IMG/VR virus record: IMGVR_UViG_3300032074_000002
Span: 7,526-71,525 of that record
Source of the DNA: a virus
Taxonomy: Duplodnaviria; Caudoviricetes
DNA length: 64,000 nt
Reading direction: 5' to 3' (one strand)
The notes beneath the pieces were generated by a model. That model saw only the letters and a program-made list of their open reading frames with translations, ran no database searches and was not told where the DNA came from. The translations under genes were made by a program, and so were the position numbers. Below, in pieces: positions 1 through 64,000 of the stretch (positions within the stretch are counted from its first letter, which is position 1; each line of letters starts with the position of its first letter).

Positions 1-234
1 AGGACTGAGCAATAAACCCCGGGGGACTCGATTGGGTGGGACCAAGCTGACAGACCCCCGGCAGTCGGTTCCGACCTGATCTCGAAGCCGTGGAAAGCCT
101 AGAGGCCAGTTATCAGTTCCGGCGCCCCGCTCGCCCCCTGTGCCAGCAACTCTCAGTAGGGAAGCCTGAGATGGTGCAGGGGGCGACGGTTCTATGATAG
201 GTAGCGGTACATTCATCGCAGCATCGGAGACATC

Positions 235-552
235 ATGGCACTTGACCACAAACCTGACTGCGGCTGCGGGCATCCGTTCGCAGAACACGACGAGATCAGC
301 ACGCCGAGCCTCGCTAACCCCGACCTAGCACAGTACGTCTGTATGCACATGGATCGGTCACATTCAGCTGTCGGAGGTATTCTCGCCAGTATCTGCGGCT
401 GCAGCAACTACAAGCCCGCCATGACCGACGAGCAGCGTTTCAAGAACTGTGTCGTCGAGGCCATGGTCGGTCACCTGCCCAGCCGTATGCTCATGGACGG
501 ATCGACCCTCGATGCAATCGCTGACTATGCCTGGGAGAAGTACAACAAGTGA
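235..552 (+). CDS. Hypothetical protein, Cys/His-rich N-terminus
   Basis: ORF with GGAG upstream, TATGAT at 193-198; GTGA overlap with next ORF. Confidence 0.7.
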   Translation: MALDHKPDCGCGHPFAEHDEISTPSLANPDLAQYVCMHMDRSHSAVGGILASICGCSNYKPAMTDEQRFKNCVVEAMVGHLPSRMLMDGSTLDAIADYAWEKYNK

Positions 553-1256
553 CCATCATTGACCGCCAGCTCGTTGGCGAGCGTCCAGACAACGGCGCAG
601 GCTTCGTGTTCCCATACCGAGTGACCTGCGACTTCGAGAACGAGGGCTGGGGCTGTAGCTTCGACGAGGTGTTCTACACCCTCAGCTCCGCTACCTGGGC
701 GGAAGGGCACCACGAGCACTTCAAGACCTACCAGCAGCGGAGGTACAACTTCTTGAGCATCGCAGAGCAGTACTGGATCGAGCTGGATTCAGTTATCGAC
801 AAGCTCAAGGAGCCCATTCAGGGTGATCCGTCTGATGTCACCTGGGAGCAGCGAGAGGAGGCCCTTGTTCTCAAGGGTCGCGCCTCTGGCCTGGCGTTCG
901 CAATCATGCGAGCCTGTACACCGTACTACGACACCGAGAAAGATGTCAGCATCGAGGCTAACCGTCGCTGGAAGATGCGCAACGGCCAACTAGACTGGGC
1001 ACCGACGCTGGGCTTCAAGTACTCACCGCCTCCGGCTGGGCGACGCGAGCAGCCACTGGCTCTGCCTGACGAGCCGGTCAGGGTTCAGACCCGCAAGCGC
1101 ACACAGACTGCCGGTGAGGCCGCCGCCGCAAAGTTGTCTCCAGCCACCCGCGATGCAATCAAGAAGGGTATCGCGTCAGGAATGTTCCAGCCTGCCGACC
1201 TGGCAAAGGTCTACAACACGACGGTAGAGGTTGTGTCTGTTATTGCCCAGCAATGA
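549..1256 (+). CDS. Hypothetical protein, possible C-terminal HTH
   Basis: 235 aa, coupled to upstream ORF; C-terminal ...PADLAKVYNTTVEVVSVI resembles an HTH. Confidence 0.7.
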   Translation: MTIIDRQLVGERPDNGAGFVFPYRVTCDFENEGWGCSFDEVFYTLSSATWAEGHHEHFKTYQQRRYNFLSIAEQYWIELDSVIDKLKEPIQGDPSDVTWEQREEALVLKGRASGLAFAIMRACTPYYDTEKDVSIEANRRWKMRNGQLDWAPTLGFKYSPPPAGRREQPLALPDEPVRVQTRKRTQTAGEAAAAKLSPATRDAIKKGIASGMFQPADLAKVYNTTVEVVSVIAQQ

Positions 1257-1257
1257 T

Positions 1258-1286
1258 TTGACATGGGCTAGGGGTTACGTTATGGT
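1258..1286 (+). promoter_or_regulatory. SigA-type promoter TTGACA-N17-TATGGT
   Basis: TTGACA 1258-1263, TATGGT 1281-1286, intergenic, upstream of 1316. Confidence 0.7.
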
Positions 1287-1315
1287 ATCGGTACGCAACG
1301 GATTGGGGGACCGGC

Positions 1316-1729
1316 ATGGCGCATAAGGCGAGTGTAGACTCGTGTATGTTCTGTGGCGAAGAGCCCTGTGACATGCACAAGCCTACCGAAAAGCCTGCGC
1401 GCACCCCCCGGAAGCGCTCCACAAAGACGCCCCCCATGGCCGTGGTGGAAGCCCCTATCGTTGCCCCTGTACCGGATGACCCCCCAATGCCAGCCGCCCC
1501 GCCTAGAGCGGCGCTCCACGCGGCGATGCGGGCACGGGTGAAGGCCCCCACGGGCCAACCCACACCCGACCTTGCAGCCCCGGACCCCGTGACGGACGAT
1601 GCGATCAGAGCACTGGCGCCTATTCTTCATCCAGATGAGAAACGTAACCGGCGAGCGGTACTAGAGCAGCCGAGAACCGTACAGATCCGGGCTAAGGTCT
1701 GGAGAGAACGACACAGGGGGATAGCATGA
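1316..1729 (+). CDS. Hypothetical protein (N-terminal CxxC..C..H, Pro-rich)
   Basis: ORF after promoter; ATGA overlap with next gene. Confidence 0.7.
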   Translation: MAHKASVDSCMFCGEEPCDMHKPTEKPARTPRKRSTKTPPMAVVEAPIVAPVPDDPPMPAAPPRAALHAAMRARVKAPTGQPTPDLAAPDPVTDDAIRALAPILHPDEKRNRRAVLEQPRTVQIRAKVWRERHRGIA

Positions 1730-1992
1730 CAACTCGCGGCACACCGACACCGCCGAACGCTCACCATGCCAGCAACTCCCAGAGGCACCTGAGTCAGGAT
1801 GACGTCGAGGGCTGGCTGGATGCTGCCAGCAAGCGCAATCCGCCCCGTCCTCGTGATCGGAGATCTCTCCGCGAGTACTTGGAGGCGCGCAACCATAGAC
1901 GCTGGCGCATCTTGCAGCGACAACTGCGCTGGGCCGAGAAGGAGTTGCTCAAGCTCGGGATGAACCCCGAAGACACTCGTTGGATCATCTGA
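1726..1992 (+). CDS. Hypothetical basic protein
   Basis: Coupled to genes on both sides. Confidence 0.7.
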   Translation: MTTRGTPTPPNAHHASNSQRHLSQDDVEGWLDAASKRNPPRPRDRRSLREYLEARNHRRWRILQRQLRWAEKELLKLGMNPEDTRWII

Positions 1993-2717
1993 TGCCCTTC
2001 GTCTCGGCAGTTGTCACGCCGCCCAGCTACTCAGACTGGCAGTTATCAGCTGGTCCGTACTGTAACGACCATAGGTCAATGTACTGTGAGCACGCACTTG
2101 ACTACATCAGCCAGCGGACTGACGCATCGTTCGTGCGATGGGCTCTCACTGGCGAGGGCCCTTACGACGGGTGGAATCACATCTCGCCCGTCGATATGCA
2201 CATGGTCGTGCCAGTCTTTCCTGAGTACTGCGTGTGGGAGCAACTGTACTACGAAGTCAAAAACGTAGAGCCGCTGGGCCCGCTGGCCGAGTTGTCGCCT
2301 GACTACAAGAAGCGTGACGACCTGCAGGGCGTGCGCAGACTGCTTCCTGGTGAGTCGGCTGGCGATCTGGCGATGACGCTTCGTCAGCAGTTTGAAGATG
2401 ACTGTGAGTTCTATCGGGACCGGTACATCAACGGCTGGAAGACTCGCTGCACGTCGTCGTCTCATGGTGTCAAGTACAACAATGTTGCGATGAGTCTCCT
2501 GCAGCCCCACGTTATCCAGGGCGCAATCGACGACAACCGCGACCGAGTGCTGGTCTACAGTAATCTTTACTGTTACCTGCGACATCAGCGCTGCCTGTTC
2601 TGCTACGTCAACGAGAACTTCCGGGACGCCGTGCGGGTGAACCCGGAACTGGCCGGGTTTCTTCAGCCTGAAGGATCGGCCGAGAACACTGGCTCCTGGG
2701 AGGATCTGATTCCGTGA
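1992..2717 (+). CDS. Hypothetical protein
   Basis: TGATG overlap places the start at 1992; globular composition. Confidence 0.75.
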   Translation: MPFVSAVVTPPSYSDWQLSAGPYCNDHRSMYCEHALDYISQRTDASFVRWALTGEGPYDGWNHISPVDMHMVVPVFPEYCVWEQLYYEVKNVEPLGPLAELSPDYKKRDDLQGVRRLLPGESAGDLAMTLRQQFEDDCEFYRDRYINGWKTRCTSSSHGVKYNNVAMSLLQPHVIQGAIDDNRDRVLVYSNLYCYLRHQRCLFCYVNENFRDAVRVNPELAGFLQPEGSAENTGSWEDLIP

Positions 2718-2956
2718 CCGATACAAGATACACAAAGCAGTACGTCTGCACAAAGTGTAAAAGAGATGTTCTGGACCGTGATCGACTCACGGTCAAGAAA
2801 GCATCCTTTCACAACATGGGATCAAAGGCTCGGACGATCCGTAGCAGGGTCGTCCACTGGTTGTGTCCCGACTGCCTGAAGGCCGATCCCGACTGGAATC
2901 GTCAGGCGTACAGTGACCCGACCGAGACTGACACCGCTACAGTGGGCACGAGCTGA
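2714..2956 (+). CDS. Small Zn-ribbon protein (CTKC...CPDC)
   Basis: Two CxxC pairs; coupled at both ends. Confidence 0.75.
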   Translation: MTDTRYTKQYVCTKCKRDVLDRDRLTVKKASFHNMGSKARTIRSRVVHWLCPDCLKADPDWNRQAYSDPTETDTATVGTS

Positions 2957-3537
2957 TGCCGCGTCCTGGGCGTAACGGCGTGACCCCCAAGCGACTCGTC
3001 AGCACACGGTCGCCGCGAGGTCACATCGATCCGAACCTGGAAGCATTCGGCCAGATCGGGCCGAATCACTACCAGTTGTACCTGTACGACGAGTCCTTTA
3101 CAGAGGAGGGTATCGAGGGGCCACAGCCTATCTCGGAGGAGAGTGGTCCGAACATCCGGCTCGTAGTTGTTCGCAAGCTGCAACTCGAGCTTACCAACAT
3201 GACGCACGAGGAGCTGAAGGCTCTCAGAGCGTTCGTCAATCGGGCTATCGACATAGCCGAGCCCGTCGTCCTAGCAAGGGACAAGGAGGCACAAGATGCC
3301 TACGAATCAGGTCTTGACACTCTCGCAAGACTCCATCGAGCAGTACCGAACGTGGTTGTTCGACAGAGGGCGGAGCGCGCACACGGCGAAGTCCTACGCC
3401 TCGGACCTCAAGCAGTTGCTGATCTGGGCCTCGACGGACTCGATCGCCTTATCGGAGGCCGAGGACCTGGGAGCAAAGTGGCTGACCGCGAACAACAAGA
3501 CCCTCGGAGCGAAGACGACGGGTCGCAGACTGACTAG
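2956..3537 (+). CDS. Hypothetical protein overlapping the recombinase 5' end
   Basis: TGATG coupling at the start; overlaps 3296 ORF by 242 nt. Confidence 0.6.
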   Translation: MPRPGRNGVTPKRLVSTRSPRGHIDPNLEAFGQIGPNHYQLYLYDESFTEEGIEGPQPISEESGPNIRLVVVRKLQLELTNMTHEELKALRAFVNRAIDIAEPVVLARDKEAQDAYESGLDTLARLHRAVPNVVVRQRAERAHGEVLRLGPQAVADLGLDGLDRLIGGRGPGSKVADREQQDPRSEDDGSQTD

Positions 3538-4129
3538 CCTGCGAGGTTTCGTTCGGTGGGCGGGCGGCGGTGCGATTCTGCTCGACTACACGCCCCCAAC
3601 GCCTCTCAAGCCCCTGCCACACCCTCTGGCCGAGGGCATGGCTGGCGTTCACAGGATGATTGATCACGCCGACTCCGAGCAGATGAAGGTCTGCGTGGCG
3701 TTGTGCGGCCTGGCTGGACTCCGCATCAGTGAAGCACTGGAACTGCCTCCCGGTGACATTGACTTCGCTGGCAAACAGATCAAGGTCAACGGCAAGGGCA
3801 ACAAGTGGCGCATGGTGCCCATGAACTCGAAGCTCGCTGACATCCTCATCGGCCCGACTATCAAGGCCCTAATGGAGGGGCGTCCGACCCTCCTTGACAT
3901 GGCCGACCGTCTCGCCAGGCGTTCGATCACCCGCCTGGGCAAGCGATGTGGAATCAAGCAGCCGGTGGCCTCTCATCAGTTGCGCGCGACGTTCGCAACG
4001 CACCTCCATGCGAATGGCACTCCCCTGCGAGTGGTTCAGGAGATCCTCGGTCACAGCAACAGCAAGACGACCGAGGTCTACACGGGGGTCAACCAGAAGC
4101 AGATGTACGACGCAGTGGAGAAGATCTAA
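3296..4129 (+). CDS. Tyrosine recombinase, XerC/D-like (277 aa)
   Basis: GLRISE (R), KGNK (K), HQLRATFATH (HxxR), ILGHS (H), TTEVY (Y); N-terminal core-binding domain; AAGGAGG at 3283-3289. Confidence 0.92.
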   Translation: MPTNQVLTLSQDSIEQYRTWLFDRGRSAHTAKSYASDLKQLLIWASTDSIALSEAEDLGAKWLTANNKTLGAKTTGRRLTSLRGFVRWAGGGAILLDYTPPTPLKPLPHPLAEGMAGVHRMIDHADSEQMKVCVALCGLAGLRISEALELPPGDIDFAGKQIKVNGKGNKWRMVPMNSKLADILIGPTIKALMEGRPTLLDMADRLARRSITRLGKRCGIKQPVASHQLRATFATHLHANGTPLRVVQEILGHSNSKTTEVYTGVNQKQMYDAVEKI

Positions 4130-4133
4130 GAAC

Positions 4134-4373
4134 ATGTCCGACTCTTCCCGCCCGAGTTCAAGCACCGCTCCACAGATCCACTACATTGCCACAGTCAAGA
4201 TCGAGAAGGTCGTCAACCTGCCCCGTATCCCCGGGCGGTATCCTGACAACCCTCCCGTGCAAGAGGCGTCCCGAGTAGTAGTCGAACTCGGGAACACGAC
4301 CGTCAGGGCGAGTGACATAGACTCGCTTCGTGCGAAGGTGAACGGCCTCGCCGCCCTGATCGACGACGACTGA
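4134..4373 (+). CDS. Hypothetical protein
   Basis: ATG 4 nt after recombinase stop, in frame with track ORF 3894..4373. Confidence 0.65.
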   Translation: MSDSSRPSSSTAPQIHYIATVKIEKVVNLPRIPGRYPDNPPVQEASRVVVELGNTTVRASDIDSLRAKVNGLAALIDDD

Positions 4374-4534
4374 TGGATCAGGCAGCTTTGCGTCGAGAGT
4401 TCGACGCTGACCGAGGCTGGTGTCTGTACTGCCAAAAGCAGTACGTCCTAGTCCGTGCCTGGATGACGCATATTCTCGAGGAACACGCCGGTACCCATCG
4501 GGCAGTCGGCCTCGAGAAGGCTATTGGCAAGTAG
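4373..4534 (+). CDS. 53-aa C2H2 zinc-finger protein (not in ORF track)
   Basis: MDQAALRREFDADRGWCLYCQKQYVLVRAWMTHILEEHAGTHRAVGLEKAIGK; TGATG coupling. Confidence 0.65.
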   Translation: MDQAALRREFDADRGWCLYCQKQYVLVRAWMTHILEEHAGTHRAVGLEKAIGK

Positions 4535-4642
4535 CCCAGCACACCTTATCGCAGGGACCTGCCAGGACCCCTCTGTCTCAATAACGGCGAGGGTCTTGAC
4601 ACTGTGTTGTAGCATACAGACTTGATTGGGGGTAAGTACATC

Positions 4643-5281
4643 ATGGCAGCTACCACGAAGTACCTGACCGGCTTCTGCTCGATCGGTCAGCACGAGGGTA
4701 CTAGACCTCGCGGCTACAATGACAAGCCACTGAAGACCTGCTATTTCTGGCAGGAATGCAGTTGCGACTGTCACATCCAGATCACCAAGATGTTCGAGAT
4801 GACTGGCCAGGAGCGCATTCCGGTCGATAACCCCGAGTACATCGTGCCGAAGCGTACGTTCTGGATACCCTCAGATGACCCTGACTATGGCATCAGTGCG
4901 CTGGCCGCACCCGAGATCACGCCGGAAGGCGTTAGTGCTACGGTCATCGCCAAGGAGGTTTCGGTCACGCCCACGGGTCGGACTTCTCGTGGCGGCCTGG
5001 AGTCCTGGGTCCAGCGCGAGTGCCTCGCGTGGTTGGTGGACCGTGATCCTGAGTACGGTTTGCCTGTGCGGATCATCAGTGAGGAGATCGGCCGCGTCGA
5101 AGCGATCAACCCTCCCAGCCAGGGTGCGATCGCAGCCGTCTTCGACAGGTGGGTCAAGTACGGTTATGCCCTGTTTGCTGACAAGCCGCGCAGGTTTACG
5201 GGCTTGACTTCGCAAGGGCAAGAGAAGGGCCTTGACTGGTGTCGAGCCAACTTCAAGGCCAAGCAGAAGAAGAATGCCTGA
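4643..5281 (+). CDS. Hypothetical protein: N-terminal Cys/His cluster, C-terminal winged-HTH-like domain
   Basis: CSIGQH..C...CSCDCH; C-terminal PSQGAIAAVFDRW motif. Confidence 0.75.
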   Translation: MAATTKYLTGFCSIGQHEGTRPRGYNDKPLKTCYFWQECSCDCHIQITKMFEMTGQERIPVDNPEYIVPKRTFWIPSDDPDYGISALAAPEITPEGVSATVIAKEVSVTPTGRTSRGGLESWVQRECLAWLVDRDPEYGLPVRIISEEIGRVEAINPPSQGAIAAVFDRWVKYGYALFADKPRRFTGLTSQGQEKGLDWCRANFKAKQKKNA

Positions 5282-5546
5282 CGACCGGACAAGGTTGGGC
5301 TTGCCAGCGAGGCCCTTCCTGTACACTCTCGACCAGATCGCTACGATCCTCAACATCACCGAGGCGAGCCTCAAGAGTATGGGTTACCTCTACTTCGAGG
5401 GTCGCACCCCAGGCAGCTGTCATCCAGACGAGGTGCGGGCAGTGAACGTCTCCCGGGGGATCACCGACAAGCCTGAGTGGCGAGTCGAGGAGCGAGAGCT
5501 GATTCGCTGGATGAAGCGAAGGGGGTTTCGGTATGTTGACCGATGA
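5274..5546 (+). CDS. Excisionase/MerR-like HTH DNA-binding protein
   Basis: LYTLDQIATILNITEASL...WRVEERELIRWM pattern. Confidence 0.7.
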   Translation: MPDDRTRLGLPARPFLYTLDQIATILNITEASLKSMGYLYFEGRTPGSCHPDEVRAVNVSRGITDKPEWRVEERELIRWMKRRGFRYVDR

Positions 5547-5715
5547 GGAGAAGGCGCAGTGCGCCTGTCACGGGATGCGACACTATCACACTCGGCGTGG
5601 CGAGCCTGCCTGCGAGCTGGTGAAACTACACGAGCGACGGCGCGAACGGACCCGCGGAAGGTGCTGGACGACGGGCAGTCCGATTCAGATTCCTGACACG
5701 GACTACATTCTTTAG
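5533..5715 (+). CDS. Small hypothetical protein
   Basis: 60-aa ORF overlapping the end of the previous gene; Cys/His cluster. Confidence 0.4.
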   Translation: MLTDEEKAQCACHGMRHYHTRRGEPACELVKLHERRRERTRGRCWTTGSPIQIPDTDYIL

Positions 5716-5761
5716 AGGCAAGATGTTGGATAGTCAACTTCGTGTCGGTGGTGCTACCTAT

Positions 5762-5791
5762 TTGCATTATCTACGCGGGATCGGATATGGT
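5762..5791 (+). promoter_or_regulatory. Promoter TTGCAT-N18-TATGGT, probably leaderless
   Basis: -10 ends 6 nt before GTG 5798, which has no SD. Confidence 0.55.
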
Positions 5792-5797
5792 GGGTAG

Positions 5798-6271
5798 GTG
5801 CCAGGGGGACGCGGACTCAAGTACGCGGAGGAGACTCTCCGAGTACACGCCGTTTACCACGAAGCGCAGCAGTTGGCTAACGAGATCACACTGGAGCGCG
5901 GCAAGCTCACGAAGGTTCGTCACCAGAAGGTGATTGCCGAGGAGGCGTACACCGACGCTGAGCTGGTGTTCGTCGCGGACATGCGGGCCGACAACCCAGA
6001 CCTGTCTCAGACCGCCTTCGACAAGTTCATCAGGGGTAAGATCCACCAGAACCCAAACCTCAGGAAGCTGCGGGGTGAACTGGCGAACCTGGCTCACCGG
6101 ATGGACGAGATCGAGGTTGACATCCGACACCTCCAGAACAAACTGGAGATAGCAACAGCCCGCATGGGAGAGCTCGGGGGGTATCTTCACTACCTAGCTG
6201 AACTGAAGCGAGCCGAGACGGCAGTAGTGGGTCAGCGTATCGACGACTGGCCGCCCGACTCGGCTGTATGA
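5798..6271 (+). CDS. Helical coiled-coil protein (possibly a UvsY-like recombination mediator)
   Basis: 157 aa with heptad pattern, directly upstream of SSB-like gene; function weakly supported. Confidence 0.7.
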   Translation: MPGGRGLKYAEETLRVHAVYHEAQQLANEITLERGKLTKVRHQKVIAEEAYTDAELVFVADMRADNPDLSQTAFDKFIRGKIHQNPNLRKLRGELANLAHRMDEIEVDIRHLQNKLEIATARMGELGGYLHYLAELKRAETAVVGQRIDDWPPDSAV

Positions 6272-6318
6272 TCGCAACACAAACATCTGCCAAACATCTG
6301 CACTAGGAGACAGCGCAC

Positions 6319-7350
6319 ATGACTCTTGCAACCACAGGCGGCGGCGCGCTCGCCGGATACGTCGATCCCGACCTCGAGGACTCGGGACTGGAAGACCTCG
6401 ACTCTGAGGACATCAGGGTTCCTCGACTCAAGATCGTCGGCAAGCGTGCCACGTTTCAGGACACCCTGACCAAGCAGGAGTTCGAGGCGATCAACGCGAT
6501 CATTCTCGGCATGACCAAGCAGCGCATCATGTGGCGCAAGGAGGTCGACGAGAACGAGCAGCCGCTGTGCAAGTCCCCTGACTTCGCCACCGGCTTCCCG
6601 AACGTCCAGGCTCGCGAGCCCGAGAAGCTCTTTCCGTGGGTCGGATCTGGCTTCGACTCGACCACGTACAACCATTACTCGGACGACCCAGCGCACAACG
6701 GTCACGTCGCTCTTCCGTGTGCGAACTGCAAGTTCAAGGACTGGCAGGGTAAGAACCCGCCGCCGTGTGCCGAGTCGTTCTCCTACGCGATCCTCTACGG
6801 GGCGCTCGGCGAGGAGCCGACGATGCCTGCGATCCTGACTCTGCAGCGATCGGCGATCAGTGCGGCGAAGACGTACAACGCCTTCTTTGCCGCACAGAAG
6901 GTGCCTTTCTTCACGGTCTACACCGAGATGAGCCTCGTTGCCAAGTCGCGGGGTTCGGTGGACTACGCGACTCCGGTCCTCAAGCGCGGTGGCGGCACCA
7001 ATCAGAACGAGTGGGGCTTCTATGCCCAGCAGGCTCGTGCGATCCGCGAGCTGCTGCGCCAGCCTCCCCGCCCGATGGAGGGGTGGACCCCTCTCGAGTC
7101 GTCCGCGAACGTGAACGCGGCCCCTGCTGCACCGGCTCCGGCACCGGCACCCGCCGCGCCTGCAGCACCCGCTCCTGCGCCCGCACCGGCCCCGGCTCCC
7201 GCGCCGACCCCGACGCCTCCTGCGCCACCCGTCGCACCCCCGGCACCGCCTGCACCGGCAGCCGCTCCTCCCGCCCCGCCTGCACCGGCACCGCAGGCTG
7301 CACCCGCTGCGCCCGCCGCTGCGGCCGACGACGACGACCTGCCGTTCTGA
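6319..7350 (+). CDS. Phage single-stranded DNA-binding protein-like
   Basis: DIRVPRLKIV N-terminal motif, long Pro/Ala linker, acidic DDDDLPF C-terminus; high GC3; AGGAG RBS. Confidence 0.75.
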   Translation: MTLATTGGGALAGYVDPDLEDSGLEDLDSEDIRVPRLKIVGKRATFQDTLTKQEFEAINAIILGMTKQRIMWRKEVDENEQPLCKSPDFATGFPNVQAREPEKLFPWVGSGFDSTTYNHYSDDPAHNGHVALPCANCKFKDWQGKNPPPCAESFSYAILYGALGEEPTMPAILTLQRSAISAAKTYNAFFAAQKVPFFTVYTEMSLVAKSRGSVDYATPVLKRGGGTNQNEWGFYAQQARAIRELLRQPPRPMEGWTPLESSANVNAAPAAPAPAPAPAAPAAPAPAPAPAPAPAPTPTPPAPPVAPPAPPAPAAAPPAPPAPAPQAAPAAPAAAADDDDLPF

Positions 7351-7371
7351 CACAGTAGTCGTCAACTAGCG

Positions 7372-7417
7372 GGGGCGGGCAGCCCCTGGCGAACACAGTC
7401 GGGCTGCCCGCCCCTTT
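7372..7417 (+). terminator. 14-bp stem-loop after the SSB-like gene
   Basis: GGGGCGGGCAGCCC / GGGCTGCCCGCCCC followed by TTT. Confidence 0.6.
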
Positions 7418-7439
7418 GCCATGAGAGGAGAAAGTCGCC

Positions 7440-7808
7440 ATGGAAAACCCCGACCCCTTCATCTTCGGTAGTCCCGAAGAGGTGAAGGAGGCTCTCGTGC
7501 GACGTGTCGAGGAGCAGCGTCTGATCGCCGAAGAACATACCCGCAGCATGGATGAGTTCGTCGAGGGCCTGCCCGAAGAGCACCTGAAGCTCTTGCAGGT
7601 CATCATCCGGCAATGCGCACAGAACCCGGACTTTGGCCAGTACCTCAACGGCTGGGTCAGCCACATGCTCAAGGCGAAGTTCAGCATCTGCCAGTTCTGC
7701 GGCGGCAAGCACGAGACGCCTGAGGACTGGATCAAGGCGCACGCCGACAACCTCCCCGGGGTTTCTGGCCCCGCTCCTTGGATGAAGGGTCACCCCGATG
7801 AGTACTGA
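7440..7808 (+). CDS. Hypothetical protein (CQFC..H)
   Basis: GAGGAG RBS; coupled to next gene. Confidence 0.75.
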   Translation: MENPDPFIFGSPEEVKEALVRRVEEQRLIAEEHTRSMDEFVEGLPEEHLKLLQVIIRQCAQNPDFGQYLNGWVSHMLKAKFSICQFCGGKHETPEDWIKAHADNLPGVSGPAPWMKGHPDEY

Positions 7809-8175
7809 GTACCTGAGCCCTGTGATCAGCCTTCCGATGGATGACGAGGACAAGGCCAACTGCAAGAAGCGCGTCGAGCGTCTGCGGCACACCAACAGTG
7901 TGCTGCTCAACGAGTTGGCCAACCGTGGCGGAGCAGTCGACTTCCAGGTCGGCATGATCCACACCATGTTCGAGGGACTGGTCGAGATCGGTGCGCTCCG
8001 CGAAGACCAGTGGCTGGCGATCCAGCTGATCTGGGAGGAGCGCTTCAACGGCCAGCTCACCCACATGAAGGGTCAGTTAGAGGAGGCGATCCGCACGGCT
8101 CGCAACCAGGCACGGCTCATTACTCCGCCGGGCAGCAAGAACGGTCACCAGCAACTCATCATCCCGGGAAGCTGA
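7798..8175 (+). CDS. Hypothetical helical protein
   Basis: Overlap coupling; good codon bias. Confidence 0.75.
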   Translation: MSTEYLSPVISLPMDDEDKANCKKRVERLRHTNSVLLNELANRGGAVDFQVGMIHTMFEGLVEIGALREDQWLAIQLIWEERFNGQLTHMKGQLEEAIRTARNQARLITPPGSKNGHQQLIIPGS

Positions 8176-8200
8176 GATCGGGTAGCGGTATCATCATGCA

Positions 8201-8211
8201 TGTGGTATGAT
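8201..8211 (+). promoter_or_regulatory. Extended -10 promoter TGTG-G-TATGAT
   Basis: Intergenic, upstream of ATG 8240. Confidence 0.55.
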
Positions 8212-8239
8212 GGTGGTACCAACACAAGGGGGATCGACA

Positions 8240-8695
8240 ATGGCACGTAAGGCGCAACATGACCAGCGAGAGTTCGGGTTGATCTATCGCTGTGAGATGT
8301 GCCAGATCGGCGTGTGCAGCAGGTGCCTCGACGCCATGCGTCGGAGCATCGGCAAGGCTGATTCCCTGTGCAACTGTCGGCGAGACGAGCACGACCAGGA
8401 GGTCGAAATGGGAGCAGTCGTTATGATCGAGGAGCGCACCAGTTCAGAAGATGTCCTGCCGACTTATCGGTACCGGGCGGCCGACTTCACCGTCGTCTGG
8501 CAGACCTCGGTTCCAAAGGACGACGAGGCAGCGATCGCGTACTTCCATGCAGTTGTTCGGTTTGGGCCGGACTACAAGCCGGTCTACTGCGAGCGCATCG
8601 ACCGCCCCGAGGGCGAGGGCGAGAAGTACACCATGCTCAAGGAGGTCTTTGACCCCTTGAGCATGGAGACAAAGCCCTTCAAGGTGGAGTTCTGA
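8240..8695 (+). CDS. Hypothetical protein with Cys-rich N-terminus
   Basis: CEMC..VCSRC...CNC; AAGGGGG RBS. Confidence 0.7.
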   Translation: MARKAQHDQREFGLIYRCEMCQIGVCSRCLDAMRRSIGKADSLCNCRRDEHDQEVEMGAVVMIEERTSSEDVLPTYRYRAADFTVVWQTSVPKDDEAAIAYFHAVVRFGPDYKPVYCERIDRPEGEGEKYTMLKEVFDPLSMETKPFKVEF

Positions 8696-9013
8696 GTGAC
8701 GACGAACATACCGCCCGAGGAGTGGCATAGCGAGGGCATCCAGCGCGTCGAAGCTGATCGCGTAGAACGAACGCGAGCACAGTTCGACCGTGACATCGAG
8801 TATCACACCAAGGCTGGGTCTCACCTGTGGATCGCAACTGTCGTCTACAGGCTGAGTCAGCAGGGTGCCGAGAGCATCGCCAAGCGCGAGGAGAGTTTCG
8901 AGCCTCGCATGGACATGGAGAACCTCTACACCGTAGAGTTCGGCTGCTACATCTGCGAGCAGCCGCTGCTCCGTACCAACGTGAATAAGCGCTGCTCGGG
9001 TGATCCGAGATGA
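8696..9013 (+). CDS. Hypothetical protein (CYIC...C)
   Basis: GTG directly after previous stop. Confidence 0.7.
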   Translation: MTTNIPPEEWHSEGIQRVEADRVERTRAQFDRDIEYHTKAGSHLWIATVVYRLSQQGAESIAKREESFEPRMDMENLYTVEFGCYICEQPLLRTNVNKRCSGDPR

Positions 9014-9186
9014 GTAAGTGGAAGTATCTCGTCCGCGGCTACTACGCTGACGACGTGAAGCTGCCAAAGAAGCCGGGCGACCTGGCAATCGAGATCGGCT
9101 GCGCTAATGAGGCCGCCCGCGACCTGGAGATCCAGGTTCTGGAGCGGCGAAGCGATATCGGCACGGTCGAATGGGGGCTGACATGA
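9010..9186 (+). CDS. 58-aa hypothetical protein (not in track)
   Basis: MSKWKYLVRGYYADDVKL...; ATGA overlaps at both ends. Confidence 0.65.
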   Translation: MSKWKYLVRGYYADDVKLPKKPGDLAIEIGCANEAARDLEIQVLERRSDIGTVEWGLT

Positions 9187-10640
9187 CCTACGCCAAGACG
9201 CTGGAGGGGGGTCGTGGCTCCCTCGCTCCGTGGATCAAAGATGACATTAAGTTCTACCCCCACCAGATCGAGGGAATCAGAACACTGGCGCGGTGGCGGA
9301 GCTTCATCCTGGCCGACGACATGGGCCTGGGCAAGTCGCTCCAGAGCCTCGTGGTATTCGGCATGGACGTGTATCGCGGCTGGGCCAAGACCTGTGTCAT
9401 CGTCGCACCGGTGTCGCTGAAGGCGAACTGGGGCGAAGAGATCGAGCACTTCACCGGCTTCGACTATATGATCTTGGACGGCACCCCCACCAAGCGCCGC
9501 GAGCAGCTGGAGCAGTTCGCTGCCATGGATGGACCTCGAATCCTGATCTGTAACTACGAGCAGGTCGGCGGTCACCTAAGCCAGCTAAACGCCATGAACT
9601 TCGACGTTGCGATCTTCGACGAGGCTCACTACCTTAAGAACCCGAAGTCGCAGCGAACAAAGGCGTGTCAGCAGCTGTGGTCGCGCCGATCCTTCCTGCT
9701 CACGGGCACGCCGGTCCTCAATAAGGCCGACGAGCTATGGAGCCTGCTGCATCGGATCGACCCTGACACCTATCCGAACTACTGGAGCTTCGTCAACCGC
9801 TACTGCGTCTTTGGCGGGTACAAGGACAAGCAGATCATTGGAGTCAAGAACGAGCCCGAGTTGACCGACCGCGTGCAGCGGGTCATGCTGCGTCGGCTCA
9901 AGAAAGATGTTCTCGATCTGCCCGACGTACAGATCATCAAGCGCTATGTGGAACTCACTCCGCAGCAGCGAAAGATCTACGATCAGGTGGCGCTGGAGCT
10001 AGTCCTGGAGCGAGTAGATTCAGATACTCCCGACGACATCGAGAATGCGCTGACAAAGTTCCTGCGACTCAAGCAGATCTGCGGAACGACGTTCCCGTTC
10101 ACAGGCGAAGACCACTCGGCAAAGCTCGATGCTGCGATCGACGATGACATCGTGATTCTGTCGGGCGGTCACAAGATCGTAGTGTTCACTCAGTTCCGTG
10201 ATGTACAGGACTGTTACGGACGGCGGTTACAAAAGGCCGCACCAGGGATTCCTTACTTCACCCTATCAGGTGATGTTAAGGCGCAAGACCGTCAGGGGAT
10301 TGTCAACCAGTGGAAGAACGTCAGCGGAGCGGCTGTTATCTGCTGTATGCTACAGGTCGCTGGTGTTGGTCTGAATCTGACTGCCGCACGTCATGGGAGT
10401 TTTCTGGACGAGTTGTTCGTGCCTGGCCTGAATCAGCAGGCGATCGACCGGCTCAATCGTATCGGTGCTTCCACTACGCAGGCTATCCAGATCCGCAAGT
10501 ACATCGCACGGAATACGATCGACAGTCGTATCCAAGCGATCTTGAGCAGCAAGACAAAGCTTACCAAGACCCTGATCGAGACTGACCCGGCATGGAAAGC
10601 TAAGGTGCTCCGTGCCCTCAAGGAAGAGTTTGTAGCATGA
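9183..10640 (+). CDS. SNF2-family SF2 helicase/ATPase
   Basis: LADDMGLGKS, DEAH, LTGTP, GVGLNLT, QAIDRLNRIG. Confidence 0.93.
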   Translation: MTYAKTLEGGRGSLAPWIKDDIKFYPHQIEGIRTLARWRSFILADDMGLGKSLQSLVVFGMDVYRGWAKTCVIVAPVSLKANWGEEIEHFTGFDYMILDGTPTKRREQLEQFAAMDGPRILICNYEQVGGHLSQLNAMNFDVAIFDEAHYLKNPKSQRTKACQQLWSRRSFLLTGTPVLNKADELWSLLHRIDPDTYPNYWSFVNRYCVFGGYKDKQIIGVKNEPELTDRVQRVMLRRLKKDVLDLPDVQIIKRYVELTPQQRKIYDQVALELVLERVDSDTPDDIENALTKFLRLKQICGTTFPFTGEDHSAKLDAAIDDDIVILSGGHKIVVFTQFRDVQDCYGRRLQKAAPGIPYFTLSGDVKAQDRQGIVNQWKNVSGAAVICCMLQVAGVGLNLTAARHGSFLDELFVPGLNQQAIDRLNRIGASTTQAIQIRKYIARNTIDSRIQAILSSKTKLTKTLIETDPAWKAKVLRALKEEFVA

Positions 10641-10855
10641 TGACGCAAGGCGTCGAAGACCCGCTCTGGCCGATCAAACGCGTGGCGGCGTACTTCGCAG
10701 TACAGGAGTCCACCGTACTTCGATGGATACAGGAGGAGAAGCAGTCCCCAGGGACAGGGATGAAGGCCGAGAAAATCAACAACCGCTGGCGTGTATCTCA
10801 GTCTGAGGTTTACGCCTACCGTGACCGCAAGTACGCCGAAGGAGCAAAGGCATGA
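10637..10855 (+). CDS. Excisionase-like HTH DNA-binding protein
   Basis: VAAYFAVQESTVLRWI...KINNRWRVSQSEV. Confidence 0.85.
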   Translation: MMTQGVEDPLWPIKRVAAYFAVQESTVLRWIQEEKQSPGTGMKAEKINNRWRVSQSEVYAYRDRKYAEGAKA

Positions 10856-11418
10856 ACACTCTCAACCCCGACACTCACCTGCTGCTGTGTGACCTGGAGA
10901 CGACAGGCCTCGACCCACGCGACGACTTGATCCTCGAGGTCGGCTTCGTCATCACGACGCTCGACTTCAAGATGGTCGCCATGTTCACAGAGGTGGTTGA
11001 CCCCGGCCATCAGATCTGGTGGGGGGGGCTCGATACCTGGGTCCAGCAGACACACAAGAACAGCGGCCTGCGTGACGCGATCGACAATGGCAAGGGTCGT
11101 GACGTAGGCGACGTTGAAGCTGACCTGTGCGAATGGTACGAGGAATGGTTCGGCGAGGCGAAGGTGCCGCTCGTTGGCAGCTCGGTCCACTTCGACCGTG
11201 GCTTCCTGGTTGAGCACATGCCGGAGTTCGCGGAGCAGGTTCACTATCGGAACATCGACTTCAGCTCCGTCAAGGAGCTGTGTCGTCGGTATAACCCCGA
11301 GGTTTACGCGAAGCTGCCTCGCAAGAAAGAACTGCACCGGGCGATCCCCGACCTGGAGGACACGGTGGGTGAGGCGCGCTTCTACGTGGACAACTTCCTG
11401 CACGCGACGCGGGGCTGA
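10852..11418 (+). CDS. orn: Oligoribonuclease-like DEDDh 3'-5' exonuclease
   Basis: DLETTGLDP, GSSVHFDRGFL, HYRNIDFSSVKEL, HRAIPD. Confidence 0.9.
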   Translation: MNTLNPDTHLLLCDLETTGLDPRDDLILEVGFVITTLDFKMVAMFTEVVDPGHQIWWGGLDTWVQQTHKNSGLRDAIDNGKGRDVGDVEADLCEWYEEWFGEAKVPLVGSSVHFDRGFLVEHMPEFAEQVHYRNIDFSSVKELCRRYNPEVYAKLPRKKELHRAIPDLEDTVGEARFYVDNFLHATRG

Positions 11419-11427
11419 GCGCTGAGC

Positions 11428-11706
11428 ATGGCGCGACAACATCCTGGCGACTGGGCGCGTGACAATCCGCACGCAACCGCAAGTGCCATGGGCAAGTACA
11501 TCAAGGATTCCAGTAAGATCAACTCGGGATCGGTGACGGTGAGATCGCTCGAAGAGTTAGAACAGTTGCAGCTCAACGCCATGGCACCGTTTAAGTCCAG
11601 TGATGGATCGTGCGTCGTCTGCGGCGGTGACGTGCGCCTGATGACCTACAAGGGTACTGCGATCTGTTCACAGAAGTGCGAGAAGCTCTTCAAGGGGGAG
11701 AAGTAA
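11428..11706 (+). CDS. Hypothetical protein with TRASH-like CxxC...CSxxC
   Basis: CVVC...ICSQKC. Confidence 0.7.
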   Translation: MARQHPGDWARDNPHATASAMGKYIKDSSKINSGSVTVRSLEELEQLQLNAMAPFKSSDGSCVVCGGDVRLMTYKGTAICSQKCEKLFKGEK

Positions 11707-11961
11707 TTGGCAACTGTGATCCACAATCCGATCGAACTTCCCGACCCGCCCGAGGGTGAGGGGTCCTGGAAGTATGCGCTTATCGGAGAGACTCTTGCCG
11801 AGAGTCCCGAGGGTAAGGAGCTGATCGAGCGCATGGAGTCTCAGGACATCATCGTCGAAGTTCTCATCGACGGCGGCAACGTGCTGCACACGATGGTCCA
11901 GGTACCCCGTGAGGTTCAGCTGCGGGCGTTCCACCCGGACGAGAGGATTCGCAAGCCGTGA
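11707..11961 (+). CDS. Hypothetical protein
   Basis: TTG start directly after previous stop, GGGGAG RBS; GTGA overlap with next gene. Confidence 0.65.
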   Translation: MATVIHNPIELPDPPEGEGSWKYALIGETLAESPEGKELIERMESQDIIVEVLIDGGNVLHTMVQVPREVQLRAFHPDERIRKP

Positions 11962-13124
11962 CGAAGGCAGTCTTTGAGACGGCCGGACTTCAGGACGTGC
12001 TCAAGAAGGTGAAGAGCATCGCTCCGAGTCGGGGGCAGGCTTTCGACAAGGCTGCCGGAATCGTCATCAGGCTCGACCCGGCCATGGCTGGGTATGCGAT
12101 CATCGAGGCGACTAACCTGGATCTGTACTACAGGGAGTGGCTTCCGCTCATCGAGTCTGACGCTACCCGAGATGTTGCCTGGCGGGTGGCGGCGAAGATC
12201 GCTGACGTGATCGCAACGCTACCGATCGGGTCGGGTAAGACTGTTACGCTCGACGATGCCGTTAAGGAGGGCGGTCGCACACTGACCGTCAAGTCTGGTC
12301 GAATGAAGAACAACTGGCAGTTATTGCCGATCGAGTACTATCCCGAGTGGGAGACCTTCGATCCTGAGGACCTAACGCCGATCGACAATTTCGGTAGCAG
12401 AATCTCGATGGTCGAGTGGGCGACAGATTCCAACGAAGCTGCCGTTCCTCAGAACGGAGTTAACTTCGACGGCGAGTGGGCGACGGCGACCGATACCTAC
12501 AAGCTCGCTCGCGTACCACTGAAGATCGGCGCGGGATGGGCGACGGATCGCACTGTAACCGTCCCCTGTAAGTTGCTCGCGTCCCTCGTAAAGCAAACCG
12601 GCACGGTGTCGGTGGGGGCGACGGACAACCAGTTGCTCGTCATGCCGGACCCGTCCGTTCAGATCCGAACGACGCTTTACGGGGTGGCGTACCCGACTGC
12701 TGGTGTCGAGCGCATCGTCGCAAACGAGTACGACGGATACTTTGAAGCTCCCAAGGGAGCCTTCCTCGACCTGTTCACCAGGGCGATGGTCGTGCTCGGT
12801 GCTGACCGATTCCCGATGATTGACCTGTTCATCGGGAAGGGCGCTGTAGCTGTATACGCTCTGGACGAAGAGGAGGGCGACCTGGGTGACGTTCTCGACC
12901 TGCCAGGGTTTGCCGCGCACGACAGGATCAACTACCTCTTCACGCCAAAGTTTCTGATGGAAGCCATTGACAAGTGTCCGGGTGATCGGGTACAAGTCCG
13001 GTATGACACCAGCAATCCGCTTCGGATCATGAGAATCTCTGACGGCGGAAGCTACAACTGCTGGGTGGTGCCCAGGCGCAACCGACCAAAGCCTGCCGAC
13101 GCAGAGTCAACAAAGGAGTCCTGA
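11958..13124 (+). CDS. dnaN: DNA polymerase III beta sliding clamp homologue
   Basis: 388 aa; ATNLD, ATDTYKLA, YP...ERIV and FTPKFLMEAI match DnaN repeat motifs. Confidence 0.8.
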   Translation: MTKAVFETAGLQDVLKKVKSIAPSRGQAFDKAAGIVIRLDPAMAGYAIIEATNLDLYYREWLPLIESDATRDVAWRVAAKIADVIATLPIGSGKTVTLDDAVKEGGRTLTVKSGRMKNNWQLLPIEYYPEWETFDPEDLTPIDNFGSRISMVEWATDSNEAAVPQNGVNFDGEWATATDTYKLARVPLKIGAGWATDRTVTVPCKLLASLVKQTGTVSVGATDNQLLVMPDPSVQIRTTLYGVAYPTAGVERIVANEYDGYFEAPKGAFLDLFTRAMVVLGADRFPMIDLFIGKGAVAVYALDEEEGDLGDVLDLPGFAAHDRINYLFTPKFLMEAIDKCPGDRVQVRYDTSNPLRIMRISDGGSYNCWVVPRRNRPKPADAESTKES

Positions 13125-13504
13125 TGCCCGTACTTGACCCGACGGTTGTCCCATCTGTTCACGATCACTGGTGGTACCTTTCGGGGCCGATCAGTGGGGA
13201 CATTGAGGGCAACCTTCTCAAGTTCAAGGAAGCTGCCGAGGAACTGCGCAAGCGCAGCTACAAACTGATCTCGCCAACCGAGGTCTGCGACATCGTGTCG
13301 AACCCCGCCTTGGCGGATATGTCCTGGGACTGGTTCATGCGCCGGGACATCGAGGCGATGCTAGGTGACCACGTAGGCGGGATCATTCTGCTCCCCGGCT
13401 GGGAAGCCTCACGCGGCGCCCGGACGGAACTATACCTCGCGAGGGCACTCGACTACAACATTGTCGAGTACAAGCAGTGCCTCTTGCGGGGCGTCAATGC
13501 CTAA
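13124..13504 (+). CDS. DUF4406 / nucleoside deoxyribosyltransferase-like protein
   Basis: YLSGPISG...MRRDIEAML...LPGWEASRGARTELYLA. Confidence 0.82.
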   Translation: MPVLDPTVVPSVHDHWWYLSGPISGDIEGNLLKFKEAAEELRKRSYKLISPTEVCDIVSNPALADMSWDWFMRRDIEAMLGDHVGGIILLPGWEASRGARTELYLARALDYNIVEYKQCLLRGVNA

Positions 13505-13829
13505 ACACAGAGACGGAGAGACAGTCAGAATGCTGCGCATCCCACCGGCCGACAGGGCCGACAGTATCGCAACCAGCGAGATTCCCCGACAGGAGGAGAA
13601 GGTGCGCGAGGATCACTGGGGTGAGGCTACAGGGCGAGTTCCCCGCAACGACACAGAGTTCGTCGAGACTCACGAAGAGACCCGCCCGCCGTGGATGACC
13701 CCCGAGGAGATCAAGGAGCGTAACATCGCCTTTATGACAGCGGCTGTGTTGTGGTTCCTGCTCACCTGTGGGGCCGCAATCGTCGCCGTGTTCGTTCTCA
13801 AGCTGATCGGTCATCTGATCGGTGTCTGA
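13497..13829 (+). CDS. Single-pass membrane protein
   Basis: C-terminal hydrophobic helix; overlap coupling. Confidence 0.7.
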   Translation: MPKHRDGETVRMLRIPPADRADSIATSEIPRQEEKVREDHWGEATGRVPRNDTEFVETHEETRPPWMTPEEIKERNIAFMTAAVLWFLLTCGAAIVAVFVLKLIGHLIGV

Positions 13830-14337
13830 GAACGAACGCTGGTACGTCCTGCACATCAACCCAGAACCGTGGGCTGTTGGTCCCCTCGATCTTCTCCGTC
13901 GAGGGGGCAAGCTCGCCCCGACCATGGGCCGCAACCAGCAGGTTCACATGTACCAGCAAGCAGTCGCCGGGGAGCTTGCCGTCAAGTACGGTGCGCTCCC
14001 CGGCGCACCGCTGGCTCCGTGTTACGAGTTGGACTTCTGGTTCTGGCGGAATACCGAGCGAGGCAACTATGCCGACGCTACGAACCTTCAGAAGGCGACT
14101 GAGGATGCCCTCCAGGGTATCCTCATCGACAATGACCGAGATGTCGTCCGGGCGCAGTCCTGGGTAGCCGCACAGGGGCCTGCGGTAGCCGGTGCTGTAG
14201 CGTTCCGGGTCCGATGGGGTGTCGCCCGATCAGGCAGGGATGTATGTATGGGCCTGGCCGACGAGATTCTCGATCAGGTGGCAAGTAATCCGACGGTGAC
14301 TCAGGTGAGTGATAACTCATGGCCCCCAAGGACTTAG
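13822..14337 (+). CDS. rusA: RusA-like Holliday junction resolvase
   Basis: DATNLQKATEDALQGILIDNDRDV fits the RusA DxxNxxKxxxDAL motif. Confidence 0.85.
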   Translation: MSENERWYVLHINPEPWAVGPLDLLRRGGKLAPTMGRNQQVHMYQQAVAGELAVKYGALPGAPLAPCYELDFWFWRNTERGNYADATNLQKATEDALQGILIDNDRDVVRAQSWVAAQGPAVAGAVAFRVRWGVARSGRDVCMGLADEILDQVASNPTVTQVSDNSWPPRT

Positions 14338-14528
14338 TAATCTTGATAAAGCACTACTACAAGATCAGCACAATCGTAGCAGTCGCAGTAATAACACTTG
14401 TTGTCTTTCGCCAGGTAACGGGGCCGCCCTGGCTGGGATTAGCAGCTTTGTGCGTCCTAGCCGTGTGGGCTGTCTGGGCAGGACTGTTCATACATCGCGT
14501 CCGACAGGAGCACAGACAGTGGCGATGA
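14319..14528 (+). CDS. Small two-TM membrane protein
   Basis: Two hydrophobic stretches; overlap coupling. Confidence 0.65.
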   Translation: MAPKDLVILIKHYYKISTIVAVAVITLVVFRQVTGPPWLGLAALCVLAVWAVWAGLFIHRVRQEHRQWR

Positions 14529-14965
14529 TCGAAGTCAAGCTGACAGTGTACGGCGAAGAGTACGCGATAGTGCGTATTGACGACATGCTTGACAGTCGTA
14601 GCACTGATCTGGCAAACTACTCCATCACGGCCGCGCTGCACGGACTCATCGAAGACAGTCTCTGGCGTCGGGCGTTGCCTGGCATCGAGAAGTACAAGGT
14701 CAACCCGTTGGGCCTCCTGAAGGCCGCGCTAGATCGACTGCCTGAGGAGGCGTTCAGTGGCGAAGCTTTTCCATCAAATCTGGCACGGCGACAGCAGGGA
14801 GCTGTGCAAGAAGTTCAAGCCGGGCCGGGTCAACTGCATCATCACGGACCCTCCGTTCGGGGTGGACAATCAGTCGAACATGGCGGTGACCAAGGAGGGC
14901 AAGGAGTACGCTCGGAAGATTGCGGGCGACGCGAGCCCAGAAGAGGCTTTGACGCTTTTTTCTGA
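14525..14965 (+). CDS. Hypothetical protein; 3' end overlaps the methyltransferase
   Basis: ATGA coupling at 14525; MIEVKLTVYGEE...LLKAALDRL. Confidence 0.6.
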   Translation: MIEVKLTVYGEEYAIVRIDDMLDSRSTDLANYSITAALHGLIEDSLWRRALPGIEKYKVNPLGLLKAALDRLPEEAFSGEAFPSNLARRQQGAVQEVQAGPGQLHHHGPSVRGGQSVEHGGDQGGQGVRSEDCGRREPRRGFDAFF

Positions 14966-15488
14966 GGTCATGGAGGCGCTGCTTCCGGCTACGGCTGACA
15001 ACTGTGACCTCTACATCGTCACCGCTCATCAGGTGCTGGAGCGGTGGCTGGATATGGCGAAGTCCAACGCGATGCTTCGTCATGGCTTCAAGTACAAGGC
15101 AATCCTGGTATGGGAGAAGGACGGCCCAGGCATGGGCGACCTTAACTCTTGGGGTCAGGGGCATGAGTTCATCCTATACCTCAAGAAGGGTAACCGTGTC
15201 AACTCGGACAAGAGGCGCTCGGGTGTCATTCATGTGCCACAGTTGCGGCCGAATCAGCTCATCCATCCCCACGAGAAGCCGACGGCGCTGTTGGAGATGT
15301 TTCTTCGTCAGTCCACTGATCCTGGCGACTTCGTTGTTGATCCCTTTGGAGGATCGGGCAGCCTGGTACGAGCAGCTCGCAACTGCCAACGCAGCGCGGT
15401 GGCTATCGAGTACGACGAGAAGAACTACAAGCTTGCTCTTGACAAGCTTGAGGGCGGCGAAGGGATGGACCTCTTCGGCGCTGCGTAG
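14757..15488 (+). CDS. N6A/N4C DNA methyltransferase (beta class)
   Basis: TDPPFG (motif IV) before HPHEKP and VDPFGGSGS (motif I); GAGGAGG RBS. Confidence 0.92.
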   Translation: MAKLFHQIWHGDSRELCKKFKPGRVNCIITDPPFGVDNQSNMAVTKEGKEYARKIAGDASPEEALTLFSEVMEALLPATADNCDLYIVTAHQVLERWLDMAKSNAMLRHGFKYKAILVWEKDGPGMGDLNSWGQGHEFILYLKKGNRVNSDKRRSGVIHVPQLRPNQLIHPHEKPTALLEMFLRQSTDPGDFVVDPFGGSGSLVRAARNCQRSAVAIEYDEKNYKLALDKLEGGEGMDLFGAA

Positions 15489-15501
15489 AGCGTAAGAACT
15501 T

Positions 15502-15540
15502 AGGCCCCCGTGGCTTTACACTGTAAAGTCACGGGGGCCT
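15502..15540 (+). terminator. 39-bp near-perfect inverted repeat (terminator or DNA dyad site)
   Basis: AGGCCCCCGTGGCTTTACA-C-TGTAAAGTCACGGGGGCCT. Confidence 0.6.
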
Positions 15541-15649
15541 TGCTCTGTGTAGGCCGATAGCGTATCGGCGCGTCGTCTACCATAGAGCCCCGGCCATGTG
15601 CCATTATTGCTCTAACGCCAATCCTGCACGCCCGACAATGGGGGAAAAG

Positions 15650-16042
15650 ATGCACACAGACGAAGATGGAGTGCGCGACATCGGGTCGCCCTTCAAGGTG
15701 TTCAGTCCTTTGGACATGAGCAGCCTGTATGACGTAGACTTCGCACCACAGCCGGTCAGTGTCCGCGACGTTCACCCGTCCGAGCTGGCGGCCAACCCAA
15801 AAGACGAGGAGTCCTCGTCTGCACAGGAGTCTGTCGAGGACTCTACGACGCCGGAGAAGTCGAACTCACCAGATCCCCTGGAGAACCCTGCGCCTGTGGA
15901 GAGGGAGCCAGTACCGACGGGCCTGGAGGATCTAGTTTCATCGAACGAAACGAGTCCTGGCGACGAGACGCCGCCTGCCGCGACGCCCCCATTACCCCCG
16001 GGCAAGACCCCTTCTTCCCGGAGCGCGGTCAAGTCAAACTAG
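15650..16042 (+). CDS. Acidic, disordered hypothetical protein (0-frame partner of WhiB)
   Basis: GGGGA RBS before ATG 15650 (alternative starts 15596, 15638); GAG-rich codons. Confidence 0.6.
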   Translation: MHTDEDGVRDIGSPFKVFSPLDMSSLYDVDFAPQPVSVRDVHPSELAANPKDEESSSAQESVEDSTTPEKSNSPDPLENPAPVEREPVPTGLEDLVSSNETSPGDETPPAATPPLPPGKTPSSRSAVKSN

Positions 16043-16170
16043 CCAACGAGGCTAAGATGAAGTACTGCTTCCCGTGTCCGGTGCGTCGCCAATGTGACGA
16101 GTACCGCCAGGAGACAGACAGTAGATACGGAATCTGGGGGGGTAACCAGTACAATGACTCTGGAGAGTAA
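15796..16170 (+). CDS. whiB: WhiB-family Fe-S transcription factor domain with no canonical start upstream of the domain
   Basis: WRRDAAC-x29-CFPC-PVRRQ-C...YGIWGG; frame open 15733-16170; only ATG (16057) lies inside the domain; missed by track. Confidence 0.85.
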   Translation, partial: PKRRGVLVCTGVCRGLYDAGEVELTRSPGEPCACGEGASTDGPGGSSFIERNESWRRDAACRDAPITPGQDPFFPERGQVKLANEAKMKYCFPCPVRRQCDEYRQETDSRYGIWGGNQYNDSGE

Positions 16171-16173
16171 CCG

Positions 16174-16296
16174 ATGAGCCCGCTTGTAGCGCTCATCATG
16201 CTGACCGTAGTCGAGGCAGCAGCAGTCGCAGTGTGGGCACGGTGTACCCTACGGAGGGTACTTGGCTTTGGCCCTGGACGGAGCTGGTTCGCATGA
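16174..16296 (+). CDS. 40-aa membrane peptide (not in track)
   Basis: GGAG RBS, hydrophobic N-terminus, ATGA overlap with nuclease. Confidence 0.55.
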   Translation: MSPLVALIMLTVVEAAAVAVWARCTLRRVLGFGPGRSWFA

Positions 16297-17480
16297 TTCC
16301 CACCAGCCTGAGCGCCACGGCACTGGACACGGCTACCAAGTGCCTTGCCCGCTACGCCGCCGAGAACATTAACAAGAATCGCACCGGCGGCTCCATGCCA
16401 GCCATGCTGGGCACGTCCTGCCATAATGCCCTAGAGCAGTACGTCAAGGACTGCTACATGGGCGAGGTGCGGACGACGCCTTCGCTGAACCTGCTGCTTG
16501 ACTACTACAAGATGCACTTCATGGTCGAGTTCGACACTGCCGACCCGCTGGGCGATCCTGCCTACGAGGACGGTGTGCAGATGCTGACCAACTGGTACGA
16601 GCGAAGTAACTTCGACGGCTTCGAAGTTGTCTCGGTCGAGGAGAAGACGCCGTACCAGCTCAACGTTCAGGACTCGGCTGGGACGAACTACACCATCCCC
16701 TTTAACTACATCTTCGACCGCCTGGACCGCCTGGACGAGACGACATACAGGGTCGTGGATTACAAGACCTGGCGCGGGCTCCTCCAGCCGGATGATCTGT
16801 TTGGCAAGATTCAGGCTCGCGTGTACGGTCTGATGTGTCAAATCCAGTATCCGCACGCCGAAAAGATCTGGGTCCAGTTCGATCAGCTCCGCGGTGATAC
16901 CGTAGGAGTTGTGTTCACCAAGGCTGACAATGCGAACACCTGGCGCTACATCAAGAAGTGGGCCAGGAAGATCTTGGATACCAAGATCGAGGATGCCGTC
17001 GAGACGATCAACCCTGATTGCAAGTGGTGCATCCGAAAGACGACCTGTACTACACTCAAGAAGAACATCGCGGCGGGCGGGATCGCTGGCCTGCCTGTGA
17101 TCGAGATGATCGACAGACGCGCCATGATCGACCAGCAGATGGAGGCGCTTAAGTGGGCCGCCGCCGAGCTGGAAGAGGCTCTGCTTAAGGCCGCCCAGAA
17201 CGAGGATGTTGAGCATCTGGAGAGCTATAATCACCGAGTCTACTGGACTCGCTCTTCACGGCGTCAGATCGAACGCATGGACATCCTCGAGAAGATCATC
17301 GGTCCACAGCTGATGGAGCGTGTAGGCAAGACCAGTGTCTCCATGACGACGCTCGACAAGCTTCTCAAGGGCAAGGAGTTGACCGCCGAACAGAAGTCTC
17401 AGATCAAAGGACTCGTTACCAATAAGTATGGCGAGCCGTCTCTCAAGACAAAGCCGCTCAGTAAGATTGACGAGAAATGA
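16293..17480 (+). CDS. PD-(D/E)XK RecB/Cas4-like exonuclease
   Basis: IFDRLD...VVDYKT...QARVY; N-terminal Cys plus CKWCIRKTTC cluster; helical C-terminus. Confidence 0.88.
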   Translation: MIPTSLSATALDTATKCLARYAAENINKNRTGGSMPAMLGTSCHNALEQYVKDCYMGEVRTTPSLNLLLDYYKMHFMVEFDTADPLGDPAYEDGVQMLTNWYERSNFDGFEVVSVEEKTPYQLNVQDSAGTNYTIPFNYIFDRLDRLDETTYRVVDYKTWRGLLQPDDLFGKIQARVYGLMCQIQYPHAEKIWVQFDQLRGDTVGVVFTKADNANTWRYIKKWARKILDTKIEDAVETINPDCKWCIRKTTCTTLKKNIAAGGIAGLPVIEMIDRRAMIDQQMEALKWAAAELEEALLKAAQNEDVEHLESYNHRVYWTRSSRRQIERMDILEKIIGPQLMERVGKTSVSMTTLDKLLKGKELTAEQKSQIKGLVTNKYGEPSLKTKPLSKIDEK

Positions 17481-17487
17481 GAGGTAC

Positions 17488-17670
17488 ATGCAACCCATGA
17501 CCGAGACCATTGTTCTGTACTGCCACAACGACGGCTGTGGTGTGCGCTCGCAGCGTTATGAAGCTGCATTCCCGCCTAGCCGCTGCCCAGAGTGCGGCAG
17601 CAAGTTCGAGGCTGAGCCGCAGCGTCGGGAGACGCACACTCGCGGCCCTCGGAGCTACAACACGTACTGA
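17488..17670 (+). CDS. Small Zn-ribbon protein
   Basis: CHNDGC...CPEC; GAGG RBS. Confidence 0.65.
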   Translation: MQPMTETIVLYCHNDGCGVRSQRYEAAFPPSRCPECGSKFEAEPQRRETHTRGPRSYNTY

Positions 17671-18345
17671 CTAGATCTGCACGCACACGCCAGTCAGTGG
17701 AACACAGAGCTGAGGCGATGTGGGAGGGGGCGGCGTCGGCGTTCCACCCCCGGCAGGCACCGTATGTGAGGTGCTCGCCGGGGGTGTCGTCGTCTGTGGC
17801 GCCGCCGTCCGCGTGGGCGTCCTCGTGGGGGCTGGGACCTTAGTCCCGGTTGGCCGATTCCCGGCCGTCAGTGACGGCGTGGCGGGCGCTGTGGGCGCTT
17901 GACTACCGGGTGTAGGGTCGGAAGTAAAGAAACCCGCTGGCGGCCCTATCGGCACCGAGCTGGGACTGGAGGATGATCCACTAGTCCTCGGTATAGGCCC
18001 ATTTGGACAATGAAGCCTCTTGGCGATCTTCTGTAGCTGCCCGCCTGGATCGGCCTGCAGCTCGCCAATCAGCTGACACACAGCCTGCGTCTGCTCGTGA
18101 CGCTCCCGGTCGGCGAACTGGCCGCGCTGGTTGAGGTAATCCGAGAACTCACGCTGATAGCCAAACAGGACCATGATGAGTCCCAGCATCAGGATCTGCA
18201 AGACGAACAATGCGATCAACGACCACGGGGAGTGCATGTGTCGAATAAAGTCCCAGTTCTTGGCTGGAGTCTCAAACTGGCCAGGCGGCTTGATCGCGTG
18301 GCGGCGCTTCCGGCGGGTCAAGGCGGAGCGCAGGCTTAGTCTCAT
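17671..18345 (-). CDS. Membrane-anchored protein with Pro/Thr-rich ectodomain
   Basis: One TM helix, coiled segment with two Cys, P/T/S linker, C-terminal LCVPLTGVCVQI. Confidence 0.7.
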   Translation of the reverse strand: MRLSLRSALTRRKRRHAIKPPGQFETPAKNWDFIRHMHSPWSLIALFVLQILMLGLIMVLFGYQREFSDYLNQRGQFADRERHEQTQAVCQLIGELQADPGGQLQKIAKRLHCPNGPIPRTSGSSSSPSSVPIGPPAGFFTSDPTPGSQAPTAPATPSLTAGNRPTGTKVPAPTRTPTRTAAPQTTTPPASTSHTVPAGGGTPTPPPPTSPQLCVPLTGVCVQI

Positions 18346-18701
18346 TAGATTCCTAACTGCCCCTTAATGTTGGCGATGTCCTCTCGGATCTTACTAATTG
18401 CCTCATCGCTCTGTGTAATGTGACCCTGAAGCTGTCTATCAACAATATCTAGAGCTGACTTGTTAGATACGGTACGATCTCGTACCGTACACCAGTCTGT
18501 TTCAGATAGCGTAAAGGGGCGGCTCCCCTGACTTTCGGGAGCCGCCTCTCTCGAGGAGCTTCTCTTGGTGCGCTGAAGTATTGCGACGACGACGCCAGTA
18601 ATCCCGGCAATCAGTGCGCTGGCGACAACTCCAAAGAACTCGTAGGGAACCTGTGGTGGGGCGTCAGACGCGGCTTCCGCCAGACTCGAGATGATCCACA
18701 C
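18345..18701 (-). CDS. Membrane protein, 1 TM plus coiled coil (holin-accessory-like)
   Basis: FFGVVASALIAGITGVVVAIL; 1-nt overlap with downstream gene. Confidence 0.7.
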   Translation of the reverse strand: MWIISSLAEAASDAPPQVPYEFFGVVASALIAGITGVVVAILQRTKRSSSREAAPESQGSRPFTLSETDWCTVRDRTVSNKSALDIVDRQLQGHITQSDEAISKIREDIANIKGQLGI

Positions 18702-19203
18702 CCAGCGACCTTTCCCCCTGCAGCTCTTCGATCGGTACTTCCCGACTGTACCAGTAGCTGTCCAGCGGCACCAGGAGCCGGGTCAGCAGCCACTGGATCA
18801 CGAGGACTGCTACAGCACTGAGCGCGATGATGTTGGTAGGGAGTCCAACGATCAACGGGTAGGTAAGACCTGACAGCCAGCACGCCCACAGCGGGATCAC
18901 CAGCTGCCATGCCCACCTGCGGGAGCTGACGCTTGGTCGGGCTACCGCTCTGGCGCAGAGGATTCCGGCCATGAAGAACACGATGCTCCAGCATCCCTTG
19001 ATGATGAAGCTAATGTGGGGATGGTTGGCGAGGATCAGCAGCGCGGTTCCGTTGCCAGCCAGCAGACGCGGCGGGGCGGCCACCAGCGCGGCAGTCACAA
19101 TGAACTGCAACAGCGCGACGACGCCTAGTTCTACCTCACCTGGCGCCACTGGCCGGAGCTTTACCGACTGACTTCCTCGCTGAACGACGATGTGCGAAGT
19201 CAT
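18664..19203 (-). CDS. Four-TM membrane protein
   Basis: Four hydrophobic helices; GGGAG RBS. Confidence 0.75.
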   Translation of the reverse strand: MTSHIVVQRGSQSVKLRPVAPGEVELGVVALLQFIVTAALVAAPPRLLAGNGTALLILANHPHISFIIKGCWSIVFFMAGILCARAVARPSVSSRRWAWQLVIPLWACWLSGLTYPLIVGLPTNIIALSAVAVLVIQWLLTRLLVPLDSYWYSREVPIEELQGERSLGVDHLESGGSRV

Positions 19204-19277
19204 GTAGCAAGCTCCCCGAGTAGCTAACAGGTCGCACTCTACCCTACACGGTAGGCGCTACCAATCCGTTATCCTCG

Positions 19278-20303
19278 TTACGGGTGCAGGAATACGGCAT
19301 ACAGAAAAGACGAGTCGAGCGCAGCTATCTCTGTTGCACCAGTATCGTGAGTGCACGTCAACTGAAGATAATCGTTTGCATTCAGGACGAGAGGCACCGC
19401 ACCAGCGTTTATGTGTGTCGTGTGCGCCGATGAAGTGTTTGGCGTTACCCAGCCCTGTGGACCAGTATTAACCGGAGCACCATTCACATTCAGGTTGATA
19501 TACTTCTCCGTGCCATTACCAATTGTGCCCGAGTTTTTGAGCGATAGCTTTGCTCCAACGAGATAAGCCCCCGGTGTGACGCAAGTGATCTTGCCGGTAG
19601 CCGTTGTTGCAAACGCTGTACTGGCGATTTCCGTTGCATTGAAGTTGACAATTGTCTGAAAACCACCACCCGACGGCATACTCTGCGTAGCGGCAGCTGC
19701 TCCAGTGATCTTGATGGTGCGGGCGCGGTCAACGTAGTCCTTGCGGGTCAGAGCCGAGCTGCCCGTTCCTTGAACCTGACCCGCCACCGGGTTGTGAATA
19801 ATAAAGCTCTGCAGTACTCCATTATTGAGCGCCATGATCTCGTTGTTGTCCATACGGGTATTAAAGCCATTATCTGGCCCAATCTGAAACGGGTGACCCG
19901 TTGAGCCCGTCGGACTCGTCGGGTACTGACCGACGTCACCTGCATCACTGGTGGATGGGAGGCGGAATCGTCCGGGGACAGTCATGTCCCCGTTTATGTC
20001 GCCATACCAGACAGCTCCACCGATGACATCAGTGATGAACTTGTCTGTACCGATGCCTTCGATACGAACACGCTGACCGACAGCACTCGGCTGGATCGAG
20101 CCCATGTTGACGATCACCTGGCCAGTCTCGCCATTGTAGGTGATCGTACACTTGTAGTTCGGCCTGTCGATCGAGACAACAGTACCATAGCGATACTTCG
20201 GACGCTGTTGCTCGATTGCTTCTTTGACGAGACTATTTACGATGTCTCGCATCGCCAGCGAGAACGACAGGTCGTCCATTCCCGCCATGTCACATACCCA
20301 CAA
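19278..20303 (-). CDS. Minor tail protein (spike/fibre-like)
   Basis: N-terminal OB-like segment, C-terminal beta-rich C1q-like domain; follows hub gene. Confidence 0.75.
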   Translation of the reverse strand: MWVCDMAGMDDLSFSLAMRDIVNSLVKEAIEQQRPKYRYGTVVSIDRPNYKCTITYNGETGQVIVNMGSIQPSAVGQRVRIEGIGTDKFITDVIGGAVWYGDINGDMTVPGRFRLPSTSDAGDVGQYPTSPTGSTGHPFQIGPDNGFNTRMDNNEIMALNNGVLQSFIIHNPVAGQVQGTGSSALTRKDYVDRARTIKITGAAAATQSMPSGGGFQTIVNFNATEIASTAFATTATGKITCVTPGAYLVGAKLSLKNSGTIGNGTEKYINLNVNGAPVNTGPQGWVTPNTSSAHTTHINAGAVPLVLNANDYLQLTCTHDTGATEIAALDSSFLYAVFLHP

Positions 20304-22044
20304 TCAGCACGCGCTTACCGATACCTGACATTGCCGCCAGTCCAAGCGGCAAGGTGAACGACGATAGCAAGAATGTATTAGGGTCGCCAGGAGCAGGGTT
20401 CGGGTCAATCCAGCCGAGGATGTCCCCTGCCTCCAGCCATGGCATGATGAGCGTATCGAAGTCCAACTCGAAGGACTCCAATGACTGGATTGACAGATAT
20501 GTATTTGCCAGGTCATCGGCCTGCTGCTGAGTAGTAATCAGCGGCGATGAGTACTCCCAGTATCTGTCACCGATCTCATCGACATTAGTGGGCGAGTTTG
20601 GATCGGTGTTGATCGCCTCTGAGTACACGGGCAGAACGTTTGCGTCCGACGATTCTCCAGTGACCAGAATATGGTTGAAGAGGTTAGCGTCCGACGTGGA
20701 CTTCGTATAGGTAGCGATCTGACCTTGCTTACCAGTCTCGATCCAGATGATTGGTGCACTGGTGGTCGGATCCAGAAAGGGTCGGATGACGAGATACCCA
20801 GCCGGGTCAAAGAAGATCTCGTAGTTGTACGCCGTGGCGATCTGCTTCATGGCATCCCACCGCGAGGTGTTGCGATCAAAGGTGAACGTGTCACCTATAA
20901 CGACACCAGTCTTTGGTAGAGCCATTTTGTTGATGCCAGCGTTTGCAGCAAGTACGCCAATCAAACCTTCGAGCGATTGCCCAGCCACGAACATCGTCGC
21001 CTGAGCAAACTTCGACTGAATGCACTTCTTTGTGTAGTCCCGTCCGGTGATCTTAACTTCGTGAGGAAAGTTCGCCTGCGAGATACGGTCGATCATAAAC
21101 TCGCCGATCTGAGTTTCCCAGACCGTGATAGGCTGGACGGTGTTGAGCCAGCTCAGAGCCCCGCGCAGAAAGTTGTAGAAGTCCGTTTCCATGTACTGCG
21201 TACTCTTGAGCGGGTAGTGAACCGCCATAGCCTTGCCGAAGGTGGACGAAGAGAACGAACTGATCGCAAATGATGTTAGTCCAGTGTCAGAGTAACCAAC
21301 GCCAAAGAGACTGGTATCGCCTGCTGCAGTGATTGCAATAGGCGCGTTATATGCAGTCGAGATTGCATCGGCCGTCGGGTCGAATGCTCGCCAGCCGAGA
21401 GTTCTGATGTCTGAGACATTTGCAGGCGTGATAATGGTGCCTGCAGTCGTAGCAACCTTAGACGCTTTTGTCCATCCCGTCGTGCCGAAAGCTGCATCGT
21501 AGAGTCGCTGTGCAGAGTCTCTGAAGACGAACACTGACTTACCGTTACGCAGAGCACTGACCATTAGGGCACTTTGATCGTTAGATCCACCGAGGCCGAC
21601 AATGATGTCGTAAGGTGCAATATCCAGTGCATAATCAGAAGCGATAACGTTAGTCTGCACATCACCGTAACCGAGACTAGCAACAGCCTCGCGAAACGCA
21701 GCGGCGTGCGAATCTGTCGTCGAATCAGCGATAATCAGGATCTTTGGCAGGCGCTGCTTGGAGTTGACAGCGACACCACGGTAGACCTTGAGGATCTTGT
21801 CGTACCAGAACTCGCCCGGAGCGTGGATCAGCACATCGTCAGCATTGTCGAGCGTCAGGTCCAGTGCCCTGCGCTCGTCTCGGTCGTAGTCTACCGTGAC
21901 CGACCCATCCTTGAGTCGACCTACCGTGTCTTTCGCCCAGCGAGTAACACCATCAGCCTCGTAGATCTCGACACGGCGAACATGACGGGTGGTCGGGCCG
22001 AGAAACTGGTCGATCGCCTCCTGGGGAGGTGTAGTGACTGGCAC
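20290..22044 (-). CDS. Minor tail / baseplate hub protein with inserted domain
   Basis: VTVDYDRDERRALDLTL...NHILVTGE...LEAGDIL pattern of actinophage hub proteins. Confidence 0.8.
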   Translation of the reverse strand: MPVTTPPQEAIDQFLGPTTRHVRRVEIYEADGVTRWAKDTVGRLKDGSVTVDYDRDERRALDLTLDNADDVLIHAPGEFWYDKILKVYRGVAVNSKQRLPKILIIADSTTDSHAAAFREAVASLGYGDVQTNVIASDYALDIAPYDIIVGLGGSNDQSALMVSALRNGKSVFVFRDSAQRLYDAAFGTTGWTKASKVATTAGTIITPANVSDIRTLGWRAFDPTADAISTAYNAPIAITAAGDTSLFGVGYSDTGLTSFAISSFSSSTFGKAMAVHYPLKSTQYMETDFYNFLRGALSWLNTVQPITVWETQIGEFMIDRISQANFPHEVKITGRDYTKKCIQSKFAQATMFVAGQSLEGLIGVLAANAGINKMALPKTGVVIGDTFTFDRNTSRWDAMKQIATAYNYEIFFDPAGYLVIRPFLDPTTSAPIIWIETGKQGQIATYTKSTSDANLFNHILVTGESSDANVLPVYSEAINTDPNSPTNVDEIGDRYWEYSSPLITTQQQADDLANTYLSIQSLESFELDFDTLIMPWLEAGDILGWIDPNPAPGDPNTFLLSSFTLPLGLAAMSGIGKRVLIVGM

Positions 22045-22045
22045 G

Positions 22046-24631
22046 TCAGCGAACCTCCTCGTAAGGGATCGTCATGTCGCCCATCTCGGCTGTCCCGACA
22101 CCAGACTTGGGCGACCAGCCGAGATTACCAAGACTGATCTGAAACAGCCTGCCAAACGGCGTTCGCAGCCAGTAGGTTTCCTGTGCTCGGAACAAATCCT
22201 CCATTGCCTGGCGAAACGTACTGGGACGCTCGACCTTACGAACCTCGCACTTGAGCGAGCCAGCGTACCCCAAGTCGTCGCCGTAGTCAGTGTGCCGACC
22301 CCGGCCGATGATCGTGTACGTAGCGGACTCTTGCTCGTAAGTCGAGTCGTCGCCTGTCACGTTCGGTAGTTTAACGCTCAGGTCAGTATCCACTGGATTG
22401 ATGATCCAGTAACTAACGAGGTCAACGTCCACGCGCCGATCCTCAGTCAGTTCTTGATCGGTGTCGTCGCGGTAGTAGCCCACTGTTGACTCTAACAGTG
22501 CGCCAGATCGAGTGGCAACCTGGGTCACCGAGTAGATATACTCGTGGCCAGCCACTAACATGTAGTCCTTATACTGTCTTGTGTTCACGTCGCTGATCTG
22601 AGTCAGTAGATCCCAGGTACCCGATACGTCAGTCAGGTCCATGCGATAGACCTTCCACGCCGCAAAGGCGTCATCTGGCAAAGCCTGCGTAAGGTCGATC
22701 AGTACGTACCCGAGTTCTTCGGCGCCAGAGGCGTCGATGTCATACTGAATCGAGCTAGGTGCGACGTAGCTCGTACTGAACGCAAAAGTCGCCGTACCAC
22801 TCAGGCCAGTACTGTCGGTGACAGTGACGGTCCATGAGTAATTGTGCTGGTTACCAAGAACGACGGCGGAGGGTGTCGCGGTGAAAACTGCGCCAGTTAC
22901 CGTCGTGGTCCATGCAACTTCGGCGGTACTGGTATCCGTAACGGTGACTACGGCCTTCGCTTGTGTTCCACCCGACGGAGTGGTGACCCCCCAACTAAAG
23001 GTGGGCGCACCATTGGTCACCGTCCCACCATTGGGCGGTGTCTGTAGCGTGACGACCGGGACATCTGCGAGCGTAAAGATCGAGTAGGACGTATACGCGC
23101 TGGCGGTGTCGCCCTTGTCCCAGACTCGTACCTTCCAGCGTAGCTGCTGGTTCTTAAGGCTTACGTCGATTGGAACTTGAATACTCTTGACGGCGCTGGT
23201 AACCTTGCCGGAGTCGTAGATCGACGTACCGTTGAGGTTGTCTTCGATGACGACCTGATATGCAGTCTGCGCATCGAGAGAGCCAGCCGAGTCCCCGAAG
23301 CTCCAGGTAAAGGTGATGTTGGGTGTGTACTGCCACGTCTTGCCCGTGGACGGGGTAACGATCGTAGCAGATGGAGTGTGAGATTCCGTCCAGCTGACAG
23401 TCGTAGACCACGGAGTAACATATCCCGTGGTATTGTTCTTAACCTGAGCCCGAGCATACCAAGTACCAACCTTGAGATACTTGGTAGTGTCTTGGAGAGT
23501 GTACTGATTATTCGAGGATGCTGCACTCGGGTTGAGTGTAAGCGTTGTAATACCAGAAGCGAATGTACTGCTCTGACTCAGCTGTGCGGTGATCGTCCGA
23601 TCAGAGGCGATACCCTGGGCGGTAACAATAACCTTGGCTACTGCGTCAGTATATTTCGAGCCTGCGGCTGGCGTAATGATGCTAGGCGTCCCCGCCAACA
23701 TCGTAAAGTTGATCGAGCCTGTCCATGGCGAGTCGCCGACACCATTGCTCGCTCGAACTCTGGCGTAGTACTTGACGCCAGGAGTGAGGCCAGTAAGGTT
23801 TGCGGGTGAGCCGTCATAAGTGATAGTCTGAAGATTTGACGTAAAGCTAGAGTTAGTCGCAAGCTGTAAGTCGTAGCCGTTGATAGCAGAGCCACCGTCA
23901 GTGCCAGGCGCACTCCAGCTAACCGTTGCTGTTGTCTGATTGACAGCACTCGAGGCTAGTCCAGTTGGGACGCCCGGAGCTGTAGCACCAGTCGTAAAGC
24001 TACTCGTGTAGGCCCAGGCCGAGTCTCCTACACTGTTGGTTTCCTTGGCGCGAAACTGATAGGTGGTTGCTGGTGTTAGTCCAGTAGCGGTATGAGAACC
24101 AGACCCGTGCCAACCGACACCTGGGCTTGTCCAGTTTGACCCCGGTCCAGAAATCTGTGAGTAATAGTCGATGATCGACGAGCCGTTAGAAGAGCCAGCC
24201 GTAACAGTGACAGTAGCACTCGTGCTAGTGACGCTAGAAGCCTTGACGGTAGGAGCACCGGGAACACTCGCTGGCCTCTTGGGGAGCGACCAGTAGTAAT
24301 CGACGTAGGGTGTACCGCCGAGATACTGACCAGAAATCGCGCCGTAAAAGTGGTAGGTAGGACCACCACCATAGCTCAGGCCCTGACTAAGAATTGTCGT
24401 GCGTCCGACATACTGGCTTACGACGCCGCTACCGACATTGAAGGTGAAGTTAAAGGTAGCAGATCGCGAGCCCGAAATAGTCAGTGTCTGGTTGTCGTTG
24501 AAGCCCCAGTTGTTTGACTCGACATACCAGTCAGCATAGACGTTAACCTGAGTAGTACCTGAACTGATTGCATCTGTGAAGACGTTGACGCCAACCAGTT
24601 CATGCTGCTGCTCGCCACCCCATACGGTCAT
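22046..24631 (-). CDS. Minor tail protein with fibronectin type III repeats (distal-tail-like)
   Basis: FN3 motifs (LTPATTYQFRAK, VSWSAP...INGYDLQ, LTPGVKYYARVRASN); follows tape measure. Confidence 0.85.
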   Translation of the reverse strand: MTVWGGEQQHELVGVNVFTDAISSGTTQVNVYADWYVESNNWGFNDNQTLTISGSRSATFNFTFNVGSGVVSQYVGRTTILSQGLSYGGGPTYHFYGAISGQYLGGTPYVDYYWSLPKRPASVPGAPTVKASSVTSTSATVTVTAGSSNGSSIIDYYSQISGPGSNWTSPGVGWHGSGSHTATGLTPATTYQFRAKETNSVGDSAWAYTSSFTTGATAPGVPTGLASSAVNQTTATVSWSAPGTDGGSAINGYDLQLATNSSFTSNLQTITYDGSPANLTGLTPGVKYYARVRASNGVGDSPWTGSINFTMLAGTPSIITPAAGSKYTDAVAKVIVTAQGIASDRTITAQLSQSSTFASGITTLTLNPSAASSNNQYTLQDTTKYLKVGTWYARAQVKNNTTGYVTPWSTTVSWTESHTPSATIVTPSTGKTWQYTPNITFTWSFGDSAGSLDAQTAYQVVIEDNLNGTSIYDSGKVTSAVKSIQVPIDVSLKNQQLRWKVRVWDKGDTASAYTSYSIFTLADVPVVTLQTPPNGGTVTNGAPTFSWGVTTPSGGTQAKAVVTVTDTSTAEVAWTTTVTGAVFTATPSAVVLGNQHNYSWTVTVTDSTGLSGTATFAFSTSYVAPSSIQYDIDASGAEELGYVLIDLTQALPDDAFAAWKVYRMDLTDVSGTWDLLTQISDVNTRQYKDYMLVAGHEYIYSVTQVATRSGALLESTVGYYRDDTDQELTEDRRVDVDLVSYWIINPVDTDLSVKLPNVTGDDSTYEQESATYTIIGRGRHTDYGDDLGYAGSLKCEVRKVERPSTFRQAMEDLFRAQETYWLRTPFGRLFQISLGNLGWSPKSGVGTAEMGDMTIPYEEVR

Positions 24632-27600
24632 CGCCTACTGCCTCCAGCCATGTCCCGCAGGTTCGTCAGGAACGTTTCTGCGTCGCGTCCGTTGTTAATA
24701 CTCGGGAACAAAAGATCACCAGTGATGTTGATAGTCACCGTGTCGCCGTTGTAGTTGTAGACTACCGGCTGGGAAGCCTGAACGCTACCATTGAGCCTCG
24801 CGTCCAACTTCACGAGGTCGATGTGATCCAGAACGTTGACCAGCTTCTCGAACGATGCAGTCTGTGCGGTAGTCAGAACCCTCTCGGCTCCACCGCTCAT
24901 GTTGATCCCGACGGTGCCACTCGGCCACAGCCCGCCCTGGTCGTACCAGTGGTTGGCCGCCCAGAATCGTTGAGCGCCGATGGGGTCACCATAGCGCCCG
25001 TGGATGTATCGCAGACCGTACTGCGCCTGGAGAACCGGGTCAGAAGTTTTATGCCCGCCGACGCCAGCCCAGGTGCTGTTGAGGAACTGGAACAGACCAT
25101 AGGCGGTACTGGTCGGGTTCTGGGCGTAGGGGTTGAAGCCAGACTCGTGACTGATGATCCAGGCTAGGGCGTTCCACTCGGCGCCACTTCCCCACCCGTA
25201 CTGGTTGGCTACCATCCGAACAGCCGCAGCCGCACCAGCCTTGGCCAGTGAGCCGGTAACTCCCTGACTCAGGTCAGGCAGGTTGACGTTCGCAAGTGCA
25301 TTGGCGTTATCAGCTGCACGCTTCGCAATCTCTGCCTTGTAATCAGCGTAACCACCGCCGCCGGGAGCTACCCAGCCGGTCGCAGCGTGCTTAATCCAAT
25401 TCCAGATGTTGTTAGCACCGTCACGAGCCATATCACCCAGAGAGGCGTCAATGCCAGTGTTACCGTGATTACTTGTGTACTTCCGCTCCTTGGAGACGTA
25501 ATCCGTAATCAGGTTGATGATCCCACCGGCAGGCGACATCGAGGTAAGGAATCTGGCGATGGGGTTTGTGTTAATCCAGTCAAGCGTACGACTACCAAGA
25601 CCAACAATGCCACCCGCTGCGTGGCTCTGTATTCCGCCACCCACGGATGCTAGCAGGAACTGCAGCACGGCGTTGGGACCGCCACTCCGGGCCGCAGCGT
25701 TGGCAGCGTGGACCCAATCGGGTCCGAGCGCCTTCGTGAACTCGGGGCGCAGGATCGCCTCGCCGCCGGACAGCTCTAGGAGTCCGCCGGTGGGAGAAAC
25801 GAACTTGTGAACGTCACGACCGGGCGTATATCCAGGCATGACGCCACCTGCGGCGAAACCCAGCTTGAAGGGCGCGAGATCCTTGCCGCCCCAGATGTTG
25901 TTAATCCAGTTCCACAGATTACGCAGGCCATTGTTCCATACGAAGTCCACGACCCACTGGACGGGCTTGCCAAGTGCCGACTTCAGCCCATCCCAGATCT
26001 TTCCGATGCCGTCAACTGCAGTCTTAAAGCCGTCATGGACGGCACTAATGACGTCACTGAACGTCTTGAAGACCGGGTGCAGCAGATGGTCCCACACCCA
26101 CTTGAAGCCAGCTGCCAGGCCGTTCCAAACGGAACCAATCGCGTCGAAGATCGGCTTCAGAATAGTCTTGTACAGCCAGTTAGCAACATCCTTAATTGCA
26201 TTCCAGACGGGATGCAGGACGTTGTCCCATGCCCACTTGATATCGTTAAGAAGTGACTGCCAGAGCGATCCGATGTAAGTGAAAACAGGCTTAAGAATAT
26301 TGGTCCAGAGCCAGTTTGCCGCTCCAGCAACTGCATTCCAGACTGGCTTAAGAACATGCTCCCAAAACCACTTGAAAGCACTTGTTAGCGCATTCCACCC
26401 ATCCTCGATCCATCCGAGGACGGGCTTGATCGCAACCTTCCAGAGCCAACTGAAAAGATCACCAATCCAGCCGAGGACGGTCTTGATGGGCGCCCACAGG
26501 AGGCCGAGCGCTAGCTTAACAACGGCGACAATCTGACCCCAGATAGCACCAAGAACTTCCTTGATGCCCTTCCACATCTTACCCCAGTTACCCGTGAACA
26601 AGCCGATGAAGATGTCCAGAATGCCGAGGATAAACTGCACAAAGTTATGGAACGAAGTCTTGATGAAGTCAAGCACAGGCTTGATGATATTTACAAGAAG
26701 GTCGAATGCAGCCTTGATTGCAACAACGAACACACCAGCGAAGAACTCAATAACCGGCTTGATGATCTTAATGATGTTGCGGATTGCATCAAGGAAAGGT
26801 CCGATGCGCTCCTTGAGTCCACTGAACAGGTCGCCCAGGGAAGACCAGATACTCTTAAAGAAGTCACCAAGCTGGCCTAGGATGTTCTTGACATCCGGGC
26901 CAATGAGACTCCATAGGAACTTACCAATGTCCCAGATCGTGCTCCACCAGCTGGTGAGAACACTCCACGCCTTGCTGAGAATTCCCTCGAAGTCGATACC
27001 GCCGAAGATCTTACTGAGTGTACCGCCAAGGTCTACACCATCGAACAGGTGCGTGAACGGCTTGCCAAGCTTCTTGAGGAACGGCCAGGCAGTTCCGTCC
27101 CACCACTTGACAAAGCCCTTCCACATGTCCTTGAAGGGCCCGAACATGTCGAAGCCCCCGAAGGCTCCTCCCATCTTCTTTTGAAGGTCCTTCGTCCAAG
27201 CGTCGATCTGTGCGGACTGATCGCCGGGGCCACCCTCGCGCCCGACCATGCCCGTGCCGCCGACGTCTGCAAAGTTACCACCTGCAGCGTCTTGGAAGTT
27301 CTGCATGGTCGGGGACAGCTTCGGTGCCTTGGCTTGCTTGAGACCAGCGGCAGCTGCGTTGACGTCGGACATGGCCTGATTCATGTCCTGAATCGCCTGA
27401 GTTACCGCATCATAAGAGTTCTTAAGGTCACTCAGCTTCTGGTTAGAAGCGTCATAACTGACCTGGACGGCATCAACCTTCTTCTGGGCAGCATCCACGA
27501 CGGCCTGCTGCCTAGCGACAGCATCGTTGGCCGCGTTGTACTTATCGGTTAGGTCGCTGATACCCTGCTTGTCCTGGAGCACTCCGGCCAAGATCTGGTC

Positions 27601-30600
27601 GAATGGCAACTCCTTCATGGAGTTTGCCGCCTGATCAATCTGTCGAGTCAGACCGTCGAACTGTAAACTCTTCTGCAGGTCGAGGATGTCGGCCTGCTTC
27701 TGCAGGGCATCCATCTGCTTTTGCAGGGCACCGACAGAGTCACTAGACGATCCGAGCGCGCCCCGCTGCGCCTTGAGTGCCTTGATCTGGTCATCATACT
27801 TGCCAAGGATCTCGCTACCAGCTCCCATTGAGCGGGCATTGTTTCGGTTACCCATGACAGTTTCGATCTGCCCCTGCAGAGCTGCCGCCTCGTCGGCGAT
27901 GGACGAGAAGGCTCCCTTGCCGGTCTGCTGCAGCTGGTCCATCTGCAACTGAAGTCGCTTCTGTGCCATTTGATTGGCAAAGATCGCATCATCGAACGCT
28001 TGCATCCCCTTGATGGGGGTATTGGTCAGCGTGCTCAGGTGATCCTTAAGGGCAGTAATTTGATTCTGATACCCCTGGGCAACATTCTGCAAGTCACTCA
28101 GTTTGTTCTTCTGAGCATCGAGCGTCTTGTTCGCAGCATCCAGCGAGCGCTGCCAACCATCCACGACGCCCTGCTGCGCCTTGATAGCATTGTCGTACTG
28201 ATCCTGAATGTTCTTAAGATTAGACAGCTGAGCAGCCAGGTTAATGTAACTGGAAATTAGTGCGGAGCTCGCGCCCGCCTTACTGAGGTCTGCGACCTCG
28301 TTCGCCGTCTTGATCGAGTCATAACCCTTGGCGAGGTCGAGTGCAGCATTCTTGAACTGCTTGATCGAGGCGTAAGCCTGGTCGATCGGACCCTTAATTG
28401 AGGTCAACCGCCCGAACTGAGCAGTAACGACGTTCATACCGTTTGTGACGTTCTCGACCAGTGAGGGCGAGTGATGCGCAAACGGGTTAAGGTAGCTGAA
28501 CCAGTGGTAAACTGCGAGGGCTGCAGACCTGACCATGTTGACCACGGCCACGATCGCGTTCTGCACACCCTTGGGCAGCATGTCGAACGCCTGAACGATA
28601 GCGCCCGCCATGTTCTGGAAGAACCTGACGATGTTGTCCCAGATGCCCTTGAGCTTGTCGCGGAAGATGAACAGCAGGGCGACGACAGCCAGGGCCGCGA
28701 GAACCCACGGGTTCGTAAACGCCTTCATGAGCATCGGCCCACCGGCCGAGAACAGTCGGACGAGCAGTCCCCAGCCGCCCTTGGCGATCCCGACCATTCC
28801 AGACCATGTGAACTTCCAGAGGCCCTGGAGACCCATGGACACGGCAGCCCAGACCGTCTCCAGAACTCGTCCACCGGCTACTGTCGCCATGGTGAGGAGG
28901 CGCATCCCGACAACCTGGATTGCGACCAGTGCCGCCTGGAGTCCGCGCCAGATAGCACCGACGACAGAGGCGGTAGCGAGCAGGATACCTTCAAAGGCTG
29001 CCATGCCAGCTGCAGCGGCACCCCGCAGCAGTGCGCCGCCCGCCACCTGAATGGTAACAAGTAGAGCCTGCAAGGCGCGCCAGATCCCGGCGATGCCAGC
29101 ACCAGCCTCGGCGGTGATGACCTCGAGGGCGACCATCGCTGCGCGCCAGACGATTCCGAGTGCGCGGGCTCCCATCACCATGACGTTCTCGATCATCGTC
29201 ATGATGAAGGCCCAAGCGCGAGCCAGACCCGAACCAATCTCGACAGTAATGACTTCGAGCGTCGTACCGATGATAGTCCAGATCGCAGCGAGCGTCGGAC
29301 CGAAGACTGCAGTTAGCCGTCCGATGCCCTGTAGCAACAGCAACCAGAGCTTGCCAATCTTAGATGTTGCAATAATATCAGCTAGGCCAACAAAGAGTAC
29401 GGAAAAAGCTCCGTAAATGAGCGATGTAACGCTAGTCAAGCCGACAAGTAAACTGGTGCGAACCGCTGCGATCATCCCGCCCATGGCGAGAACGGCGATA
29501 CGACTGACATACCCCCAGGCCGCTGCGAACGGGCTCAGCATGACAGCGCTGACTCGAATAAAGGCTGCAGTCAGCAGTGACAGCCCACCAATAACTGCGT
29601 CAAAAGTGAACGCAGCAATGGCAGATACCACATCCCACAGTAGAGTAGCTACTGAGATGAGCGGCTTAGTCAAAAAGATAAGGGCAGGGCCAACATAGCC
29701 CAGCAGAACCTTCAGTGCGCCCATGTAGCGAACGATGGGTCCAACGGCCGCCAATAGCAGCGCGAAGACAATAATATCTTTCTGGATATTAGGCGACAGA
29801 TTATTAAAGCTCTTGGCGATGCTTGTAATCGCCATGCCCAGGCCAGTGATCGCCGGCAGCAGTGGCTGGATTGCGTCAGCCAGAGTGTTCTCCAGCATGA
29901 CCTTCATCTTAGCAAACTTGTTTGGCGAAGAGTCTAGAACAGTGTTAAGTTCCTGCTGGTAGATCTTCATGACCTTGGTACGGGCGGCTTGCGCGTCCAT
30001 ACCGTCACCAACAGCCTGCAGTGCCTTGTAGTAGTAGCTGCTGTGGTTGGCCAGTGCAGCCATGAGGACATCGAACTTGTTAAGCTGCAGTCGTGAGGCA
30101 ATCGCCGACGAGACAACCTGCTTCTGTGCGTCGCTCAGATTCTCGAAGTGCTTACTCAGAATGAGCAGCCGACCGCTAGCATCGGTGGACTTCCAACTCA
30201 CGTCAGCCATGTTGATACCCATGGCGTGCAGAAGGTCCTGAGCATCCTTGGTCGGAGCCAGGAGGCGCGAGATGATCGTCTTGAGCGCGTTACCCGCCGT
30301 GCTAGCTGAACCCGCCGCAGGCACGAGCGCAGCCGTCATGGCAGCCAGGTGAGCCACGTCGACACCCGCCGCTCTAGCCACGCCGGAGGATCGGGCCATG
30401 GACTGGATGAGATCGCCCATGGTCGTGCCGGTCTGGTTCTCGATCGCGTTGAGCTGCGCAATCGTGTATTGCAGCTGATCGGCAGACTGACCGTACTGCG
30501 CCTGGATTGCAATGAGTGCCTTTGTTGCATCGGCGGCACTGAGGTTACCCAGGACCATTGCGTCCATGGTGATCTTGGTCTGCTTGGCCAGTGCTAGACC

Positions 30601-31050
30601 AGAACTACCAGCCGAGGCCCACGCGGCGCCGATGTTGATAACGTCAGATCGGGCGACACCGTAGATCTCTGAAAGCGCCTCGAAAGAGCGACCGAGAGCA
30701 TCAGTCTCAGACTTGATCTGCTTCATCGGCATGGTGCCGTCGCCGTAGACCTTGACAAGTTCTGTCATAGCCTTGGCGTTATCGTTTGCAAACTTCACGC
30801 CAGCAGCTGTTGCAGCTATAATAGGCAGAGTGAAGTTGTAAGTCATCTGACGGCCGGCCCACTGCATCTGCGAACCGGACTTGATAAGACTGCGACTCAA
30901 TCCATCGAGTCCAGCAGCCGCACCAGCGGTGCGAGAAGCTCCTGCGGCCTGTGCCGCGGAAAGCTTGGAGATGTCGCCCTGAACCTGCTGAATCGCCTGT
31001 CTGGCCTGATTGGCCATGACCTGAATGCGGATCTGCATTACGCCGTTCAA
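24628..31050 (-). CDS. Tape measure protein with C-terminal lytic transglycosylase domain
   Basis: 2140 aa, helical, Trp-periodic repeats; IISHESGFNPYAQNPTSTAYGLFQFL...GLRYIHGRYG. Confidence 0.95.
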   Translation of the reverse strand: MNGVMQIRIQVMANQARQAIQQVQGDISKLSAAQAAGASRTAGAAAGLDGLSRSLIKSGSQMQWAGRQMTYNFTLPIIAATAAGVKFANDNAKAMTELVKVYGDGTMPMKQIKSETDALGRSFEALSEIYGVARSDVINIGAAWASAGSSGLALAKQTKITMDAMVLGNLSAADATKALIAIQAQYGQSADQLQYTIAQLNAIENQTGTTMGDLIQSMARSSGVARAAGVDVAHLAAMTAALVPAAGSASTAGNALKTIISRLLAPTKDAQDLLHAMGINMADVSWKSTDASGRLLILSKHFENLSDAQKQVVSSAIASRLQLNKFDVLMAALANHSSYYYKALQAVGDGMDAQAARTKVMKIYQQELNTVLDSSPNKFAKMKVMLENTLADAIQPLLPAITGLGMAITSIAKSFNNLSPNIQKDIIVFALLLAAVGPIVRYMGALKVLLGYVGPALIFLTKPLISVATLLWDVVSAIAAFTFDAVIGGLSLLTAAFIRVSAVMLSPFAAAWGYVSRIAVLAMGGMIAAVRTSLLVGLTSVTSLIYGAFSVLFVGLADIIATSKIGKLWLLLLQGIGRLTAVFGPTLAAIWTIIGTTLEVITVEIGSGLARAWAFIMTMIENVMVMGARALGIVWRAAMVALEVITAEAGAGIAGIWRALQALLVTIQVAGGALLRGAAAAGMAAFEGILLATASVVGAIWRGLQAALVAIQVVGMRLLTMATVAGGRVLETVWAAVSMGLQGLWKFTWSGMVGIAKGGWGLLVRLFSAGGPMLMKAFTNPWVLAALAVVALLFIFRDKLKGIWDNIVRFFQNMAGAIVQAFDMLPKGVQNAIVAVVNMVRSAALAVYHWFSYLNPFAHHSPSLVENVTNGMNVVTAQFGRLTSIKGPIDQAYASIKQFKNAALDLAKGYDSIKTANEVADLSKAGASSALISSYINLAAQLSNLKNIQDQYDNAIKAQQGVVDGWQRSLDAANKTLDAQKNKLSDLQNVAQGYQNQITALKDHLSTLTNTPIKGMQAFDDAIFANQMAQKRLQLQMDQLQQTGKGAFSSIADEAAALQGQIETVMGNRNNARSMGAGSEILGKYDDQIKALKAQRGALGSSSDSVGALQKQMDALQKQADILDLQKSLQFDGLTRQIDQAANSMKELPFDQILAGVLQDKQGISDLTDKYNAANDAVARQQAVVDAAQKKVDAVQVSYDASNQKLSDLKNSYDAVTQAIQDMNQAMSDVNAAAAGLKQAKAPKLSPTMQNFQDAAGGNFADVGGTGMVGREGGPGDQSAQIDAWTKDLQKKMGGAFGGFDMFGPFKDMWKGFVKWWDGTAWPFLKKLGKPFTHLFDGVDLGGTLSKIFGGIDFEGILSKAWSVLTSWWSTIWDIGKFLWSLIGPDVKNILGQLGDFFKSIWSSLGDLFSGLKERIGPFLDAIRNIIKIIKPVIEFFAGVFVVAIKAAFDLLVNIIKPVLDFIKTSFHNFVQFILGILDIFIGLFTGNWGKMWKGIKEVLGAIWGQIVAVVKLALGLLWAPIKTVLGWIGDLFSWLWKVAIKPVLGWIEDGWNALTSAFKWFWEHVLKPVWNAVAGAANWLWTNILKPVFTYIGSLWQSLLNDIKWAWDNVLHPVWNAIKDVANWLYKTILKPIFDAIGSVWNGLAAGFKWVWDHLLHPVFKTFSDVISAVHDGFKTAVDGIGKIWDGLKSALGKPVQWVVDFVWNNGLRNLWNWINNIWGGKDLAPFKLGFAAGGVMPGYTPGRDVHKFVSPTGGLLELSGGEAILRPEFTKALGPDWVHAANAAARSGGPNAVLQFLLASVGGGIQSHAAGGIVGLGSRTLDWINTNPIARFLTSMSPAGGIINLITDYVSKERKYTSNHGNTGIDASLGDMARDGANNIWNWIKHAATGWVAPGGGGYADYKAEIAKRAADNANALANVNLPDLSQGVTGSLAKAGAAAAVRMVANQYGWGSGAEWNALAWIISHESGFNPYAQNPTSTAYGLFQFLNSTWAGVGGHKTSDPVLQAQYGLRYIHGRYGDPIGAQRFWAANHWYDQGGLWPSGTVGINMSGGAERVLTTAQTASFEKLVNVLDHIDLVKLDARLNGSVQASQPVVYNYNGDTVTINITGDLLFPSINNGRDAETFLTNLRDMAGGSRR

Positions 31051-31170
31051 GGCGTGGGCTCCCCTCGAACCTTAAGGCTCAATCTTGGACCTCAGGTGTC
31101 CGACGGTTGCTCGTCGCATAGTACGGGCGGGCGCGGTCGCTTCGCAACGACCACGCCCGCCCAGCCTCTG

Positions 31171-31470
31171 CTACCGGCCTCTTCGACCGCCTGCTACGCC
31201 ACTGTTTCGGCGCTTCGTCTCCTGCTCTCTGGCCTTCGCTTCTCTCTCACGCTGGGCATTGCGCTCGTTGAAGATGTAGCGAATCTCCTCGATGAACTGA
31301 GGATGCTGGTCGTGAATCCCCCCAGCCATTGGGAGGTGCGCCCACCGCATATTATCCAGCAGATTGAAGTATCTGATAGATGTCGGAGGATTCTCTACCG
31401 GCTCGCCCTCAACGAACTGCTTGACCTTACGCCTGAAAGGCGGCGTCCTTCTCGTTGCGCTTGACGACAT
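31171..31470 (-). CDS. Tail assembly chaperone, downstream frame (GT-like)
   Basis: Lies between TAC and tape measure; overlaps TAC by 44 nt; no SD before its ATG. Confidence 0.75.
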   Translation of the reverse strand: MSSSATRRTPPFRRKVKQFVEGEPVENPPTSIRYFNLLDNMRWAHLPMAGGIHDQHPQFIEEIRYIFNERNAQREREAKAREQETKRRNSGVAGGRRGR

Positions 31471-31981
31471 CAGCGCGCAGGTCGTGGAGACGCTGGATCT
31501 CCTCGTCGATCTGCTCGACCGTCATGTCGGCCTGCAGCCACGGGTTCGCCTTGCGGATCGCGTCCTCCAGCTCCTCCACGATCTTCGGATTCGCCTTGTC
31601 GAGCCACCTGTGCAGCTCATCACCGGGGGTGCCGTTGTTGGAAAACGGCGCGGGCTCCCAGCCCTGACCGTCCTTGCGTCGCCGCATGAGCGACCAGCCG
31701 GTGACTGAGGACTCGATCAGCGCCTGGCGCTCACCCGCCGGGTCAGCCTTGATCCGCATGTCCTGCGAATTGCGGTTGACGTGGATGTCGCGGTTCGTCT
31801 TCTGCTGGAACTTGCTCTTCTGACCCTCGTTCATCACCTGGAAGAAGATCTGCTGCTTGCCGTCGGGCAGCGTGTAGACCTGCATCTGCTCGAAGCCGAA
31901 GTAGTCCTCGAACTGCTCGTCAGAGCTGGGCAGGACGGGCGCGTCGCCAGCAGGAGCGGGGATGGTACCGGGGAGAGTCAC
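31427..31981 (-). CDS. Tail assembly chaperone (G-like)
   Basis: Follows tail tube gene; GTG with AAAGG RBS. Confidence 0.8.
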   Translation of the reverse strand: MTLPGTIPAPAGDAPVLPSSDEQFEDYFGFEQMQVYTLPDGKQQIFFQVMNEGQKSKFQQKTNRDIHVNRNSQDMRIKADPAGERQALIESSVTGWSLMRRRKDGQGWEPAPFSNNGTPGDELHRWLDKANPKIVEELEDAIRKANPWLQADMTVEQIDEEIQRLHDLRADVVKRNEKDAAFQA

Positions 31982-32083
31982 AGTCGGTGACCTTTCTGGT
32001 CGATAGTGTATCCGTGTGCGGACGCACTGAAGGGGCGGCACCCAGGTTACGGGTGCCGCCCCTCCTTGTCCAGCGTGCGGGTG

Positions 32084-33094
32084 TTACGCGATGGTTCCGC
32101 TCCCGCTGACGACAGTTACCGTGGCGATCGGCGTCGCCGGGTCCGGGCGCAGCGCCTGGCCGGTGAGGTCCGAGTCGATGATCGTCGAACCGCTCGCCCC
32201 GTAGGCGTAGGGGTTGATCGTGAACTCGGGCAGCTCGATCTTCAGACTGCCGGTCGTCGTGCCGGTGACCATCTCGTAGGTGTTCATGGTGATGACCAGG
32301 GGAGCCTTGGTCGTCAGGCCACCGGGAGAGGTCGCTGAGCTGACACCATACACCGCCTGGCGCCACATCGCGCTGTCCTGCTCACGGATCGTGAATCCGG
32401 CCATGACTTCACGACCGGTCGGAGTGAGGTCACCGATGAAGAACGACCCGAGGCGGTAGTCATCCGAGGCGAAGTTGTTGTTCAGGTCGAACGAGAACTT
32501 CTTCGCCCCGACGTTCACGCCGTTGTACGTCAGCGTGATGTTGGTGCCCACGAGCATCGGGCCGTCGTCCCACTGCGGCGAGGCCGTGCGCACCTGACCA
32601 GCGACCTGATTCTTGGCGATCAGACCCACGGTGCCCTGCAGGTAGCCGGAAGCCTCCGCCTCTAGGTGCAGGGTGTTCATCACGACATCGGTGTAGTGGT
32701 ACACCTCGAGGCCAGAACCGATCGCCTCCTCCAGGGAGAAGAACGGCAGCTGTGCGGCGTCGGAAGGCGTGAAGGTGTGGGTATTCGCCCCCGCGACGGG
32801 CATGTCCACCTGGCTGTCCACGATGCCCAGCGCGCCCTTGAGGAGGACCGCGAGGGACTCCAGGCGCGCATAGAAGTTGTAGTCGCCCGACCACGAGACG
32901 CCACCGAGGTAGGCGTCCGCGATGTCCCGACCGCCGCCGATCTCGGGGTCGGGGATCATCAGCGTGCGGGACGGAGCCAGAGCGCCGTCCCGCAGCTTCA
33001 TGGCGACACCGGCAGTGCCAGTGTCGGCGTTGTACGTGCCGTTGACGGTCTGCGAACGGAAGATCGCCTGACCCGCCTGGGACGAGAACCCCAT
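32084..33094 (-). CDS. Major tail tube protein
   Basis: 336 aa, beta-rich, high GC3; position between terminator and TAC. Confidence 0.88.
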   Translation of the reverse strand: MGFSSQAGQAIFRSQTVNGTYNADTGTAGVAMKLRDGALAPSRTLMIPDPEIGGGRDIADAYLGGVSWSGDYNFYARLESLAVLLKGALGIVDSQVDMPVAGANTHTFTPSDAAQLPFFSLEEAIGSGLEVYHYTDVVMNTLHLEAEASGYLQGTVGLIAKNQVAGQVRTASPQWDDGPMLVGTNITLTYNGVNVGAKKFSFDLNNNFASDDYRLGSFFIGDLTPTGREVMAGFTIREQDSAMWRQAVYGVSSATSPGGLTTKAPLVITMNTYEMVTGTTTGSLKIELPEFTINPYAYGASGSTIIDSDLTGQALRPDPATPIATVTVVSGSGTIA

Positions 33095-33135
33095 GTCTTA
33101 CTGCTCCTTCGTGTGTCGGTTGTCCTCGGCCTGGC

Positions 33136-33489
33136 TCAGGCTTCGGCGTCGTCGTCGGCGGCAGCCGCGTTCTTCTCGTCGGCCTTGGCCTGGACGGTCT
33201 GCTGCTTGGCCTCGACCTTCTGCGCGGCGACGGCGGCCTGCATGGCCTCCTTCGCGTTGTTCAGCGGAGCGGCACCAGCACGGCGCTGGTGCTCCGTCGC
33301 GGCCTTCGTCCGAGCGATCTCGAGCTTGAGCGCCTCGGCCTCGGCGTCCAGGCGAGCCTTCTGGACGGCATTCGCGCCGTCGTAGAGGGCAGCCTGACGC
33401 TCCGCCTCGGCAGCCGCCAGCTCCGCACGGAGCCGCTCGACCTCGTTCTGCGACGCCTGCACGTCCTCGGTGCTGACACTACGAGCCAC
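33136..33489 (-). CDS. Ala-rich coiled-coil hypothetical protein
   Basis: High GC3; within the structural operon. Confidence 0.7.
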   Translation of the reverse strand: MARSVSTEDVQASQNEVERLRAELAAAEAERQAALYDGANAVQKARLDAEAEALKLEIARTKAATEHQRRAGAAPLNNAKEAMQAAVAAQKVEAKQQTVQAKADEKNAAAADDDAEA

Positions 33490-33979
33490 TGGTGTTCTCC
33501 GTCTCTAGTAGGACCCTGATCGTGCTGAGGTAGATGAACTGCCCTGAGACCTCGTTGCTGAGATACTGCTGAGCAGGGATACTCCATCGCAAGGTCCGTT
33601 CGGTCACACCATAGAGGGATGACGTTAGTGACCGCAAGGAGTCCCGGAGCGGTTGATCTGTGAGGATGATGCTCCGAACCATCTTGGACAACTTCGATGC
33701 GACGCGGGTACCGCGCACCTCTTCAGTGTCCTTGACCAGCGCCTGGACGAGAATATCGTAACGCTGGATCGTGGGCTCGTTGGCCGTCAGTCCACCTAGC
33801 TCGTAGGACTGCGGATCGGGCGACCAAGTACTGGCCATGACGCCGATACACTGAACTGGGTCGGTCGTATACAGCTTCCGCTGAAAGACCTTCACGTCAG
33901 GGTCTATAAGTCCAAGCCGGGTAGCAATGAGATCCACAGCGTTGTACGGCCAGAGCGGATCACCGTCATTGGTAATCAT
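33479..33979 (-). CDS. Tail terminator/completion protein
   Basis: Size and synteny; ATGA overlap. Confidence 0.7.
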   Translation of the reverse strand: MITNDGDPLWPYNAVDLIATRLGLIDPDVKVFQRKLYTTDPVQCIGVMASTWSPDPQSYELGGLTANEPTIQRYDILVQALVKDTEEVRGTRVASKLSKMVRSIILTDQPLRDSLRSLTSSLYGVTERTLRWSIPAQQYLSNEVSGQFIYLSTIRVLLETENTSGS

Positions 33980-34542
33980 GAGAAGAAGTTCACCTCGGCT
34001 CCACCCGTGGCAACGTGCTTAGCAAGGTACATACTCATTGCCACCATGAGTCGAGCCAGATCCTGCTCGCCCACGCCGAGCACAGGACGAGGCGGTACAG
34101 CGCTTCCCTGGGGAGTGAATCCACCCTGCTGAGCGATGCGAACCTTGCTCTGCATCTCAGAGTTGCCAGTGTTGCCTGGTGACCACATTGTCGCACCGAG
34201 ACTGTGAACTGCGATGCGAGGCGGGTCGTCAACGATGTGGCGCTTCATTGCGCCAGTTCTCACGTTGATCGGATGCGCTCGCCCGCCACGGATCGCCACG
34301 GTAGCGTCAGCGAGCGGAGCCCACGGTCCCGTCGTGGCGTCCCCTTCGGATGCGAACCGGGCTTCTTCGGTTTGCCGGAGGATTGGGTCGGCGTAGTCCT
34401 GAAGATAGTCGTAGCCGAGGTTCTCGTCCTCGAAAGCTGTGTAAAGGCTACGCAGTATGTTGTCAACCTGACGCGAGTCACCGAGGATCTCGATGTCCAC
34501 GTAGGGACCAGGCAGCGTTTCCTTCCAGGCATCACCAGCCAC
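33976..34542 (-). CDS. Virion morphogenesis / neck protein (Mu gpG-like)
   Basis: RFASEG...PWAPLA..T...RTG...PPRPVLG. Confidence 0.8.
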   Translation of the reverse strand: MAGDAWKETLPGPYVDIEILGDSRQVDNILRSLYTAFEDENLGYDYLQDYADPILRQTEEARFASEGDATTGPWAPLADATVAIRGGRAHPINVRTGAMKRHIVDDPPRIAVHSLGATMWSPGNTGNSEMQSKVRIAQQGGFTPQGSAVPPRPVLGVGEQDLARLMVAMSMYLAKHVATGGAEVNFFS

Positions 34543-35065
34543 GGACCCACTCCGCCTCGCGTTCCCCGATGTTCTTGGGGAAGTTCGGGTCGAAGATCAT
34601 GCCCTTCTTCTGGCCGGGCCAGAAACCGGTGAAGGCGTCGTAGAAGGCATCCACGTTGGACTGCTCTTCGGCATTATTGATCGCCGGGTTCTTTCGCTGG
34701 GCGCCAGGGTTCGGCAGCCGCACTGCGTCAAGTTCGTTCGCTCCAGCCGCAAGGGCAGCGAGCGCACCCTGCGCCTCCTTGATGAGGCTCCAGCCGTAGG
34801 CGTGAACAGTGCCTTGCTCGCCAGCGGACGCCACCGCCATGATGTAGCGTCCACTGGCGAGAAAGCGGTTGATCCGAGCGAGGATCAGTTCGACCGGACG
34901 AGGCAGGGCTCCACCGGCAGCCGACTTGGTGATCGGCGTCTCGTAGACGAAGCCCAAGGTGGCGTCGATCTCGTCGGCGGCATCCTCGAAGTACTTGTCG
35001 AGGTCAGTGGGATCGACCACCGGAACCCCGCCAAGCAGAGCCGAGTCGCTCGTCGCGTATGCCAC
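34532..35065 (-). CDS. Head-tail adaptor (Mu gp36/DUF1320-like)
   Basis: DAADEIDATLG..YETPI...AWSLIKEAQGALAALAAG-type pattern. Confidence 0.75.
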   Translation of the reverse strand: MAYATSDSALLGGVPVVDPTDLDKYFEDAADEIDATLGFVYETPITKSAAGGALPRPVELILARINRFLASGRYIMAVASAGEQGTVHAYGWSLIKEAQGALAALAAGANELDAVRLPNPGAQRKNPAINNAEEQSNVDAFYDAFTGFWPGQKKGMIFDPNFPKNIGEREAEWVRGW

Positions 35066-35081
35066 CTTGAGCTTCCTCTAC

Positions 35082-35597
35082 TTACTCGTTGTCGTCGTCG
35101 TCGTCGTCGCTGCTGCTGGCCGCGCTGTGGGAGCCGCGCTTGCGAGTGCTGGCCGGGACCGGCGGCAGCTGTGGGGTGTCGCCCGACTCGGTGTTCTCGT
35201 CGGAGTCCTCGACGGCCGAGTCCTCGGCGGGAACGGACGCCGTGCCAGCCTCGCGCGGACCAGCGGTTCCGAGCGAGGTGGACGGGTGCGGGGTGTGACT
35301 CGGGTGCTGGAGGACGAGAACGCGCTCACTGGCCTCCTGCTCCGCGTCAACGGTCGGACCTTCCTCAGCCTGAAAGGGCTGACGAAAGACACCCGAGTAC
35401 GTCCGATACTCCGGCGAGACGCCGACGAAGCCCGACGTGTCCTGGTCCTCGACGGCGTAGGGAGCAGGTGCGTCCTTCTCCTTCACGTCCTCCGGAACCT
35501 CGGCCTCGTTGCCGTCGGCGTTGGCCTCAGCCAGCGAGTCGAGGTACAGCTCGTGACGGGAAGGCACCCGCTCCGGAGCCTGATTCTCTTCGGCCAT
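35082..35597 (-). CDS. Very acidic hypothetical protein after the capsid gene
   Basis: GAGGA RBS; D/E-rich; poly-D C-terminus. Confidence 0.75.
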   Translation of the reverse strand: MAEENQAPERVPSRHELYLDSLAEANADGNEAEVPEDVKEKDAPAPYAVEDQDTSGFVGVSPEYRTYSGVFRQPFQAEEGPTVDAEQEASERVLVLQHPSHTPHPSTSLGTAGPREAGTASVPAEDSAVEDSDENTESGDTPQLPPVPASTRKRGSHSAASSSDDDDDDNE

Positions 35598-35687
35598 GGT
35601 TTCCTCTCTCAGGTGGACCTTCCTGTGGTCAGTCGGACGGCCCGGTCGTACCCTCCCCGACAGAGGTTCGACCGGGCCGTCCTCAGA

Positions 35688-36923
35688 TCACAGGACGGTG
35701 AGCGTGTACGTGTGATCCATGTACGGGAAGACCGGGAAAGCCTTGACACCAGAACCGCGGACGGTCTGCCACGGGTCCTTCGTCTCGACCTCCCACTCGT
35801 AGTACCCGGACTGCCAGTTGCCCTCGGGGTGCGGCGAGGTGAGGGTCTTAGCGAAGCCGATCTGCGTCTCGTCCACGACACCGAGCGTCGCACCCGAGGG
35901 CTGCGGCGCGGTGATGCCGAGATCCGCGTCGGTCGGAACGAAGAAGATCTTGTTGTCCGACGTGAAGCGGTTGTTCTGCATCGTCTGGCTTCCGACGGCG
36001 CGCGTCCGGTAGATCGAGTCGTACTCGATGAACTTGACGCCCGTCACGTCTTCCACGATCTGCTGTGCCCGCTGTGGACCCCAGCCCGGGAGCAGGTAGT
36101 TCGGGTCGATCGGGGTGGAAGGCGTGCCTGCCGTGACGCCAGCCATGGTCGTGAAGTGGCTGGACTTCCACAGCGTCATCAGGACTCGACGGCTGGTGAT
36201 CGCACGACTGAACCGGAAGCCGTAGGTGTCGTACATCCACTGGTTCAGTGCGATGATGTCGCCGATGGGGTCGTGAGTCGTCCCGTTGTACAGACCAGAG
36301 GCCGGAGCCTGCTCGTGCTGGTTGGCGGGGCGACCGAAGTCCACGGTGAACTTGATCTTGCCGTCATTGTAGACGATCTTACCCGTCTCGATCGCCGTCA
36401 TGATCAGCCACTCCATTCGGTTGTCGAGCATGGTGCGACGCCTCGCGTCGTCACGCACGACCTTGGACTGGAGGTCAGCAGCCGGGGACCAGTCGTCGTT
36501 GATGTAGCCCGACAAGCCCGACAGCTGCAGCGTCTGACCCTGGAGGGCCTGACGGATGATCAGGTCGTCCCGGTATCGGGTCACGTCGGACGCGGAGTAC
36601 TCGTCCTTCAGAGCCCAGTCGATCACCGAGGCGCGACCCGTGCCGCTGACCAGCACGTCCTTCTGACTCAGCTCCGACTCCGCGTCTTCCGCGCGGGCCG
36701 GGGCCAGACCCATAGACAGGCCGTCCTTGATGTAGTCGAACAGCACGTCGTCGCTGGCGACGGACAGGAACGGCGCGATCTGGGTCAGACCGATGTGCCC
36801 TTCCGGGTACGGCCGCTCCCGGATGACGCCGAGGGCGACCTCCTTGCGGATCAGGCGGTCGAGAGGGAGCTGGCTCGTGGCGAAGTTGCTCCGCTGGCCA
36901 CCACCCGCGAGGGGCATCGACAT
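35688..36923 (-). CDS. Major capsid protein (lambda gpE-like family)
   Basis: 411 aa, highest GC3; follows protease and decoration genes. Confidence 0.88.
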   Translation of the reverse strand: MSMPLAGGGQRSNFATSQLPLDRLIRKEVALGVIRERPYPEGHIGLTQIAPFLSVASDDVLFDYIKDGLSMGLAPARAEDAESELSQKDVLVSGTGRASVIDWALKDEYSASDVTRYRDDLIIRQALQGQTLQLSGLSGYINDDWSPAADLQSKVVRDDARRRTMLDNRMEWLIMTAIETGKIVYNDGKIKFTVDFGRPANQHEQAPASGLYNGTTHDPIGDIIALNQWMYDTYGFRFSRAITSRRVLMTLWKSSHFTTMAGVTAGTPSTPIDPNYLLPGWGPQRAQQIVEDVTGVKFIEYDSIYRTRAVGSQTMQNNRFTSDNKIFFVPTDADLGITAPQPSGATLGVVDETQIGFAKTLTSPHPEGNWQSGYYEWEVETKDPWQTVRGSGVKAFPVFPYMDHTYTLTVL

Positions 36924-36966
36924 TCTCTTGTCTCCTTCGTTCAGTCAGTCGATGAGGGGGTTGGCC

Positions 36967-37428
36967 TCAGCGGAACCGGATGTCGAGGTTCTTCTTGGCG
37001 ACCATAGCCGCCGCCGTGGCGTCGGACAGGGCCGCGAAGGTGCCGTCAGCCTGCTGCTCCAGGCACCAGCCCTGGACGACAGCCGCCTCGTAGACGACGC
37101 CGACCTCCACGTCGCGCTCGATGGTCTGCCACGGGAGGAAGGTGCGGTTGATGCCGACGATGTTCGCCGGGTCAGACCGACCATCCGTGACGCCCACGGT
37201 GTCGAGCGAGTACGGGCCAACCTTGCCAGCGTCAGCGCCGGACATGATCTTGGCGAGGACCGTGCCAGGCTGCACGATCTTCTGGTCGGGCCAGCCGTCG
37301 ATGGTCTGGACCGGGATCGTCGCGGCCGCGAGGGTGGCGCTGTCCACCTTGAGGTCGCGCGTGGACCGAAGAAACTGGTTCTTGCCGAAGGGGGTGTAGA
37401 AGCCGCCACCCTTGGTGAAACTCGCCAT
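36967..37428 (-). CDS. Head decoration protein (gpD-like)
   Basis: 153 aa between scaffold and capsid; PGTVLAK...GKVGPY motif. Confidence 0.8.
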   Translation of the reverse strand: MASFTKGGGFYTPFGKNQFLRSTRDLKVDSATLAAATIPVQTIDGWPDQKIVQPGTVLAKIMSGADAGKVGPYSLDTVGVTDGRSDPANIVGINRTFLPWQTIERDVEVGVVYEAAVVQGWCLEQQADGTFAALSDATAAAMVAKKNLDIRFR

Positions 37429-37469
37429 GTCTCTGTCTCTCTCTCCTTGTTCCTACCGAGGGCGGTGGA

Positions 37470-38711
37470 TCAGGCGGCCGGGCGGGAAGCCTTGAGCGCC
37501 TGCAGCTTCGCGTAGCTCTGGGTCTTCTCGATCTGCTGCTGCGACATCCCGCTGGTGCGGAAGGCCGCAACCGTCTCCTCCAGAACGGCCAGCTGGTCGT
37601 CCTGGGGGTTCGTGGTGTGCCGGTCGCCGTCGCTGCCAGCCGGAGTCTGCGCCGAGTGGTTACTGGAGCCCTGCGCGTGGTTACCGAGCTGGGGCAGGGC
37701 GGGCGCGTCAGTCCACTGCTCCTTGTAGGCGGTGAACTGCTCGTCCGACAGGGCCAGGCAGAACGCCTCGGCCTTGTCCTTGTTCGAGGCGAACATCTTC
37801 TTGCTCTCGACGAGGCTGGAGACGAACGCGAGTCGCGCCCCCTTGGTCGTCTCGCTGCGGAACTCCTCCAGGGCGGTGATGTGCGCCTGGACCGCCGCGA
37901 AGTCGGACACCTGGCGACCGTTCACTGTGAAGTTGAAGGTCGGGGCCGGACCCGTGGTCGGAGCCGCGTGGTCGGTGGTCTGACCGCCCGGCTGACCCTG
38001 ACCCTGCGGCGTGACAGCCGGAGGAGCCGGGGGCAGCGGCGGGGTGGCCGGGTTCTGGGGGGCGCTGTCGGGCACTGCATTCTCCTCGCTCATAATGCTG
38101 AACTTGCTGCCGACCCCGTTGGCCGACGCGAACGTCTTGAGTCCCTCGACTGCCGGGAAGTCCACATAGGCGACGCCCTGATAGACCGGCCAGTACTCAG
38201 CCTCACTGTTGGAGGTCCAGCTACCGACCTCTGACGACAGGCTCTTCCACAGGCCGTTGTCGATCTTGTCCTGGGCGGTGGGGTCGAGGATCTGAAAGTC
38301 CGCCAGCAGGTACGTGTACCGCTGACCGTCCACGGGGTTGACCCGTTCCTCGGTCGAGAGGCCCGTGTGCCAGCCGATCAGGCTGTCCATGATGTCCGAG
38401 CCACTGGCGAAGAAGCCACTGTGACCCTTGCGAACTGGAGCGCCAGGCATGATGCCAGACTTGATCAGATGATTAAAGTTATCAACCATCTGCTGCATGT
38501 GCATATCTTCCCAGCTGTGCTGGATGCCCATGCTGTCACGGAAGGTGCCTGATCGGAAGACTGGGACGCCTTCGAGGTTCAAGACGGTTGTGCCGTCCGC
38601 GTTCGTCGAACGGTACTTGCGGACTGCCCCCGCTACCGAGAAGGAGGTGAACAGCGCGACGTTGCGTCGCGCTTCGGGGGCCAGGGTTGCGGTACTCATG
38701 TCGGGCGTCAC
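37470..38711 (-). CDS. Capsid maturation protease plus scaffold (Mu gp32-like)
   Basis: FRSGTF...VDNF...GWHTGL...KSLSSEV...VAYVDFPAVEGL; P/A linker; helical C-terminus. Confidence 0.85.
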   Translation of the reverse strand: MTPDMSTATLAPEARRNVALFTSFSVAGAVRKYRSTNADGTTVLNLEGVPVFRSGTFRDSMGIQHSWEDMHMQQMVDNFNHLIKSGIMPGAPVRKGHSGFFASGSDIMDSLIGWHTGLSTEERVNPVDGQRYTYLLADFQILDPTAQDKIDNGLWKSLSSEVGSWTSNSEAEYWPVYQGVAYVDFPAVEGLKTFASANGVGSKFSIMSEENAVPDSAPQNPATPPLPPAPPAVTPQGQGQPGGQTTDHAAPTTGPAPTFNFTVNGRQVSDFAAVQAHITALEEFRSETTKGARLAFVSSLVESKKMFASNKDKAEAFCLALSDEQFTAYKEQWTDAPALPQLGNHAQGSSNHSAQTPAGSDGDRHTTNPQDDQLAVLEETVAAFRTSGMSQQQIEKTQSYAKLQALKASRPAA

Positions 38712-38712
38712 C

Positions 38713-39039
38713 TTAGCCTTCGGATTGGGTGGTTGGCAACGATGCCCGCGTGCCGTTTTCGCGCGCCAGCACCTTCGGTTCTTCTATCGGCGTCAGAGCG
38801 GCATTGGTTCTGTTTACGATGACGACTTCCTGCCAGCGCAAGCACTCTCGACACAGGAGCGCCACGGTCCCACCGTAGAAGATTGTCTCACCAAAGATGC
38901 GGTTCTGCTTATAGACTCTTTGGTGAATGTACAGCCGACCCTTCTCGTCTACGCCGTAGACAGCCAAGAGTGGCTTGCGAGCACAGAAGCATCTCAGTTC
39001 GTGCTTCGTCTTCTCGCGGCGCGGTCGTTGACTAGGCAA
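38713..39039 (-). CDS. Small Zn-finger protein (Mu Com-like pattern); start uncertain
   Basis: ELRCFCARKPLLAV...VALLCRECLR. Confidence 0.6.
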   Translation of the reverse strand: MPSQRPRREKTKHELRCFCARKPLLAVYGVDEKGRLYIHQRVYKQNRIFGETIFYGGTVALLCRECLRWQEVVIVNRTNAALTPIEEPKVLARENGTRASLPTTQSEG

Positions 39040-40693
39040 CAGTCTCAGCAACCTTGGCGAAGGTGTCACAGAACTGCTTGGACGACTCCCACTTGACCTC
39101 CGCCACGTCGCTCAGGAAGGCGGTCATCTTGGAGTAGTAGGCATCAGCCTTCAGCTGGCCAACCTCGTTTACCATGGCTCGCCGGTAACCGAGGTCAATC
39201 TTGGACGGATCAAACTCACCACGCTTGAATGCAGCCGTCACCTGCTGACCGACGCGGTTGACGATAGCCGTAGCCGTAGAGGACGTGCCGTCACCCGCGC
39301 CGTCGGGCTGCTGGTTGTCCAGCGGGTTCGCGCCCGCCGGGTCCTGGCCAGCGTTCGGGTCCGTGCCCGGATCGGTGCCGGGAGTCTCCTTGAGCTGACG
39401 GATCTCGGTCAGCGTGAGCCCAGCGATGTCGCCGAGCTGATCGAGGTCAACCTTAGCCTTGCCGCTACTGATCAAGGCCTGAACGATCGTATTGATCAGA
39501 TCGCTGGACTCGTTACCCATCTTACGGAACTTAATGCGAGCCCTGGGAGCCTTGGGTGAGAAGTTGTAGTCCACCATCCGACTGAGCACGAAGTTGTCGA
39601 TGTACTGCTTTCGGTCGCCGTTCAGGCTGTTGAGCATCCACAGGTAGACCTGCATGTGCCCCTGGCCGAGGTTGTAGCTACCAACATCGGCAGTACGGAG
39701 CAGCAGGATTGGCGTGAACAGACCGATCGACATTTCTTCATCGAGTCGCGTCATGTAACGCTCGAAGTCAGCACCACGCATCTGCGACTCGAGATATTCG
39801 ATCTCGTAGTCATATGCCTTGCCAGATCCGCGCATCCCCTCGTCCTGGGGGTTGCGGTCGTTGGGCAGAACAACCGTGCTGCGGCTACGGATGTTCATAA
39901 GCATCTGCAGCATGTAGTCGCGCGAGTTCTGTGTCGTGCCGTCAGCCAGCAGGATGTCCTCGTCCATGGGAGCGCGACCGATTGGAGTCGGCTCGCCAAA
40001 GCGCTCGTAGTACCTGTTAGCGAACAGGTGCAACAGCATGGAGAAGAACCAGGATGTAAAGGCAGGCTTGAGCAGCTTAGTTCCGTAGTAGTCGCCGTGC
40101 GTCATCAGCATCGGGTACCACAGAGTCGCCTCGGCGGGCACTGGCCACGGTGAGCCGAACTGCTTGAGGCCGTCGTACACCTTGATCTTCGGAGGAACCT
40201 TACCTCCGGGCGGTGCGTAACCGTCAACGTACTTCCAGTTGACGAAGCACTCTTCCGGGATCAGGTCCTTGACCTTCGTAAGCTGAACACTCTTGCCCTG
40301 AATGTCATTGTCCCACTGGAGAACGTTCGGCGCAAAGCCTGCCCAGTGAGCTGTGTTCATGGATCGAGCCAGCGGCGTCCACATCTCGGCGAGGTTCTCC
40401 TCGCAGTGAGCGGCGATTTTCTTGTCGTCGCACTCGATGTGCCATTCGGCCTGGTGGAGCAGGAAGCCCAGCACCGCGAGCGAGGCGTGGATCTGGTAGT
40501 GGCTCGTCATCTTTCGGTAGTCCGAAAGCGTGAGGTTGTTCAGGTCAAAGCCGATGGTCCCACCGCCGGGCAGCTGCAGGAAGGTCAGGTCACGGCCCGC
40601 CCAGTTGCCGAACGCCTCGCCCAGCTTTGGCGGCGCGGCCTTGCGGTACTGCTGTGAACTGATCGGCCGACCGTACTGGTCGAGAAGGGACAC
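39032..40693 (-). CDS. Portal protein (DUF935 / Mu gp29-like)
   Basis: GTG 40693 with GAGG RBS; YGTKLLKPAFTSWFF...YERFGEP..IGR; follows TerL. Confidence 0.9.
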   Translation of the reverse strand: MSLLDQYGRPISSQQYRKAAPPKLGEAFGNWAGRDLTFLQLPGGGTIGFDLNNLTLSDYRKMTSHYQIHASLAVLGFLLHQAEWHIECDDKKIAAHCEENLAEMWTPLARSMNTAHWAGFAPNVLQWDNDIQGKSVQLTKVKDLIPEECFVNWKYVDGYAPPGGKVPPKIKVYDGLKQFGSPWPVPAEATLWYPMLMTHGDYYGTKLLKPAFTSWFFSMLLHLFANRYYERFGEPTPIGRAPMDEDILLADGTTQNSRDYMLQMLMNIRSRSTVVLPNDRNPQDEGMRGSGKAYDYEIEYLESQMRGADFERYMTRLDEEMSIGLFTPILLLRTADVGSYNLGQGHMQVYLWMLNSLNGDRKQYIDNFVLSRMVDYNFSPKAPRARIKFRKMGNESSDLINTIVQALISSGKAKVDLDQLGDIAGLTLTEIRQLKETPGTDPGTDPNAGQDPAGANPLDNQQPDGAGDGTSSTATAIVNRVGQQVTAAFKRGEFDPSKIDLGYRRAMVNEVGQLKADAYYSKMTAFLSDVAEVKWESSKQFCDTFAKVAETVA

Positions 40694-40695
40694 TT

Positions 40696-42594
40696 CTACC
40701 TCGTTTCGCGGGGCTGCAATCTCCCTGGGAGACTCAATCCACCGAGCATGGAACCTGAGGGGGGAAAGCTTGGAAGAGCCGTACCGCCGTAGGGACCTGC
40801 GTGGAAAGGCAAACCTGGGATTTCGAAGCCTGTCGGTTCCTGCACCTTTGGGCGAGGCATGTCCCACTCGGGGTCCTGCGACGACCGGGGTGAGCGTAGC
40901 CCACGGCGGAAGGATCGGTCGCCCATGAGTGTCGTCACAACCCCGGCCATGGCGTCGGCCAGATCCTTGGACCCCTTGGTTGGGTGGTCGATCTTCTTGC
41001 CGGTATCCTCTAGCTGTGTCAGCTCTCGGATTGCGACCTGTTCTTCGTCTGCGTCCCCGATGTTTCGGTAAGTGGTGTAGGGCGGGAACTCGAGTCTCTC
41101 GTCGATGATCGCATCACGAAGGTCCTCGTATGGAAGCGTCGATCGGTCAACGCTGAGATTATCAGCGAAGAAGCGCTTCTTGCGAAGTTGCTGAATCGAG
41201 TCTGTGCTCTGGAATCCGTCATAAGTCACCCTGATAACCTTAAACTTGCGCTCATCCCGAAGGTCGTAGATTACCCTTCGGATGTCTGAGAGCTGGATCT
41301 CATATCCGGGCCGCGCCTTAACTCGATAGAGCATGTCGATGACGATGTAAGGCTTGTCCTCGCCGTCGATCTCAACGATGCCTTCGACATGACCCATCGC
41401 AAAGCCGAGCGCATCCCCATCAGGACTGGTAGCGAGGTCAATGTGGACACATCGCTTGCGGGGGTCATTGTCGGCACGGAACCAGCTTGCAATCTGGGGG
41501 CGGGTGACGGACTTGTCTATAGGCGAGTCTGACCCGTGTCGTTCGATCCACCGAGCACGGCAGCTCTCAATCTTTTCCACTGATCCGATGAAGGGGTCGC
41601 CAATCGCAGGTGGAATGCCAGCGAGATCACGTAGGGCCTTGATGGGGTCATTGATGAAACTCTGGCGATAAACAGATGGCACTTCAAAAACGTGCTCGAC
41701 ACTATTCGCAATGAGATCTCGACCCACTTCGTCTGGGACGATTTCCCTCCGCCGCGAGTCATAGAAAAACGAATCACGAGTACCATCCGATTTCAAGTAG
41801 CGCGGGTAAGACCAACCGCGCGACTCCCAGATGGTCATGCGAGTCGTGTGCGCCTTCGGGTCTTTACTGAATGAGTCGAAGGTCCGGGCAGCGAAGCCCT
41901 CGGCCTTCTTCATCTGGCCAATGACGACGATCAGTCCCCGGTCATCGTACCTGGATTCGATACGAGCGTTAATCGTGTCGTAGCCGATCTGAGCGTAGTC
42001 CTTATCTTTGGTTACCTTGTGCGAGTCTGCCTCGTCGATAATTCCGCCGAGGATGTTGTAACCTTCGAAGGTCGTCTCGGCACTGTCGCCAGGGAGGATC
42101 CAGATTTCCTTGGGAAACCGGATGGACTTGGTAAACTTCGGATCGTATGGGTAGTTGTTAACGAACCAGTCCGAGTGTTCGATCCTGGCCTTGACATCAT
42201 CGAAGATGACCTGACGAGCCTGATCTTCCGACGTGCTCATCATCATAAAGGCGATACGCGAGCCAGGCAGCAGTCCCCAGAACTTCTGAGGATCTTTGAG
42301 ACACAGAACCCAATGACACATGTACGGCAGGATAATGCTGGCAATCGTAGTCTTGCCAATACCGATTGCGCCTGTAATCATTGCGCGCAGGACAAGCGCG
42401 ATGTTAGTGCTATTAACATCGTCGCCGAAGATTTCCAGCAGTGCATCCTTGATTCCGGGCCGCACCATGTCTGCGATATCGAGATAGCCCTCGCCGATGA
42501 ACTCCATGATCGTTGCTGGACGCTCTTCGAACTCAGGATTCTGAATCAGCCAGCGCGCCTCGCGGTCTGCCTTGGCAAAGTCAAAGCTGGTCAT
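40696..42594 (-). CDS. terL: Terminase large subunit
   Basis: GAIGIGKT (Walker A), GGIIDEAD (Walker B), HIDLA, DGFQS, IDHPTKGSKDLADA nuclease motifs. Confidence 0.95.
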   Translation of the reverse strand: MTSFDFAKADREARWLIQNPEFEERPATIMEFIGEGYLDIADMVRPGIKDALLEIFGDDVNSTNIALVLRAMITGAIGIGKTTIASIILPYMCHWVLCLKDPQKFWGLLPGSRIAFMMMSTSEDQARQVIFDDVKARIEHSDWFVNNYPYDPKFTKSIRFPKEIWILPGDSAETTFEGYNILGGIIDEADSHKVTKDKDYAQIGYDTINARIESRYDDRGLIVVIGQMKKAEGFAARTFDSFSKDPKAHTTRMTIWESRGWSYPRYLKSDGTRDSFFYDSRRREIVPDEVGRDLIANSVEHVFEVPSVYRQSFINDPIKALRDLAGIPPAIGDPFIGSVEKIESCRARWIERHGSDSPIDKSVTRPQIASWFRADNDPRKRCVHIDLATSPDGDALGFAMGHVEGIVEIDGEDKPYIVIDMLYRVKARPGYEIQLSDIRRVIYDLRDERKFKVIRVTYDGFQSTDSIQQLRKKRFFADNLSVDRSTLPYEDLRDAIIDERLEFPPYTTYRNIGDADEEQVAIRELTQLEDTGKKIDHPTKGSKDLADAMAGVVTTLMGDRSFRRGLRSPRSSQDPEWDMPRPKVQEPTGFEIPGLPFHAGPYGGTALPSFPPSGSMLGGLSLPGRLQPRETR

Positions 42595-42770
42595 TGAGGA
42601 TCACGCGGCCTTGGGATCGTTGGAATACTGCGCACGCCGGCGCGGCATTCTTGGGAGCAGTAAAGCTTCTTGGTCTTTGTACTGTACCACTTGAAGTGGC
42701 TAGAGTGCTGCAAGATTCGGCAGGCGGGGCAGGCGCGGGATGTAGTTACTGCACTGCCTACCGACTGCAT
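42591..42770 (-). CDS. 59-aa TRASH-like Zn-finger protein (not in track)
   Basis: CPAC...YCSQEC; AAGGAG RBS; ATGA overlap with terL. Confidence 0.65.
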   Translation of the reverse strand: MQSVGSAVTTSRACPACRILQHSSHFKWYSTKTKKLYCSQECRAGVRSIPTIPRPRDPQ

Positions 42771-42772
42771 GA

Positions 42773-43120
42773 CTACTCCTTGACGGTGCCCGAGGTTGGA
42801 CTACCTGCCTTCTCCCAGCCGATTCGAGCATAGTCACGCACGACAGGACTAAAGTGCTGCGCCAATGTCCACGGGACTGTTCCCTTGTTGAGAATCAGTT
42901 GCCGCATGAACTCGTGAATCTCATAATGCCCGTTACAACAGACACTGATCTTATTGTCGTCCGTATCGGGGCCGCCCATGCCTCTCGGCCAGATGTGATG
43001 CTTCTCGATGGGCACCCAGGAGTGGTGAGTGTGGACAGCGCAGGTGTAGCCCATGGGCATTCTCGGGCTAACAGCGTGGCTGTGGCCAGCGTCCTGCAGG
43101 GTGGGCTCACTCATGCTCAT
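42773..43120 (-). CDS. HNH endonuclease (packaging-associated)
   Basis: HHIWPRGMGGPDTDDNKISVCCNGHYEIH. Confidence 0.88.
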   Translation of the reverse strand: MSMSEPTLQDAGHSHAVSPRMPMGYTCAVHTHHSWVPIEKHHIWPRGMGGPDTDDNKISVCCNGHYEIHEFMRQLILNKGTVPWTLAQHFSPVVRDYARIGWEKAGSPTSGTVKE

Positions 43121-44517
43121 GCGACCGTCCCTTCAATTGCAGCAGGCTGCGCGACAGACTCCATCGGGCCGTACATGCGCTCCATCATAGTTCTGACCAT
43201 AGTAGGCGTGATGTCCTTGCGCTCAATGCCGGTAGACTCAATCGCCTTGATGACCTCAGACATGATCGCCTGAGGAGTTGCCCGCTCAGAGCCGACCGAT
43301 ACGGAGTTGCCAGCAACGTTGACGTTTACCTTCGGGCCAGCTCTGAGTGCGGGGTCGATGAGCTTCGCGTAGGTGACGCCATTCTTGAATAGTGCGCTGA
43401 GCATATTGGTCGTGTCGGGACTCATCTCCCCGAACTCGTCCTCGTCCTCGATCGCACGCTCTGCCCGTTCGGCCTGCTTGGCGAGAATCGAACTCAAGCC
43501 GTCGATCACTACACCAGAGTCTCGTGTCTGGAACATGCTTGCGAGAGATCTGTTGTCGCGTCCCACCGTACACACCGATCCTTCGCGGTACTGCTTACAC
43601 GTATCCGTCAATGAGCAGCTGTCACAGCGTATCTTATCAGTGGGCAACACCGGAAGCATCGTAGTGAACGGACTCTTCGTTGTAGCGGGCGAAAAGTCTG
43701 CATCCGAGCTGTCGGTGTCGATCTCCGACGGGTCGATGTTTGGATTGCGACGAAATCTGCGGTTCATACCCTCGGTAAAGTTATCCGCAGCCCACAGTGC
43801 AGACTTGATCATATAGATGCAGCGATTCCGCGGAACCGACAGGTCCGAAGGCTTAAACCCGAGGAGGCTGATCCACTGCGGCAGTAGCATCGCCGCTTCA
43901 TACTTGATCTCCTTGCCGGGTGGCAAGACGATCTTACCCTTCTGGGCATAGCTTCTGGGCTCGTAGTCAACCGACTTGAACCCCATGCCGAACAGTGCAC
44001 TCCAGCCGTAGAGGCCGTGAATGTGGATCGTACAATCAGGGTAGTCAAGCTGAACATCGCGCACAGTCTTAATCATCGCCCGACCGCGGCCCGTAACCAA
44101 GTCAGGAAAGTCAGTCACAACAACGATGTGATCCTGGCCAAACACCGGGCGCTCACGCCCGGGGACACTGGAGTCCTTGCAGGCGTCCTCATTCTCGCCA
44201 GAGGGATTGGCGGCAAGTTCTTCAAGGACGCTAATGGCTCGCTCGTTGAGCATCGACACGACGGGGTAAACGGCAGTGGGAGTATCCTCGGTGCAGCCCG
44301 ACTGATACTCAGCACAGCCCTGCTCCTCGTTGCCCACGTCCCATACCTTGTATGGGTGGCCAGCGAAGTACAGCTCTGCGTGCTTGAGTGGATCGAGCCG
44401 CTTCTTGAAAAGGTATCCACGATCCCACACAACCTGTCGATGGCCAGCCTCAACTAGCTCCTTGACATAGTTGTCGGGATTTCTAAAGAACACTTCAGTA
44501 CGCTGCCGCTTTGACAC
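43117..44517 (-). CDS. Putative TGT/DpdA-like domain fused to a Cys4 and TerS-like C-terminal region
   Basis: GTG 44517 with GGAGG; WDRGY and IHIHGLYG...FKSVD motifs; CDSC-x5-C-x8-C; VNVNV tail; sits at the TerS position. Confidence 0.55.
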   Translation of the reverse strand: MSKRQRTEVFFRNPDNYVKELVEAGHRQVVWDRGYLFKKRLDPLKHAELYFAGHPYKVWDVGNEEQGCAEYQSGCTEDTPTAVYPVVSMLNERAISVLEELAANPSGENEDACKDSSVPGRERPVFGQDHIVVVTDFPDLVTGRGRAMIKTVRDVQLDYPDCTIHIHGLYGWSALFGMGFKSVDYEPRSYAQKGKIVLPPGKEIKYEAAMLLPQWISLLGFKPSDLSVPRNRCIYMIKSALWAADNFTEGMNRRFRRNPNIDPSEIDTDSSDADFSPATTKSPFTTMLPVLPTDKIRCDSCSLTDTCKQYREGSVCTVGRDNRSLASMFQTRDSGVVIDGLSSILAKQAERAERAIEDEDEFGEMSPDTTNMLSALFKNGVTYAKLIDPALRAGPKVNVNVAGNSVSVGSERATPQAIMSEVIKAIESTGIERKDITPTMVRTMMERMYGPMESVAQPAAIEGTVA

Positions 44518-44746
44518 TATCTCACCTCCCGCGAGTGATCGAACCCTAGCACGGGTGGGACGCCTGATACCACGGGCGCACAGTGAATAGACGCGAGGGT
44601 GAGAGCGCGATAGCGTATCGGCGCGGTTCCTTGCAACCCCTATGCAGGGGGGATACGGTAGTCGGGCGGTCACGTTCCTCCGATAGTGCGGATAGGACGC
44701 CTCGGAAGGGTGACTGGCAAGTGAACATAGGATAGGGGGACCGCTT

Positions 44747-45568
44747 GTGTCAACTTCTGTACTGGTCAATCTTATGGCCAAGCACTTCATCGCACGACCT
44801 GACGTGAAGGCAGTTCAGCACGCTGACGGCTCTTATGCCCCGACCCGTGGCGCGGGGTGGAAGCGAGCAGACATCGAAGCACACCTCGCGGGGGAGGCAA
44901 CGTATGGACACTATCTGCTCAACACAGACGACACCACCAAGCTCATCTGCTTCGACGTGGATCTACGCCACACACGGAAAGAAAATGGTGCTGATGTGCC
45001 TGACGGCTGGCTGCCCAGTGCTGGCCTGGACGGAATCGAACCTTATGACGGGTTTACCAGTGCCAACCCTCGCGCCGTGTGGGCGGATCGTAGAGATGTT
45101 CGTCGCAACTACCTAAAGTACTCGATGCGGCTGATCGCGCATGTGTTCGCGGAGCGCATCCAAGCAGAACTGGACGTGCCTGTAGCCTGTACCTATTCGG
45201 GCAGCAAGGGTATCCATGTGTATGGGCTCACTGGTAAGATCAGCGCCAGCGATGCTCGTGACGGTGCCATGATTGTCATTGACTCGATTGGTCAGTTCGA
45301 GATCGAGCGCGGCGATTCACTCTTCAAGTACTCGGGCAACGATACGGAAAATCCGTTCGTCAACTTCTCGATCGAGGTCTACCCCAAACAGTCCAGCTTG
45401 GCTGGCAAGGACTTGGGAAACCTGCTTCGGCTCCCCCTGGGCAGGAACAACAAGAGCAAGGACCCGACGTTCTTCATAGACATGACCGCACCATTGGCCG
45501 AGATGAGGCCGATGGACCCGGAGTGGGCTCTCACTACTGCTTCTCCGTGGAAGCAGCCGGGCGAGTGA
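44747..45568 (+). CDS. Archaeo-eukaryotic primase (AEP, TOTE-type) domain
   Basis: CFDVD, YSGSKGIHVY, EVYPKQ...GNLLRLPLG. Confidence 0.85.
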   Translation: MSTSVLVNLMAKHFIARPDVKAVQHADGSYAPTRGAGWKRADIEAHLAGEATYGHYLLNTDDTTKLICFDVDLRHTRKENGADVPDGWLPSAGLDGIEPYDGFTSANPRAVWADRRDVRRNYLKYSMRLIAHVFAERIQAELDVPVACTYSGSKGIHVYGLTGKISASDARDGAMIVIDSIGQFEIERGDSLFKYSGNDTENPFVNFSIEVYPKQSSLAGKDLGNLLRLPLGRNNKSKDPTFFIDMTAPLAEMRPMDPEWALTTASPWKQPGE

Positions 45569-45744
45569 GCGGACAGTACCTCAAGCGCAAGCACTTCTGT
45601 TGCCCCCCGCCCGTGCGCGGACATGGCGATCTGTGGCAGTGTGAATGCGACAAGATCTATCGCTCTAGTTCGCCAGGTAATCCGAATTATGACAGATGGA
45701 TGCGCGTCTACTGGCTAGGACGCCTGTTGCGGGGGATCAAGTGA
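45565..45744 (+). CDS. Small Cys-rich protein
   Basis: HFCCP...WQCECDK; GTGA overlaps at both ends. Confidence 0.65.
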   Translation: MSGQYLKRKHFCCPPPVRGHGDLWQCECDKIYRSSSPGNPNYDRWMRVYWLGRLLRGIK

Positions 45745-47759
45745 CCGAGGAGACTACCCTTCAGCGGAAGGTCCGCGAAAGACGCGAACGGTTAGCAGCC
45801 GAAGCGGCGACAGCTTCAGGCTCAACCACCGCTCGAGGGATGGATGTCAACCCCGAGTTTTCTGATCTGGTCCCCGACGCCGACTCGGCATACGAGCGGT
45901 CTGATGCCGACCTGACGATCGACAGACTGATCGAGAACCTGGATGTTGTCGATGCGTACCGTCGGTGGATTCCGCACAAGACGATCCCGCCATTTAGTGC
46001 CGCCAAGCGCGAAGGCATCATGGTTCGCTGCCCTCGCCCGGATCACACTGACAATAACCCTTCTGCGTGGATCAACCGCGACAAGGGTACATGGTACTGT
46101 GGTGGCTGCGGTGAGGGCGGAGATGCGCTCGATCTGGCCAGTTTCTACCACGGGATCGGCGACTACAAGCACGGAAAATCTTTCGGACAACTTCGTGAAC
46201 GAGTCGCAGCCGATCTTGGCTATCGCATCATCACGGCACCTGGCGTCAAGAACCCGCCAGTCGTGGCGGTTGCTCCACCCCCCGCTGCACCGGAGCCCGT
46301 GGCCGAGGCGCCCGCTCCCCCAGCCCCTCCCCTGCCGCCCGCCCCAACACCTGTCCCGGTGGCGGTGGATGTAGATACTCGCCCTTATCCAGAGCCAGAC
46401 TCAACAACATGGGGTCATGTCAATCCAGAGGCTGAGCCTCTCGCAACAGTCACGAGCATCTATGGCGATGATGTCGAGAATGATGATATCATCCTGCCGA
46501 CGATTGACTGGCGGCCGCTCGTCACACCAGGAACTTTTCTCGATAAGTACATGCAACAAACGATCATCGACGACGTTCCCGAGGAATACAACTTCTGGAA
46601 CGGCCTCGCTGCGATCAGTATGGCAATCGGGCGTGATGTCGCCCTGGCCGACCGTAAGCCGGTGCTGGGCAATCTGTTCATGTGCATCGTCGGCAAGTCA
46701 GGTGCAGGGAAATCCCGAGCGATCAGTCATCTCACCGATCTGACTGGCATGGCACTACCCTATGATCCATCTGATCCGATGGACCGAGGCGTCAAGACGA
46801 TTTCGACGCCCGGGTCTGGTGAACACCTGATTCACCAGTTCTCCAAGCCGATTTATGACACCTCGGGTGCAAAGCCTGTTATCATCGGTTATGCGCCAGT
46901 ACGTGGCATTGTGGACTTTGACGAATTGTCTGCACTCGTGTCGCGCACCAATCGTCAGGGCAGTACACTCAAGACGAATCTCATGCAGTTCTTCGATGGT
47001 CGCAAGGAGGTTACCAGCGGCTCAATGGCTCATGGCGACCTGCGAGCAAGTATGCCATACGCATGTGTTGCTGCCGGTGTTCAGCCCAAGGCGCTACCCG
47101 ATCTAGTTAGTGACAGCGATGCTGTAAGTGGATTCTTGAACCGCTGGCTGTTTGTGACTGGTACACCAAAGAAGCGCATGGCAATCGGTGGAGTCGTCGT
47201 AGACATCCGTCCGTGTGCGCCTCCGCTTCAGGAGATTCACGAGTGGGCGAACGGACACGGCATGATGCTGTGGTCGGACGAGGCTGCCGAAGAATTCACG
47301 CGCCTGTTCGACGAGCGCATCGACCCACTACAGCAGAGTGATGACACGGACCTGTTCACTCGCATTGACCTGCTCTGCAAGAAACTGTGCCTACTACTCT
47401 CGGCCAATGAGATGCTCGACGAAGTATCTCGCACTATTGTTCTCAAGGTCGAGGCAATCTTCGACTATCTCGTAGCGATCTGGAACGTCCAAGCAAAGAG
47501 CCTTGGAAACACAGACGAGAAGCTGTGCGAGGAGCGGATCATCGACCTGCTCAAGCGGAAGGGTCCAGAACAGAAAGACGGCTCGCTGCAGATCGGTTAC
47601 ATCGTCTCGATCGTCGGCAAAAAGTATTCACGCAAGATGATCGAGGAGTGTCTGCGTCGGCTGACTAATCTTCATGTCATCGACTCCTACGTTCCCCCCG
47701 CTCCCAAGATTGGCCGCCCCCCGAAGCCCCGCTATCGCCTGGTGAGTGAAAATGACTGA
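45741..47759 (+). CDS. CHC2-like Zn finger plus P-loop helicase (DUF3987-like) replication protein
   Basis: CPRPDH..PSAWIN...WYCGGCGEGGD; GKSGAGKS; DFDEL; NRWLFV. Confidence 0.85.
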   Translation: MTEETTLQRKVRERRERLAAEAATASGSTTARGMDVNPEFSDLVPDADSAYERSDADLTIDRLIENLDVVDAYRRWIPHKTIPPFSAAKREGIMVRCPRPDHTDNNPSAWINRDKGTWYCGGCGEGGDALDLASFYHGIGDYKHGKSFGQLRERVAADLGYRIITAPGVKNPPVVAVAPPPAAPEPVAEAPAPPAPPLPPAPTPVPVAVDVDTRPYPEPDSTTWGHVNPEAEPLATVTSIYGDDVENDDIILPTIDWRPLVTPGTFLDKYMQQTIIDDVPEEYNFWNGLAAISMAIGRDVALADRKPVLGNLFMCIVGKSGAGKSRAISHLTDLTGMALPYDPSDPMDRGVKTISTPGSGEHLIHQFSKPIYDTSGAKPVIIGYAPVRGIVDFDELSALVSRTNRQGSTLKTNLMQFFDGRKEVTSGSMAHGDLRASMPYACVAAGVQPKALPDLVSDSDAVSGFLNRWLFVTGTPKKRMAIGGVVVDIRPCAPPLQEIHEWANGHGMMLWSDEAAEEFTRLFDERIDPLQQSDDTDLFTRIDLLCKKLCLLLSANEMLDEVSRTIVLKVEAIFDYLVAIWNVQAKSLGNTDEKLCEERIIDLLKRKGPEQKDGSLQIGYIVSIVGKKYSRKMIEECLRRLTNLHVIDSYVPPAPKIGRPPKPRYRLVSEND

Positions 47760-48045
47760 CATGGACCGACTTGAGCGAGACACCGCCGACGAACTAGCTG
47801 ACGAAGAGTTCAGTACCCGCAAGCACTACTCGCGGTCTACCTACAAGGACGGGTGCCACGGGCCGCTGTGCCTGAAGGCCGAACGTGACAAGGCAGCTCG
47901 GCGTTACCGGGCCAGAAAACCCGATAAGGACACCAAAGAACGTACTGCTTGGCAGATCGCCCGGGATAGCTACCTGGAACATGTGATCCAGCAGTACGGC
48001 CTGCGCTCTGAAGCGCAGGCCCGTACAATGGCAGAAGCTGTCTAG
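47746..48045 (+). CDS. Hypothetical protein (H...Y..GC...C motif)
   Basis: Overlaps helicase end. Confidence 0.7.
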   Translation: MKMTDMDRLERDTADELADEEFSTRKHYSRSTYKDGCHGPLCLKAERDKAARRYRARKPDKDTKERTAWQIARDSYLEHVIQQYGLRSEAQARTMAEAV

Positions 48046-48069
48046 TAAGCCCCATGGGGGTCTAGCCAG

Positions 48070-48225
48070 TCATCTACGAACAGCTGCCACCAAGTTCTCA
48101 GTCTGCTGAACACTGGCCTTCCTCCTCTCCATAACCTCGGCCTGTCGGATTGACCGTCCTATGATGACGGCGACCGGCAGGCCGAGCGCTACCCAGATCG
48201 CTGCACCGATGATGAACCAATACAT
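48070..48225 (-). CDS. 51-aa membrane peptide (not in track)
   Basis: MYWFIIGAAIWVALGLPVAVIIGRSIR...; ATG directly after previous stop. Confidence 0.65.
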   Translation of the reverse strand: MYWFIIGAAIWVALGLPVAVIIGRSIRQAEVMERRKASVQQTENLVAAVRR

Positions 48226-48486
48226 TCAGTCCTCCACTGCTGCGGGATGAGCCGATGCGCCCTCGTGTAGCCAGGGCGTGACGACTAGGAAGTTGCCTTC
48301 GATTGTGTACTCACGGGCCAACTTGCCATGGCAAATCGCACATGACCCGCTAACCAGAAGTTGTTCTGCGCCTGGCATGTCTCGCTTGGAGAGTGCCCAG
48401 CGGTGGCGACGAGTCGCTTCAAGTTCTTCGGCGCTCGGTGCTTGCCTCTGCTCCGGAAGTGTGATGGTTTCTGCTGCGGTTTGCAC
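48226..48486 (-). CDS. Hypothetical protein (CAIC...H)
   Basis: GAGGAGG RBS before GTG. Confidence 0.7.
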   Translation of the reverse strand: MQTAAETITLPEQRQAPSAEELEATRRHRWALSKRDMPGAEQLLVSGSCAICHGKLAREYTIEGNFLVVTPWLHEGASAHPAAVED

Positions 48487-48634
48487 ACTGCCTCCTCGTT
48501 ATGAGGCGGGAGGTGGACTCGCCCGTCCGATAGTTCACACCGTTTGCTGTAACTCTTAAACCGGGTGTTCCACCAACACCCGCAGGGGTAAAGCAGGTGC
48601 CCATCGACCCATGGGGGGCGCGGACGCCGCTGCC

Positions 48635-48946
48635 CTAGCATCGCTCGCGGGGCTCCTGTCGGGAACCCCCAATCGGCCAGGATTCTCCCGACGCGGATCG
48701 GTGGTCGCCCCTGTGGTGGTAGATCTCGAGGCACGGATCGAGCTGAGTGGGATCGCCACATGCGACACCGGCACACCAGATGCAGACCAGACTCGTGTGA
48801 CACTTGCCGTGCCAGTTGTACGTGTACAGCCGCAGGTCGTGACGAGCGCCGGGCACGTCCACGCAGGCGATGACCTCTAGCTCGCCAGCGTGACGAAGCT
48901 TCTCGTGGAAAATGCCGTTCTGCTTGGTCATCTCATCAGGAGTCAT
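48635..48946 (-). CDS. Cys/His-rich hypothetical protein
   Basis: MTPDEMTKQNG...CIWC; overlaps upstream gene end. Confidence 0.65.
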   Translation of the reverse strand: MTPDEMTKQNGIFHEKLRHAGELEVIACVDVPGARHDLRLYTYNWHGKCHTSLVCIWCAGVACGDPTQLDPCLEIYHHRGDHRSASGESWPIGGSRQEPRERC

Positions 48947-49217
48947 CACTACCGAACACCCTTCCCGCTTTACAGCTCTTGCAGGTGACAGCTTCACGAA
49001 ACCCCATGTAAGAGTACACGCCATTCTTGGAGGGCTTGCAGCGCAATCGCCACTCGCTCACCGTCTGGCCATTCACATCTCTGAGATGCTCCACGAGAAC
49101 GTGCATCAGGTGACTACCGTTGTAGGTGTGCGAATCAACTCCCGCAACCTTGCCAACCGGTAGCTTGACCTTTACTTTAGTCCGCAAATAGCTATTGCGG
49201 CTGTCAATCCCAGGCAT
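48936..49217 (-). CDS. Hypothetical protein (C...CKSC)
   Basis: TGATG coupling with upstream ORF. Confidence 0.65.
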   Translation of the reverse strand: MPGIDSRNSYLRTKVKVKLPVGKVAGVDSHTYNGSHLMHVLVEHLRDVNGQTVSEWRLRCKPSKNGVYSYMGFREAVTCKSCKAGRVFGSDDS

Positions 49218-49369
49218 CAGTCAGATTCCAACGAACGAAGATTTGACCGAACCAGCTTGTGAAGATCTTCTTCGTCAAAAGGCAATGCCAACTGGCCCTC
49301 GACAGGCCATACACTGGCTTGCTGTGTAACGATCTTGACAACACAGGGATTACAGTGATCGCTGTCCAT
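49217..49369 (-). CDS. 50-aa peptide containing QLALPF (not in track)
   Basis: MDSDHCNPCVVKIVTQQASVWPVEGQLALPFDEEDLHKLVRSNLRSLESD; GGGGGA RBS. Confidence 0.55.
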   Translation of the reverse strand: MDSDHCNPCVVKIVTQQASVWPVEGQLALPFDEEDLHKLVRSNLRSLESD

Positions 49370-49470
49370 AACTTCCCCCGAGGGTCCGATAGTTCTATGT
49401 GATGCGCTCTACCATAGTCTACTGCAAAATCCCCGGAAGAGCGCTGAAAACACTATCTGGAAAGGAACTA

Positions 49471-49647
49471 TTACTGAGATTCCTGTGCTGCCCGAACTTT
49501 CTGTTCTTCCCTCACCAGATAGTCGCGGTACGGTGTCTGGTCGATGAACTTCGGATCTGTAGGTCGGTACACCGGCAGACCCTGCCGCAGGCGCTTCTCA
49601 TCTGCAGCAGAGTCTACTGGCAGGCCGGCGTGGCCCATGATGTCCAT
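49471..49647 (-). CDS. 58-aa hypothetical protein (not in track)
   Basis: ATG directly after holin stop. Confidence 0.55.
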   Translation of the reverse strand: MDIMGHAGLPVDSAADEKRLRQGLPVYRPTDPKFIDQTPYRDYLVREEQKVRAAQESQ

Positions 49648-50064
49648 TTAGCGCCACTCGTGCCCAGGGTTCGTAGCGGGTGCTGACAAGCTGTTCTTGT
49701 CGGCAGCTCGCCGGAGCAACTTGGCGCGGAGCTTCTGATCTACGATCTCTTCGATGAGCTGCTCCATAGCCGGGTCGATCCCCAACTTGGGTGCCTCATT
49801 ACGGATCGCATACACCAGTACAGCCCCAACGAAGCCTGATCCAATCCCGTCCCAGAGACTCGCCCACGTCAGAGTATGCCAGTCGAACGACACAATCGCA
49901 GGGGCAAGCCCCGCGAGAGCCCCGGAGGCCACAAAAGCGATCACTGCTTTACGGGCGCGGGCAATCCACGCACGAACGCCGGTAGAGGGATCGTTGGGAG
50001 CGGCGTGGTCGGCCACTCCGTCGCGCTGCTTCGCCCGTTCCAGGCGGCTGATGTGCTGAGTCAT
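49648..50064 (-). CDS. Holin-like two-TM protein
   Basis: RKAVIAF...two TM helices; downstream of endolysin. Confidence 0.75.
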   Translation of the reverse strand: MTQHISRLERAKQRDGVADHAAPNDPSTGVRAWIARARKAVIAFVASGALAGLAPAIVSFDWHTLTWASLWDGIGSGFVGAVLVYAIRNEAPKLGIDPAMEQLIEEIVDQKLRAKLLRRAADKNSLSAPATNPGHEWR

Positions 50065-50066
50065 GT

Positions 50067-50600
50067 TCAGTCTCTCCCTGGGACATGGCAGATCATGCCA
50101 ATGTAAGCAAGGTCCCCTGGTGTGACCTTGCCAGCTGGACGACCATCCTCGAAGATGTGGAGTCCCTGGTTAAGGTAAATCGCATCCACAGCCTGAGAGC
50201 AGATCAACGCCTTGCTTCTCGCAACTGCACTGCCCAAGGGCGTACAGTTCCAGTGAACAAGGTCGAGTGCGATGTACGGATACGTCAGCCAGCCGTAGGA
50301 GACGCCCTTGCGACTGCGAGCATCCTCCACGATGCCCTTGCGGACAGCTGGGTCCATGTTGTTCTGAGACCACGCGATCGGCCCCTTTCGTGCGTACAGT
50401 TCTTCGAGAGTGCGGATCTTCGCTCCGCCCGGTTCCGCCTCGAAGATCTGACCGTTGTCGAGCATGATCCCGGCATGACAGTATCGAGACCAGTCACCGA
50501 CTAGCGCTTGTCCGACCCGAATCCCCAGCCCGGTGACACCTCCGACTTGTGCGACGAAGAAATCACCGGGCAGGGGGACCGGGACCGCAAGGTCCGTCAT
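50067..50600 (-). CDS. Permuted papain-like NlpC/P60 hydrolase (YiiX/YebB-like)
   Basis: PGD...HAGI...EA...GVSY...LICSQAV...VTPGDL, with His before Cys. Confidence 0.85.
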   Translation of the reverse strand: MTDLAVPVPLPGDFFVAQVGGVTGLGIRVGQALVGDWSRYCHAGIMLDNGQIFEAEPGGAKIRTLEELYARKGPIAWSQNNMDPAVRKGIVEDARSRKGVSYGWLTYPYIALDLVHWNCTPLGSAVARSKALICSQAVDAIYLNQGLHIFEDGRPAGKVTPGDLAYIGMICHVPGRD

Positions 50601-50615
50601 GGGTTCAGAACCATG

Positions 50616-51515
50616 TTACGGCCGCGCGAGGCGGTCGTAGTCGTCAGCCCAGATCTGCTCCGGGTAAGGCTGGCCGGAGTAGAACCTGTTGTGCCAGATC
50701 CGCGCAGCCTGCGTGCTGTACGGAGCCTGGAACTTTCCATCAGCCCAGCCGGAGTTCTGCCAGGAGCTAGCGGGAACCGACGTGCAGTCGTGGTAAATGA
50801 GCCACTGCTGCACGTTACGGACGAACGGCTGCTCCGAGGGGTAGAAGCCGCCATGCGAGGCGGCAGGACCCTTGATGTCTCCGACGTACCCACCCTTGCC
50901 GAACGGCCACACCAGGCGCGGGGGAGTTGCAGGGGAAGGTGGTGGCACAGGAGACGGGCCAGGCTGCGGCACGGGCTGGGCGCCACTGAGCAGCTCCATG
51001 AACTTGTCCCACGGGAAGTTCGGTCCTGGGTCCCAGTGAGTTGACTGGTGCCAAGCCTGTGAGACATCGACATGCCCACAGATACCGTGCTTTCCGGCCA
51101 GGAGGTCCGCGACCGACAGCTTGACCTTCGGGATCTTGTATCGGTCACAGAGGTCATTGGCACGCGCCGCAGCCTTCTCGACGGCAGGCCAGACCCGATC
51201 GTCGAGCCACTGCTCGCGAGTGAAGGTCGGCTCGCTGGCGATCTCGATGCCCAGCGAGTGCTCGTTGGGCGGCGCGTGCCAGGCGATGGTGTCCTCGGGG
51301 ACGCAGTGCTCCTCGTTGGCGTCGTCCACGACGTAGTGGGCAGAGCCACCAGTCGAGGGGCGCGCGAAGTACTCCGCGACCGAGTGAGCCATGCCCGACG
51401 CACTGGCTCCAGGGAAGCCTCCACCGACAGTCGAGTGGATGACCACTCGAGTCGGAACGAGGTTACCCTGTCCCGAGTCGTTGGCGGCTCGGACGGTGAT
51501 CTTCGGTTCACTCAT
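50616..51515 (-). CDS. Endolysin: N-acetylmuramoyl-L-alanine amidase (Amidase_2), Pro linker, putative cell-wall-binding domain
   Basis: VIHST, SAHYVVD, AWHA, SLGIE, GHVD, HWDPGPNFPW. Confidence 0.93.
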   Translation of the reverse strand: MSEPKITVRAANDSGQGNLVPTRVVIHSTVGGGFPGASASGMAHSVAEYFARPSTGGSAHYVVDDANEEHCVPEDTIAWHAPPNEHSLGIEIASEPTFTREQWLDDRVWPAVEKAAARANDLCDRYKIPKVKLSVADLLAGKHGICGHVDVSQAWHQSTHWDPGPNFPWDKFMELLSGAQPVPQPGPSPVPPPSPATPPRLVWPFGKGGYVGDIKGPAASHGGFYPSEQPFVRNVQQWLIYHDCTSVPASSWQNSGWADGKFQAPYSTQAARIWHNRFYSGQPYPEQIWADDYDRLARP

Positions 51516-51527
51516 GTTCTCTCCTTT

Positions 51528-52718
51528 TCAGGCCTGGTTCTTGCGCCAGGCCAGATACGCCTCACAGAAGGCATCCAGCTGGGAGTACGGGAACGGGTTA
51601 TTCTCCACGGGAGGCTCGGGCGTCGGCTCGGGGGTAGGAGTCGGAGTCGGCGTCACGGGGGGCTCTGGTGTGGGGTCAGGCTCAGGGGTGGGCTGAGGGG
51701 TCGGCTGGGGCACCGGCTGCTGCGCCTCCTTGAGCTTAGCCAGCATCAGCGCCCCATCAGGCACGCCAAAGCCGGTCACCTTGTCGCGGCCCGGACCTGC
51801 ACGGAAGGCCCCGTTGCTGCCTGCCGTCACGTCGAAGCAGACACCCGGATTTGCCAGGATGGTCTTCTGGAAGTCGAACGGGCCGACTAGGCTGCTCAGA
51901 TTTACACTGAGTGCGGCCATGAGTGGCGCCACGGCAGATGTCCCGCCGATGACGACCTGCTGGCCGTCCACGGTGATCTCGTAGCCGGTCACCGGGTCGG
52001 CATTGCCCGCGATGTCAGGCACCGCGCGACCGGGGAAGACCACGCTGTCTCCGCCGCCCGTAGCCGAGGTGCGCGAGTTGTCGTTCCAGGTGACCTCGCT
52101 GGTCCTTTGGCCCGCCGGGTTGACCTGCAGCCTGGTGCCACCGCAGGCGACGACGTTGGGGCTGCTGGCCGGAAAGTCCACATGGTTGCCGGTCTCGCCG
52201 TCACCAGACCCCTGGTCACCTGAGGCGCAGAACACGTTGATGCCCGCGAGCTTGCACAGGCTAAACAGCGTGTCGTACTGCTTGCAGGTGTTGGTGTCCC
52301 AGGAGTCTTCCGGGCCACCCCACGAGCAGCTGATAGCGTCGCCGCTCTTGAGGTTCTTGAAGCACCAATCGAAGGCGTCATAGAAGCCCTGGTCGGTGTT
52401 GGGACCGAACACGACGACGACGTGCGCCCTGGGAGCCGCCTCGAGGACGACCTCCACGTCGAGCATGACCTCGCCGTCAGCCCCATTGGGGCCGTCGCTG
52501 ACAGGCTTGATCCCGTCCGTGGTGGCGATAGTGACACGGCTGGCGTCACTGACCTTGAGGTCAGCCTTGTTGACCGCGCCTCCCAGCTCGACGATAGCCA
52601 CAGTGCGGGGCTCTGCACTGGGCTCGGGGAAGTTGTACGCAGATGCAACTTGAGCGGCCGTCAGTGACCGCGTGGCTCCGCGCGGTTTGACGATGTTAAT
52701 GCCTCGCTGTGCAGACAA
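51528..52718 (-). CDS. S53 sedolisin/kumamolisin-family serine-carboxyl peptidase, no prodomain or signal peptide
   Basis: AIVELGG, GEVMLDVE, ISCSWG, ASGDQG, FPASSPNVVACGGT, GGTSAVAP, DVTAGSN...DKVTGFG. Confidence 0.92.
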   Translation of the reverse strand: MSAQRGINIVKPRGATRSLTAAQVASAYNFPEPSAEPRTVAIVELGGAVNKADLKVSDASRVTIATTDGIKPVSDGPNGADGEVMLDVEVVLEAAPRAHVVVVFGPNTDQGFYDAFDWCFKNLKSGDAISCSWGGPEDSWDTNTCKQYDTLFSLCKLAGINVFCASGDQGSGDGETGNHVDFPASSPNVVACGGTRLQVNPAGQRTSEVTWNDNSRTSATGGGDSVVFPGRAVPDIAGNADPVTGYEITVDGQQVVIGGTSAVAPLMAALSVNLSSLVGPFDFQKTILANPGVCFDVTAGSNGAFRAGPGRDKVTGFGVPDGALMLAKLKEAQQPVPQPTPQPTPEPDPTPEPPVTPTPTPTPEPTPEPPVENNPFPYSQLDAFCEAYLAWRKNQA

Positions 52719-52772
52719 GGGGTGGTCCTTTTCTGTGAGATGTCTGTGCAGTCTGACAGGATAGGCTCGCTG

Positions 52773-53198
52773 TCAAGGGCTAGCGGGTGGTGTGGGCGGC
52801 GTGGGCGGGATGATCGCGCCTGTCAGCGTCGCATGGTCGGTGAGCCCAGACATGACCATCCCGAAAGCGTTGAGCATCCTCAGGATGATCTGAGTACGCT
52901 CAGTATCAGTAAGCAAGTTCCAGCCTGCAGTCACGGCTGCGATATCAGCCTGCAGTTGTGCCTGAAGGTTCGCGGCCTGAGAGAAGATCCCCTCAATACC
53001 CTGCTGGGCTTGGGTAAGAACTGGAGGCAGAACAACAGCAGCCTCGTGCCAGGCAGAGTCGACAGTTAGCTCCTCGGGAGTGGCGGGTCTCCGCTCGATC
53101 TCGGCACCGTCTTTCCAGTGGACCCAATCGGTGCCGTTGTCGTCTACTCCCCACCATTCAGTGACCGTGCCGTCGTCTGCGGTGATCTGAGTCTTCAT
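52773..53198 (-). CDS. Fibre-associated or chaperone-like hypothetical protein
   Basis: Follows fibre genes; AAGGA RBS; helical C-terminus. Confidence 0.65.
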   Translation of the reverse strand: MKTQITADDGTVTEWWGVDDNGTDWVHWKDGAEIERRPATPEELTVDSAWHEAAVVLPPVLTQAQQGIEGIFSQAANLQAQLQADIAAVTAGWNLLTDTERTQIILRMLNAFGMVMSGLTDHATLTGAIIPPTPPTPPASP

Positions 53199-53206
53199 AT
53201 CTGTCC

Positions 53207-53986
53207 TTACGGGAAGATCTGAGTTGAGCCGACGTACATCTTACTGACAGGATTGGCCCCTACGTAAGCCTTCGCCAGGGTGACAGCTCCGACCTTGGCA
53301 TTGTTGAGTGTACTAGCCGCAGCGTTACTCGGGATAGCGATAGTGTAACCAACACCAGTTGCTGCAGCAGAACTTGCGCCAGTTTCGCCGCCGTATGTAC
53401 CAGCTGCGCCAACAATCTTGAACTGATACTCGATCGACATGAACGGCGAGGCATCCCCAGCGACTACCCTGCCACCTTGGGTGTACCCCGCCAGGAGGCC
53501 GACGTCTGGCACTGACGATGCCGAGCGGTAAGCAAAAGCCACTGCCACTAGTGCTCCAGCTGGTACGTTGGCAATCGACGGCACGGGCTCGTTAGTATTA
53601 CTGGCCGTGTCGATGTTGGTGGCAGTTAGTACACCTGTGCCTGTTACTCCAGAGTATACTTCCATCTCGGCTAGACACTGAGAGGCCACATTGAAGTTGA
53701 TTGTCACCGATCCGGCAGAGATATCACTGGCATCCAGCTGCTTATAAAACAGCCACGCTACGCTGTTGCCACCGTTGACATCACCGACTGAATTCGGGCA
53801 AGTCCACCCTGTCGGTACGCTTACGAGACCAGTTGTAGGCTTGAGTGATTGGGCAACCAGTACAGCCTCATTGCCAGCCTGCGCTCCCGCAGGAATCGGC
53901 ACGGTAAGACTGCTAGCAGTAGCTGTGCCACTGCCGGAGGTGACACTCGAGGATCCGACGTATGTGGGCATCGACTCAGCCGACAA
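53207..53986 (-). CDS. Minor structural protein, beta-sandwich-like
   Basis: S/T/G/A-rich; VPIPAG..AG...LV..PTGW pattern. Confidence 0.7.
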   Translation of the reverse strand: MSAESMPTYVGSSSVTSGSGTATASSLTVPIPAGAQAGNEAVLVAQSLKPTTGLVSVPTGWTCPNSVGDVNGGNSVAWLFYKQLDASDISAGSVTINFNVASQCLAEMEVYSGVTGTGVLTATNIDTASNTNEPVPSIANVPAGALVAVAFAYRSASSVPDVGLLAGYTQGGRVVAGDASPFMSIEYQFKIVGAAGTYGGETGASSAAATGVGYTIAIPSNAAASTLNNAKVGAVTLAKAYVGANPVSKMYVGSTQIFP

Positions 53987-54743
53987 TCAAGTACAGCGTG
54001 TTAACATCCGGCGTTGCCAGCGCCGTGAAGTTAGCCTGGGTGATCTGAACGACGTTGGTGATTCCAGTACCAGTCACCATGCCGGGGTGTGTGTGATTGC
54101 CAGCGGCAGCTTGCTGTGAACCAGTGCCCAGGGTTCTAATAGATGCGGTACCTGCGGCCTGATCAGCAGTAACTCTGGCGTCGTTACCCTGGACTGCAGT
54201 GCCAGCCGCTGCGCCGTACTGGACACTCAGCGTCCGGTCGGCCGAGAGATCCCCACCTCCTGACAGGCCAGTACCTGTAGAAATCTGCCGGGCTGGCAGT
54301 ACAGCTGGCGTGGAAACCGTCAAGAGGTTGCCAGCGTCGTCGTAGGTAAGTGTGATACCAGTGCCAGCGACCAACAACGCCGCCACAGTATCCTGTACAG
54401 ACTCGGATAGGTCTGCAATATCTGCCGATACCGGCTTCCAGTCGCCAGCCTTGGCAGTGCCAGCGGTAGCACCCAGCACCAGACTACTGGTGCCTGCGCC
54501 AATGTCTCCGCGGGCTGTGGCTGCGTCCGGTGCAGTCAGAACTGATCGACCCACCGCCGAACTGTCAGTAATGCTTGCAGCGGTGATTGTGCCCCCGCCG
54601 GAGGAGGGGGTGACCCATACGGTGTCATAGTCGGAACTACTAGACTTGGCCAACACTTGACCAGTTGTGCCGCCAGCTTTAAGCGCCACTAGCGGCAGCA
54701 AGAGCTGGTCAATCTTTTCCTTAGTGTACGTCAGAAAACTCAT
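53976..54743 (-). CDS. Tail fibre-like minor protein
   Basis: GGTTGQVLAKSS, AVGRSVLTAPDAATAR, ITQANFTALATPDVNTLYLI repeats typical of actinophage fibres. Confidence 0.75.
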   Translation of the reverse strand: MSFLTYTKEKIDQLLLPLVALKAGGTTGQVLAKSSSSDYDTVWVTPSSGGGTITAASITDSSAVGRSVLTAPDAATARGDIGAGTSSLVLGATAGTAKAGDWKPVSADIADLSESVQDTVAALLVAGTGITLTYDDAGNLLTVSTPAVLPARQISTGTGLSGGGDLSADRTLSVQYGAAAGTAVQGNDARVTADQAAGTASIRTLGTGSQQAAAGNHTHPGMVTGTGITNVVQITQANFTALATPDVNTLYLIVG

Positions 54744-54813
54744 TTAGTTTCCCTCGCTAACTAGTTGGAATATCGGGGTGAGTGACACACAGCGGCCCTT
54801 TAGTGGCAGCAGG

Positions 54814-57165
54814 TCAGGCGAAGCCGAGGGCCTGGAACTTGGCGTAGACCTGATTGGCCACGATCGTGTAGCCGGGCGCGAGCAGGTGGACGCCGTCGTA
54901 GCGCAGCGACGTGGGGACGGTGTCGTTGGCGATGTCGGCGGTGTCCTGCGTGGTCGGGGTGATCCCGGCGTCGGCGAGGCCGTGGTCGATCAGGTACCGG
55001 CGGACGTCGAAGAACCGGTCGCCGTAGATCGCGGCGAGCTGCTGGTTCAGAAAGACGATCTGGTTGTAGCCGACGCCGCCCAGGTACTCGGTGGTGAAAC
55101 CGCCGTTGTGGACGCCGATGATCACGTACTTGCCGGTGGTGCAGACGGCGACCATCGCGGCGATGTCGGCCAGCACCGTCGTCGGGTCGGCGTAGTTGTT
55201 GTGCCCGGCCCAGATCAGGAAGCTGGAGCCGGGCAGCGCCCCGCCCAGGTCGAAGGTGACCGGCACCGACCCGGCGGCGGGGACCGCGCTCCCGGCCTCG
55301 TGGCGGGTGAAGGTGCCGCCGACGTGGAACGTGCCATGCACTCCATTCAGCGAGCCGGAGAGGTCACCGCCCTGCGCCGACGGGACGCCCGTGGACGTGG
55401 TGACCGACACGACCCCGGAGGCGGGGATCGACCCGCCGGTCACGGTCGCCGTGGCGGCCACCGCACCGGCCCGGTTGGCGATCTGGGTGGAAATCTCGCC
55501 GCCGACGCCGAGGTTGCGGATCGTCTTGCCGATCAGCCCGCCGAGCACGCCCGGGTAGTTGGTGCCGCTACCGCCGGTGCCCGCGGTCAGCGAGTCGCCG
55601 AGCGCCGCCCACTGGCCGGTGTCGGTGATCGACGCGAAAGTCGTGGTCACGACGACGATGCCGGTGCCGCCGTCGCCACCCTTGCCGGAGTTGTTCCCGT
55701 TGAGCGCCGCGCCACCTCCTCCACCACCGCCGCCGGGCTTGCCGCCCTGGGCGCCGGCCTGCGCCGCGCCGGTGATCGACGCCGCACCGCCGCCACCGCC
55801 CGGGGCGGGCAGGGTGACCGACGGGGCATCGAACGTCGAGGGGGCCGCGCCGCCCACGATCCCGGCCTGCCCGGCCTGGTTCGAGGTGAACCCGGTAGCG
55901 CCCGCTCCGCCGCCGTTGGAGGCCGCGTCGGCGGAGGTGATGCCACCACCGGCGGCGCCGCCGGTGCCCATGTACTGCCCGTTGGTCTGCGACCCGGTGC
56001 CGGACGAGCCGCCGCCCGCGCCGCCGGTGGTGGAGGCCGCGCCGCCGCCGAGGGACTGGCCGATGCCGCCGACGAAGTTGTTGCCCGCGCCGCCCGCACC
56101 TGCGGCGTTCGTGCCGCCCGCCCCTGCTGCGCCACCGGCGACCGTCCGCACGTACAGGCCGAAGGAGGAGGTCCCGCCCGCCGCACCGGCGTTACCGTTG
56201 GTGTCGTTCGCGGTCACCGCCGCACCCCCGGCGCCACCGGCGCCGACGGTCACGGCCACCGTGTCCGTCAGGTCCGAGCCACGCAGCACGACGCGCGACA
56301 TGGCGCCGGACGCGCCGCCGCCGCCGCCGCAGCGCACCGTCCCGGCGGCGCCGCGACGACCGGAGCCGCCACCGCCACCGCCGGAGATGGCCACCACCTC
56401 GACCGACACCGCGCCCGCGGGCCGGGTCCAGGTGCCGGAGGTGGTGAACACCTGAATGTCGGCCGGTCGGGGGTAGTGAGCGTCATAGGCCGCCCCTAGT
56501 GTCACTCGGGCGGTACTACTACCATCCTGCAAATCCCCCACTGTGACGACATCACCAGTTGCGATACCGTCAGTGAAAGTCGCTGTTCCGTCGCCGTTGT
56601 CGGTGATCTGAGTCGTCGGCGTCCAGCCCATGTCGTAATCAGCTGCAGTCAGCTTGACAGCGACTTCACCAGGATTACCCCCAGCAGGCATCCCAATCCC
56701 AGGAGGACCAGGATCACCAGGCGGCCCAGGTAGTCCTCGCTGGATGATAATTCCGGGGCTAACCGCGACCGGCGTCAGTTCGGCCAAGTCGTAAATGAGC
56801 CCCGATTCACCCGAGAAGTCAAAGCTAGCCTTGGTGTACTTGCCGACCTTGAAGACGGCCTGCCACGTCCAAGCTTGGGTCGTGAGCCCCGAAGAGTTTG
56901 GGCAAATCAGCGTAACCCAGGAGTCACCCTGAGCGTTTCGCAGGATCCCATCGGCTTCGACAGTTGCGGTAACACTGTCCAAGAAGAGGCTAGCGTTGCC
57001 GTCAGTCGACAGAAGAGTGTTCTCAGTTACTCGGGGCGTAAAGGTAACAGTCCCGCCCACAGGGAGAATGTCCGGCAGATCGTCGATGTCGTCGGTCGCA
57101 TCTGCGACGCCCTGAAGAGTCTTCCACGTCACCCTGAAGGTGTCGAGCCCCTGGGGCAGTGCCAT
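54814..57165 (-). CDS. Tail fibre/receptor-binding protein: baseplate-anchoring N-terminus, collagen triplets, Gly-rich domain, C-terminal SGNH/GDSL hydrolase
   Basis: GLPGPPGDPGPPG; poly-G/A segment; ALGDSLT, NLGVGGE, AGHNN, DGVHL. Confidence 0.85.
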   Translation of the reverse strand: MALPQGLDTFRVTWKTLQGVADATDDIDDLPDILPVGGTVTFTPRVTENTLLSTDGNASLFLDSVTATVEADGILRNAQGDSWVTLICPNSSGLTTQAWTWQAVFKVGKYTKASFDFSGESGLIYDLAELTPVAVSPGIIIQRGLPGPPGDPGPPGIGMPAGGNPGEVAVKLTAADYDMGWTPTTQITDNGDGTATFTDGIATGDVVTVGDLQDGSSTARVTLGAAYDAHYPRPADIQVFTTSGTWTRPAGAVSVEVVAISGGGGGGSGRRGAAGTVRCGGGGGASGAMSRVVLRGSDLTDTVAVTVGAGGAGGAAVTANDTNGNAGAAGGTSSFGLYVRTVAGGAAGAGGTNAAGAGGAGNNFVGGIGQSLGGGAASTTGGAGGGSSGTGSQTNGQYMGTGGAAGGGITSADAASNGGGAGATGFTSNQAGQAGIVGGAAPSTFDAPSVTLPAPGGGGGAASITGAAQAGAQGGKPGGGGGGGGAALNGNNSGKGGDGGTGIVVVTTTFASITDTGQWAALGDSLTAGTGGSGTNYPGVLGGLIGKTIRNLGVGGEISTQIANRAGAVAATATVTGGSIPASGVVSVTTSTGVPSAQGGDLSGSLNGVHGTFHVGGTFTRHEAGSAVPAAGSVPVTFDLGGALPGSSFLIWAGHNNYADPTTVLADIAAMVAVCTTGKYVIIGVHNGGFTTEYLGGVGYNQIVFLNQQLAAIYGDRFFDVRRYLIDHGLADAGITPTTQDTADIANDTVPTSLRYDGVHLLAPGYTIVANQVYAKFQALGFA

Positions 57166-57312
57166 AACTTTGGGTCCAATCTGACTCGCGTGCGCGTGCG
57201 CTCAGGTTACTCGACCCGTCCAGCATTGGCATATGGCACAGATTAACAGCCCCAACCTGGCAATCAGCTGTGGGTGATACAGGTGAGAATCCATTTCATG
57301 ATCCACATGATC

Positions 57313-57880
57313 TTGGTCGAAGAATTGGTCAAAGAATTATGACATTGGTCGAAAAATTATTGGGGTTTCTAAACTACGTTCCTTTCAGGCTGTCCTCATC
57401 CGGCCAAAACCAGTCCTCAGGGGGTAACTTTTTGGATGATCTACAAGGGATACAGTCTGTCGGCACGCCTTGTGGTGGTTTCACCACGACTTACCTGCAT
57501 CGTCAGTGCCACTGGTACCGGGAACCGGCTATCAAGATCAAATAGTTTCTCGACCAGCCGGTCGAGAAACTCCCGATTTGGTCGAGAAACTACGGGGGCC
57601 GGTCGGGGAACGTTTCGCAACCTAGTTTCGCAACCATTTCTCGACCTCCTAAAAGCGCAGGTCAACACGGCGATTCGGGGGTTTTTTGATTGTTCGACCG
57701 AGCGTCGCTTACACACACACACACACGGGGTCGCTCACACACATCCGGGGCGTTCTTACACGGGGTCCGGCCGTTGGGGGGGATGCCGGTCGAACTAGTC
57801 TGTTTAGTCGAACAATTCGCTGACCTGCGGTTATGTTAAACGATCATGGTCGATAAACCCGTCCATCAGGTCAAAGAATA
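57313..57880. repeat. Iteron-like GGTCRA[A/G]AA repeat cluster (~13 copies, both orientations)
   Basis: TTGGTCGAAGAATT 57313, TTGGTCAAAGAATT 57325, TTGGTCGAAAAATT 57345, TAGTTTCTCGACCA 57543, GGTCGAGAAACT 57560, TTGGTCGAGAAACTA 57578, TTTCTCGACC 57637 and others. Confidence 0.75.
57711..57726. repeat. (AC)8 microsatellite
   Basis: Direct reading; followed by ACACGGGG-type repeats. Confidence 0.9.
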
Positions 57881-57901
57881 GTGAAAGAATCCTCACGTAG
57901 G

Positions 57902-57950
57902 TAAATAAATTAAAAAAATCACTCTATATATATATATAAGAGAGCTTATA
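57902..57950. other. AT-rich tract with a (TA)n run, candidate unwinding element
   Basis: TAAATAAATTAAAAAAATCACTCTATATATATATATAAGAGAG in a GC-rich genome. Confidence 0.6.
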
Positions 57951-58194
57951 CTCAAGCTCTCTGAGAGTCTGCGAGTGTTCTTGTACAGAGTCTCTCTAGT
58001 TCTTGGGAGACTAGACTCTATGACAGGGGGCTATGGATGGGGAAGATAGCTTTGCTGACCCTAGAAGGAATAAAGGGCGACAAAAAGTTTTGTGTGCGTC
58101 GCTTGTGGTCAAAGGGCGCGCGGCGTACCGGGGGTCTGGATTTTCTGACCCGGGGGCATACGCCCCGGGGGTATGCCGTTTGCATGGGGCATGC

Positions 58195-58975
58195 AAGAAC
58201 ATTCGTTCTACATGCAATTGTGTGGCGCATGCATGTCGGCCGCTATCGCACCGTTAGAACGTTTGTTCTAACGCCCGATAGGGCACGCTATCGGCACGAC
58301 ACGGCCCATTAGAACGTTTGTTCTAACGGGCATAGCTATGCGCCATGCCGCATCGCCATGCGCGGGTACCGGGCCGTTAGAACACGCGTTCTAACGGTGT
58401 ATGGTGCACCCAATTGCACGCCGCATGCATCCCGCTAGGTGTCCCATAGAACGGCCGTTCTAACGTAGGTCTACCTAGATACATGGGCCGCGCCATGACA
58501 TGTCGCCACAACCGCGCACACGCCCCGCATGGGGCATTCCTAGCTAGGTCGCACTACCCCGTTAGAACGATCGTTCTAACGCAACGTAACCGAACAAGTC
58601 ACAATCAGTAGGGGCCACAATGTCATGGCACAAATCCACAACCGACACGGGTCACGTTTGGCACGTTCTAACGGGTGCGACACGCCAATTAGACGGTACG
58701 TTCTACCCATGGCAAACGGGACGACGGAAACGGGACACACCGCACGCGGTGTAGAACGAATCGTCTAACGTGTGCTATGATCTACCCATGGACGCGCCGC
58801 ACGACTAGCGCGGGCCATACGATGTTCTAACACCTACACATGGGGTACGTTTGCGCGCCGCTAGTTCGGCACGTAGAACGCGCGTTCTAATAGCTAGCGC
58901 CATATATCAACACGCGGCGCATAGGTCCGGGCGGATACAATGCCGGACGGCAATCCATTAGAACAACCGTTCTAA
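58195..58975. repeat. Array of TAGAAC-N4-GTTCTA palindromes (7 perfect, 3 near-perfect, 2 half sites)
   Basis: Starts at 58195, 58255, 58310, 58378, 58447, 58563, (58655), 58690, 58752, (58814), 58874, 58959. Confidence 0.92.
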
Positions 58976-58985
58976 ACACGCCGGG

Positions 58986-59015
58986 TTGACACGCAAACGG
59001 ACCACATGATAGGGT
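58986..59015 (+). promoter_or_regulatory. Promoter TTGACA-N18-TAGGGT just after the last palindrome
   Basis: Direct reading. Confidence 0.55.
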
Positions 59016-59304
59016 GGTAACACACCGAAAGAACGGATCGGACGACGTAGCGGGTAGTCTATCTACCGGGCCGCGCGAGTCCTAGTGATGACATAACGGG
59101 CCATACCCATGGCCGGGCCGTGTGGTCCGTCACTAAAAGTCCGGTAGGATTCTATCGCGCCTAACATGGCCGGAATGGGCGACACTACGGGGTGGAGTCG
59201 GGGATACACGTAAGTCCCGATGCATACCCGCACGGACCCAGACCATGCTAGACTCGGTAGTGCCCGACCGGGCAATCACCCCACGAATGGGAGGCATGTA
59301 AGTC

Positions 59305-59511
59305 ATGGGCGACCTAGTTGACATCACGTCCGTTAGTCCGGGCACGATGATTCACTACGAGTACGATGCGGGTGCGGGTAAAGTCACCATAGTCGGCATC
59401 GTCGGCCCATTCATGGGCATGGCAGAATTGGGTAACCAGGGCGTCAAGATCCACACCGGATCAGGGCCGCGCTACGTGTCCCGACTCGCCCGTGTCACCG
59501 TCCTAGACTAG
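59305..59511 (+). CDS. Small early protein
   Basis: Preceded by leader module and GGGAGG. Confidence 0.7.
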   Translation: MGDLVDITSVSPGTMIHYEYDAGAGKVTIVGIVGPFMGMAELGNQGVKIHTGSGPRYVSRLARVTVLD

Positions 59512-59552
59512 TCCCCCAAGATCTAGTCGGCCCGATTGCATCGCGCCTAGAC

Positions 59553-59581
59553 TTGCCACAAGTCACGGCATAGGCTAGACT
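59553..59581 (+). promoter_or_regulatory. Promoter TTGCCA-N17-TAGACT
   Basis: Direct reading; followed by a 5' hairpin leader. Confidence 0.65.
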
Positions 59582-59627
59582 CGGTGTTGTCCGACCGACG
59601 GACATTACCCCACAATTGGGAGGAAAG

Positions 59628-60224
59628 GTGTCATACCAGCGCGCCCCGCGAAAGCCGGTAGTCACGGCTCGTGAGGGTATCAAGGTCCGCGTCATGGCCG
59701 ACATGATCCCGCTGACCGCCGAAGAGCACGGGCAGAAGTCCGCCCACGGATTCCGGCCGGTCACAATCACCGACCGGGACGGATTCCAGCGAGTCAGGGC
59801 TGGTTGGGAACTGACCGACCGCAAGACTCACGGGATCAACGTGAGCGCGCCCACCGAGGGCGCGGCCCTCCAAGAAGTCATGGAGCGAGTCACGGGCGGC
59901 TGGGTCAACTACGAGGGCCACAAAGTCCGCACCGTCTCGATGGGCGACCTCCCCCTGGGTGGACTGCCTCGACCGAAGCCCGACGATCACCCGTCGGCCA
60001 AGGAGGAGCGTAAGCTCCGTGCGGCGGCGCGGTCGGCCAGTCGCGCCGACAAGCGGGAGGACCAGTCCCAGAGGACGGGCATGAGTGACGCCTACCTCCG
60101 GGCCGTGATCCAGGCCCAGACGGGCCGAGTCTACGCCGGGCCGATCGACCGCAAGATGCGCGCCATGATCCTCGACGTGATCTCTAACCAGGAGTCCGTG
60201 CGCCGCTACACCGAGGGTAAGTGA
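59628..60224 (+). CDS. Basic early protein; start uncertain
   Basis: High GC3; GGGAGG before GTG. Confidence 0.75.
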   Translation: MSYQRAPRKPVVTAREGIKVRVMADMIPLTAEEHGQKSAHGFRPVTITDRDGFQRVRAGWELTDRKTHGINVSAPTEGAALQEVMERVTGGWVNYEGHKVRTVSMGDLPLGGLPRPKPDDHPSAKEERKLRAAARSASRADKREDQSQRTGMSDAYLRAVIQAQTGRVYAGPIDRKMRAMILDVISNQESVRRYTEGK

Positions 60225-60230
60225 GGGCAA

Positions 60231-60329
60231 GTGAGCCCCACGACTCGCCCCTGCCACCGTCACCACAAGATCATGGTCGCCTGTCCCGACTGCATGGCCG
60301 GGCTGCGCGCCAAGCTGCACCAGAAGTAG
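60231..60329 (+). CDS. 32-aa Cys/His peptide (not in track)
   Basis: SPTTRPCHRHHKIMVACPDCMAGLRAKLHQK; GAGG RBS. Confidence 0.5.
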   Translation: MSPTTRPCHRHHKIMVACPDCMAGLRAKLHQK

Positions 60330-60346
60330 TAGTAGTTCCGGCTGCA

Positions 60347-60375
60347 TTGCATCAGGCTAGACTGTGTGCTAGTCT
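60347..60375 (+). promoter_or_regulatory. Promoter TTGCAT-N17-TAGTCT with TGn extension
   Basis: Direct reading. Confidence 0.65.
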
Positions 60376-60425
60376 GGTGTTGTGCCCAGCCGGGGCACAT
60401 TACCCCAGATTACAGGGAGAGCACT

Positions 60426-60644
60426 GTGAGCGAGACTATGACCGTCACTCTGACCCGACAGCAGGCCCGGACCCTCAAGGTCGCCCTGATCTTGGCCGAG
60501 TCGGACCACACCCTCGCGGCCACGAGCCTGCCCTACGACGACCCGCAGCGCGAGGCGCACTGGGCAATCCGAGCCGACCTCCTCGAGATCTCGCGCAACC
60601 TCACCGAAGCAATGTACCCGCGCCAGATCACCGTCCCGGTCTGA
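60426..60644 (+). CDS. Small early protein
   Basis: GGGAGAGCACT-GTG leader; high GC3. Confidence 0.75.
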   Translation: MSETMTVTLTRQQARTLKVALILAESDHTLAATSLPYDDPQREAHWAIRADLLEISRNLTEAMYPRQITVPV

Positions 60645-60747
60645 CACATTCCGGCCGCCTTGTCTTTCACCTAGATTGTGCTAGAGTCTAGGTGAAGGGC
60701 TGGCCGACCGGCCAGTTCCACAATCACCCCGAACCTGGGAGAGCACT

Positions 60748-60870
60748 GTGAAGATCATCGTCAGCGAGTCCGGCGAGCAGTTCGTCGTCCCCCGCCGGAC
60801 CAAGAAGGACCGCCAGATCGAGCGGCGGCGCGCCACCCGCGAGTGGCAGCGCGAGCAGCTGTCCCTGTGA
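60748..60870 (+). CDS. 40-aa basic peptide ending in QLSL (not in track)
   Basis: Same GGGAGAGCACT-GTG leader; KIIVSESGEQFVVPRRTKKDRQIERRRATREWQREQLSL. Confidence 0.7.
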   Translation: MKIIVSESGEQFVVPRRTKKDRQIERRRATREWQREQLSL

Positions 60871-60995
60871 GCGCAGTCATCCTCCTCATGGTGGGATGGG
60901 TAGCCTTGAAGGCTGCCAACGAGCTATGGCTCGTGTGCGAGACGGTGGCACGGTGGCGACGTCACCGACTCCCCCTGTGCTCGCCGGACGAGTGA
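60867..60995 (+). CDS. 42-aa membrane peptide (not in track)
   Basis: GTGA overlap; hydrophobic N-terminus. Confidence 0.5.
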   Translation: MSAVILLMVGWVALKAANELWLVCETVARWRRHRLPLCSPDE

Positions 60996-61008
60996 GCCTG
61001 ATCACAGG

Positions 61009-61037
61009 TTGACAATGTAGGCTAGTAGAGCTACATT
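61009..61037 (+). promoter_or_regulatory. Promoter TTGACA-N17-TACATT containing the inverted repeat AATGTAG/CTACATT
   Basis: Direct reading. Confidence 0.7.
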
Positions 61038-61169
61038 CATCGCTGACACCATGGCTCCACCCGGTCCCCCATCGTGCGGAGCCATGGTGTCCCAGCCACA
61101 GCTAGGCCGCTGGCGCGTCCTTTAGGCCCGCTGGGCACATGACCCGTACCTCCGGAGAATCGAGCGCAC

Positions 61170-61514
61170 ATGCCCGAGCTACACCAGGGTGGGGTGGACT
61201 CGTACCCCGACCAATACCTGCCGTGTCGCGTGTATGGGCACGCCTGGGACCAGTCCACAGAGGACTGGCGCCCCACGAAGCAGGGTGGTAAGATCGTCGA
61301 GTGGGAGTGCTGGGTAGACTGCCTGCGTCAGTGTGGCGCCCACAAGATCTTCTACTATGACTCAAAGATCTACCGTACCCGTGCACCCAAGCTAGACTAC
61401 ACTGACGCGCCTGGGTATCTCACCGAGAAGGGCGAGAAGTTCTCAAAGCAGGAAGCGACTGCCGAAAGATTCCGCCGAAGGACTGGACGTGCCCACCTTC
61501 GCAGAGTACACTGA
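61170..61514 (+). CDS. Hypothetical Zn-binding protein (CRVYGH...CLRQC)
   Basis: GGAG RBS. Confidence 0.75.
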   Translation: MPELHQGGVDSYPDQYLPCRVYGHAWDQSTEDWRPTKQGGKIVEWECWVDCLRQCGAHKIFYYDSKIYRTRAPKLDYTDAPGYLTEKGEKFSKQEATAERFRRRTGRAHLRRVH

Positions 61515-61524
61515 AGGAGAGCAC

Positions 61525-61791
61525 ATGGAAGAACCGACAGTTCAGATCCCCATGCCCGGCATGTTATCTGAGCGGAGCTGGTCCCAGGCCGAACTGAACC
61601 TGACCGTGCGCTGCCTCCTGGAGTGGGAACAGATCGCCTGGCCACAAGCTACGGTGTTCGATGCCTACAAGGAGCTGGGCAACATGATCGAGCAGGGTGG
61701 CATCAGAGTCCTCGAGTCCGTGCGTGACACGATGCTCTGGGAGACACTGCCAGCTCTGCGGGCGACCGGCGACGGTGTGCCCGCGCCGTGA
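61525..61791 (+). CDS. Hypothetical protein
   Basis: AAGGAGAGCAC-ATG. Confidence 0.7.
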   Translation: MEEPTVQIPMPGMLSERSWSQAELNLTVRCLLEWEQIAWPQATVFDAYKELGNMIEQGGIRVLESVRDTMLWETLPALRATGDGVPAP

Positions 61792-62022
61792 TTCCACCCG
61801 TTAGGGGGTGCGAGCCCCTTGCGGAGCGATGAAACTACCGCTACAGTGATCCGTAGCGGCTAGACACCCCGTCTGACCCACCGACAGGACTGTCCCTGTG
61901 GGCGGGTCGGGCAGGATGCCTAGTCGGCTCCTACCCGTAAGATCTCGTGAAGTCCGAAAGTGTCCTGATAGACGTCCAGCAGCGACGGTGAAGGCACTGA
62001 GGGTGAATCGGGGGATACGGTG

Positions 62023-62051
62023 TTGCAGACCAGTTCACGACATGCTAGTCT
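62023..62051 (+). promoter_or_regulatory. Promoter TTGCAG-N17-TAGTCT with TGn extension
   Basis: Direct reading. Confidence 0.65.
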
Positions 62052-62119
62052 GGACACCGAACACGGAGGCAACACACACCGGCTGGCACACAGCCAATCC
62101 CCGACCGAAGGAGAGCACC

Positions 62120-63109
62120 ATGGCACGTAATAGGCAGAGCACCGACGTTCTCGATCGCGAGGACGAGAACACCGTCACCACCGAGGCCCCGGCCGAGAAC
62201 ACCGTCACCACCGAGGCCCCGGCCGAGGGTGAGGCCCCGGCTGAGGAGGAGGGTGAGCGCGACAGCTCGGGCGACACCGAGCACACGGACGGCGAGGTCC
62301 AGGTGAGCCTGGAGCCCTTCGAGCAGGCCGCGCAGGCTGCCGTCGCCCAGCGGGACACCAATACGGGCGAGCTGCCCGATGGTGCCCTGGAGCCTGTCCT
62401 CGAGCAGTACCGGGCGCTGGGTTCCACCAAGGACCGCAACCGGGCGAAGAACTACCTCAAGGACCAGATGAAGGTCGCCATGGAGGCGCTCGACCTGAGC
62501 CTGGCCCGGTCGTTCTACACCCTGTCCGAGTCCATGACCACCTCGGTGGCCAGCAAGGTGGGTACCGAGCGCAAGCCCGCTGACCCGCTGGCTGTCTGGC
62601 GTCACAACCTGCTCACCAGCCTGATCGCCTACGGCGAGCTAGCCGGGTCGGGCAAGCCCGAGGACGCCAGCGTCGAGGAGGTGCAGCAGATCGCCTCCGC
62701 GACGGAGACGATCGAGGAGATCAACTCCTACCGCACCTGGCTCGACGACGAGAACGAGGACAAGGGCGAGGCTCCGAAGGTTCGCCCGGAGGTTGTCCAC
62801 GCCTTCCGCATCGTCCGAGGCAACAAGCGTCGGGGAGTCGGCACGGGTGGCGGCGACCGCTCGCCGCACGACGGCCCGCGTCGTGACCTCGGCAAGCACA
62901 TCGCCGAGGCGTTCGCCAGTGTGGACTCGGGCACGTTCCTGAGCGTGGCCGACATCCGCAAGTTCTCCTCCGAGGAGTACGGCGACGAGCAGCCGTCGGC
63001 CGGTGCGATCTCGGCCCGCCTGTTCCCGGCCAAGGGTTCCTGCACCATCGAGGGAATCACGCCCGGAACCGGCGGCGAGAAGGGCACCAAGGGCGCCTAT
63101 AAGGACTGA
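62120..63109 (+). CDS. Acidic 329-aa early protein with C-terminal winged-HTH-like domain
   Basis: AAGGAGAGCACC-ATG; very high GC3; PSAGAISARLF motif. Confidence 0.85.
   Translation: MARNRQSTDVLDREDENTVTTEAPAENTVTTEAPAEGEAPAEEEGERDSSGDTEHTDGEVQVSLEPFEQAAQAAVAQRDTNTGELPDGALEPVLEQYRALGSTKDRNRAKNYLKDQMKVAMEALDLSLARSFYTLSESMTTSVASKVGTERKPADPLAVWRHNLLTSLIAYGELAGSGKPEDASVEEVQQIASATETIEEINSYRTWLDDENEDKGEAPKVRPEVVHAFRIVRGNKRRGVGTGGGDRSPHDGPRRDLGKHIAEAFASVDSGTFLSVADIRKFSSEEYGDEQPSAGAISARLFPAKGSCTIEGITPGTGGEKGTKGAYKD
62165..62224 (+). repeat. Perfect 30-bp tandem duplication (ENTVTTEAPA x2)
   Basis: GAGAACACCGTCACCACCGAGGCCCCGGCC twice. Confidence 0.95.
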
Positions 63110-63131
63110 TCAGTCCTAGCACCCCAGGTCA

Positions 63132-63270
63132 GCACGGGGCTGGACAACCAGCCCCGTGCCACCCTGTCGGGGCACAGTCTCATCCCCCGGACTGTGTCCC
63201 GTCAAGGTGGTTGGCCCACCTGCACCAGCAACGCAACCCCTGCCGCCTTCGGGCGTCGGGGGTTGCGTTG
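63132..63270 (+). other. Three tandem intergenic stem-loops (terminator or structured RNA)
   Basis: 12-bp stems at 63132-63159, 63168-63201 and 63229-63270, the last capped by C(UUCG)G. Confidence 0.7.
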
Positions 63271-63302
63271 TACCCTGTCCACTGTCCGAGACGAGGCCCG
63301 TT

Positions 63303-63533
63303 ATGGGAGTCATCAAGTTACTGCTCAAGCTCATCCTGTTCATCATGTGGCTGGCGTTGTCGCTGGCCTGGATGATCTTCTTCGGTGCGTTCGGCGTAGC
63401 CTGTTTCGCCAGCGTGTTCTTCGTGCCGGTAGGAGTGGCTAGCTTCGGCCTGGCCATGATGCCCCTGTTCAGTGCCCTGGCCTTCATGGGTTGGCACAAG
63501 CCTACCCAGCAGGTCATCATCGTCCAGCGGTAG
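63303..63533 (+). CDS. Small multi-pass membrane protein
   Basis: Almost entirely hydrophobic, 76 aa. Confidence 0.7.
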   Translation: MGVIKLLLKLILFIMWLALSLAWMIFFGAFGVACFASVFFVPVGVASFGLAMMPLFSALAFMGWHKPTQQVIIVQR

Positions 63534-63647
63534 GGATCGCAACAGTTCTTCTGTTGCGCGGTGTGCCGTTTATGCGGTATGCTAGTGGTACGTGGATCGC
63601 TGGCTATCGGCACACCGAGCACTGATCACCCCACCTGGGAGGTAGTA

Positions 63648-63875
63648 ATGCCACTGTACGAGTACCGTTGGCGTGAGACGCGAGAGCTGGTCACGCGCAT
63701 CTCAGTCCCAAACGACGACCTGGCTCTCGTAGCTGCGCAGACGGACGAGTTCAAGCGTCTCGCGCTGGCCGATGAGGCGCCCATCATCGCACCCGAAGTT
63801 GCACAGATCGAGGTGCTACTCGTGGGTCGAGTCGTCTCCGTCGCGGACGGGACAACCGAGGTGCGGCCCCTGTGA
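63648..63875 (+). CDS. Hypothetical early protein
   Basis: ATCACCCCACCTGGGAGG leader; promoter TTGCGC-N18-TATGCT at 63554-63583. Confidence 0.7.
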   Translation: MPLYEYRWRETRELVTRISVPNDDLALVAAQTDEFKRLALADEAPIIAPEVAQIEVLLVGRVVSVADGTTEVRPL

Positions 63876-64000
63876 CCACACCGACTAAGGTCCCGCTCAT
63901 GATGTTGGAGCTGATCCCTGACGGCTACTATGCCGTCAGGCCCGACATCGAGACGCCGCTGACCTTTGTGAGGATCAGTCGGCCTGGCCGCGGCAAGTGG
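63872..64000 (+). CDS. Hypothetical protein, truncated by window end
   Basis: GTGA overlap; open to the last base. Confidence 0.6.
   Translation, partial: MTTPTKVPLMMLELIPDGYYAVRPDIETPLTFVRISRPGRGKW

Follow-up and report, generated by a model that had tools for sequence, protein, structure and literature searches.

Programmed -1 frameshifting in tailed phages is a textbook property of the tail chaperones. In bacteria, -1 frameshifting on heptamers of the form X_XXY_YYZ is found in the OrfA/OrfAB genes of the IS3 family (IS911, IS150) and in the E. coli dnaX gene, which encodes tau and gamma, and at several of these sites the shift is assisted by a Shine-Dalgarno-like element on the 5' side and a hairpin on the 3' side. 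The programmed -1 frameshift of the tail assembly chaperones G and GT, in lambda and in tailed phages, was reportedly described by Levin in 1993 and by Xu, Hendrix and Duda in 2004. The latter study of the tail chaperone frameshift is among the works cited in PMC11751726. We took the opportunity to analyse a window of 64,000 nucleotides (64 kb) of a 71.5-kb IMG/VR viral contig from an uncultivated soil phage (about 93% complete, 59.6% G+C), in which the best reading of one small locus, and in our view a highly probable one, is a programmed -1 frameshift at C_CCA_AAA that would yield a 173-residue fusion of leader, linker and WhiB domain. As far as we could find, the production of a WhiB-family regulator would be a novel application of -1 frameshifting, itself a well-established form of recoding, and the window is, to judge from its sequence, a divergent member of a group of phages carrying a probable frameshift-WhiB locus.

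The locus resembles G/GT in being a phage gene pair whose short upstream frame has a slippery heptamer close to its end, in predicting two proteins with a common N-terminus, and in the conservation of its position across very divergent phages. It differs from G/GT in that it specifies a regulator and not an assembly factor, that the whole of the WhiB domain is encoded by the shifted frame, and that the unshifted tail bears no sign of selection. As is the case for the catalytic domain of IS3 elements, the WhiB domain is reachable only by a shift and, as for dnaX and IS3, the relatives of the WhiB locus are enriched in anti-Shine-Dalgarno (anti-SD) pairing 5' of the heptamer. Unlike in these bacterial systems, to which the locus has no homology, the heptamer is C_CCA_AAA or C_CCU_UUA and not A_AAA_AAG, and the stimulator is a candidate, none being structurally conserved. 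The phage also has a tail-chaperone pair of its own, which appears to use a +1/-2 arrangement, its G-like and T-like frames being offset by this step and without a canonical heptamer; given this offset, the pair is uninformative on -1 slippage in the window phage.

With the WhiB-like (Wbl) proteins of phages, the window protein shares the four cluster cysteines, the aromatic patch (W, FF, W) and the G[IV]WGG turn. Fruitloop gp55 and prophiGD90-1 are small phage Wbls with ordinary start codons, in contrast to the window WhiB, which has no start; the latter further differs from phage Wbls by its leader encoded in another frame, its extra four-Cys module and its lack of a basic C-terminal tail. 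In several Wbls such a tail makes the DNA contact, and it is a feature of subfamilies and not one that defines the family. WhiBTM4 (TM4 gp49) is reportedly an inhibitor of host whiB2. There are phage Wbls that have been shown to bind region 4 of sigma-A, and the features that define a Wbl are the conserved ligands of the cluster and the aromatic patch that this binding needs (PMC13013590). The four [4Fe-4S] cysteines and the G[V/I]WGG beta-turn are motifs of the family, and the patch positions AP1-AP4 correspond to W3, F17, F18 and W60 of Mtb WhiB1 (PMC13013590).

The features of the locus are collected in Table 1. A first-pass annotation of the window, made from the letters and open reading frames, had reported a complete WhiB core in the -1 frame of ORF 15650, and both the coordinates and a match to PF02467 agree with it. 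This match (E 2.2e-13, 50.9 bits against a cut-off of 23.6) spans profile positions 1-60 of 65, and it is the only match to PF02467 in the 71.5-kb genome (51.7 bits in the genome scan). The frame is indeed without a start codon, as had been noticed: it is open over 15733-16167, is closed upstream by the TGA at 15730-32, and contains no ATG, GTG or TTG between this stop and the ATG at 16057, which lies inside the domain and would give a 37-residue stub devoid of the first cluster Cys, the AP1 Trp and the FF pair. The position of C_CCA_AAA (15796-15802) and the frame of ORF 15650 likewise bear out the X_XXY_YYZ register that had been claimed for it. Neither the 0-frame product nor its leader belongs to a family in Pfam or PHROGs; the leader shares weakly conserved P[IVF]...DF[RA]P motifs with its relatives in an alignment of 16 leaders. 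The 0-frame tail runs over the linker and ends 28 codons into the WhiB domain.

Table 1. Features of the WhiB locus and its two neighbours (positions in the window; frames relative to ATG 15650)
Feature	Position	Strand	Description
DNA methylase gene	14757-15488		PF01555; 5' of the locus
ORF 15650-16042	15650-16042	+	0 frame; ATG 15650 (15638 or 15596 also possible) to stop 16040-42
0-frame leader	15650-15802	+	51 codons, acidic; ATG through slippery heptamer
Slippery heptamer C_CCA_AAA	15796-15802	+	X_XXY_YYZ, in the register of the ATG 15650 frame
-1-frame linker	15803-15957	+	Four invariant Cys: C-T-G-V-C ... C-A-C-G-E-G
0-frame tail of the unshifted product	15803-16042	+	80 codons, Ser/Pro/Glu-rich; stop 16040-42
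Candidate stimulator hairpin	15808-15844	+	10+4 bp, 5 nt past the heptamer (RNAfold)
GGAGG and ATC in the WhiB frame	15925-15942	+	GGAGG 15925-29; ATC 15940, 10 nt on
WhiB (Wbl) domain and stop codon	15958-16170	+	PF02467; PHROG 472
PD-(D/E)XK (Cas4-like) exonuclease	16233-17480		3' of the WhiB locus

As a mere string, the heptamer occurs at chance frequency, with 2 copies of CCCAAAA in the 64 kb of the window versus 3.1 expected. Its significance comes from its register, its position, the choice of rare codons and its conservation in relatives. The site reads CCA-AAA in the 0 frame and CCC-AAA-AGA in the -1 frame, in a genome where AAA accounts for 5.5% of the Lys codons, AGA for 5.3% of the Arg codons and CCA for 12.9% of the Pro codons, and the Arg that follows the slip is encoded by AGR in every lineage. 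Such rare codons at the site would fit selection acting on the nucleotides of the heptamer.

When the -1 product served as a tblastn query, 241 phage records matched, 106 of them with at least 80% query cover, i.e. linker plus WhiB, and the hosts of the matching phages are Gordonia, Tsukamurella and Rhodococcus. At the nucleotide level the window is without a close sequenced relative, no match being obtained by megablast of positions 15400-16500 against phage records; a word-based search for homologous proteins with the window product gave no match either, and searches for related loci seeded by the window -1 product, by a HMMER match (P0003) or by an alignment of -1 products (A1) returned no relatives or usable pattern. 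The comparison set was made of 17 related lineages (18 with the window), namely 13 GenBank phages (Orchid, TIN4, ReqiDocB7, Diabla, Reynauld, GTE7, Gmala1, Woes, Demosthenes, Perlina, Mbo2, PokyPuppy and Chelms) and four IMG/VR contigs (L019, L021, L023 and L025). Common to these relatives is a synteny of a methylase or RusA gene, small ORFs, the heptamer/WhiB locus and a Cas4-like exonuclease.

Conservation of CCCAAAA in related phages had been put forward as a check of the frameshift, and the comparison came out in its favour: each of the 17 related lineages has either CCCAAAA or CCCTTTA, which the upstream frame reads as X_XXY_YYZ. CCCAAAA is the form of 10 of them, as of the window, and stands in all 10 at 15 nt 5' of the first Cys codon of the C.G[IV]C motif, while the other seven have CCCTTTA at 9 nt 5' of the same codon; in the window the distance is 24 nt, owing to a 9-nt insertion. 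The WhiB frame of Orchid and Gmala1 has a TGA abutting CCC on its 5' side, so that ribosomes can join this frame no earlier than the heptamer. The IMG/VR contig L023 has a -1 ORF of 152 codons without any canonical start. A tree built from the -1 products groups the CCCTTTA lineages in a single clade (support 100/97), so that the type of heptamer changed once, which is not a case of repeated covariation. A pattern scan for a G_GGA_AAA class at the spacing of this family gave just two chance matches, neither with WhiB, which speaks neither for nor against such a class. The branch of the window is long and isolated, with at most 45% identity to any relative, and the arrangement has persisted through very deep divergence.

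We further substantiated the change of frame by counting substitutions according to 0-frame codon position (1/2/3) in aligned related pairs, summing four independent pairs and using a Chi square test against an even spread. Over the 150 nt 5' of the heptamer, the counts were 65/61/102, with a peak at the third position of the 0 frame (p ~1e-3). From the heptamer to the 0-frame stop they were 67/104/71 (p ~6e-3), and past this stop 62/136/55 (p ~4e-11), both with a peak at the third position of the -1 frame. The closest pair, Diabla versus Chelms, had 2/3/17 upstream, 1/8/2 in the overlap and 2/12/0 downstream. This switch in the phase of substitutions shows that, in the relatives, the frame under selection changes at the heptamer. 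Mean pairwise identity of short segments translated in the three frames had also been tried, and was too noisy; the phase of substitutions was used instead.

These data come from the relatives, and those for the window's own lineage amount to three substitutions in one variant contig. This variant, from an independent soil metagenome (run X3), keeps the heptamer, and its first three downstream differences (15825, 15834 and 15840) each change an amino acid in the 0 frame and none in the -1 frame. Another contig (run X1, depth 17) is identical to the window over 15500-16300, and the window may itself derive from it. The open length of the 0-frame tail does not exceed that of synonymous shuffles of the -1 frame (P = 0.41), and in nearly all lineages this length is likewise within the range of the shuffles; we make no claim of dual coding.

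The WhiB domain itself displays the motifs W-x5-C...FFP...CFPC-x5-C...GIWGG, with the four cluster cysteines in AAC...CFPCPVRRQC. These cysteines and the GIWGG columns are invariant in an alignment of the relatives (A2), and AP1-AP4 are present by sequence position, as the W of ESW, the FF of DPFFPE and the W of GIWGG. An AlphaFold2 model of the domain, computed from 15 input sequences, was of moderate confidence (pLDDT 70-80). The protein stops eight residues past GIWGG without a basic C-terminus, just as the first-pass annotation had it: the tail reads NQYNDSGE, with no K or R, versus tails of 5-10 residues rich in K/R in most relatives. The suggestion made there, that a WhiB of this kind may act as a competitor for region 4 of SigA, is less well supported than the frameshift.

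Upstream of the domain, the -1 products align from the heptamer onward, at an overall identity of about 39-46%. The linker residues C9, G11, C13, C32, C34, G35 and G37 are invariant in 15 sequences (alignments A1 and A2), as are P1 and R3 of the -1 product, and a linker Phe just 5' of the WhiB domain is largely conserved. Including those of the linker, all eight cysteines of the window protein are intact, together with the Wbl motifs. We regard the four-Cys linker as a putative extra metal-binding module. AlphaFold2 with 15 sequences gave no fold for it (pLDDT <50), and the ESM Atlas no usable match to the linker. We also looked for a fused form encoded in one frame, with C.G[IV]C...C.CGEG behind a start codon, in the 13 HMMER matches reaching furthest into the linker, out of 2610 WhiB matches among 1.84 billion representatives, and found none; since gene callers need a start codon, the missing unshifted fusion is weak evidence.

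ATC is an exceptional start codon in bacterial initiation. The WhiB frame nevertheless offers one at 15940 in the window, 10 nt after a GGAGG that pairs with the anti-SD at -9.3 kcal/mol, and the WhiB protein might be made alone from this codon, the upstream ORF being a separate gene and the heptamer incidental. The codon is in frame, six codons before the AP1 Trp, and the resulting protein of 76 residues would hold the whole Pfam domain. The first-pass annotation had named this alternative, and both of its elements do exist, but a Shine-Dalgarno-like site before a near-cognate codon at this place is specific to the window, and in 11 of the 18 lineages the 20 codons preceding the Trp include neither a start nor a near-cognate codon. 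Initiation at ATC would moreover leave unexplained the coding conserved farther upstream, where cysteines and other linker residues 5' of 15940 are maintained in a frame without starts, and would account neither for the conserved heptamer of rare codons nor for the switch in substitution phase. We consider that it is improbable as the sole explanation of the locus. A short WhiB protein initiated at ATC could occur alongside the frameshift, as a second product.

The same change of frame would arise if the RNA polymerase slipped on the run of A or T and added one base to some of the transcripts. The known bacterial sites of transcriptional slippage require longer runs, of about 7 bases at least; those of the locus are of only four A (CCCAAAA) or three T (CCCTTTA). 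What is conserved is the two-triplet X_XXY_YYZ register, CCC included, which matters for the re-pairing of tandem tRNAs and not for the polymerase, and we hold slippage of this kind to be very improbable. Finally, that the break is a one-base assembly error, or that WhiB is a pseudogene, might be suspected of a single metagenomic contig with four A's in a row and no close megablast relative in the phage collection, but is the least probable of all and practically excluded by the many independent genomes and the selection on either side of the break, as the same two-frame layout stands at the same place in 17 independently sequenced relatives (13 of them isolated phages), purifying selection acts on both sides, each in its own frame, the cysteines and motifs have not decayed, and neither the identical X1 contig, with the caveat on its origin given above, nor the X3 variant, which has no reported indel nearby, departs from the heptamer.

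We also searched for elements that may stimulate a programmed frameshift at the heptamer. A hairpin had been proposed 3' of it, and its stem (GTCCTCG 15811-17 with CGAGGAC 15835-41, and the inner ACAG/CTGT) is present, but the relatives have kept neither this sequence nor its position. The competing 7-bp stem described along with it (GACGAGG 15803-09 with CCTCGTC 15813-19) exists as well. With RNAfold, the main stem extends to 15808-15844, at -18.7 kcal/mol and with a 5-nt spacer. This 37-nt hairpin is within the top 0.9% of the windows of the same length in the 64 kb; the 73-nt hairpin region is no better than its dinucleotide shuffles (z = -0.02). Part of the hairpin is built from the 9-nt insertion (codons RGV) that is unique to the window's lineage. 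Among the relatives no conserved downstream structure was found, the folds being different, with z from -2.0 to +1.5.

On the 5' side, the 20 nt preceding the heptamer in the relatives pair with the anti-SD at a mean of -8.75 kcal/mol, versus -4.19 for the background (Mann-Whitney p = 2e-8, the lineages not being independent). In the window this pairing is weak, at -5.8 kcal/mol, and the X3 variant has CTGGAGG directly 5' of the heptamer. It may be that, in the window, the hairpin has replaced the Shine-Dalgarno-like stretch that is the candidate stimulator in most relatives.

The proposed frameshift, which would join an acidic leader to a Cys-rich linker and WhiB, thus draws its support from the register of the heptamer, the four-Cys module and the phase of substitutions. 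The sequences show how the locus is laid out, how far this layout is conserved and in which frame selection acts, and from this we infer the following course of events. Translation would start at ATG 15650 (or 15638) in the 0 frame. At 15796-15802, some of the ribosomes would slip back by one base, the Pro-tRNA of the P site moving from CCA to CCC and the Lys-tRNA of the A site from AAA to AAA, and would go on in the -1 frame through AGA, with a junction that should read ...ANPKRRGVLVC. Their product, of 173 residues, would be composed of the 51-residue acidic leader, the four-Cys linker and a complete WhiB-like [4Fe-4S] domain. The ribosomes that do not slip would make a protein of 130 residues, with the same leader and an apparently unconstrained tail rich in Ser, Pro and Glu. 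By analogy with other Wbls, the -1 product, as the only WhiB-type regulator of the phage, would bind region 4 of the primary sigma factor of the host.

One might speculate, though we think it rather unlikely in its entirety, that the frameshift sets the amount of full regulator relative to a leader-only protein competing for its partner, or tunes it to host translation, that the four-Cys linker is a second metal or redox sensor, that the hairpin took over from the Shine-Dalgarno-like stimulator, and that loss of the basic tail has led to a pure binder of sigma-A region 4. The second sensor module of such a regulator would be one that is not known in any Wbl.

If the frameshift model is true, a sizeable group of actinophages is mis-annotated, considering the number of records that match linker plus WhiB (106), and the annotations of this WhiB with an internal start lose essential residues. 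Surveys and phylogenies of phage Wbls would then miss or truncate a subfamily together with its four-Cys module. The locus would also offer a simple and testable case of recoding control over a phage regulator that acts on a host sigma factor, in hosts related to mycobacteria. To this, the window adds a deep, divergent lineage that differs in its candidate stimulator and has no basic C-terminus, and this helps to separate what is essential from what is lineage-specific.

A full-text search of the literature found no description of a frameshifted WhiB, and a survey of WhiB and Lsr2 regulators in phages contains neither 'frameshift' nor 'start codon' (PMC8612146). No joined CDS is found in the GenBank/RefSeq records of the loci that we examined. 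The WhiB protein is absent from the annotation of Orchid, TIN4, GTE7, PokyPuppy and Chelms, and is given an internal start in RobinSparkles, ReqiDocB7, Perlina, Reynauld, Gmala1, Demosthenes and Mbo2. In Diabla and Woes it is annotated as a stub of 33 residues, to which a protein family of 33 positions, PHROG 11832, corresponds.

Among the related loci L003-L025 (GenBank phages and IMG/VR contigs), most lineages carry a Shine-Dalgarno-like GGAGG, GGTGG or GGGGG stretch on the upstream side of the slippery heptamer, at a distance of 0-15 nt. As pairing in the 20 nt upstream of the heptamer is much stronger in these relatives than in background windows, such stretches are a candidate upstream stimulator of frameshifting. 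A related contig from the soil metagenome run X2 matches the window in the flanks, at 15508-15590 and 15942-16060, between which 358 unrelated letters replace the window's 351. Related phages thus differ far more in the leader and Cys-linker region than in the WhiB domain or the upstream control region. Residues 94-116 of the -1 product match PHROG 11832 (33 positions, function unknown), a family apparently built from 33-residue stubs, the product of WhiB mis-annotation in phages of the Woes and Monty types.

The classical frameshift of this phage, in the tail assembly chaperones, seems to differ in type from that of WhiB, since the T-like frame is offset by +1/-2 from the G-like one and their overlap holds no X_XXY_YYZ heptamer. 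The G-like ORF ends in ...KDAAFQA*.

Features of the WhiB and tail regions in window coordinates
Feature	Position	Strand	Remark
Inverted repeat	15503-15537		G+C-rich; 3' of the methylase gene
Palindrome, 18 bp	15555-15572		after the inverted repeat, just upstream of the leader ORF
Hydrophobic ORF, 40 codons	16174-16296		between WhiB and the Cas4-like exonuclease
Tape measure gene, 2140 aa	24628-31050	-	
Tail assembly chaperone pair	31171-32041	-	upstream of the tape measure gene

Between the methylase gene and the leader ORF, the inverted repeat (GGCCCCCGTG...CACGGGGGCC) and the palindrome together suggest that the WhiB/exonuclease unit has a regulated start of its own. Further downstream, the hydrophobic ORF (MSPLVALIMLTVVEAAAVAVW...) overlaps the longest reading of the Cas4-like exonuclease (GTG 16233), the real start of which may lie later.

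Follow-up and report, generated by a model that had tools for sequence, protein, structure and literature searches.

Members of the TGT/DpdA superfamily share the TGT-type (beta/alpha)8 TIM barrel, whose C-terminal face holds the active site, and in DpdA this barrel binds and bends duplex DNA (PMC10164549). Three aspartates have been reported as invariant across TGT and DpdA (PMC10164549): the nucleophile, found where strand beta8 ends (Sm DpdA Asp256, Ec TGT Asp264), the general acid/base in the D-S-G motif after beta3 (Asp95 and Asp89, respectively) and the base-recognition residue after beta4 (Asp130 and Asp143). In the canonical enzymes, a structural Zn site (C-x-C-x2-C-x22-H) pins insertion Ins8 to helix alpha8. 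Among phages, gp2 (DpdA) of Mycobacterium phage Rosebush replaces about 28% of G residues by dPreQ0, the DNA of the DpdA-only Mycobacterium phage Orion is unmodified, and a group of 76 phages with DpdA but without preQ0 genes might use host precursors (PMC6884629). QTRT2 (PDB 6FV5), the non-catalytic eukaryotic TGT subunit, has retained the Zn site; together with its catalytic TGT partner it works on tRNA.

Within the phage packaging motor, no part is less conserved or less well understood than the small terminase (TerS), and genome recognition is an open question for most phages. The classical representatives (SPP1-like G1P, Sf6 gp1, P22 gp3, lambda Nu1) are encoded directly before the large terminase (TerL) and have a small helix-turn-helix (HTH) domain; the oligomerisation cores of SPP1-like G1P and Sf6 gp1 consist of two long antiparallel helices, then beta-strands. 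Small terminases assemble through such a core into rings of 8 to 12 subunits, bind both TerL and the site of packaging, and stimulate TerL. Here, we analysed a window of 64,000 nt (positions 7,526 to 71,525 of the 71.5-kb IMG/VR record IMGVR_UViG_3300032074_000002), in which the TerS slot is occupied by a gene that the initial annotation had described as a TGT/DpdA-like barrel fused to a TerS-like module. We found no paper describing an architecture of barrel plus Cys4/helical module in this slot.

The 466-aa ORF is a real gene at the coordinates given in Table 1. Inspection of the sequence places its GTG start at 44517, the Shine-Dalgarno sequence at 44530-44525 and the stop codon at 43117-43119, the latter overlapping the downstream HNH gene by ATGA. 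A longer ORF of 557 aa with an ATG start was rejected, as the N-termini of homologues correspond to residues 5-8 and the position of the Shine-Dalgarno sequence favours GTG.

Table 1. Features of the packaging locus and of the 466-aa protein; positions refer to the window
Feature	Residues	Position	Strand	Remarks
Portal protein (Mu gp29-like)		39032..40867	-	PF06074 E 8.5e-26; phrog_113 E 2.4e-68
Large terminase TerL		40696..42594	-	phrog_2 E 1e-18; relatives carry PF27249
HNH endonuclease gene		42773..43120	-	PF01844 E 0.005 (below curated cut-off); phrog_655 E 1.2e-5
Whole gene (P0001), PHROG 6902 member	466 aa + stop	43117..44517	-	GTG start with GGGAGG Shine-Dalgarno
Beta-hairpin (VNVNV, 397-410), helices 415-427 and 438-449, conserved AIEG-x-V end	391-466	43120..43347	-	P389, G430 invariant
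Short helix and long antiparallel helical hairpin (334-360, 367-387)	320-390	43348..43560	-	R351, E359 invariant
Cys4 knuckle D294-x3-C-x2-C-x5-C-K-x-Y-R-x4-C	294-319	43561..43638	-	four Cys invariant in 258/258 relatives
Acidic linker of variable length, poorly conserved, low-confidence model	256-293	43639..43752	-	pLDDT <50; pI 4.2
TGT/DpdA-superfamily (beta/alpha) barrel (predicted)	1-255	43753..44517	-	
AEP-type primase, divergent, marking the upstream boundary of the packaging operon		44747..45568	+	PF22548 E 8e-17; phrog_5362 E 1.9e-79

The gene lies just upstream of HNH and terL, as annotated: only the HNH gene and a 59-aa Cys-rich ORF between HNH and TerL separate it from terL, with stop and start codons overlapping or abutting. 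Using alignment A1, we found 34 related loci (28-47% identity), all of which show the order homologue, TerL and portal on the same strand, while the HNH gene is present at the corresponding place in only one of them. Wherever the contig extends, an AEP primase (27 loci) and a primase-helicase (17 loci) follow upstream on the opposite strand. At 50% identity the family comprises 379 representative clusters with full-length members of about 460 aa, among them proteins of more than 100 cultured Gordonia, Rhodococcus and Tsukamurella phages. The same family, or a sister family of like architecture and synteny, is represented by gp6 of Woes and gp9 of Orchid (Gordonia phages), by gp001/002 of ReqiDocB7 and gp1 of Mbo2 (Rhodococcus phages) and by the Tsukamurella phages TIN3/TIN4; the records of Woes, Orchid and Mbo2 have the same gene layout, and a frameshift within the linker region divides the gene of ReqiDocB7 in two. 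Two PHROG families labelled "terminase small subunit" match the protein (phrog_6902, E 1.2e-68 over aa 4-454; phrog_16015, E 1.9e-23 over aa 293-445), a label that in PHROG and RefSeq is positional and stems from annotation rather than experiment. The SEA-PHAGES records mostly list the gene product as "hypothetical protein". With Pfam, including its TerS and HTH families, none of 105 members gave a match.

The motifs that had been noticed by eye were recovered, some with corrected spacing. WDRGY covers residues 31-35, and the cysteine spacing was read as C298-x2-C301-x5-C307-x8-C316, exactly as annotated. IHIHGLYG (164-171) and FKSVD (180-184) are both present, separated by eight residues instead of seven; likewise, the LGF motif (219-230) reads LGF-x3-DL-x3-R and not LGF-x2. 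VNVNV occupies residues 397-401 and can hardly be called a tail, since 65 more residues follow up to the C-terminus. That these motifs arose by chance is excluded by their conservation across the 379 clusters.

For the N-terminal ~250 aa, the by-eye assignment to the TGT/DpdA superfamily was substantiated by two fold searches with the predicted structure, run independently of each other, and by a comparison of profiles, which together establish the barrel fold and the kinship. The AF2 model has pLDDT values >90 across aa 8-253, and a Foldseek search of the PDB with it gave TGTs for all of the best 50 matches (prob 1.0); BFVD matches include actinophage proteins annotated as "queuine tRNA-ribosyltransferase". 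Sequence identity to S. Montevideo DpdA (PDB 7UI4), Z. mobilis TGT and P. horikoshii ArcTGT amounts to 9-12%. On the sequence level, hhalign aligned the family profile (Neff 5.7) to the Rosebush DpdA family with a score of 36.3 (P 2.7e-4), compared with 17.8 for the reversed profile and 24.2 for the best of 40 block shuffles. The match spans aa 154-245 versus 170-273 of the Rosebush family and places D184 on D199. D184 also lies three residues before a P-R-x2-A-x2-G segment that matches residues 268-275 of Ec TGT; the best local match to this enzyme (P187-G201 versus P268-G282) starts directly after its nucleophile D264. In the model, D184 lies where the last strand of the barrel ends; a short helix and then a beta-hairpin come next, like the start of the TGT/DpdA insertion Ins8. 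D184-x2-P-R-x2-A-x2-G plus beta-hairpin, not named in the initial annotation, is the stronger TGT signature. Only the deep profile succeeded in this comparison, hhalign not being significant for the shallow alignment A1 versus single sequences or alignment A2. For the N-terminal barrel half alone, hhalign was not significant either (P 0.2).

Could the protein instead be a generic TIM barrel, with the TGT/DpdA likeness due to convergence or to an artefact of modelling? We consider this very unlikely, as two independent aligners rank the TGT superfamily first, with 40-50 more aligned residues than for other barrels, and none of 40 shuffles reaches the profile score obtained with a bona fide DpdA family. 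Rosebush-type DpdA moreover shares the motif order F-H-G-x-G...[ST]-V-D, short helix, beta-hairpin, G-x2-P-S-x-[LV]...P-x-N-R...S-A-L. Pfam, NCBIfam and PADLOC scans of the 466-aa protein (PF01702, TIGR00449, NF041059 DpdA, PADLOC DpdA) gave nothing at E <= 10, and the curated TGT/DpdA models matched none of 105 relatives either; these models, however, also miss the experimentally backed Rosebush DpdA and thus have little power for phage DpdA-like proteins. For the same reason, a negative PF01702 search of the whole genome was discarded as evidence, since the true DpdA proteins of phages 9g and Rosebush go undetected by it. When PDB sequences were searched with two family profiles, nothing scored below E 0.03, and neither TGT nor TerS came up; with E. 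coli TGT as query, tblastn retrieved from phage records only bacterial-type tgt genes and no DpdA. The ESM Atlas (scores <=0.82, its own model being poor with pLDDT 0.38) was uninformative.

With regard to the putative active site, D184 is kept in 92%, H167 in 85% and D32 in 78% of 258 relatives. Candidates for the general acid are D32 in W-D-R-G or E65 in V-G-(NE)-E-Q-G (E or D in 64%); as the N-terminal-half hhalign alignment, not significant in itself, weakly prefers V-G-(NE)-E-Q-G as the counterpart of DSG, the annotated equivalence of WDRGY and DSG is uncertain. An aspartate for base recognition was identified neither in the protein nor across the alignment of 258 relatives; between D32 and D184 no Asp is invariant, the best acidic positions being E70 (76%), E99 (80%) and D115 (67%). 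Rosebush DpdA, in contrast, keeps the invariant aspartates of DSG and LDVIGD, neither of which is present here in a recognisable invariant form. Relative to bacterial DpdA and TGTs, the protein lacks the N-terminal lid, the full set of three identifiable aspartates, a DpdB partner and any match to PF01702, TIGR00449 or NF041059. The canonical Zn site is absent from the sequence as well. In its place, the C-x2-C-x5-C-x8-C knuckle is located ~45 residues past the last barrel helix, after the variable linker. By eye only, and as a lead, "CD.C...C[KR][NQ]Y.R" recalls "CDCYTCRNYSR" of Ec TGT. The CxCx2C Zn motif is also missing in Rosebush DpdA, which shares with our protein the barrel fold, the location of its gene in the packaging region ahead of TerL and the failure to be recognised by the Pfam, NCBIfam and PADLOC models.

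Among the 258 relatives, full invariance is confined to the C-terminal module (D294, C298, C301, C307, C316, R351, E359, P389 and G430, each 100%). The residue corresponding to D184 is C in Woes, A in Mbo2 and G in Orchid, but the C-terminal modules of these phages still match at Prob 99.8-99.9. This module of 170 aa has no counterpart in Rosebush gp2. Its Cys4 knuckle was modelled with pLDDT 76-86 when the C-terminal part was folded alone. From the model we infer that the helical hairpin of aa 320-390 may act as oligomerisation core and aa 391-466 as a tail docking on TerL; the predicted succession of antiparallel helical hairpin, beta-strands and C-terminal tail resembles the oligomerisation core and TerL-binding end of the classical small terminases, from which the protein differs by its two- to threefold size, the extra Cys4 knuckle and a TIM barrel in its N-terminal 255 residues where those have the small HTH. 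The term "TerS-like", however, was not supported as originally used. The Foldseek search with the C-terminal model gave no match at E <= 0.001 and thus no solved TerS, both VIA-align runs returned generic helical hairpins only and no TerS, and hhalign of the C-terminal profile versus Orion gp1 (annotated TerS) and Rosebush gp1 (ParB-like) was without match. This is an absence of match and not evidence against a TerS fold; because of it, the TerS role rests on synteny and the PHROG labels.

The initial annotation had also stated that no folE/queCDE genes are present in the window. This holds beyond it: QueC, FolE and QueD had no family match in the whole 71.5-kb record, nor in Woes, with Rosebush as positive control, and tblastn with the Rosebush QueC/D/E, FolE and DpdA proteins versus the record gave nothing. 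queC was found in none of ten genomes (this phage, Woes and eight further relatives), with Rosebush positive in every run. This differs from Rosebush, where the DpdA gene adjoins queC, queD, queE and folE.

According to our proposal, which we hold with slightly better than even confidence, the protein is a small terminase whose DNA-handling barrel derives from DpdA and is largely non-catalytic. In this packaging-initiation subunit, a ~250-residue TIM barrel of DpdA/TGT descent would replace the usual small HTH domain and serve as the part that recognises and handles DNA at the packaging start site, its ancestors being proteins that bind duplex DNA and flip out guanine; the C-terminal module (Cys4 zinc knuckle, helical hairpin, beta-hairpin and helical AIEG end) would form the oligomer and dock on TerL. 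Catalysis by the barrel would not be required across the family, because the gene, its place and the C-terminal module are maintained even where the presumed catalytic positions have eroded. Several features do not sit easily with a TerS: a length of 466 aa is 2-3 times that of typical small terminases, an HTH and a TerS Pfam match are lacking, and the protein is acidic (overall pI 5.4). An analysis of domain charges gave no hint of where a DNA-binding face might lie. This raises the question if the gene, conserved at the head of the late operon, instead has some other DNA-related role, for instance in end protection, as an accessory to cos cleavage, in late-operon regulation or in anti-defence, the true TerS being unrecognised or absent. 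The atypical size, the missing HTH, the lack of similarity to solved TerS or TerS Pfam families and a database label derived from position alone would fit with that, but we regard it as rather unlikely: the gene directly precedes TerL in 34/34 loci over 28-47% identity, often abutting or overlapping, and between the divergent primase genes and TerL there is no other candidate, bar an occasional HNH gene. The order of predicted antiparallel helices, then beta-strands, is by analogy that of known TerS oligomerisation cores. As annotated, no other TerS is evident, with no second candidate found in a non-exhaustive scan of the genome for TerS families.

The initial annotation had offered two alternatives, DNA modification coupled to packaging and a dead transglycosylase fold that has been reused. 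Reuse of the fold fits better, since preQ0 genes and the canonical Zn site are absent and the putative catalytic positions drift while the C-terminal module is invariant. "Dead" is nevertheless too strong a word for the protein of this phage, which keeps all nine tracked barrel sites (D32, Q66, E70, H130, H165, H167, G168, D184 and R188). The nine residues are retained in 123/258 sequences, and none of the 31 sequences of alignment A1 deviates at D32, H167 or D184. As the pocket is intact in this subclade, a ligand or flipped base is probably still bound there. An active enzyme would show the same pattern, which speaks against a largely non-catalytic barrel. Such an enzyme could be a DNA transglycosylase coupled to packaging that exchanges or removes bases via a covalent Asp184 intermediate, using a host-made base (preQ0, preQ1 or another purine analogue) and delivered to the DNA during packaging by a fused terminase-binding module. 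In the profile alignment, D184 falls on the nucleophile Asp of the Rosebush DpdA family; the Rosebush dpdA-que cluster lies directly before TerL, and the 76 phages with DpdA but no preQ0 genes might likewise draw on host precursors (PMC6884629). D32, H167 and R188 tend to be lost together (phi 0.42-0.64); a single functional site would predict this, but common descent could also produce it. We nonetheless judge an active transglycosylase, as deduced from these residues, improbable. Of the three aspartates reported as invariant in TGT and DpdA (PMC10164549), the one for base recognition is not identifiable and the general-acid position is ambiguous; the CxCx2Cx22H site is absent, QueC, FolE and QueD are missing from this genome and queC from all ten, and DpdA-only Orion is unmodified (PMC6884629). 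Furthermore, gene, location and C-terminal module are also retained in relatives in which C, A or G occupies the nucleophile position, so that the conserved function needs no chemistry. A still smaller chance is given to a small terminase whose barrel is still active in this subclade, with Asp184 attacking C1' of a flipped guanine to mark the DNA, nick it by way of an abasic site or exchange bases, at the packaging start or processively from it. If so, DNA modification or a covalent protein-DNA intermediate would be physically coupled to packaging, with a host-derived base. Non-catalytic QTRT2 is among the closest known systems; in contrast to QTRT2, this phage genome encodes no catalytic partner, and the context is DNA packaging.

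In this large family (379 clusters), the TerS slot holds a barrel that descends from a DNA base-exchange enzyme; if our reading is right, this is a clear example of a molecular machine reusing an enzyme fold to handle DNA. The reading would also account for the label "hypothetical protein" in many actinophage records and may give a reason for the existence of orphan DpdA-like genes without any modification. The cultured relatives, 28-35% identical, have lost the D184 equivalent (C, A or G), whereas the uncultured subclade of this phage has the full pocket; pocket-intact subclades together with pocket-eroded ones (Woes, Orchid, Mbo2) thus form a natural series on when, or whether, catalysis was lost.

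P0001 (466 aa) is, in our view, most likely a small terminase (TerS) whose DpdA-derived barrel would serve as a DNA-handling domain, a function that we favour with modest confidence. Translation of its gene starts at a GTG at 44517, with a Shine-Dalgarno sequence (GGGAGG) upstream at 44530-44525; a longer ATG-initiated ORF of 557 aa was rejected, because homologues start at the equivalent of residues 5-8. The initial annotation, which had described a TGT/DpdA-like barrel fused to a TerS-like module, holds overall, as gene, motifs and TGT/DpdA-type fold were all found. Every motif that it listed is present in the sequence, with slightly corrected spacings: IHIHGLYG and FKSVD are 8 rather than 7 residues apart, the LGF/DL motif reads LGF-x3-DL instead of x2, and VNVNV (397-401), taken for the tail, is followed by another 65 residues.

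P0001 gene and neighbouring genes of the packaging region (positions in the window)
Feature	Position	Strand	Remarks
P0001 gene, 466 aa	43117-44517	-	GTG start, Shine-Dalgarno, homologue N-termini
HNH gene	42773-43120	-	ATGA overlap with stop of P0001 gene
59-aa Cys-rich ORF	42591-42770	-	between HNH gene and terL, overlaps terL start by 4 nt
TerL	40696-42594	-	phrog_2, E 1e-18
Mu-type portal gene	downstream of TerL	-	same strand as P0001 gene

The N-terminal domain of P0001 is a TGT/DpdA-type barrel. An AlphaFold2 model made from 31 relatives has a pLDDT >90 over residues 8-253. When this model was compared with the PDB by Foldseek, the top 50 matches were all tRNA-guanine transglycosylases (E 8e-5 to 8e-4, prob 1.0), and matches in BFVD include actinophage proteins annotated as queuine tRNA-ribosyltransferase. 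The DpdA of phage Rosebush is a good reference, since ~28% of the G in Rosebush DNA is replaced by dPreQ0 (PMC6884629). The barrel profile (Neff 5.7) matches the Rosebush-type DpdA family profile with a score of 36.3 (P 2.7e-4) over residues 154-245 versus 170-273, compared to 17.8 for the reversed control and 24.2 for the best of 40 block-shuffled ones. D184 is aligned on the S-V-D aspartate of this family, and the short helix and beta-hairpin predicted after D184 resemble the start of the DpdA insertion Ins8 (PMC10164549). In E. coli TGT, the segment that P0001 matches best locally is P-x-R-x-A-x2-G plus a hairpin, directly after the nucleophile D264. The fold call of the initial annotation was thus correct. 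That the barrel is just a generic one is very unlikely next to the uniformly TGT structural matches and the DpdA profile match.

P0001 is not a canonical TGT/DpdA member. Besides a zinc site (C-x-C-x2-C-x22-H), TGT and DpdA have three Asp in common that are invariant (PMC10164549). This zinc motif is missing from the P0001 sequence, nor could a base-recognition Asp be identified in it, and the candidates for a general acid/base, D32 (WDRGY) or E65 (VGNEEQG), are ambiguous; the profile alignment of the N-terminal half of the barrel is not significant. P0001 matched nothing in Pfam, NCBIfam or PADLOC, and 105 of its relatives had no match in Pfam. These missing matches weigh little, since the Pfam PF01702, NCBIfam DpdA/TGT and PADLOC DpdA models also miss Rosebush gp2, the DpdA of a phage with dPreQ0 in its DNA, and a genome search with PF01702 misses the DpdA of both Rosebush and phage 9g; a lack of matches to PF01702, NCBIfam and PADLOC is uninformative on phage DpdA-like proteins.

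Among 258 full-length relatives, the residues conserved to 100% all lie in the C-terminal module (D294, C298, C301, C307, C316, R351, E359, P389 and G430). In the barrel, conservation is highest at structural Pro, Gly, Trp and Leu residues, while D32 is conserved to 78%, H167 to 85% and D184 to 92%. Substitutions such as WSRG, WERG and WNRG are well aligned even at 42-50% identity. The D184 position is occupied by Cys in gp6 of Gordonia phage Woes, whose barrel homology has Prob 99.9, by Ala in Mbo2 and by Gly in Orchid; the C-terminal modules of the latter two match at Prob 99.8-99.9 despite this alteration. Drift of D32, H167 and D184 alongside a fully conserved C-terminal module suggests that the function uniting the family does not need transglycosylase chemistry. 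On the other side, all nine tracked pocket residues (D32, Q66, E70, H130, H165, H167, G168, D184 and R188) are kept in 123 of the 258 sequences, P0001 among them, and losses at D32, H167 and R188 correlate with one another (phi 0.42-0.64, shared ancestry not controlled), which hints that these three form one site. In the P0001 subclade, the pocket has thus probably stayed functional, at least for binding.

An active transglycosylase coupled to packaging in this pocket-intact subclade is possible, but we consider it rather unlikely. As the initial annotation had noted for the window, genes for 7-deazaguanine precursor synthesis are missing: the QueC, FolE and QueD families were found neither in the whole 71.5-kb record (93% complete) nor in Woes, and for QueC the negative result extends to seven near-complete relatives and phage ReqiDocB7. 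The same searches detected all three families in Rosebush (E 3e-57, 6e-49 and 5e-17). A tblastn search that took the Rosebush enzymes as queries gave no match. DpdA without the precursor pathway has been reported for 76 phages, one of which, Mycobacterium phage Orion, has unmodified DNA (PMC6884629). In Rosebush (locus L005, 1-6041), dpdA, queC, queD, queE and folE lie between the ParB-like gene 1 and terL, so that the whole dPreQ0 cluster is inside the packaging module. A DpdA could plausibly have become fused to a packaging protein in such an evolutionary setting.

We infer the TerS assignment of P0001 from gene position and database labels. In all 34 related loci compared (32 metagenomic ones, Woes and ReqiDocB7), the P0001-family gene directly precedes TerL and then the portal, all on one strand; in every locus with enough upstream sequence on its contig, AEP primase (27 loci) and primase-helicase (17 loci) genes are found before it on the opposite strand. 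Orchid and Mbo2 have the same layout. The whole protein matches phrog_6902 (E 1.2e-68) and residues 293-445 also phrog_16015 (E 1.9e-23), both labelled 'terminase small subunit'. The C-terminal part, modelled alone (pLDDT 84), is predicted to have a Cys4 knuckle, followed by a long antiparallel helical hairpin and then by a beta-hairpin and two short helices with a conserved AIEG end; this predicted order of elements resembles that known for TerS oligomerisation cores (SPP1-like and Sf6 structures). No TerS structure matched the TerS-like module of the initial annotation: Foldseek and two VIA-align runs returned generic helical hairpins only. Genes of cultured relatives are mostly annotated as hypothetical, and as TerS in some. 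A role of P0001 other than TerS, with which these latter results would agree, is improbable given the invariant gene position, though it deserves more weight than an active transglycosylase. Full-text literature searches gave no description of a DpdA/TGT-type barrel in a small terminase.

An exhaustive search placed 379 representative clusters in the P0001 family, nearly all of full length (~460 aa). Homologues with 28-31% identity were identified by tblastn in 108 cultured phages of Gordonia, Tsukamurella and Rhodococcus. In ReqiDocB7 (locus L010, 152-1548), gp001 and gp002, annotated as 'terminase small subunit', make up one P0001-family gene whose linker region carries a frameshift, with the Cys4 motif encoded in the gp002 frame, upstream of the annotated gp002 Met. 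Either the gene is truly split, or the break stems from a sequencing error.

Downstream of the P0001 gene, the HNH gene, 59-aa ORF, TerL and portal genes follow on one strand, and then protease and capsid genes; AEP primase and primase-helicase genes lie upstream in divergent orientation. Of the 34 related loci, L012 alone has an HNH gene between the P0001-family gene and terL, so that the HNH gene resembles a mobile insertion more than a constant component of the module. The 59-aa ORF has a zinc-ribbon-like pattern (C-x2-C ... C-x3-C), with no PHROG and no significant Pfam match, and could be a genuine small gene in the packaging operon. TerL had no match in our local Pfam copy, which does not include PF27249, a newer family that its relatives carry as a precomputed assignment. 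In two related contigs, L023 (7364-10096) and L039 (8062-10794), the TerL match extends over ~2.7 kb instead of ~1.75 kb, pointing to an intein or inserted gene within terL; the annotation of the Woes portal includes an intein.

Follow-up and report, generated by a model that had tools for sequence, protein, structure and literature searches.

The window analysed here, which comprises 64,000 nucleotides, the greater part of an IMG/VR virus record of 71.5 kb with an estimated completeness of 93%, carries in its lysis cassette a gene for a kumamolisin-type peptidase of family S53 that has neither a prodomain nor a signal peptide (51528..52718, minus strand; 396 aa, TTG start). Sedolisins are the textbook case of proteases whose folding and inactivity both depend on a large prodomain. 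The phage protein belongs to a large, phage-specific prodomain-less clade. The protease family is known and so is the type of cassette; the form and the role are undescribed. It probably acts as a holin-dependent accessory lytic protease, the target of which would be a peptide or protein of the actinobacterial envelope. We base this reading on the absence of an export signal, the apparent co-transcription with the endolysin and holin genes, the existence of holin fusions and the strict conservation of the catalytic residues.

The TerL of this phage is 50–54% identical to TerL of Rhodococcus and Gordonia phages, and the amidase domain of its endolysin is 58% identical to Cutibacterium phage endolysins; the host is therefore taken to be a member of Actinomycetota. 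On the minus strand, three tail fibre or minor tail genes (53207..57165; 783, 255 and 259 aa) lie 5' of the protease gene and are followed by a 141-aa ORF, the S53 gene, with which the lysis cassette opens, the endolysin gene, the gene of a YaeF-like enzyme and the holin gene, the first-pass annotation having described the order from S53 to holin correctly. The endolysin (50616..51515, minus strand), composed of an Amidase_2 domain, a Pro-rich linker and a C-terminal domain of ~95 aa, starts 12 bp past the S53 stop codon. The next gene encodes a YaeF/YiiX-type permuted papain-like enzyme of 177 aa (50067..50600, minus strand; phrog_1128), and the last one a 138-aa putative holin that has a charged tail besides its two hydrophobic segments and matched no family (49648..50064, minus strand). 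From the tail genes to the lysis genes no promoter- or terminator-like site was found on the coding (minus) strand; the sole terminator-like site in the tail-to-holin stretch is located on the plus strand, so the coding strand is uninterrupted.

Two further observations were made in this region. A terminator-like hairpin with a 12-bp stem lies at 57544-57571 (minus strand), just 5' of the first tail fibre gene, and is the only minus-strand site of this kind within 48000-58000. The YaeF-like protein is ~40% identical to proteins of 113 large Streptomyces phage genomes whose genes are labelled 'peptidase' or 'cysteine protease', and the PHROGs name for its family, enoyl-CoA hydratase-like, is probably wrong.

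In a phmmer search of the PDB the best match of the S53 ORF was kumamolisin-As (1sio, E 1.9e-63), residues 18–337 of the query being aligned to residues 5–364 of the mature enzyme. The AF2 model has a mean pLDDT of 86 and a pTM of 0.80, with pLDDT below 50 for residues 1–15. Foldseek searches with this model returned kumamolisin for all of the top matches (E 1e-32, TM 0.82, rmsd 2.2 Å), and the predicted structure has the subtilisin-like alpha/beta fold by which MEROPS recognises S53. The Ser-Glu-Asp triad and the oxyanion Asp are represented by S261, E83, D87 and D168 (codons 51936-51938, 52470-52472, 52458-52460 and 52215-52217, minus strand), which align to S278, E78, D82 and D164 of kumamolisin; E83 and D87 are found within GEVMLDVE, D168 within SGDQG and S261 within GGTSAVAP. 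E44 (52587-52589, minus strand) and W133 correspond to the extended kumamolisin network, and the Ca site (D296, V297 and G308-P-G-R-D312) aligns to kumamolisin DI...GPGWD. In an alignment of 30 clade members that are 47–80% identical to the query, the catalytic residues together with E44 and W133 are invariant, and the Ca site is invariant or nearly so. The early claim that the ORF contains all the kumamolisin catalytic motifs and the C-terminal Ca-site residues is borne out by the alignment, and, judged by its sequence, the phage protein is a kumamolisin-type serine-carboxyl peptidase with intact catalytic residues. Its only Pfam match is Peptidase_S8, and no PHROGs family was matched. Neither Pfam and PHROGs searches nor tblastn in 50,697 phage records revealed a catalytic domain of a known muralytic class.

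The catalytic domain (residues 18–330; 51729..52667, minus strand) is followed by a Pro/Thr-rich linker (residues 331–372; 51603..51728, minus strand; pLDDT about 60) and by a C-terminal tail (51531..51602, minus strand) that is predicted to form an amphipathic helix over residues 378–393 and contains a conserved Trp followed by basic residues. A variable form of this tail is found across the whole clade. The motif QPVPQP was said to occur in the linkers of both the protease and the neighbouring amidase, and it is indeed present in both. A wider kinship of the S53 tail and linker with the amidase C-terminus was rejected, as there is neither a DNA repeat nor a BLASTP alignment between them. Foreign acquisition of the gene was also rejected: its GC3 of 0.80 (genome mean 0.725 ± 0.084) falls among the values seen for other late genes.

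Linker-plus-tail layouts of this sort are also seen in endolysins with a wall-binding module, and LysA of actinophages has a modular build and is in some cases split. With the S53 gene situated directly 5' of an amidase-only endolysin in the window, it is conceivable that the protein is a true endolysin module, namely a peptidoglycan endopeptidase cutting stem peptides or interpeptide bridges as the peptidase arm of a split LysA. We regard this as unlikely, although it deserves to be kept in mind. The neighbouring endolysins of related loci already possess peptidase domains (M15_4 in L162, L002 and L016; NlpC/P60 in L023). The S53 C-terminus, with its conserved linker and short amphipathic Trp helix, matches no known wall-binding domain, and across the clade the tail is a short helix of 25–50 residues in which no such domain can be recognised. 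To our knowledge, the S53 fold has no peptidoglycan-cleaving member, and we know of no subtilase-fold or S53 enzyme that cuts the D-amino-acid or iso-peptide bonds of peptidoglycan.

That the ORF starts ~17 residues before the mature-enzyme motif, and thus encodes no activation prodomain and no signal peptide, had been claimed in the first-pass annotation and was confirmed; there is no room upstream. The open frame comprises 414 codons from stop to stop, of which 18 lie 5' of the TTG start, and a Shine-Dalgarno sequence, AAGGA (52726..52730, minus strand), was read from the sequence 7 nt 5' of this TTG. In phmmer, residue 15 of the query aligns to residue 190 of pro-kumamolisin 1t1e, and as the match begins at this residue, the entire prodomain is absent. 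A six-frame translation of the window contained no prodomain when compared with a profile built from the extensions of 72 cellular homologues (best E 3.4), and PF09286 (Pro-kuma_activ) gave 0 matches in the whole 71.5-kb virus record. A prodomain encoded upstream and a frameshift were both looked for, and neither was found. The 17 N-terminal residues (52668..52718, minus strand) contain on inspection no hydrophobic stretch and so no signal peptide. The RR-containing N-terminus was considered as a possible Tat/Sec signal and rejected, also by inspection, as no hydrophobic region follows it and the segment enters the folded domain directly.

This short N-terminal segment is a remnant of the pro-enzyme linker. 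In the window it reads NIVKPRGATR, the clade consensus being x-I-R-R-P-R-A-A, and P12 is at least 90% conserved. The cellular pro-enzyme linker preceding the mature domain reads G-L-D-x-R-P-Q-A-x-P-H-F-R-x-A-K-P-H-A, where PHFR corresponds to residues 170–173 of 1t1e. The phage N-termini match this linker from about H-F-R onward with identical spacing; Pro at -6 is common to both, and His at -12 is kept in several phage members. With Met at -15 to -18, the phage ORFs begin 3–6 residues before the PHFR-equivalent position of the pro-kumamolisin linker, and in the window Met is found 5 residues before the position equivalent to His171p of 1t1e. We take His171p-Phe172p to be the autocatalytic activation cleavage site of pro-kumamolisin. 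If this is so, the phage genes would encode, nearly exactly, what the first activation cut yields.

The missing prodomain is the one point that would speak for the protein being an inactive remnant or a passenger without any role in the phage cycle, since canonical sedolisins need the prodomain to fold. Such an explanation is extremely improbable in view of the invariance of the catalytic and Ca-site residues in 30 clade members at 47–80% identity, the conserved architecture and the existence of thousands of homologues.

The number of S53 homologues found amounts to 7925, the best 120 of which are nearly all 370–430 aa long and free of PF09286; 161 of the 266 retrieved proteins have no N-terminal extension, and the closest homologues (P0002–P0004) are 74–76% identical to the query. 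A tree computed from 196 catalytic domains places the query in a clade of 34 members with an SH-like support of 99. No extension is present in 31 of these, the remaining three have an N-terminal holin-type TM fusion, and a prodomain is found in none. The cellular homologues, 79 loci fetched from species-representative genomes, mostly of Acidobacteriota and Actinomycetota, share no more than 46% identity with the query. Every one of the 79 has an N-terminal extension of 108–334 aa that matches the prodomain profile, itself derived from 72 of the 79 extensions. A single loss of the prodomain over the whole S53 tree is unsupported, as the label 'none' needs at least 11 changes; some of the short forms outside the 34-member clade are probably truncated gene calls, and only this clade is clean for the absence of the prodomain. 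Its members share one architecture: 15–20 residues with the x-I-R-R-P-R-A-A consensus, the catalytic domain, a Pro-rich linker and a helical tail of 25–50 residues ending in the conserved Trp and then basic residues. In two of the fusions, P0011 and P0015, a Phage_r1t_holin domain is located N-terminal to S53 (E 8.7e-12 and 3.2e-16, respectively), and in P0054 two TM segments occupy this place. All three fusions keep a longer linker, D-T-Q-E-x-P-R-V-x-A-H-S-Y-I-R-R-P. As a separate observation, four low-GC contigs of giant-virus MAGs (GVMAG; L043, L046, L048 and L049) encode S53 relatives of 33–38% identity with N-terminal extensions of 77–115 aa.

The 141-aa ORF (52773..53198, minus strand), which occupies the place between the last tail fibre gene and the S53 gene, had been suggested to act as a chaperone in trans. 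This suggestion found no support. The ORF has no similarity to the prodomain profile, Pfam or PHROGs and matches nothing in deposited phages; among 5.8 billion proteins a single homologue turned up, a weak and partial one (52% over 38% of the ORF length). No homologue of it adjoins S53 in any other locus compared, so this ORFan is neither a prodomain nor conserved together with the protease.

The association of the S53 gene with lysis genes, in contrast, extends beyond the window. Synteny was compared in IMG/VR loci and one JGI contig (L162), with genes called by a crude caller. Of the 16 distinct loci that come closest to the query, with the window and L162 counted, 11 encode an endolysin or holin within three genes of S53; by a rough estimate an endolysin would be met within three genes of a random phage gene in about 1 case in 10. 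The linkage to lysis genes, the lack of which in relatives would have spoken against the lysis module proposed earlier, is therefore conserved. L162 has the same order as the window, with an M15_4+PG_binding_1 endolysin in place of the Amidase_2 one and a YaeF-like gene and a holin gene following. In L002, S53 is followed by a 110-aa TM protein, a 506-aa endolysin and a 2-TM protein, and in L004 by an Amidase_2 protein that ends in an r1t-holin domain. An r1t-type holin is encoded two genes 5' of S53 in L005, with a tail fibre or minor tail gene downstream, and GH25 endolysins are found near S53 in L007 and L008. In L010 the order runs from a minor tail gene through S53 to a LysB-type gene and a holin gene. 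L016 has a fibre gene, S53, a 134-aa ORF, LysA (M15+GH19), LysB (70% identical to lysin B of phage Aminay) and a 3-TM protein, while a Mycolicibacter contig, L023, has S53, LysA (NlpC/P60+GH25), a 133-aa ORF and a LysB-type gene. In L028 a GH25 endolysin gene precedes S53, which is followed by genes for a 121-aa and a 3-TM protein. No lysis gene could be recognised near S53 in the remaining five close loci (L003, L009, L011, L012 and L014), and in a wider set of 43 short-form viral loci one was recognisable in only about a quarter. Clustering of the neighbours at the sequence level yielded almost no shared families, and the Pfam and PHROG tallies on pooled neighbours give counts only.

Two side observations concern the neighbouring genes. 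The 369-aa ORF directly 3' of S53 in L004 (L004:8092-9201) contains Amidase_2 (44–182) and Phage_r1t_holin (298–366) and is an apparent endolysin-holin fusion, unless the ORF call merged two genes. The proteins of 110–134 aa encoded between S53 and LysA in L002 and L016 (L002:8295-8627; L016:8270-8674) have one hydrophobic segment, belong to phrog_6229/phrog_3888 and have no match in deposited phages.

The comparison of the window with L162 is the most instructive. The two are collinear over 7.9 kb, with 75% identity for S53, 83% for the YaeF-like protein and 76% for the holin, but the endolysin between them differs: L162:905-2062 (M15_4 + PG_binding_1) stands where the window has 50616-51515 (Amidase_2). 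The S53 gene was thus kept while the endolysin was swapped, and it is therefore an independent, retained unit of the cassette. As it accompanies peptidase-bearing endolysins and LysB, it represents an addition to these enzymes rather than a substitute for them. The presence of S53 beside five endolysin architectures and differing fibres also makes a maturation protease for the endolysin or the fibre, as had been offered in the first-pass annotation, unlikely.

The position of the gene at the boundary of the tail fibre and lysis genes would by itself be compatible with a role in the virion, where a tail-associated protease belonging to the upstream tail module could serve entry or fibre processing. 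Tail fibre or minor tail genes are found directly upstream of S53 in the window, L010, L012 and L016 and downstream of it in L005; the 783-aa fibre includes a short collagen-like Gly-X-Y run, and kumamolisin-As is known to cleave collagen. Nevertheless, we consider this role improbable: the S53 domain is fused to holins and not to tail proteins, it has no tail-attachment domain, lysis genes flank it in L028 and L005, and the fibres vary among the loci while S53 is conserved.

The distribution of the family is peculiar. In IMG/VR, 101 viral loci encode an S53 relative, whereas tblastn found no homologue in 50,697 records of cultured phages, among them more than 2,000 from Mycobacterium phages with a LysB. 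We found no paper linking sedolisin, kumamolisin or S53 to phage lysis. The absence of the gene from the cultured phages searched and its frequent occurrence in metagenomic ones suggest that laboratory isolation conditions hid it. This pattern might also be expected of an enzyme working after lysis in acidic habitats only, which would break down protein receptors or matrix on cell debris and neighbouring cells or free trapped virions. An acid-type protease without an export route of its own can exit the cell only at lysis, and the titles assign many of the cellular homologues to bog or peat MAGs. The fusions with holins and the close packing of the operon, however, indicate action at the membrane or wall just as lysis occurs, and a purely post-lysis function appears to us hardly probable.

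Returning to the holin-dependent lytic protease, which we favour, the course of events may be pictured as follows. The protein would be made as a cytoplasmic late protein from one transcript with the tail fibres, the endolysin, the YaeF-like hydrolase and the holin, and is assumed to fold without a prodomain. Known sedolisins are acid-active. The chemistry of S53 requires protonated Asp/Glu, and the enzyme would accordingly be harmless in the neutral cytoplasm; we see this acid dependence as the simplest explanation of its latency, to which the 17-residue linker remnant may add. Access to the envelope would be gained only once the holin opens the membrane, and the protease would then attack peptide or protein parts of the actinobacterial envelope, adding to the action of the endolysin (and LysB) of the phage. 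For the substrate, an envelope or wall-associated protein would be our first choice and the peptidoglycan peptide the second. In the fusions the holin stands in the place of the prodomain, and self-release of the protease at the linker kept there is conceivable.

Compared with kumamolisin and kumamolisin-As (MEROPS S53; 1gt9 and 1sio, pro-form 1t1e), the phage enzyme is ~40% identical and has the same fold, Ser-Glu-Asp triad, oxyanion Asp, Glu32/Trp129 network (kumamolisin numbering) and Ca site. It differs in lacking the ~188-aa prodomain and the secretion signal, in a catalytic domain that is ~40 residues shorter, in the added Pro/Thr linker and helical tail, and in being encoded by a phage within a lysis cassette. 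A similar design, by analogy and not by membership, is met in the intracellular subtilisin proteases (ISPs, MEROPS S8) of Bacillus, which have a subtilase fold, are cytoplasmic and lack a classical prodomain. They carry only a short conserved extension at the N-terminus, and its removal frees the active site that it had blocked. A PDB entry named 'intracellular serine protease', 7y6m, is a weak match to the phage protein (E 0.0024). The ISPs, however, have an Asp-His-Ser triad and the LIPY/F motif, in contrast to the Ser-Glu-Asp triad and I-R-R-P-R-A-A of the phage clade, and they are cellular housekeeping enzymes.

The closest parallel in function may be sought among the accessory lysis proteins of actinophages, such as the mycolylarabinogalactan esterase LysB and Gp1 of phage Ms6, encoded upstream of lysA. 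Like these, S53 is an extra non-muralytic gene inside a lysA-holin cassette, and in L016, L023 and L010 it accompanies LysB-type genes. Unlike them, it has the fold and chemistry of a protease, not of an esterase or chaperone, and none of the cultured phage genomes searched (50,697 records) contains it. One may go further and see in S53 a fourth, proteolytic arm of actinophage lysis, which would fold without a chaperone, remain silent at cytoplasmic pH, be released or tethered by the holin and cut envelope protein beyond the reach of the endolysin and LysB, mainly in acidic soils, the holin having replaced the prodomain in some phages. We put this fuller scheme forward tentatively, as a possibility that may well fail in one of its parts.

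If true, a large natural prodomain-free S53 clade would offer a ready system in which to study how the subtilase fold forms independently of a prodomain. It would likewise supply compact acid proteases, which as a class have already been engineered for gluten degradation. In phage biology, a protease would join the muralytic endolysins, the LysB esterase and the spanins among the known lysis enzymes, and its presence would point to a component of the Actinomycetota envelope that must be cut for the release of phage progeny.

What the first reader, a model, noticed from the sequence alone, without database searches (positions are those of the whole stretch)
58195..58975. Array of about 12 SOS-box-like palindromes ahead of the early genes
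Seen: TAGAAC-N4-GTTCTA, often extended to CGTTAGAAC..GTTCTAACG, with start-to-start spacings of 60, 55, 68, 69, 116, 92, 35, 62, 62, 60 and 85 bp. The central 4 nt vary and are often self-complementary (GGCC, GATC, GCGC, GTAC), which favours DNA dyads over RNA loops. One copy (58752-67) covers the -35 region of a TGTG-C-TATGAT promoter (58771-81). The last copy ends 11 bp before TTGACA at 58986. Known: GAAC-N4-GTTC is the LexA box core of Actinomycetota and Bacillota (mycobacterial TCGAAC-N4-GTTCGA), and Bacillus tectivirus GIL01 uses host LexA in place of CI. Inference: (a) a host-LexA-controlled, repressor-free lysogeny switch; (b) a LexA sponge that derepresses SOS and recombination functions as the genome replicates; or (c) a centromere-like array for a phage dimeric protein. 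A dozen boxes in 0.8 kb far exceeds a normal operator.
Basis: partly seen in the sequence, partly recalled or inferred. Interest (0 to 1): 0.85.

Follow-up and report, generated by a model that had tools for sequence, protein, structure and literature searches.

The report
LexA-type operator array in an actinophage
A probably lytic actinobacterial phage carries a dozen copies of a 16-bp palindrome closely resembling its host group's DNA-damage (LexA) operator just upstream of its early promoters; the array is real and conserved, but whether host LexA or a phage protein reads it is unresolved.

Summary
Observation confirmed. There are 10 full TAGAAC-N4-GTTCTA dyads and 2 right-arm-only copies at 58195-58974, with exactly the reported spacings. 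Shuffles give about 1, and there are none elsewhere in the 71.5-kb genome.

The array lies in a 2.1-kb non-coding gap between divergent late and early gene blocks. The phage is related to Gordonia cluster CS phages and Rhodococcus phage ReqiDocB7 (reported as likely lytic; CS phages have direct terminal repeats).

- Relative L025 keeps the same motif (11 copies).
- Relative L011 has, at the orthologous place, at least 14 canonical actinobacterial SOS boxes (TCGnAC-N4-GTnCGA).
- 8 of 14 relatives, including GTE7 and ReqiDocB7, have LexA-matrix hits there.
- Other relatives carry unrelated CTAG-type repeats there.

In about 500 Actinomycetota genomes the exact dyad occurs at most once per genome. 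Four of the 15 occurrences lie at SOS-type genes. lexA promoters of the likely host order use TCGAAC, so the phage sites score as weak-to-moderate LexA boxes. The half-site equals the KstR operator half-site, but the spacing does not.

The same dyad forms arrays in at least three unrelated phage lineages with no shared DNA-binding protein detected. No LexA homologue is encoded.

Best reading (0.45): LexA-type operators read by host LexA. Main rival (0.3): a phage protein. A lysogeny switch is not supported. This scan has noted LexA-type arrays in other phages before.

The parts
58195..58974 (.). Whole array: 10 full dyads TAGAAC-N4-GTTCTA plus 2 right-arm-only copies
   Evidence: None elsewhere in the genome.
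58195..58210 (.). Copy 1, AAGAAC-ATTC-GTTCTA (1 mismatch); LexA-matrix score 12.7 bits
58255..58270 (.). Copy 2, perfect, 17.1 bits
58310..58325 (.). Copy 3, perfect, 17.1 bits
58378..58393 (.). Copy 4, perfect, 16.7 bits
58447..58462 (.). Copy 5, perfect, 15.4 bits
58563..58578 (.). Copy 6, perfect, 14.1 bits
58655..58670 (.). Copy 7, right arm only (GTTCTAAC from 58665); left arm lost
   Evidence: -16.8 bits
58690..58705 (.). Copy 8, TAGACG-GTAC-GTTCTA (2 mismatches, left arm)
   Evidence: 2.7 bits
58752..58767 (.). Copy 9, TAGAAC-GAAT-CGTCTA (2 mismatches); covers -36 to -21 of promoter P1
58814..58829 (.). Copy 10, right arm only (GTTCTAAC from 58824)
58874..58889 (.). Copy 11, perfect, 15.2 bits
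58959..58974 (.). Copy 12, perfect, 16.3 bits; ends 11 bp before the -35 of P2
58773..58781 (+). Candidate early promoter P1, extended -10 TGCTATGAT (consensus match only)
58986..59015 (+). Candidate main early promoter P2: TTGACA, 18 bp, TGA-TAGGGT (consensus match only)
   Evidence: Weak similarity to the non-coding far right end of some Mycobacterium phage genomes (E 0.08).
59246..59254 (+). Candidate promoter P3, TGCTAGACT, 51 bp before the first early ORF
58083..58170 (.). Non-coding element of about 90 bp (AAAGTTTTGTGTG .. GGGGG .. GATTTTC .. CCGGGGG), conserved just left of the array in WIN, L011 and L025. It shows that the arrays sit at orthologous positions.
   Evidence: alignment A3, 68% mean identity
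57896..57945 (.). A+T-rich tract with a (TA)n run, about 250 bp left of the first dyad. The same layout occurs in L011 (30-90), L017 (2184) and ReqiDocB7 (L015 1575).
57166..59304 (.). Non-coding gap of 2.1 kb between the minus-strand late block (starting with the tail-fibre gene 54814-57165) and the plus-strand early block
59305..59511 (+). First early ORF (68 aa, no family hit)

Best explanation
The array is a set of double-stranded DNA binding sites of the LexA-operator (SOS-box) type. It sits at the head of the early transcription unit, in the non-coding control region of a probably lytic siphovirus of a Mycobacteriales-like host.

Shown:
- The sites are real, clustered and unique to this region.
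- They are conserved as a motif in a relative although the sequence around them has diverged.
- They are positionally orthologous to an array of canonical actinobacterial SOS boxes in another relative.

Inferred:
- Host LexA dimers occupy the 8 good dyads with lower affinity than canonical boxes, because positions 2 and 15 are A/T instead of C/G.
- Bound LexA occludes promoter P1 and lines the 0.8 kb upstream of the main early promoter P2.
- Early transcription would then be coupled to the host's SOS state.
- As genomes multiply, the roughly 10 sites per copy would also draw LexA away from host operators.

Which of these two effects matters, repression or titration, is not shown.
For: 1. Motif fit. 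The core, spacing, outer T and inner R..Y all match. A matrix built from 60 boxes upstream of lexA in 25 genomes of the likely host order scores the 8 good dyads at 12.7-17.1 bits (natural median 20.7, 10th percentile 16.4). Only 2 other positions in the 71.5-kb genome reach 12 bits.
2. Orthology. A conserved element of about 90 bp precedes the array here, in L025 and in L011. L011 has at least 14 boxes TCGnAC-N4-GTnCGA scoring up to 24.8 bits, with the same kind of variation as natural boxes (S. venezuelae consensus tCGAAC-N4-GNNCGa, PMC9380542).
3. Recurrence. 8 of 14 relatives have matrix hits of at least 13 bits, none downstream of the marker gene. Shuffles give 0.13 per 20 kb. The relatives with hits include GTE7 (host G. 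terrae) and ReqiDocB7 (host R. equi). Mixed sites such as TAGAAC..GTACGA and TCGAAC..GTTCTA occur.
4. Genomic copies. Of the 15 exact TAGAAC-N4-GTTCTA found in about 500 Actinomycetota genomes, four lie at SOS-type genes: a PHP plus DNA_pol3_alpha gene, a DUF222-HNH gene, a radical SAM gene and the recA/recX junction.
5. Unrelated phages. The same dyad forms single clusters of 7-19 copies in at least three unrelated phage lineages. BLASTP detects no shared DNA-binding protein between this phage and the three that were fetched whole.
6. No LexA or LexA-DNA-binding-domain homologue is encoded.
Against: - All 10 full dyads, and those of L025, carry the right arm GTTCTA. lexA promoters of the likely host order have C at position 2 in 111 of 120 half-sites and never TA on both halves.
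- No sampled actinobacterial genome has more than one exact copy, so this is not any sampled host's consensus operator.
- Other relatives (Monty, GTE7, L012, L014, L016, L017) carry arrays of unrelated motifs at the same place. This is the pattern expected of phage-specific binders.
- Only one copy overlaps a promoter core.
- The consistent loss of the left arm and never the right is not explained by a symmetric LexA dimer.
- Host and binding are untested. Uniform TA may instead reflect spread by local duplication; duplicated units are visible in L025.
Confidence: 0.45

Rival explanations
1. A phage-encoded dimeric DNA-binding protein reads the dyads. It could be a small winged-helix or HTH early protein, possibly an unrecognised LexA-DNA-binding-domain-like protein as in GIL01 gp6. 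It would use them to shut off or time early transcription. The likeness to SOS boxes would then be ancestry or mimicry.
For: - Relatives have arrays of other motifs at the same place: CTAGTACCAC in Monty and GTE7, CGACTAGTCG in L012, CTAGCGCTAG in L014, CTAGGCCTAG in L016.
- TA at positions 2 and 15 is uniform in both arrays.
- The half-site also abuts the extended -10 of four L025 promoters (TAGAAC-nTGn-TAGACT).
- GIL01 gp6 is a precedent (PMC6182141).
- Many early ORFs have no family hit.
Against: - No candidate co-varies. The two winged-helix proteins found (329 aa at 62120-63109; 219 aa at 4622-5281) are core genes of the whole phage group. Their recognition helices are almost unchanged in phages with different arrays.
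- No LexA-domain hit.
- Identical dyad arrays occur in unrelated phages that share no detectable binder.
Confidence: 0.3
2. The dyads are iterons of a replication origin, or recognition sites for genome-end processing or packaging. They would work together with the A+T-rich tract and the conserved 90-bp element next to the presumed terminal repeat.
For: - The layout is an A+T-rich (TA)n tract, then a conserved GC hairpin element, then the dyad array. It recurs in WIN, L011, L017 and ReqiDocB7.
- In Monty the syntenic 1.66-kb non-coding region is the physical right end with its 191-bp terminal repeat (PMC5559632).
- In the unrelated phage G497 the array lies about 0.8 kb upstream of terL.
- Lambda ori is a precedent: dyad iterons next to an A+T-rich segment (my own knowledge).
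Against: - The primase and helicase genes lie 11-14 kb away (44774-47759).
- Only two weak DnaA-box-like words occur, both outside the array.
- Initiators and small terminases are lineage-specific, yet unrelated lineages share the identical dyad.
- The window's own physical ends are unknown (the record is called linear with no end repeats found).
Confidence: 0.13
3. A host TetR-type regulator, KstR or a relative, reads the sites. TAGAAC/GTTCTA is exactly the KstR operator half-site of Mycobacteriales.
For: - The KstR motif is TnnAACnnGTTnnA (PMC1995591).
- TAGAAC-N2-GTTCTA occurs 5-12 times per genome in four Mycobacteriales genomes, against 1 for the control pattern.
- One genomic N4 copy lies upstream of a TetR gene.
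Against: The spacing is N4 in every copy, and no N2 copy exists in the phage. A 2-bp change in spacing normally abolishes binding by a TetR-type dimer (my own knowledge).
Confidence: 0.04
4. The palindromes act as RNA hairpins (processing sites, terminators or stabilisers) in an early leader transcript.
For: Stems of 6 to 9 bp with 4-nt loops are possible.
Against: - The stem sequence is conserved rather than covarying.
- Two copies lack one arm.
- No convincing promoter lies upstream of most copies.
- No Rfam family reaches its threshold.
- There are no T-runs after the stems.
Confidence: 0.03

Closest known systems
Actinobacterial LexA operator (SOS box, TCGAAC-N4-GTTCGA)
   Same: It is a 16-bp dyad with the GAAC-N4-GTTC core, T at both outer ends and R..Y at the inner positions. 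One half is better kept than the other, as in the S. venezuelae consensus tCGAAC-N4-GNNCGa (PMC9380542). Rare genomic copies of the exact phage dyad lie at SOS-type genes.
   Different: Positions 2 and 15 are A and T in every good copy, where natural boxes have C and G. There are a dozen copies in 0.8 kb, mostly not overlapping a promoter. Binding was not tested.
Host-LexA control of tectivirus GIL01 (dinBoxes at P1, cofactor gp7, LexA homologue gp6)
   Same: It is a phage without a CI-type repressor that carries LexA-type boxes at its early promoters (PMC4551915, PMC6182141).
   Different: GIL01 is temperate, has a few boxes on the promoter itself, and encodes gp6 and gp7. Here the relatives are reported as likely lytic, the boxes are many and mostly upstream, and no LexA-domain protein was found.
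KstR operator of Mycobacteriales (TAGAAC-N2-GTTCTA type)
   Same: The 6-bp half-site is identical (PMC1995591).
   Different: The spacer is 4 bp, not 2, in all copies.
Repeated operator-like motifs of actinobacteriophages (cluster A stoperators; 17- to 18-bp inverted repeats of clusters O and EG)
   Same: These are short phage-specific repeats, conserved within a cluster and near the right genome end in some clusters (PMC7302621, PMC5559632).
   Different: Those motifs are dispersed in short gaps directly upstream of genes. Here all copies are packed into one gene-free region, and the motif matches a host operator class.
Iteron origins such as lambda ori
   Same: Several dyad-symmetric sites lie beside an A+T-rich segment.
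   Different: There is no adjacent initiator gene, and the motif is shared with unrelated phages.

Membership tests
LexA operator of Actinomycetota | 16-bp dyad with GAAC-N4-GTTC core | tested here: met
   8 copies have the intact core, and only the N4 spacing occurs.
LexA operator of Actinomycetota | C-G at positions 2-3 and 14-15 (tCGAAC..GTTCGa) | tested here: not met
   A at position 2 and T at position 15 in all good copies. Natural lexA-upstream boxes have C at position 2 in 111 of 120 half-sites and A in 6 of 120.
LexA operator of Actinomycetota | Same word found at SOS genes of candidate hosts | tested here: inconclusive
   The word occurs at most once per genome in about 500 genomes. 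However, 4 of the 15 copies lie at a dnaE2-like gene, a 13E12-HNH gene, a radical-SAM gene and recA/recX. The host of this phage is unknown.
LexA operator of Actinomycetota | Bound by LexA and released on RecA-stimulated cleavage | not testable with these tools
   Needs a gel-shift assay or ChIP.
GIL01-type LexA-dependent phage switch | Phage-encoded LexA partner or homologue (gp7, gp6) | tested here: inconclusive
   TIGR00498 and PF01726 give no credible hit in the genome. Small diverged proteins could escape these models.
GIL01-type LexA-dependent phage switch | Temperate or carrier lifestyle | tested here: inconclusive
   The relatives are described as likely lytic with no repressor, and cluster CS phages have direct terminal repeats (PMC4982279, PMC13313380). 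A Xer-like tyrosine recombinase is present. Nothing was measured for this phage.
KstR (TetR-family) operator | Half-sites TAGAAC/GTTCTA | tested here: met
KstR (TetR-family) operator | 2-bp spacer (14-bp site) | tested here: not met
   No N2 copy in the phage; all copies are N4.
Iteron-type replication origin | Repeated initiator sites next to an A+T-rich unwinding segment | tested here: met
   A tract with up to 82% A+T lies at 57896-57945, about 250 bp from copy 1. This is a feature of layout only.
Iteron-type replication origin | Linked initiator gene whose specificity co-varies with the sites | tested here: inconclusive
   The AEP primase and the primase-helicase lie at 44774-47759. No adjacent initiator was recognised. 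Co-variation could not be tested.
Partition centromere (parS-like) | ParA or ParB gene in the genome | tested here: inconclusive
   No ParA or ParB family appeared among the 50 predicted proteins scanned against Pfam. Not all ORFs were scanned.

The most novel reading that the evidence does not exclude
The array is a LexA sink. A lytic phage carries about ten moderate-affinity SOS boxes per genome copy. As the DNA replicates, host LexA is titrated off its operators and the SOS regulon (RecA, Ruv, error-prone polymerases, resident prophages) is switched on without DNA damage. The same boxes make the first early promoter sensitive to the host's SOS state at entry. The recurrence of GAAC-N4-GTTC arrays in several unrelated phage lineages would make this a general phage strategy.
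Probability: 0.15. Interest if true: 0.85.

Novelty: new variant of a known kind. Interest (0 to 1): 0.62.

Why it matters
LexA control of phages is known mainly for temperate phages, with one or a few boxes on a promoter. Here a dozen LexA-type boxes sit in the gene-free control region of a phage whose cultured relatives are reported as likely lytic. A relative has an orthologous array of canonical SOS boxes. Look-alike arrays occur in unrelated uncultured phages.

If host LexA reads them, lytic actinophages sense or manipulate the SOS response in a way not described in the papers I could search. This bears on phage use against Gordonia, Rhodococcus and mycobacteria, and on prophage induction in mixed infections.

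If a phage protein reads them, it is an unrecognised regulator with LexA-like specificity that could cross-talk with host SOS boxes.

Either way it can be tested directly in cultured relatives: GTE7 and ReqiDocB7 carry two or three such boxes each.

Tried and rejected
- **Similarity searches.** Megablast and blastn of the array and of the L011 array against 50,697 phage records found no array-bearing cultured phage.
- **Extended palindrome.** An exact scan for the extended 20-bp palindrome in IMG/VR gave only single chance hits.
- **Marker protein.** A single-protein search with the marker gene in IMG/VR found nothing. An alignment-based search was needed.
- The closest relatives, P0004 (19-kb contig) and P0005 (57-kb contig), could therefore not be fetched.
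- **Host handle.** A WhiB query found no bacterial relative. Handles were obtained instead through a scan for the consensus SOS box.
- **329-aa early protein as binder: rejected.** The model has a C-terminal winged helix (Z about 6 to generic winged helices). Its recognition helix is invariant across phages with different arrays.
- **219-aa HTH protein as binder: rejected for the same reason**.
- **198-aa first sizeable early protein.** No family, no PDB match and no Atlas lead. It is absent from the other array-bearing phages.
- **Foldseek.** A search of the 329-aa model against the PDB gave nothing below E 0.1.
- **Rfam.** Nothing credible.
- **Consensus scan.** The simple promoter and terminator scan gave nothing above shuffles.
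- **Tyrosine-recombinase site: rejected.** A 4-bp spacer is too short for Xer/Cre-type sites (my own knowledge).
- **Helical phasing.** The copies show no clear phase; the resultant is 0.49 at 10.5 bp.

Full report
**What is there**

The pattern TAGAACNNNNGTTCTA with up to 2 mismatches occurs 10 times in the 64-kb window, all between 58195 and 58974. Shuffles give 1.1 on average, and none of 100 reaches 10. Two more copies keep only the right arm (GTTCTAAC at 58665 and 58824). The spacings are exactly those reported.

The window is bases 7526-71525 of a 71,525-base IMG/VR virus record, estimated 93% complete. No further copy exists in it, and only the 4-bp spacer occurs. The centre follows R-N-N-Y, so the symmetry is 7+2+7. 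The right arm is much better kept than the left: 2 against 14 mismatches.

**Setting**

A crude gene call finds no gene between 57166 and 59304.
- To the left, genes run leftwards, starting with a tail-fibre gene at 54814-57165. They continue through lysis, terminase and structural genes.
- To the right, genes run rightwards from 59305, across the contig end and on to about window 17900. They include an AAA_5 ATPase, a CobT-like VWA protein, an HNH nuclease, a Xer-like tyrosine recombinase, an SNF2 helicase, an exonuclease, a clamp-like protein, RusA, an N6/N4 methylase, WhiB and a PD-(D/E)XK nuclease.

The terminase and a 329-aa early protein (62120-63109) tie the phage to Rhodococcus phage ReqiDocB7, Gordonia cluster CS (Monty, GTE7) and Tsukamurella phages. 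These are about 75 kb. The cluster CS phages have about 59% G+C and direct terminal repeats. They are regarded as lytic, and their tyrosine recombinase is not thought to be an integrase (PMC5559632, PMC4982279, PMC13313380). In Monty the syntenic non-coding 1.66 kb is the physical right end, upstream of the same leftward early genes.

Candidate rightward promoters, from consensus only:
- TGCTATGAT at 58773, with copy 9 at -36 to -21;
- TTGACA-18-TGATAGGGT at 58986-59015, with copy 12 ending 11 bp upstream;
- TGCTAGACT at 59246.

Most copies therefore lie upstream of the promoters, not on them.

**Relatives**

An alignment of the 329-aa marker retrieved 12 IMG/VR loci and 7 metagenome loci.
- L025 (marker 62% identical) has 11 dyads of the same kind at 1907-2798. 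Ten right arms are exact GTTCTA, the left arms are degenerate, and the flanks differ.
- In L025 the half-site also abuts the extended -10 of four promoters (TAGAAC-nTGn-TAGACT).
- L011 (marker 40% identical, encodes WhiB) has at least 14 dyads TCGnAC-N4-GTnCGA at 300-1940.
- A conserved element of about 90 bp precedes the array in all three phages. The arrays therefore sit at orthologous positions although the motif differs at positions 2 and 15.

Other relatives carry different repeats at the same place:
- CTAGTACCAC, in one orientation, in Monty and GTE7;
- CGACTAGTCG in L012;
- CTAGCGCTAG in L014;
- CTAGGCCTAG in L016;
- GTTGC-N5-GCAAC in L017.

**Is it the host LexA box?**

The consensus SOS palindrome TCGAACACATGTTCGA is found overwhelmingly in Actinomycetota genomes. 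In four named Mycobacteriales genomes:
- TCGAAC-N4-GTTCGA occurs 3-15 times (control pattern 0-1);
- TAGAAC-N4-GTTCTA occurs 0-1 times.

In 201 genomes of that order and 301 of the phylum, no genome has more than one TAGAAC-N4-GTTCTA. One of the six phylum-level hits is in the unpublished genome G437. No conclusion rests on it.

Upstream of lexA, 25 of the 26 genomes with a lexA match have 1-3 boxes. Position 2 is C in 111 of 120 half-sites and A in 6. TAGAAC occurs in 4 half-sites and never on both halves. A matrix built from these boxes gives a natural median of 20.7 bits and a 10th percentile of 16.4. The eight good phage dyads score 12.7-17.1 and the L011 sites 10-24.8. Only two other positions in the phage genome reach 12 bits. 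The phage sites are therefore weak-to-moderate LexA boxes by this measure, not consensus ones.

**Evidence that LexA can read them**

- Of the 15 single genomic copies of the exact dyad, one lies 11 bp upstream of a PHP plus DNA_pol3_alpha (dnaE2-like) gene. One lies upstream of a DUF222-HNH (13E12-type) gene, one upstream of a radical-SAM gene, and one at the recA/recX junction. One lies upstream of a TetR gene.
- With the same matrix at 13 bits or more (0.13 hits expected per 20 kb), 8 of 14 relatives have hits, none downstream of the marker. The cultured phages GTE7 (2 hits) and ReqiDocB7 (3 hits) are among them. Mixed TA/CG sites occur.

**Other phages**

Pattern scans of IMG/VR found single clusters of the same dyad in unrelated phages:
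- G497, 38.5 kb, 8 copies, about 0.8 kb upstream of terL;
- G498 and its relative G499, 7 and 11 copies, beside a class II ribonucleotide reductase;
- G500, 150 kb, 19 copies.

Arrays of TCGAAC-N4-GTTCGA occur in L285, L360 and others. All-against-all BLASTP finds no shared DNA-binding protein between this phage and G497-G499. G497-G500 lack WhiB, and their hosts are unknown. This favours a widespread host factor. It does not prove one, because small regulators diverge beyond BLAST.

**Search for a phage binder**

- No LexA or LexA-DNA-binding-domain match.
- The 329-aa protein has a C-terminal winged helix, and the 219-aa protein at 4622-5281 is HTH-like. Both are core genes whose recognition helices barely change between phages with different arrays. 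Neither explains the array's specificity.
- The first sizeable early protein (198 aa) has no detectable family.

**KstR**

TAGAAC/GTTCTA is also the KstR half-site. TAGAAC-N2-GTTCTA occurs 5-12 times per genome in the four Mycobacteriales genomes (PMC1995591). The phage has no N2 copy.

**Verdict**

The array is a genuine, conserved protein-binding DNA element of the LexA-operator class. Host LexA is the single most likely reader (0.45). A phage-encoded protein with LexA-like specificity is the main rival (0.30). An origin or packaging role is third (0.13).

The lysogeny-switch reading is not supported, and the sponge reading is possible but untested. I found no description of these terminal arrays in the papers searched. 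Earlier notes of this scan report LexA-type arrays in other uncultured phages, some next to a LexA-domain-only gene. I looked for such a gene here and found none.

Noticed in passing
window 57315-57884: A second repeat family, GGTCRARRAA, has 6 copies on the plus strand and 2 on the minus strand. It lies left of the A+T-rich tract. A 12-bp-stem terminator-like hairpin is at 57544-57571. It could mark the other side of the genome terminus, an origin or a packaging site.
   Followed up: partly
window 58083-58170; L011 197-285; L025 1333-1420: A conserved non-coding element of about 90 bp (AAAGTTTTGTGTG..GGGGGG..GATTTTC..CCGGG) is shared by three phages whose arrays differ. It is likely read by a conserved factor, and it may relate to the genome terminus or packaging.
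   Followed up: partly
L010 442-1516 (Monty); L013 5347-6903 (GTE7); L012 6475-7408; L014 3074-5429; L016 5640-6919: Cultured and uncultured relatives carry 6-11 copies of other short motifs in the syntenic non-coding region: CTAGTACCAC, CGACTAGTCG, CTAGCGCTAG and CTAGGCCTAG. All contain CTAG. I found no description of them in the papers searched.
   Followed up: partly
L025 2067, 2633, 2704, 2768: Four early promoters of the relative have the composite form TAGAAC-nTGn-TAGACT. The -10 hexamer stands where the right half-site would be.
   Followed up: no
G497 35122-35704; G498 40330-42508; G499 14820-16423; L272 41-3207; L285 7079-7333; L360 359-769; L308: Unrelated uncultured phages carry arrays of TAGAAC-N4-GTTCTA or TCGAAC-N4-GTTCGA. 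L308 (38% G+C) has 18 dispersed CGAACATATGTTCG-type boxes. In L360 some boxes abut with a 15-bp period.
   Followed up: partly
L160, L163, L161, L203 (bacterial loci): Exact TAGAAC-N4-GTTCTA copies in Actinomycetota genomes lie at a dnaE2-like gene, a DUF222-HNH gene, a radical-SAM gene and the recA/recX junction. This suggests LexA tolerates A/T at positions 2 and 15.
   Followed up: partly
window 62120-63109 and 4622-5281: Two core early proteins of this phage group carry winged-helix domains with a shared PSxGAIxA recognition-helix motif. The first also has a long acidic disordered N-terminus. L011 and L018 have a second, shorter paralogue, which in L011 is the first gene after the array.
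   Followed up: partly
window 58969-59036: The P2 promoter region has weak similarity (76% over 68 bp, E 0.08) to the non-coding far right end of several Mycobacterium phage genomes such as Luchador.
   Followed up: no
window 3296-4129: A Xer-like tyrosine recombinase (SAM-like N-terminal domain plus catalytic domain) lies among the early genes, as reported for all relatives. Weak homologues (25% identity) exist in the unrelated array-bearing phages G498 and G499.
   Followed up: no
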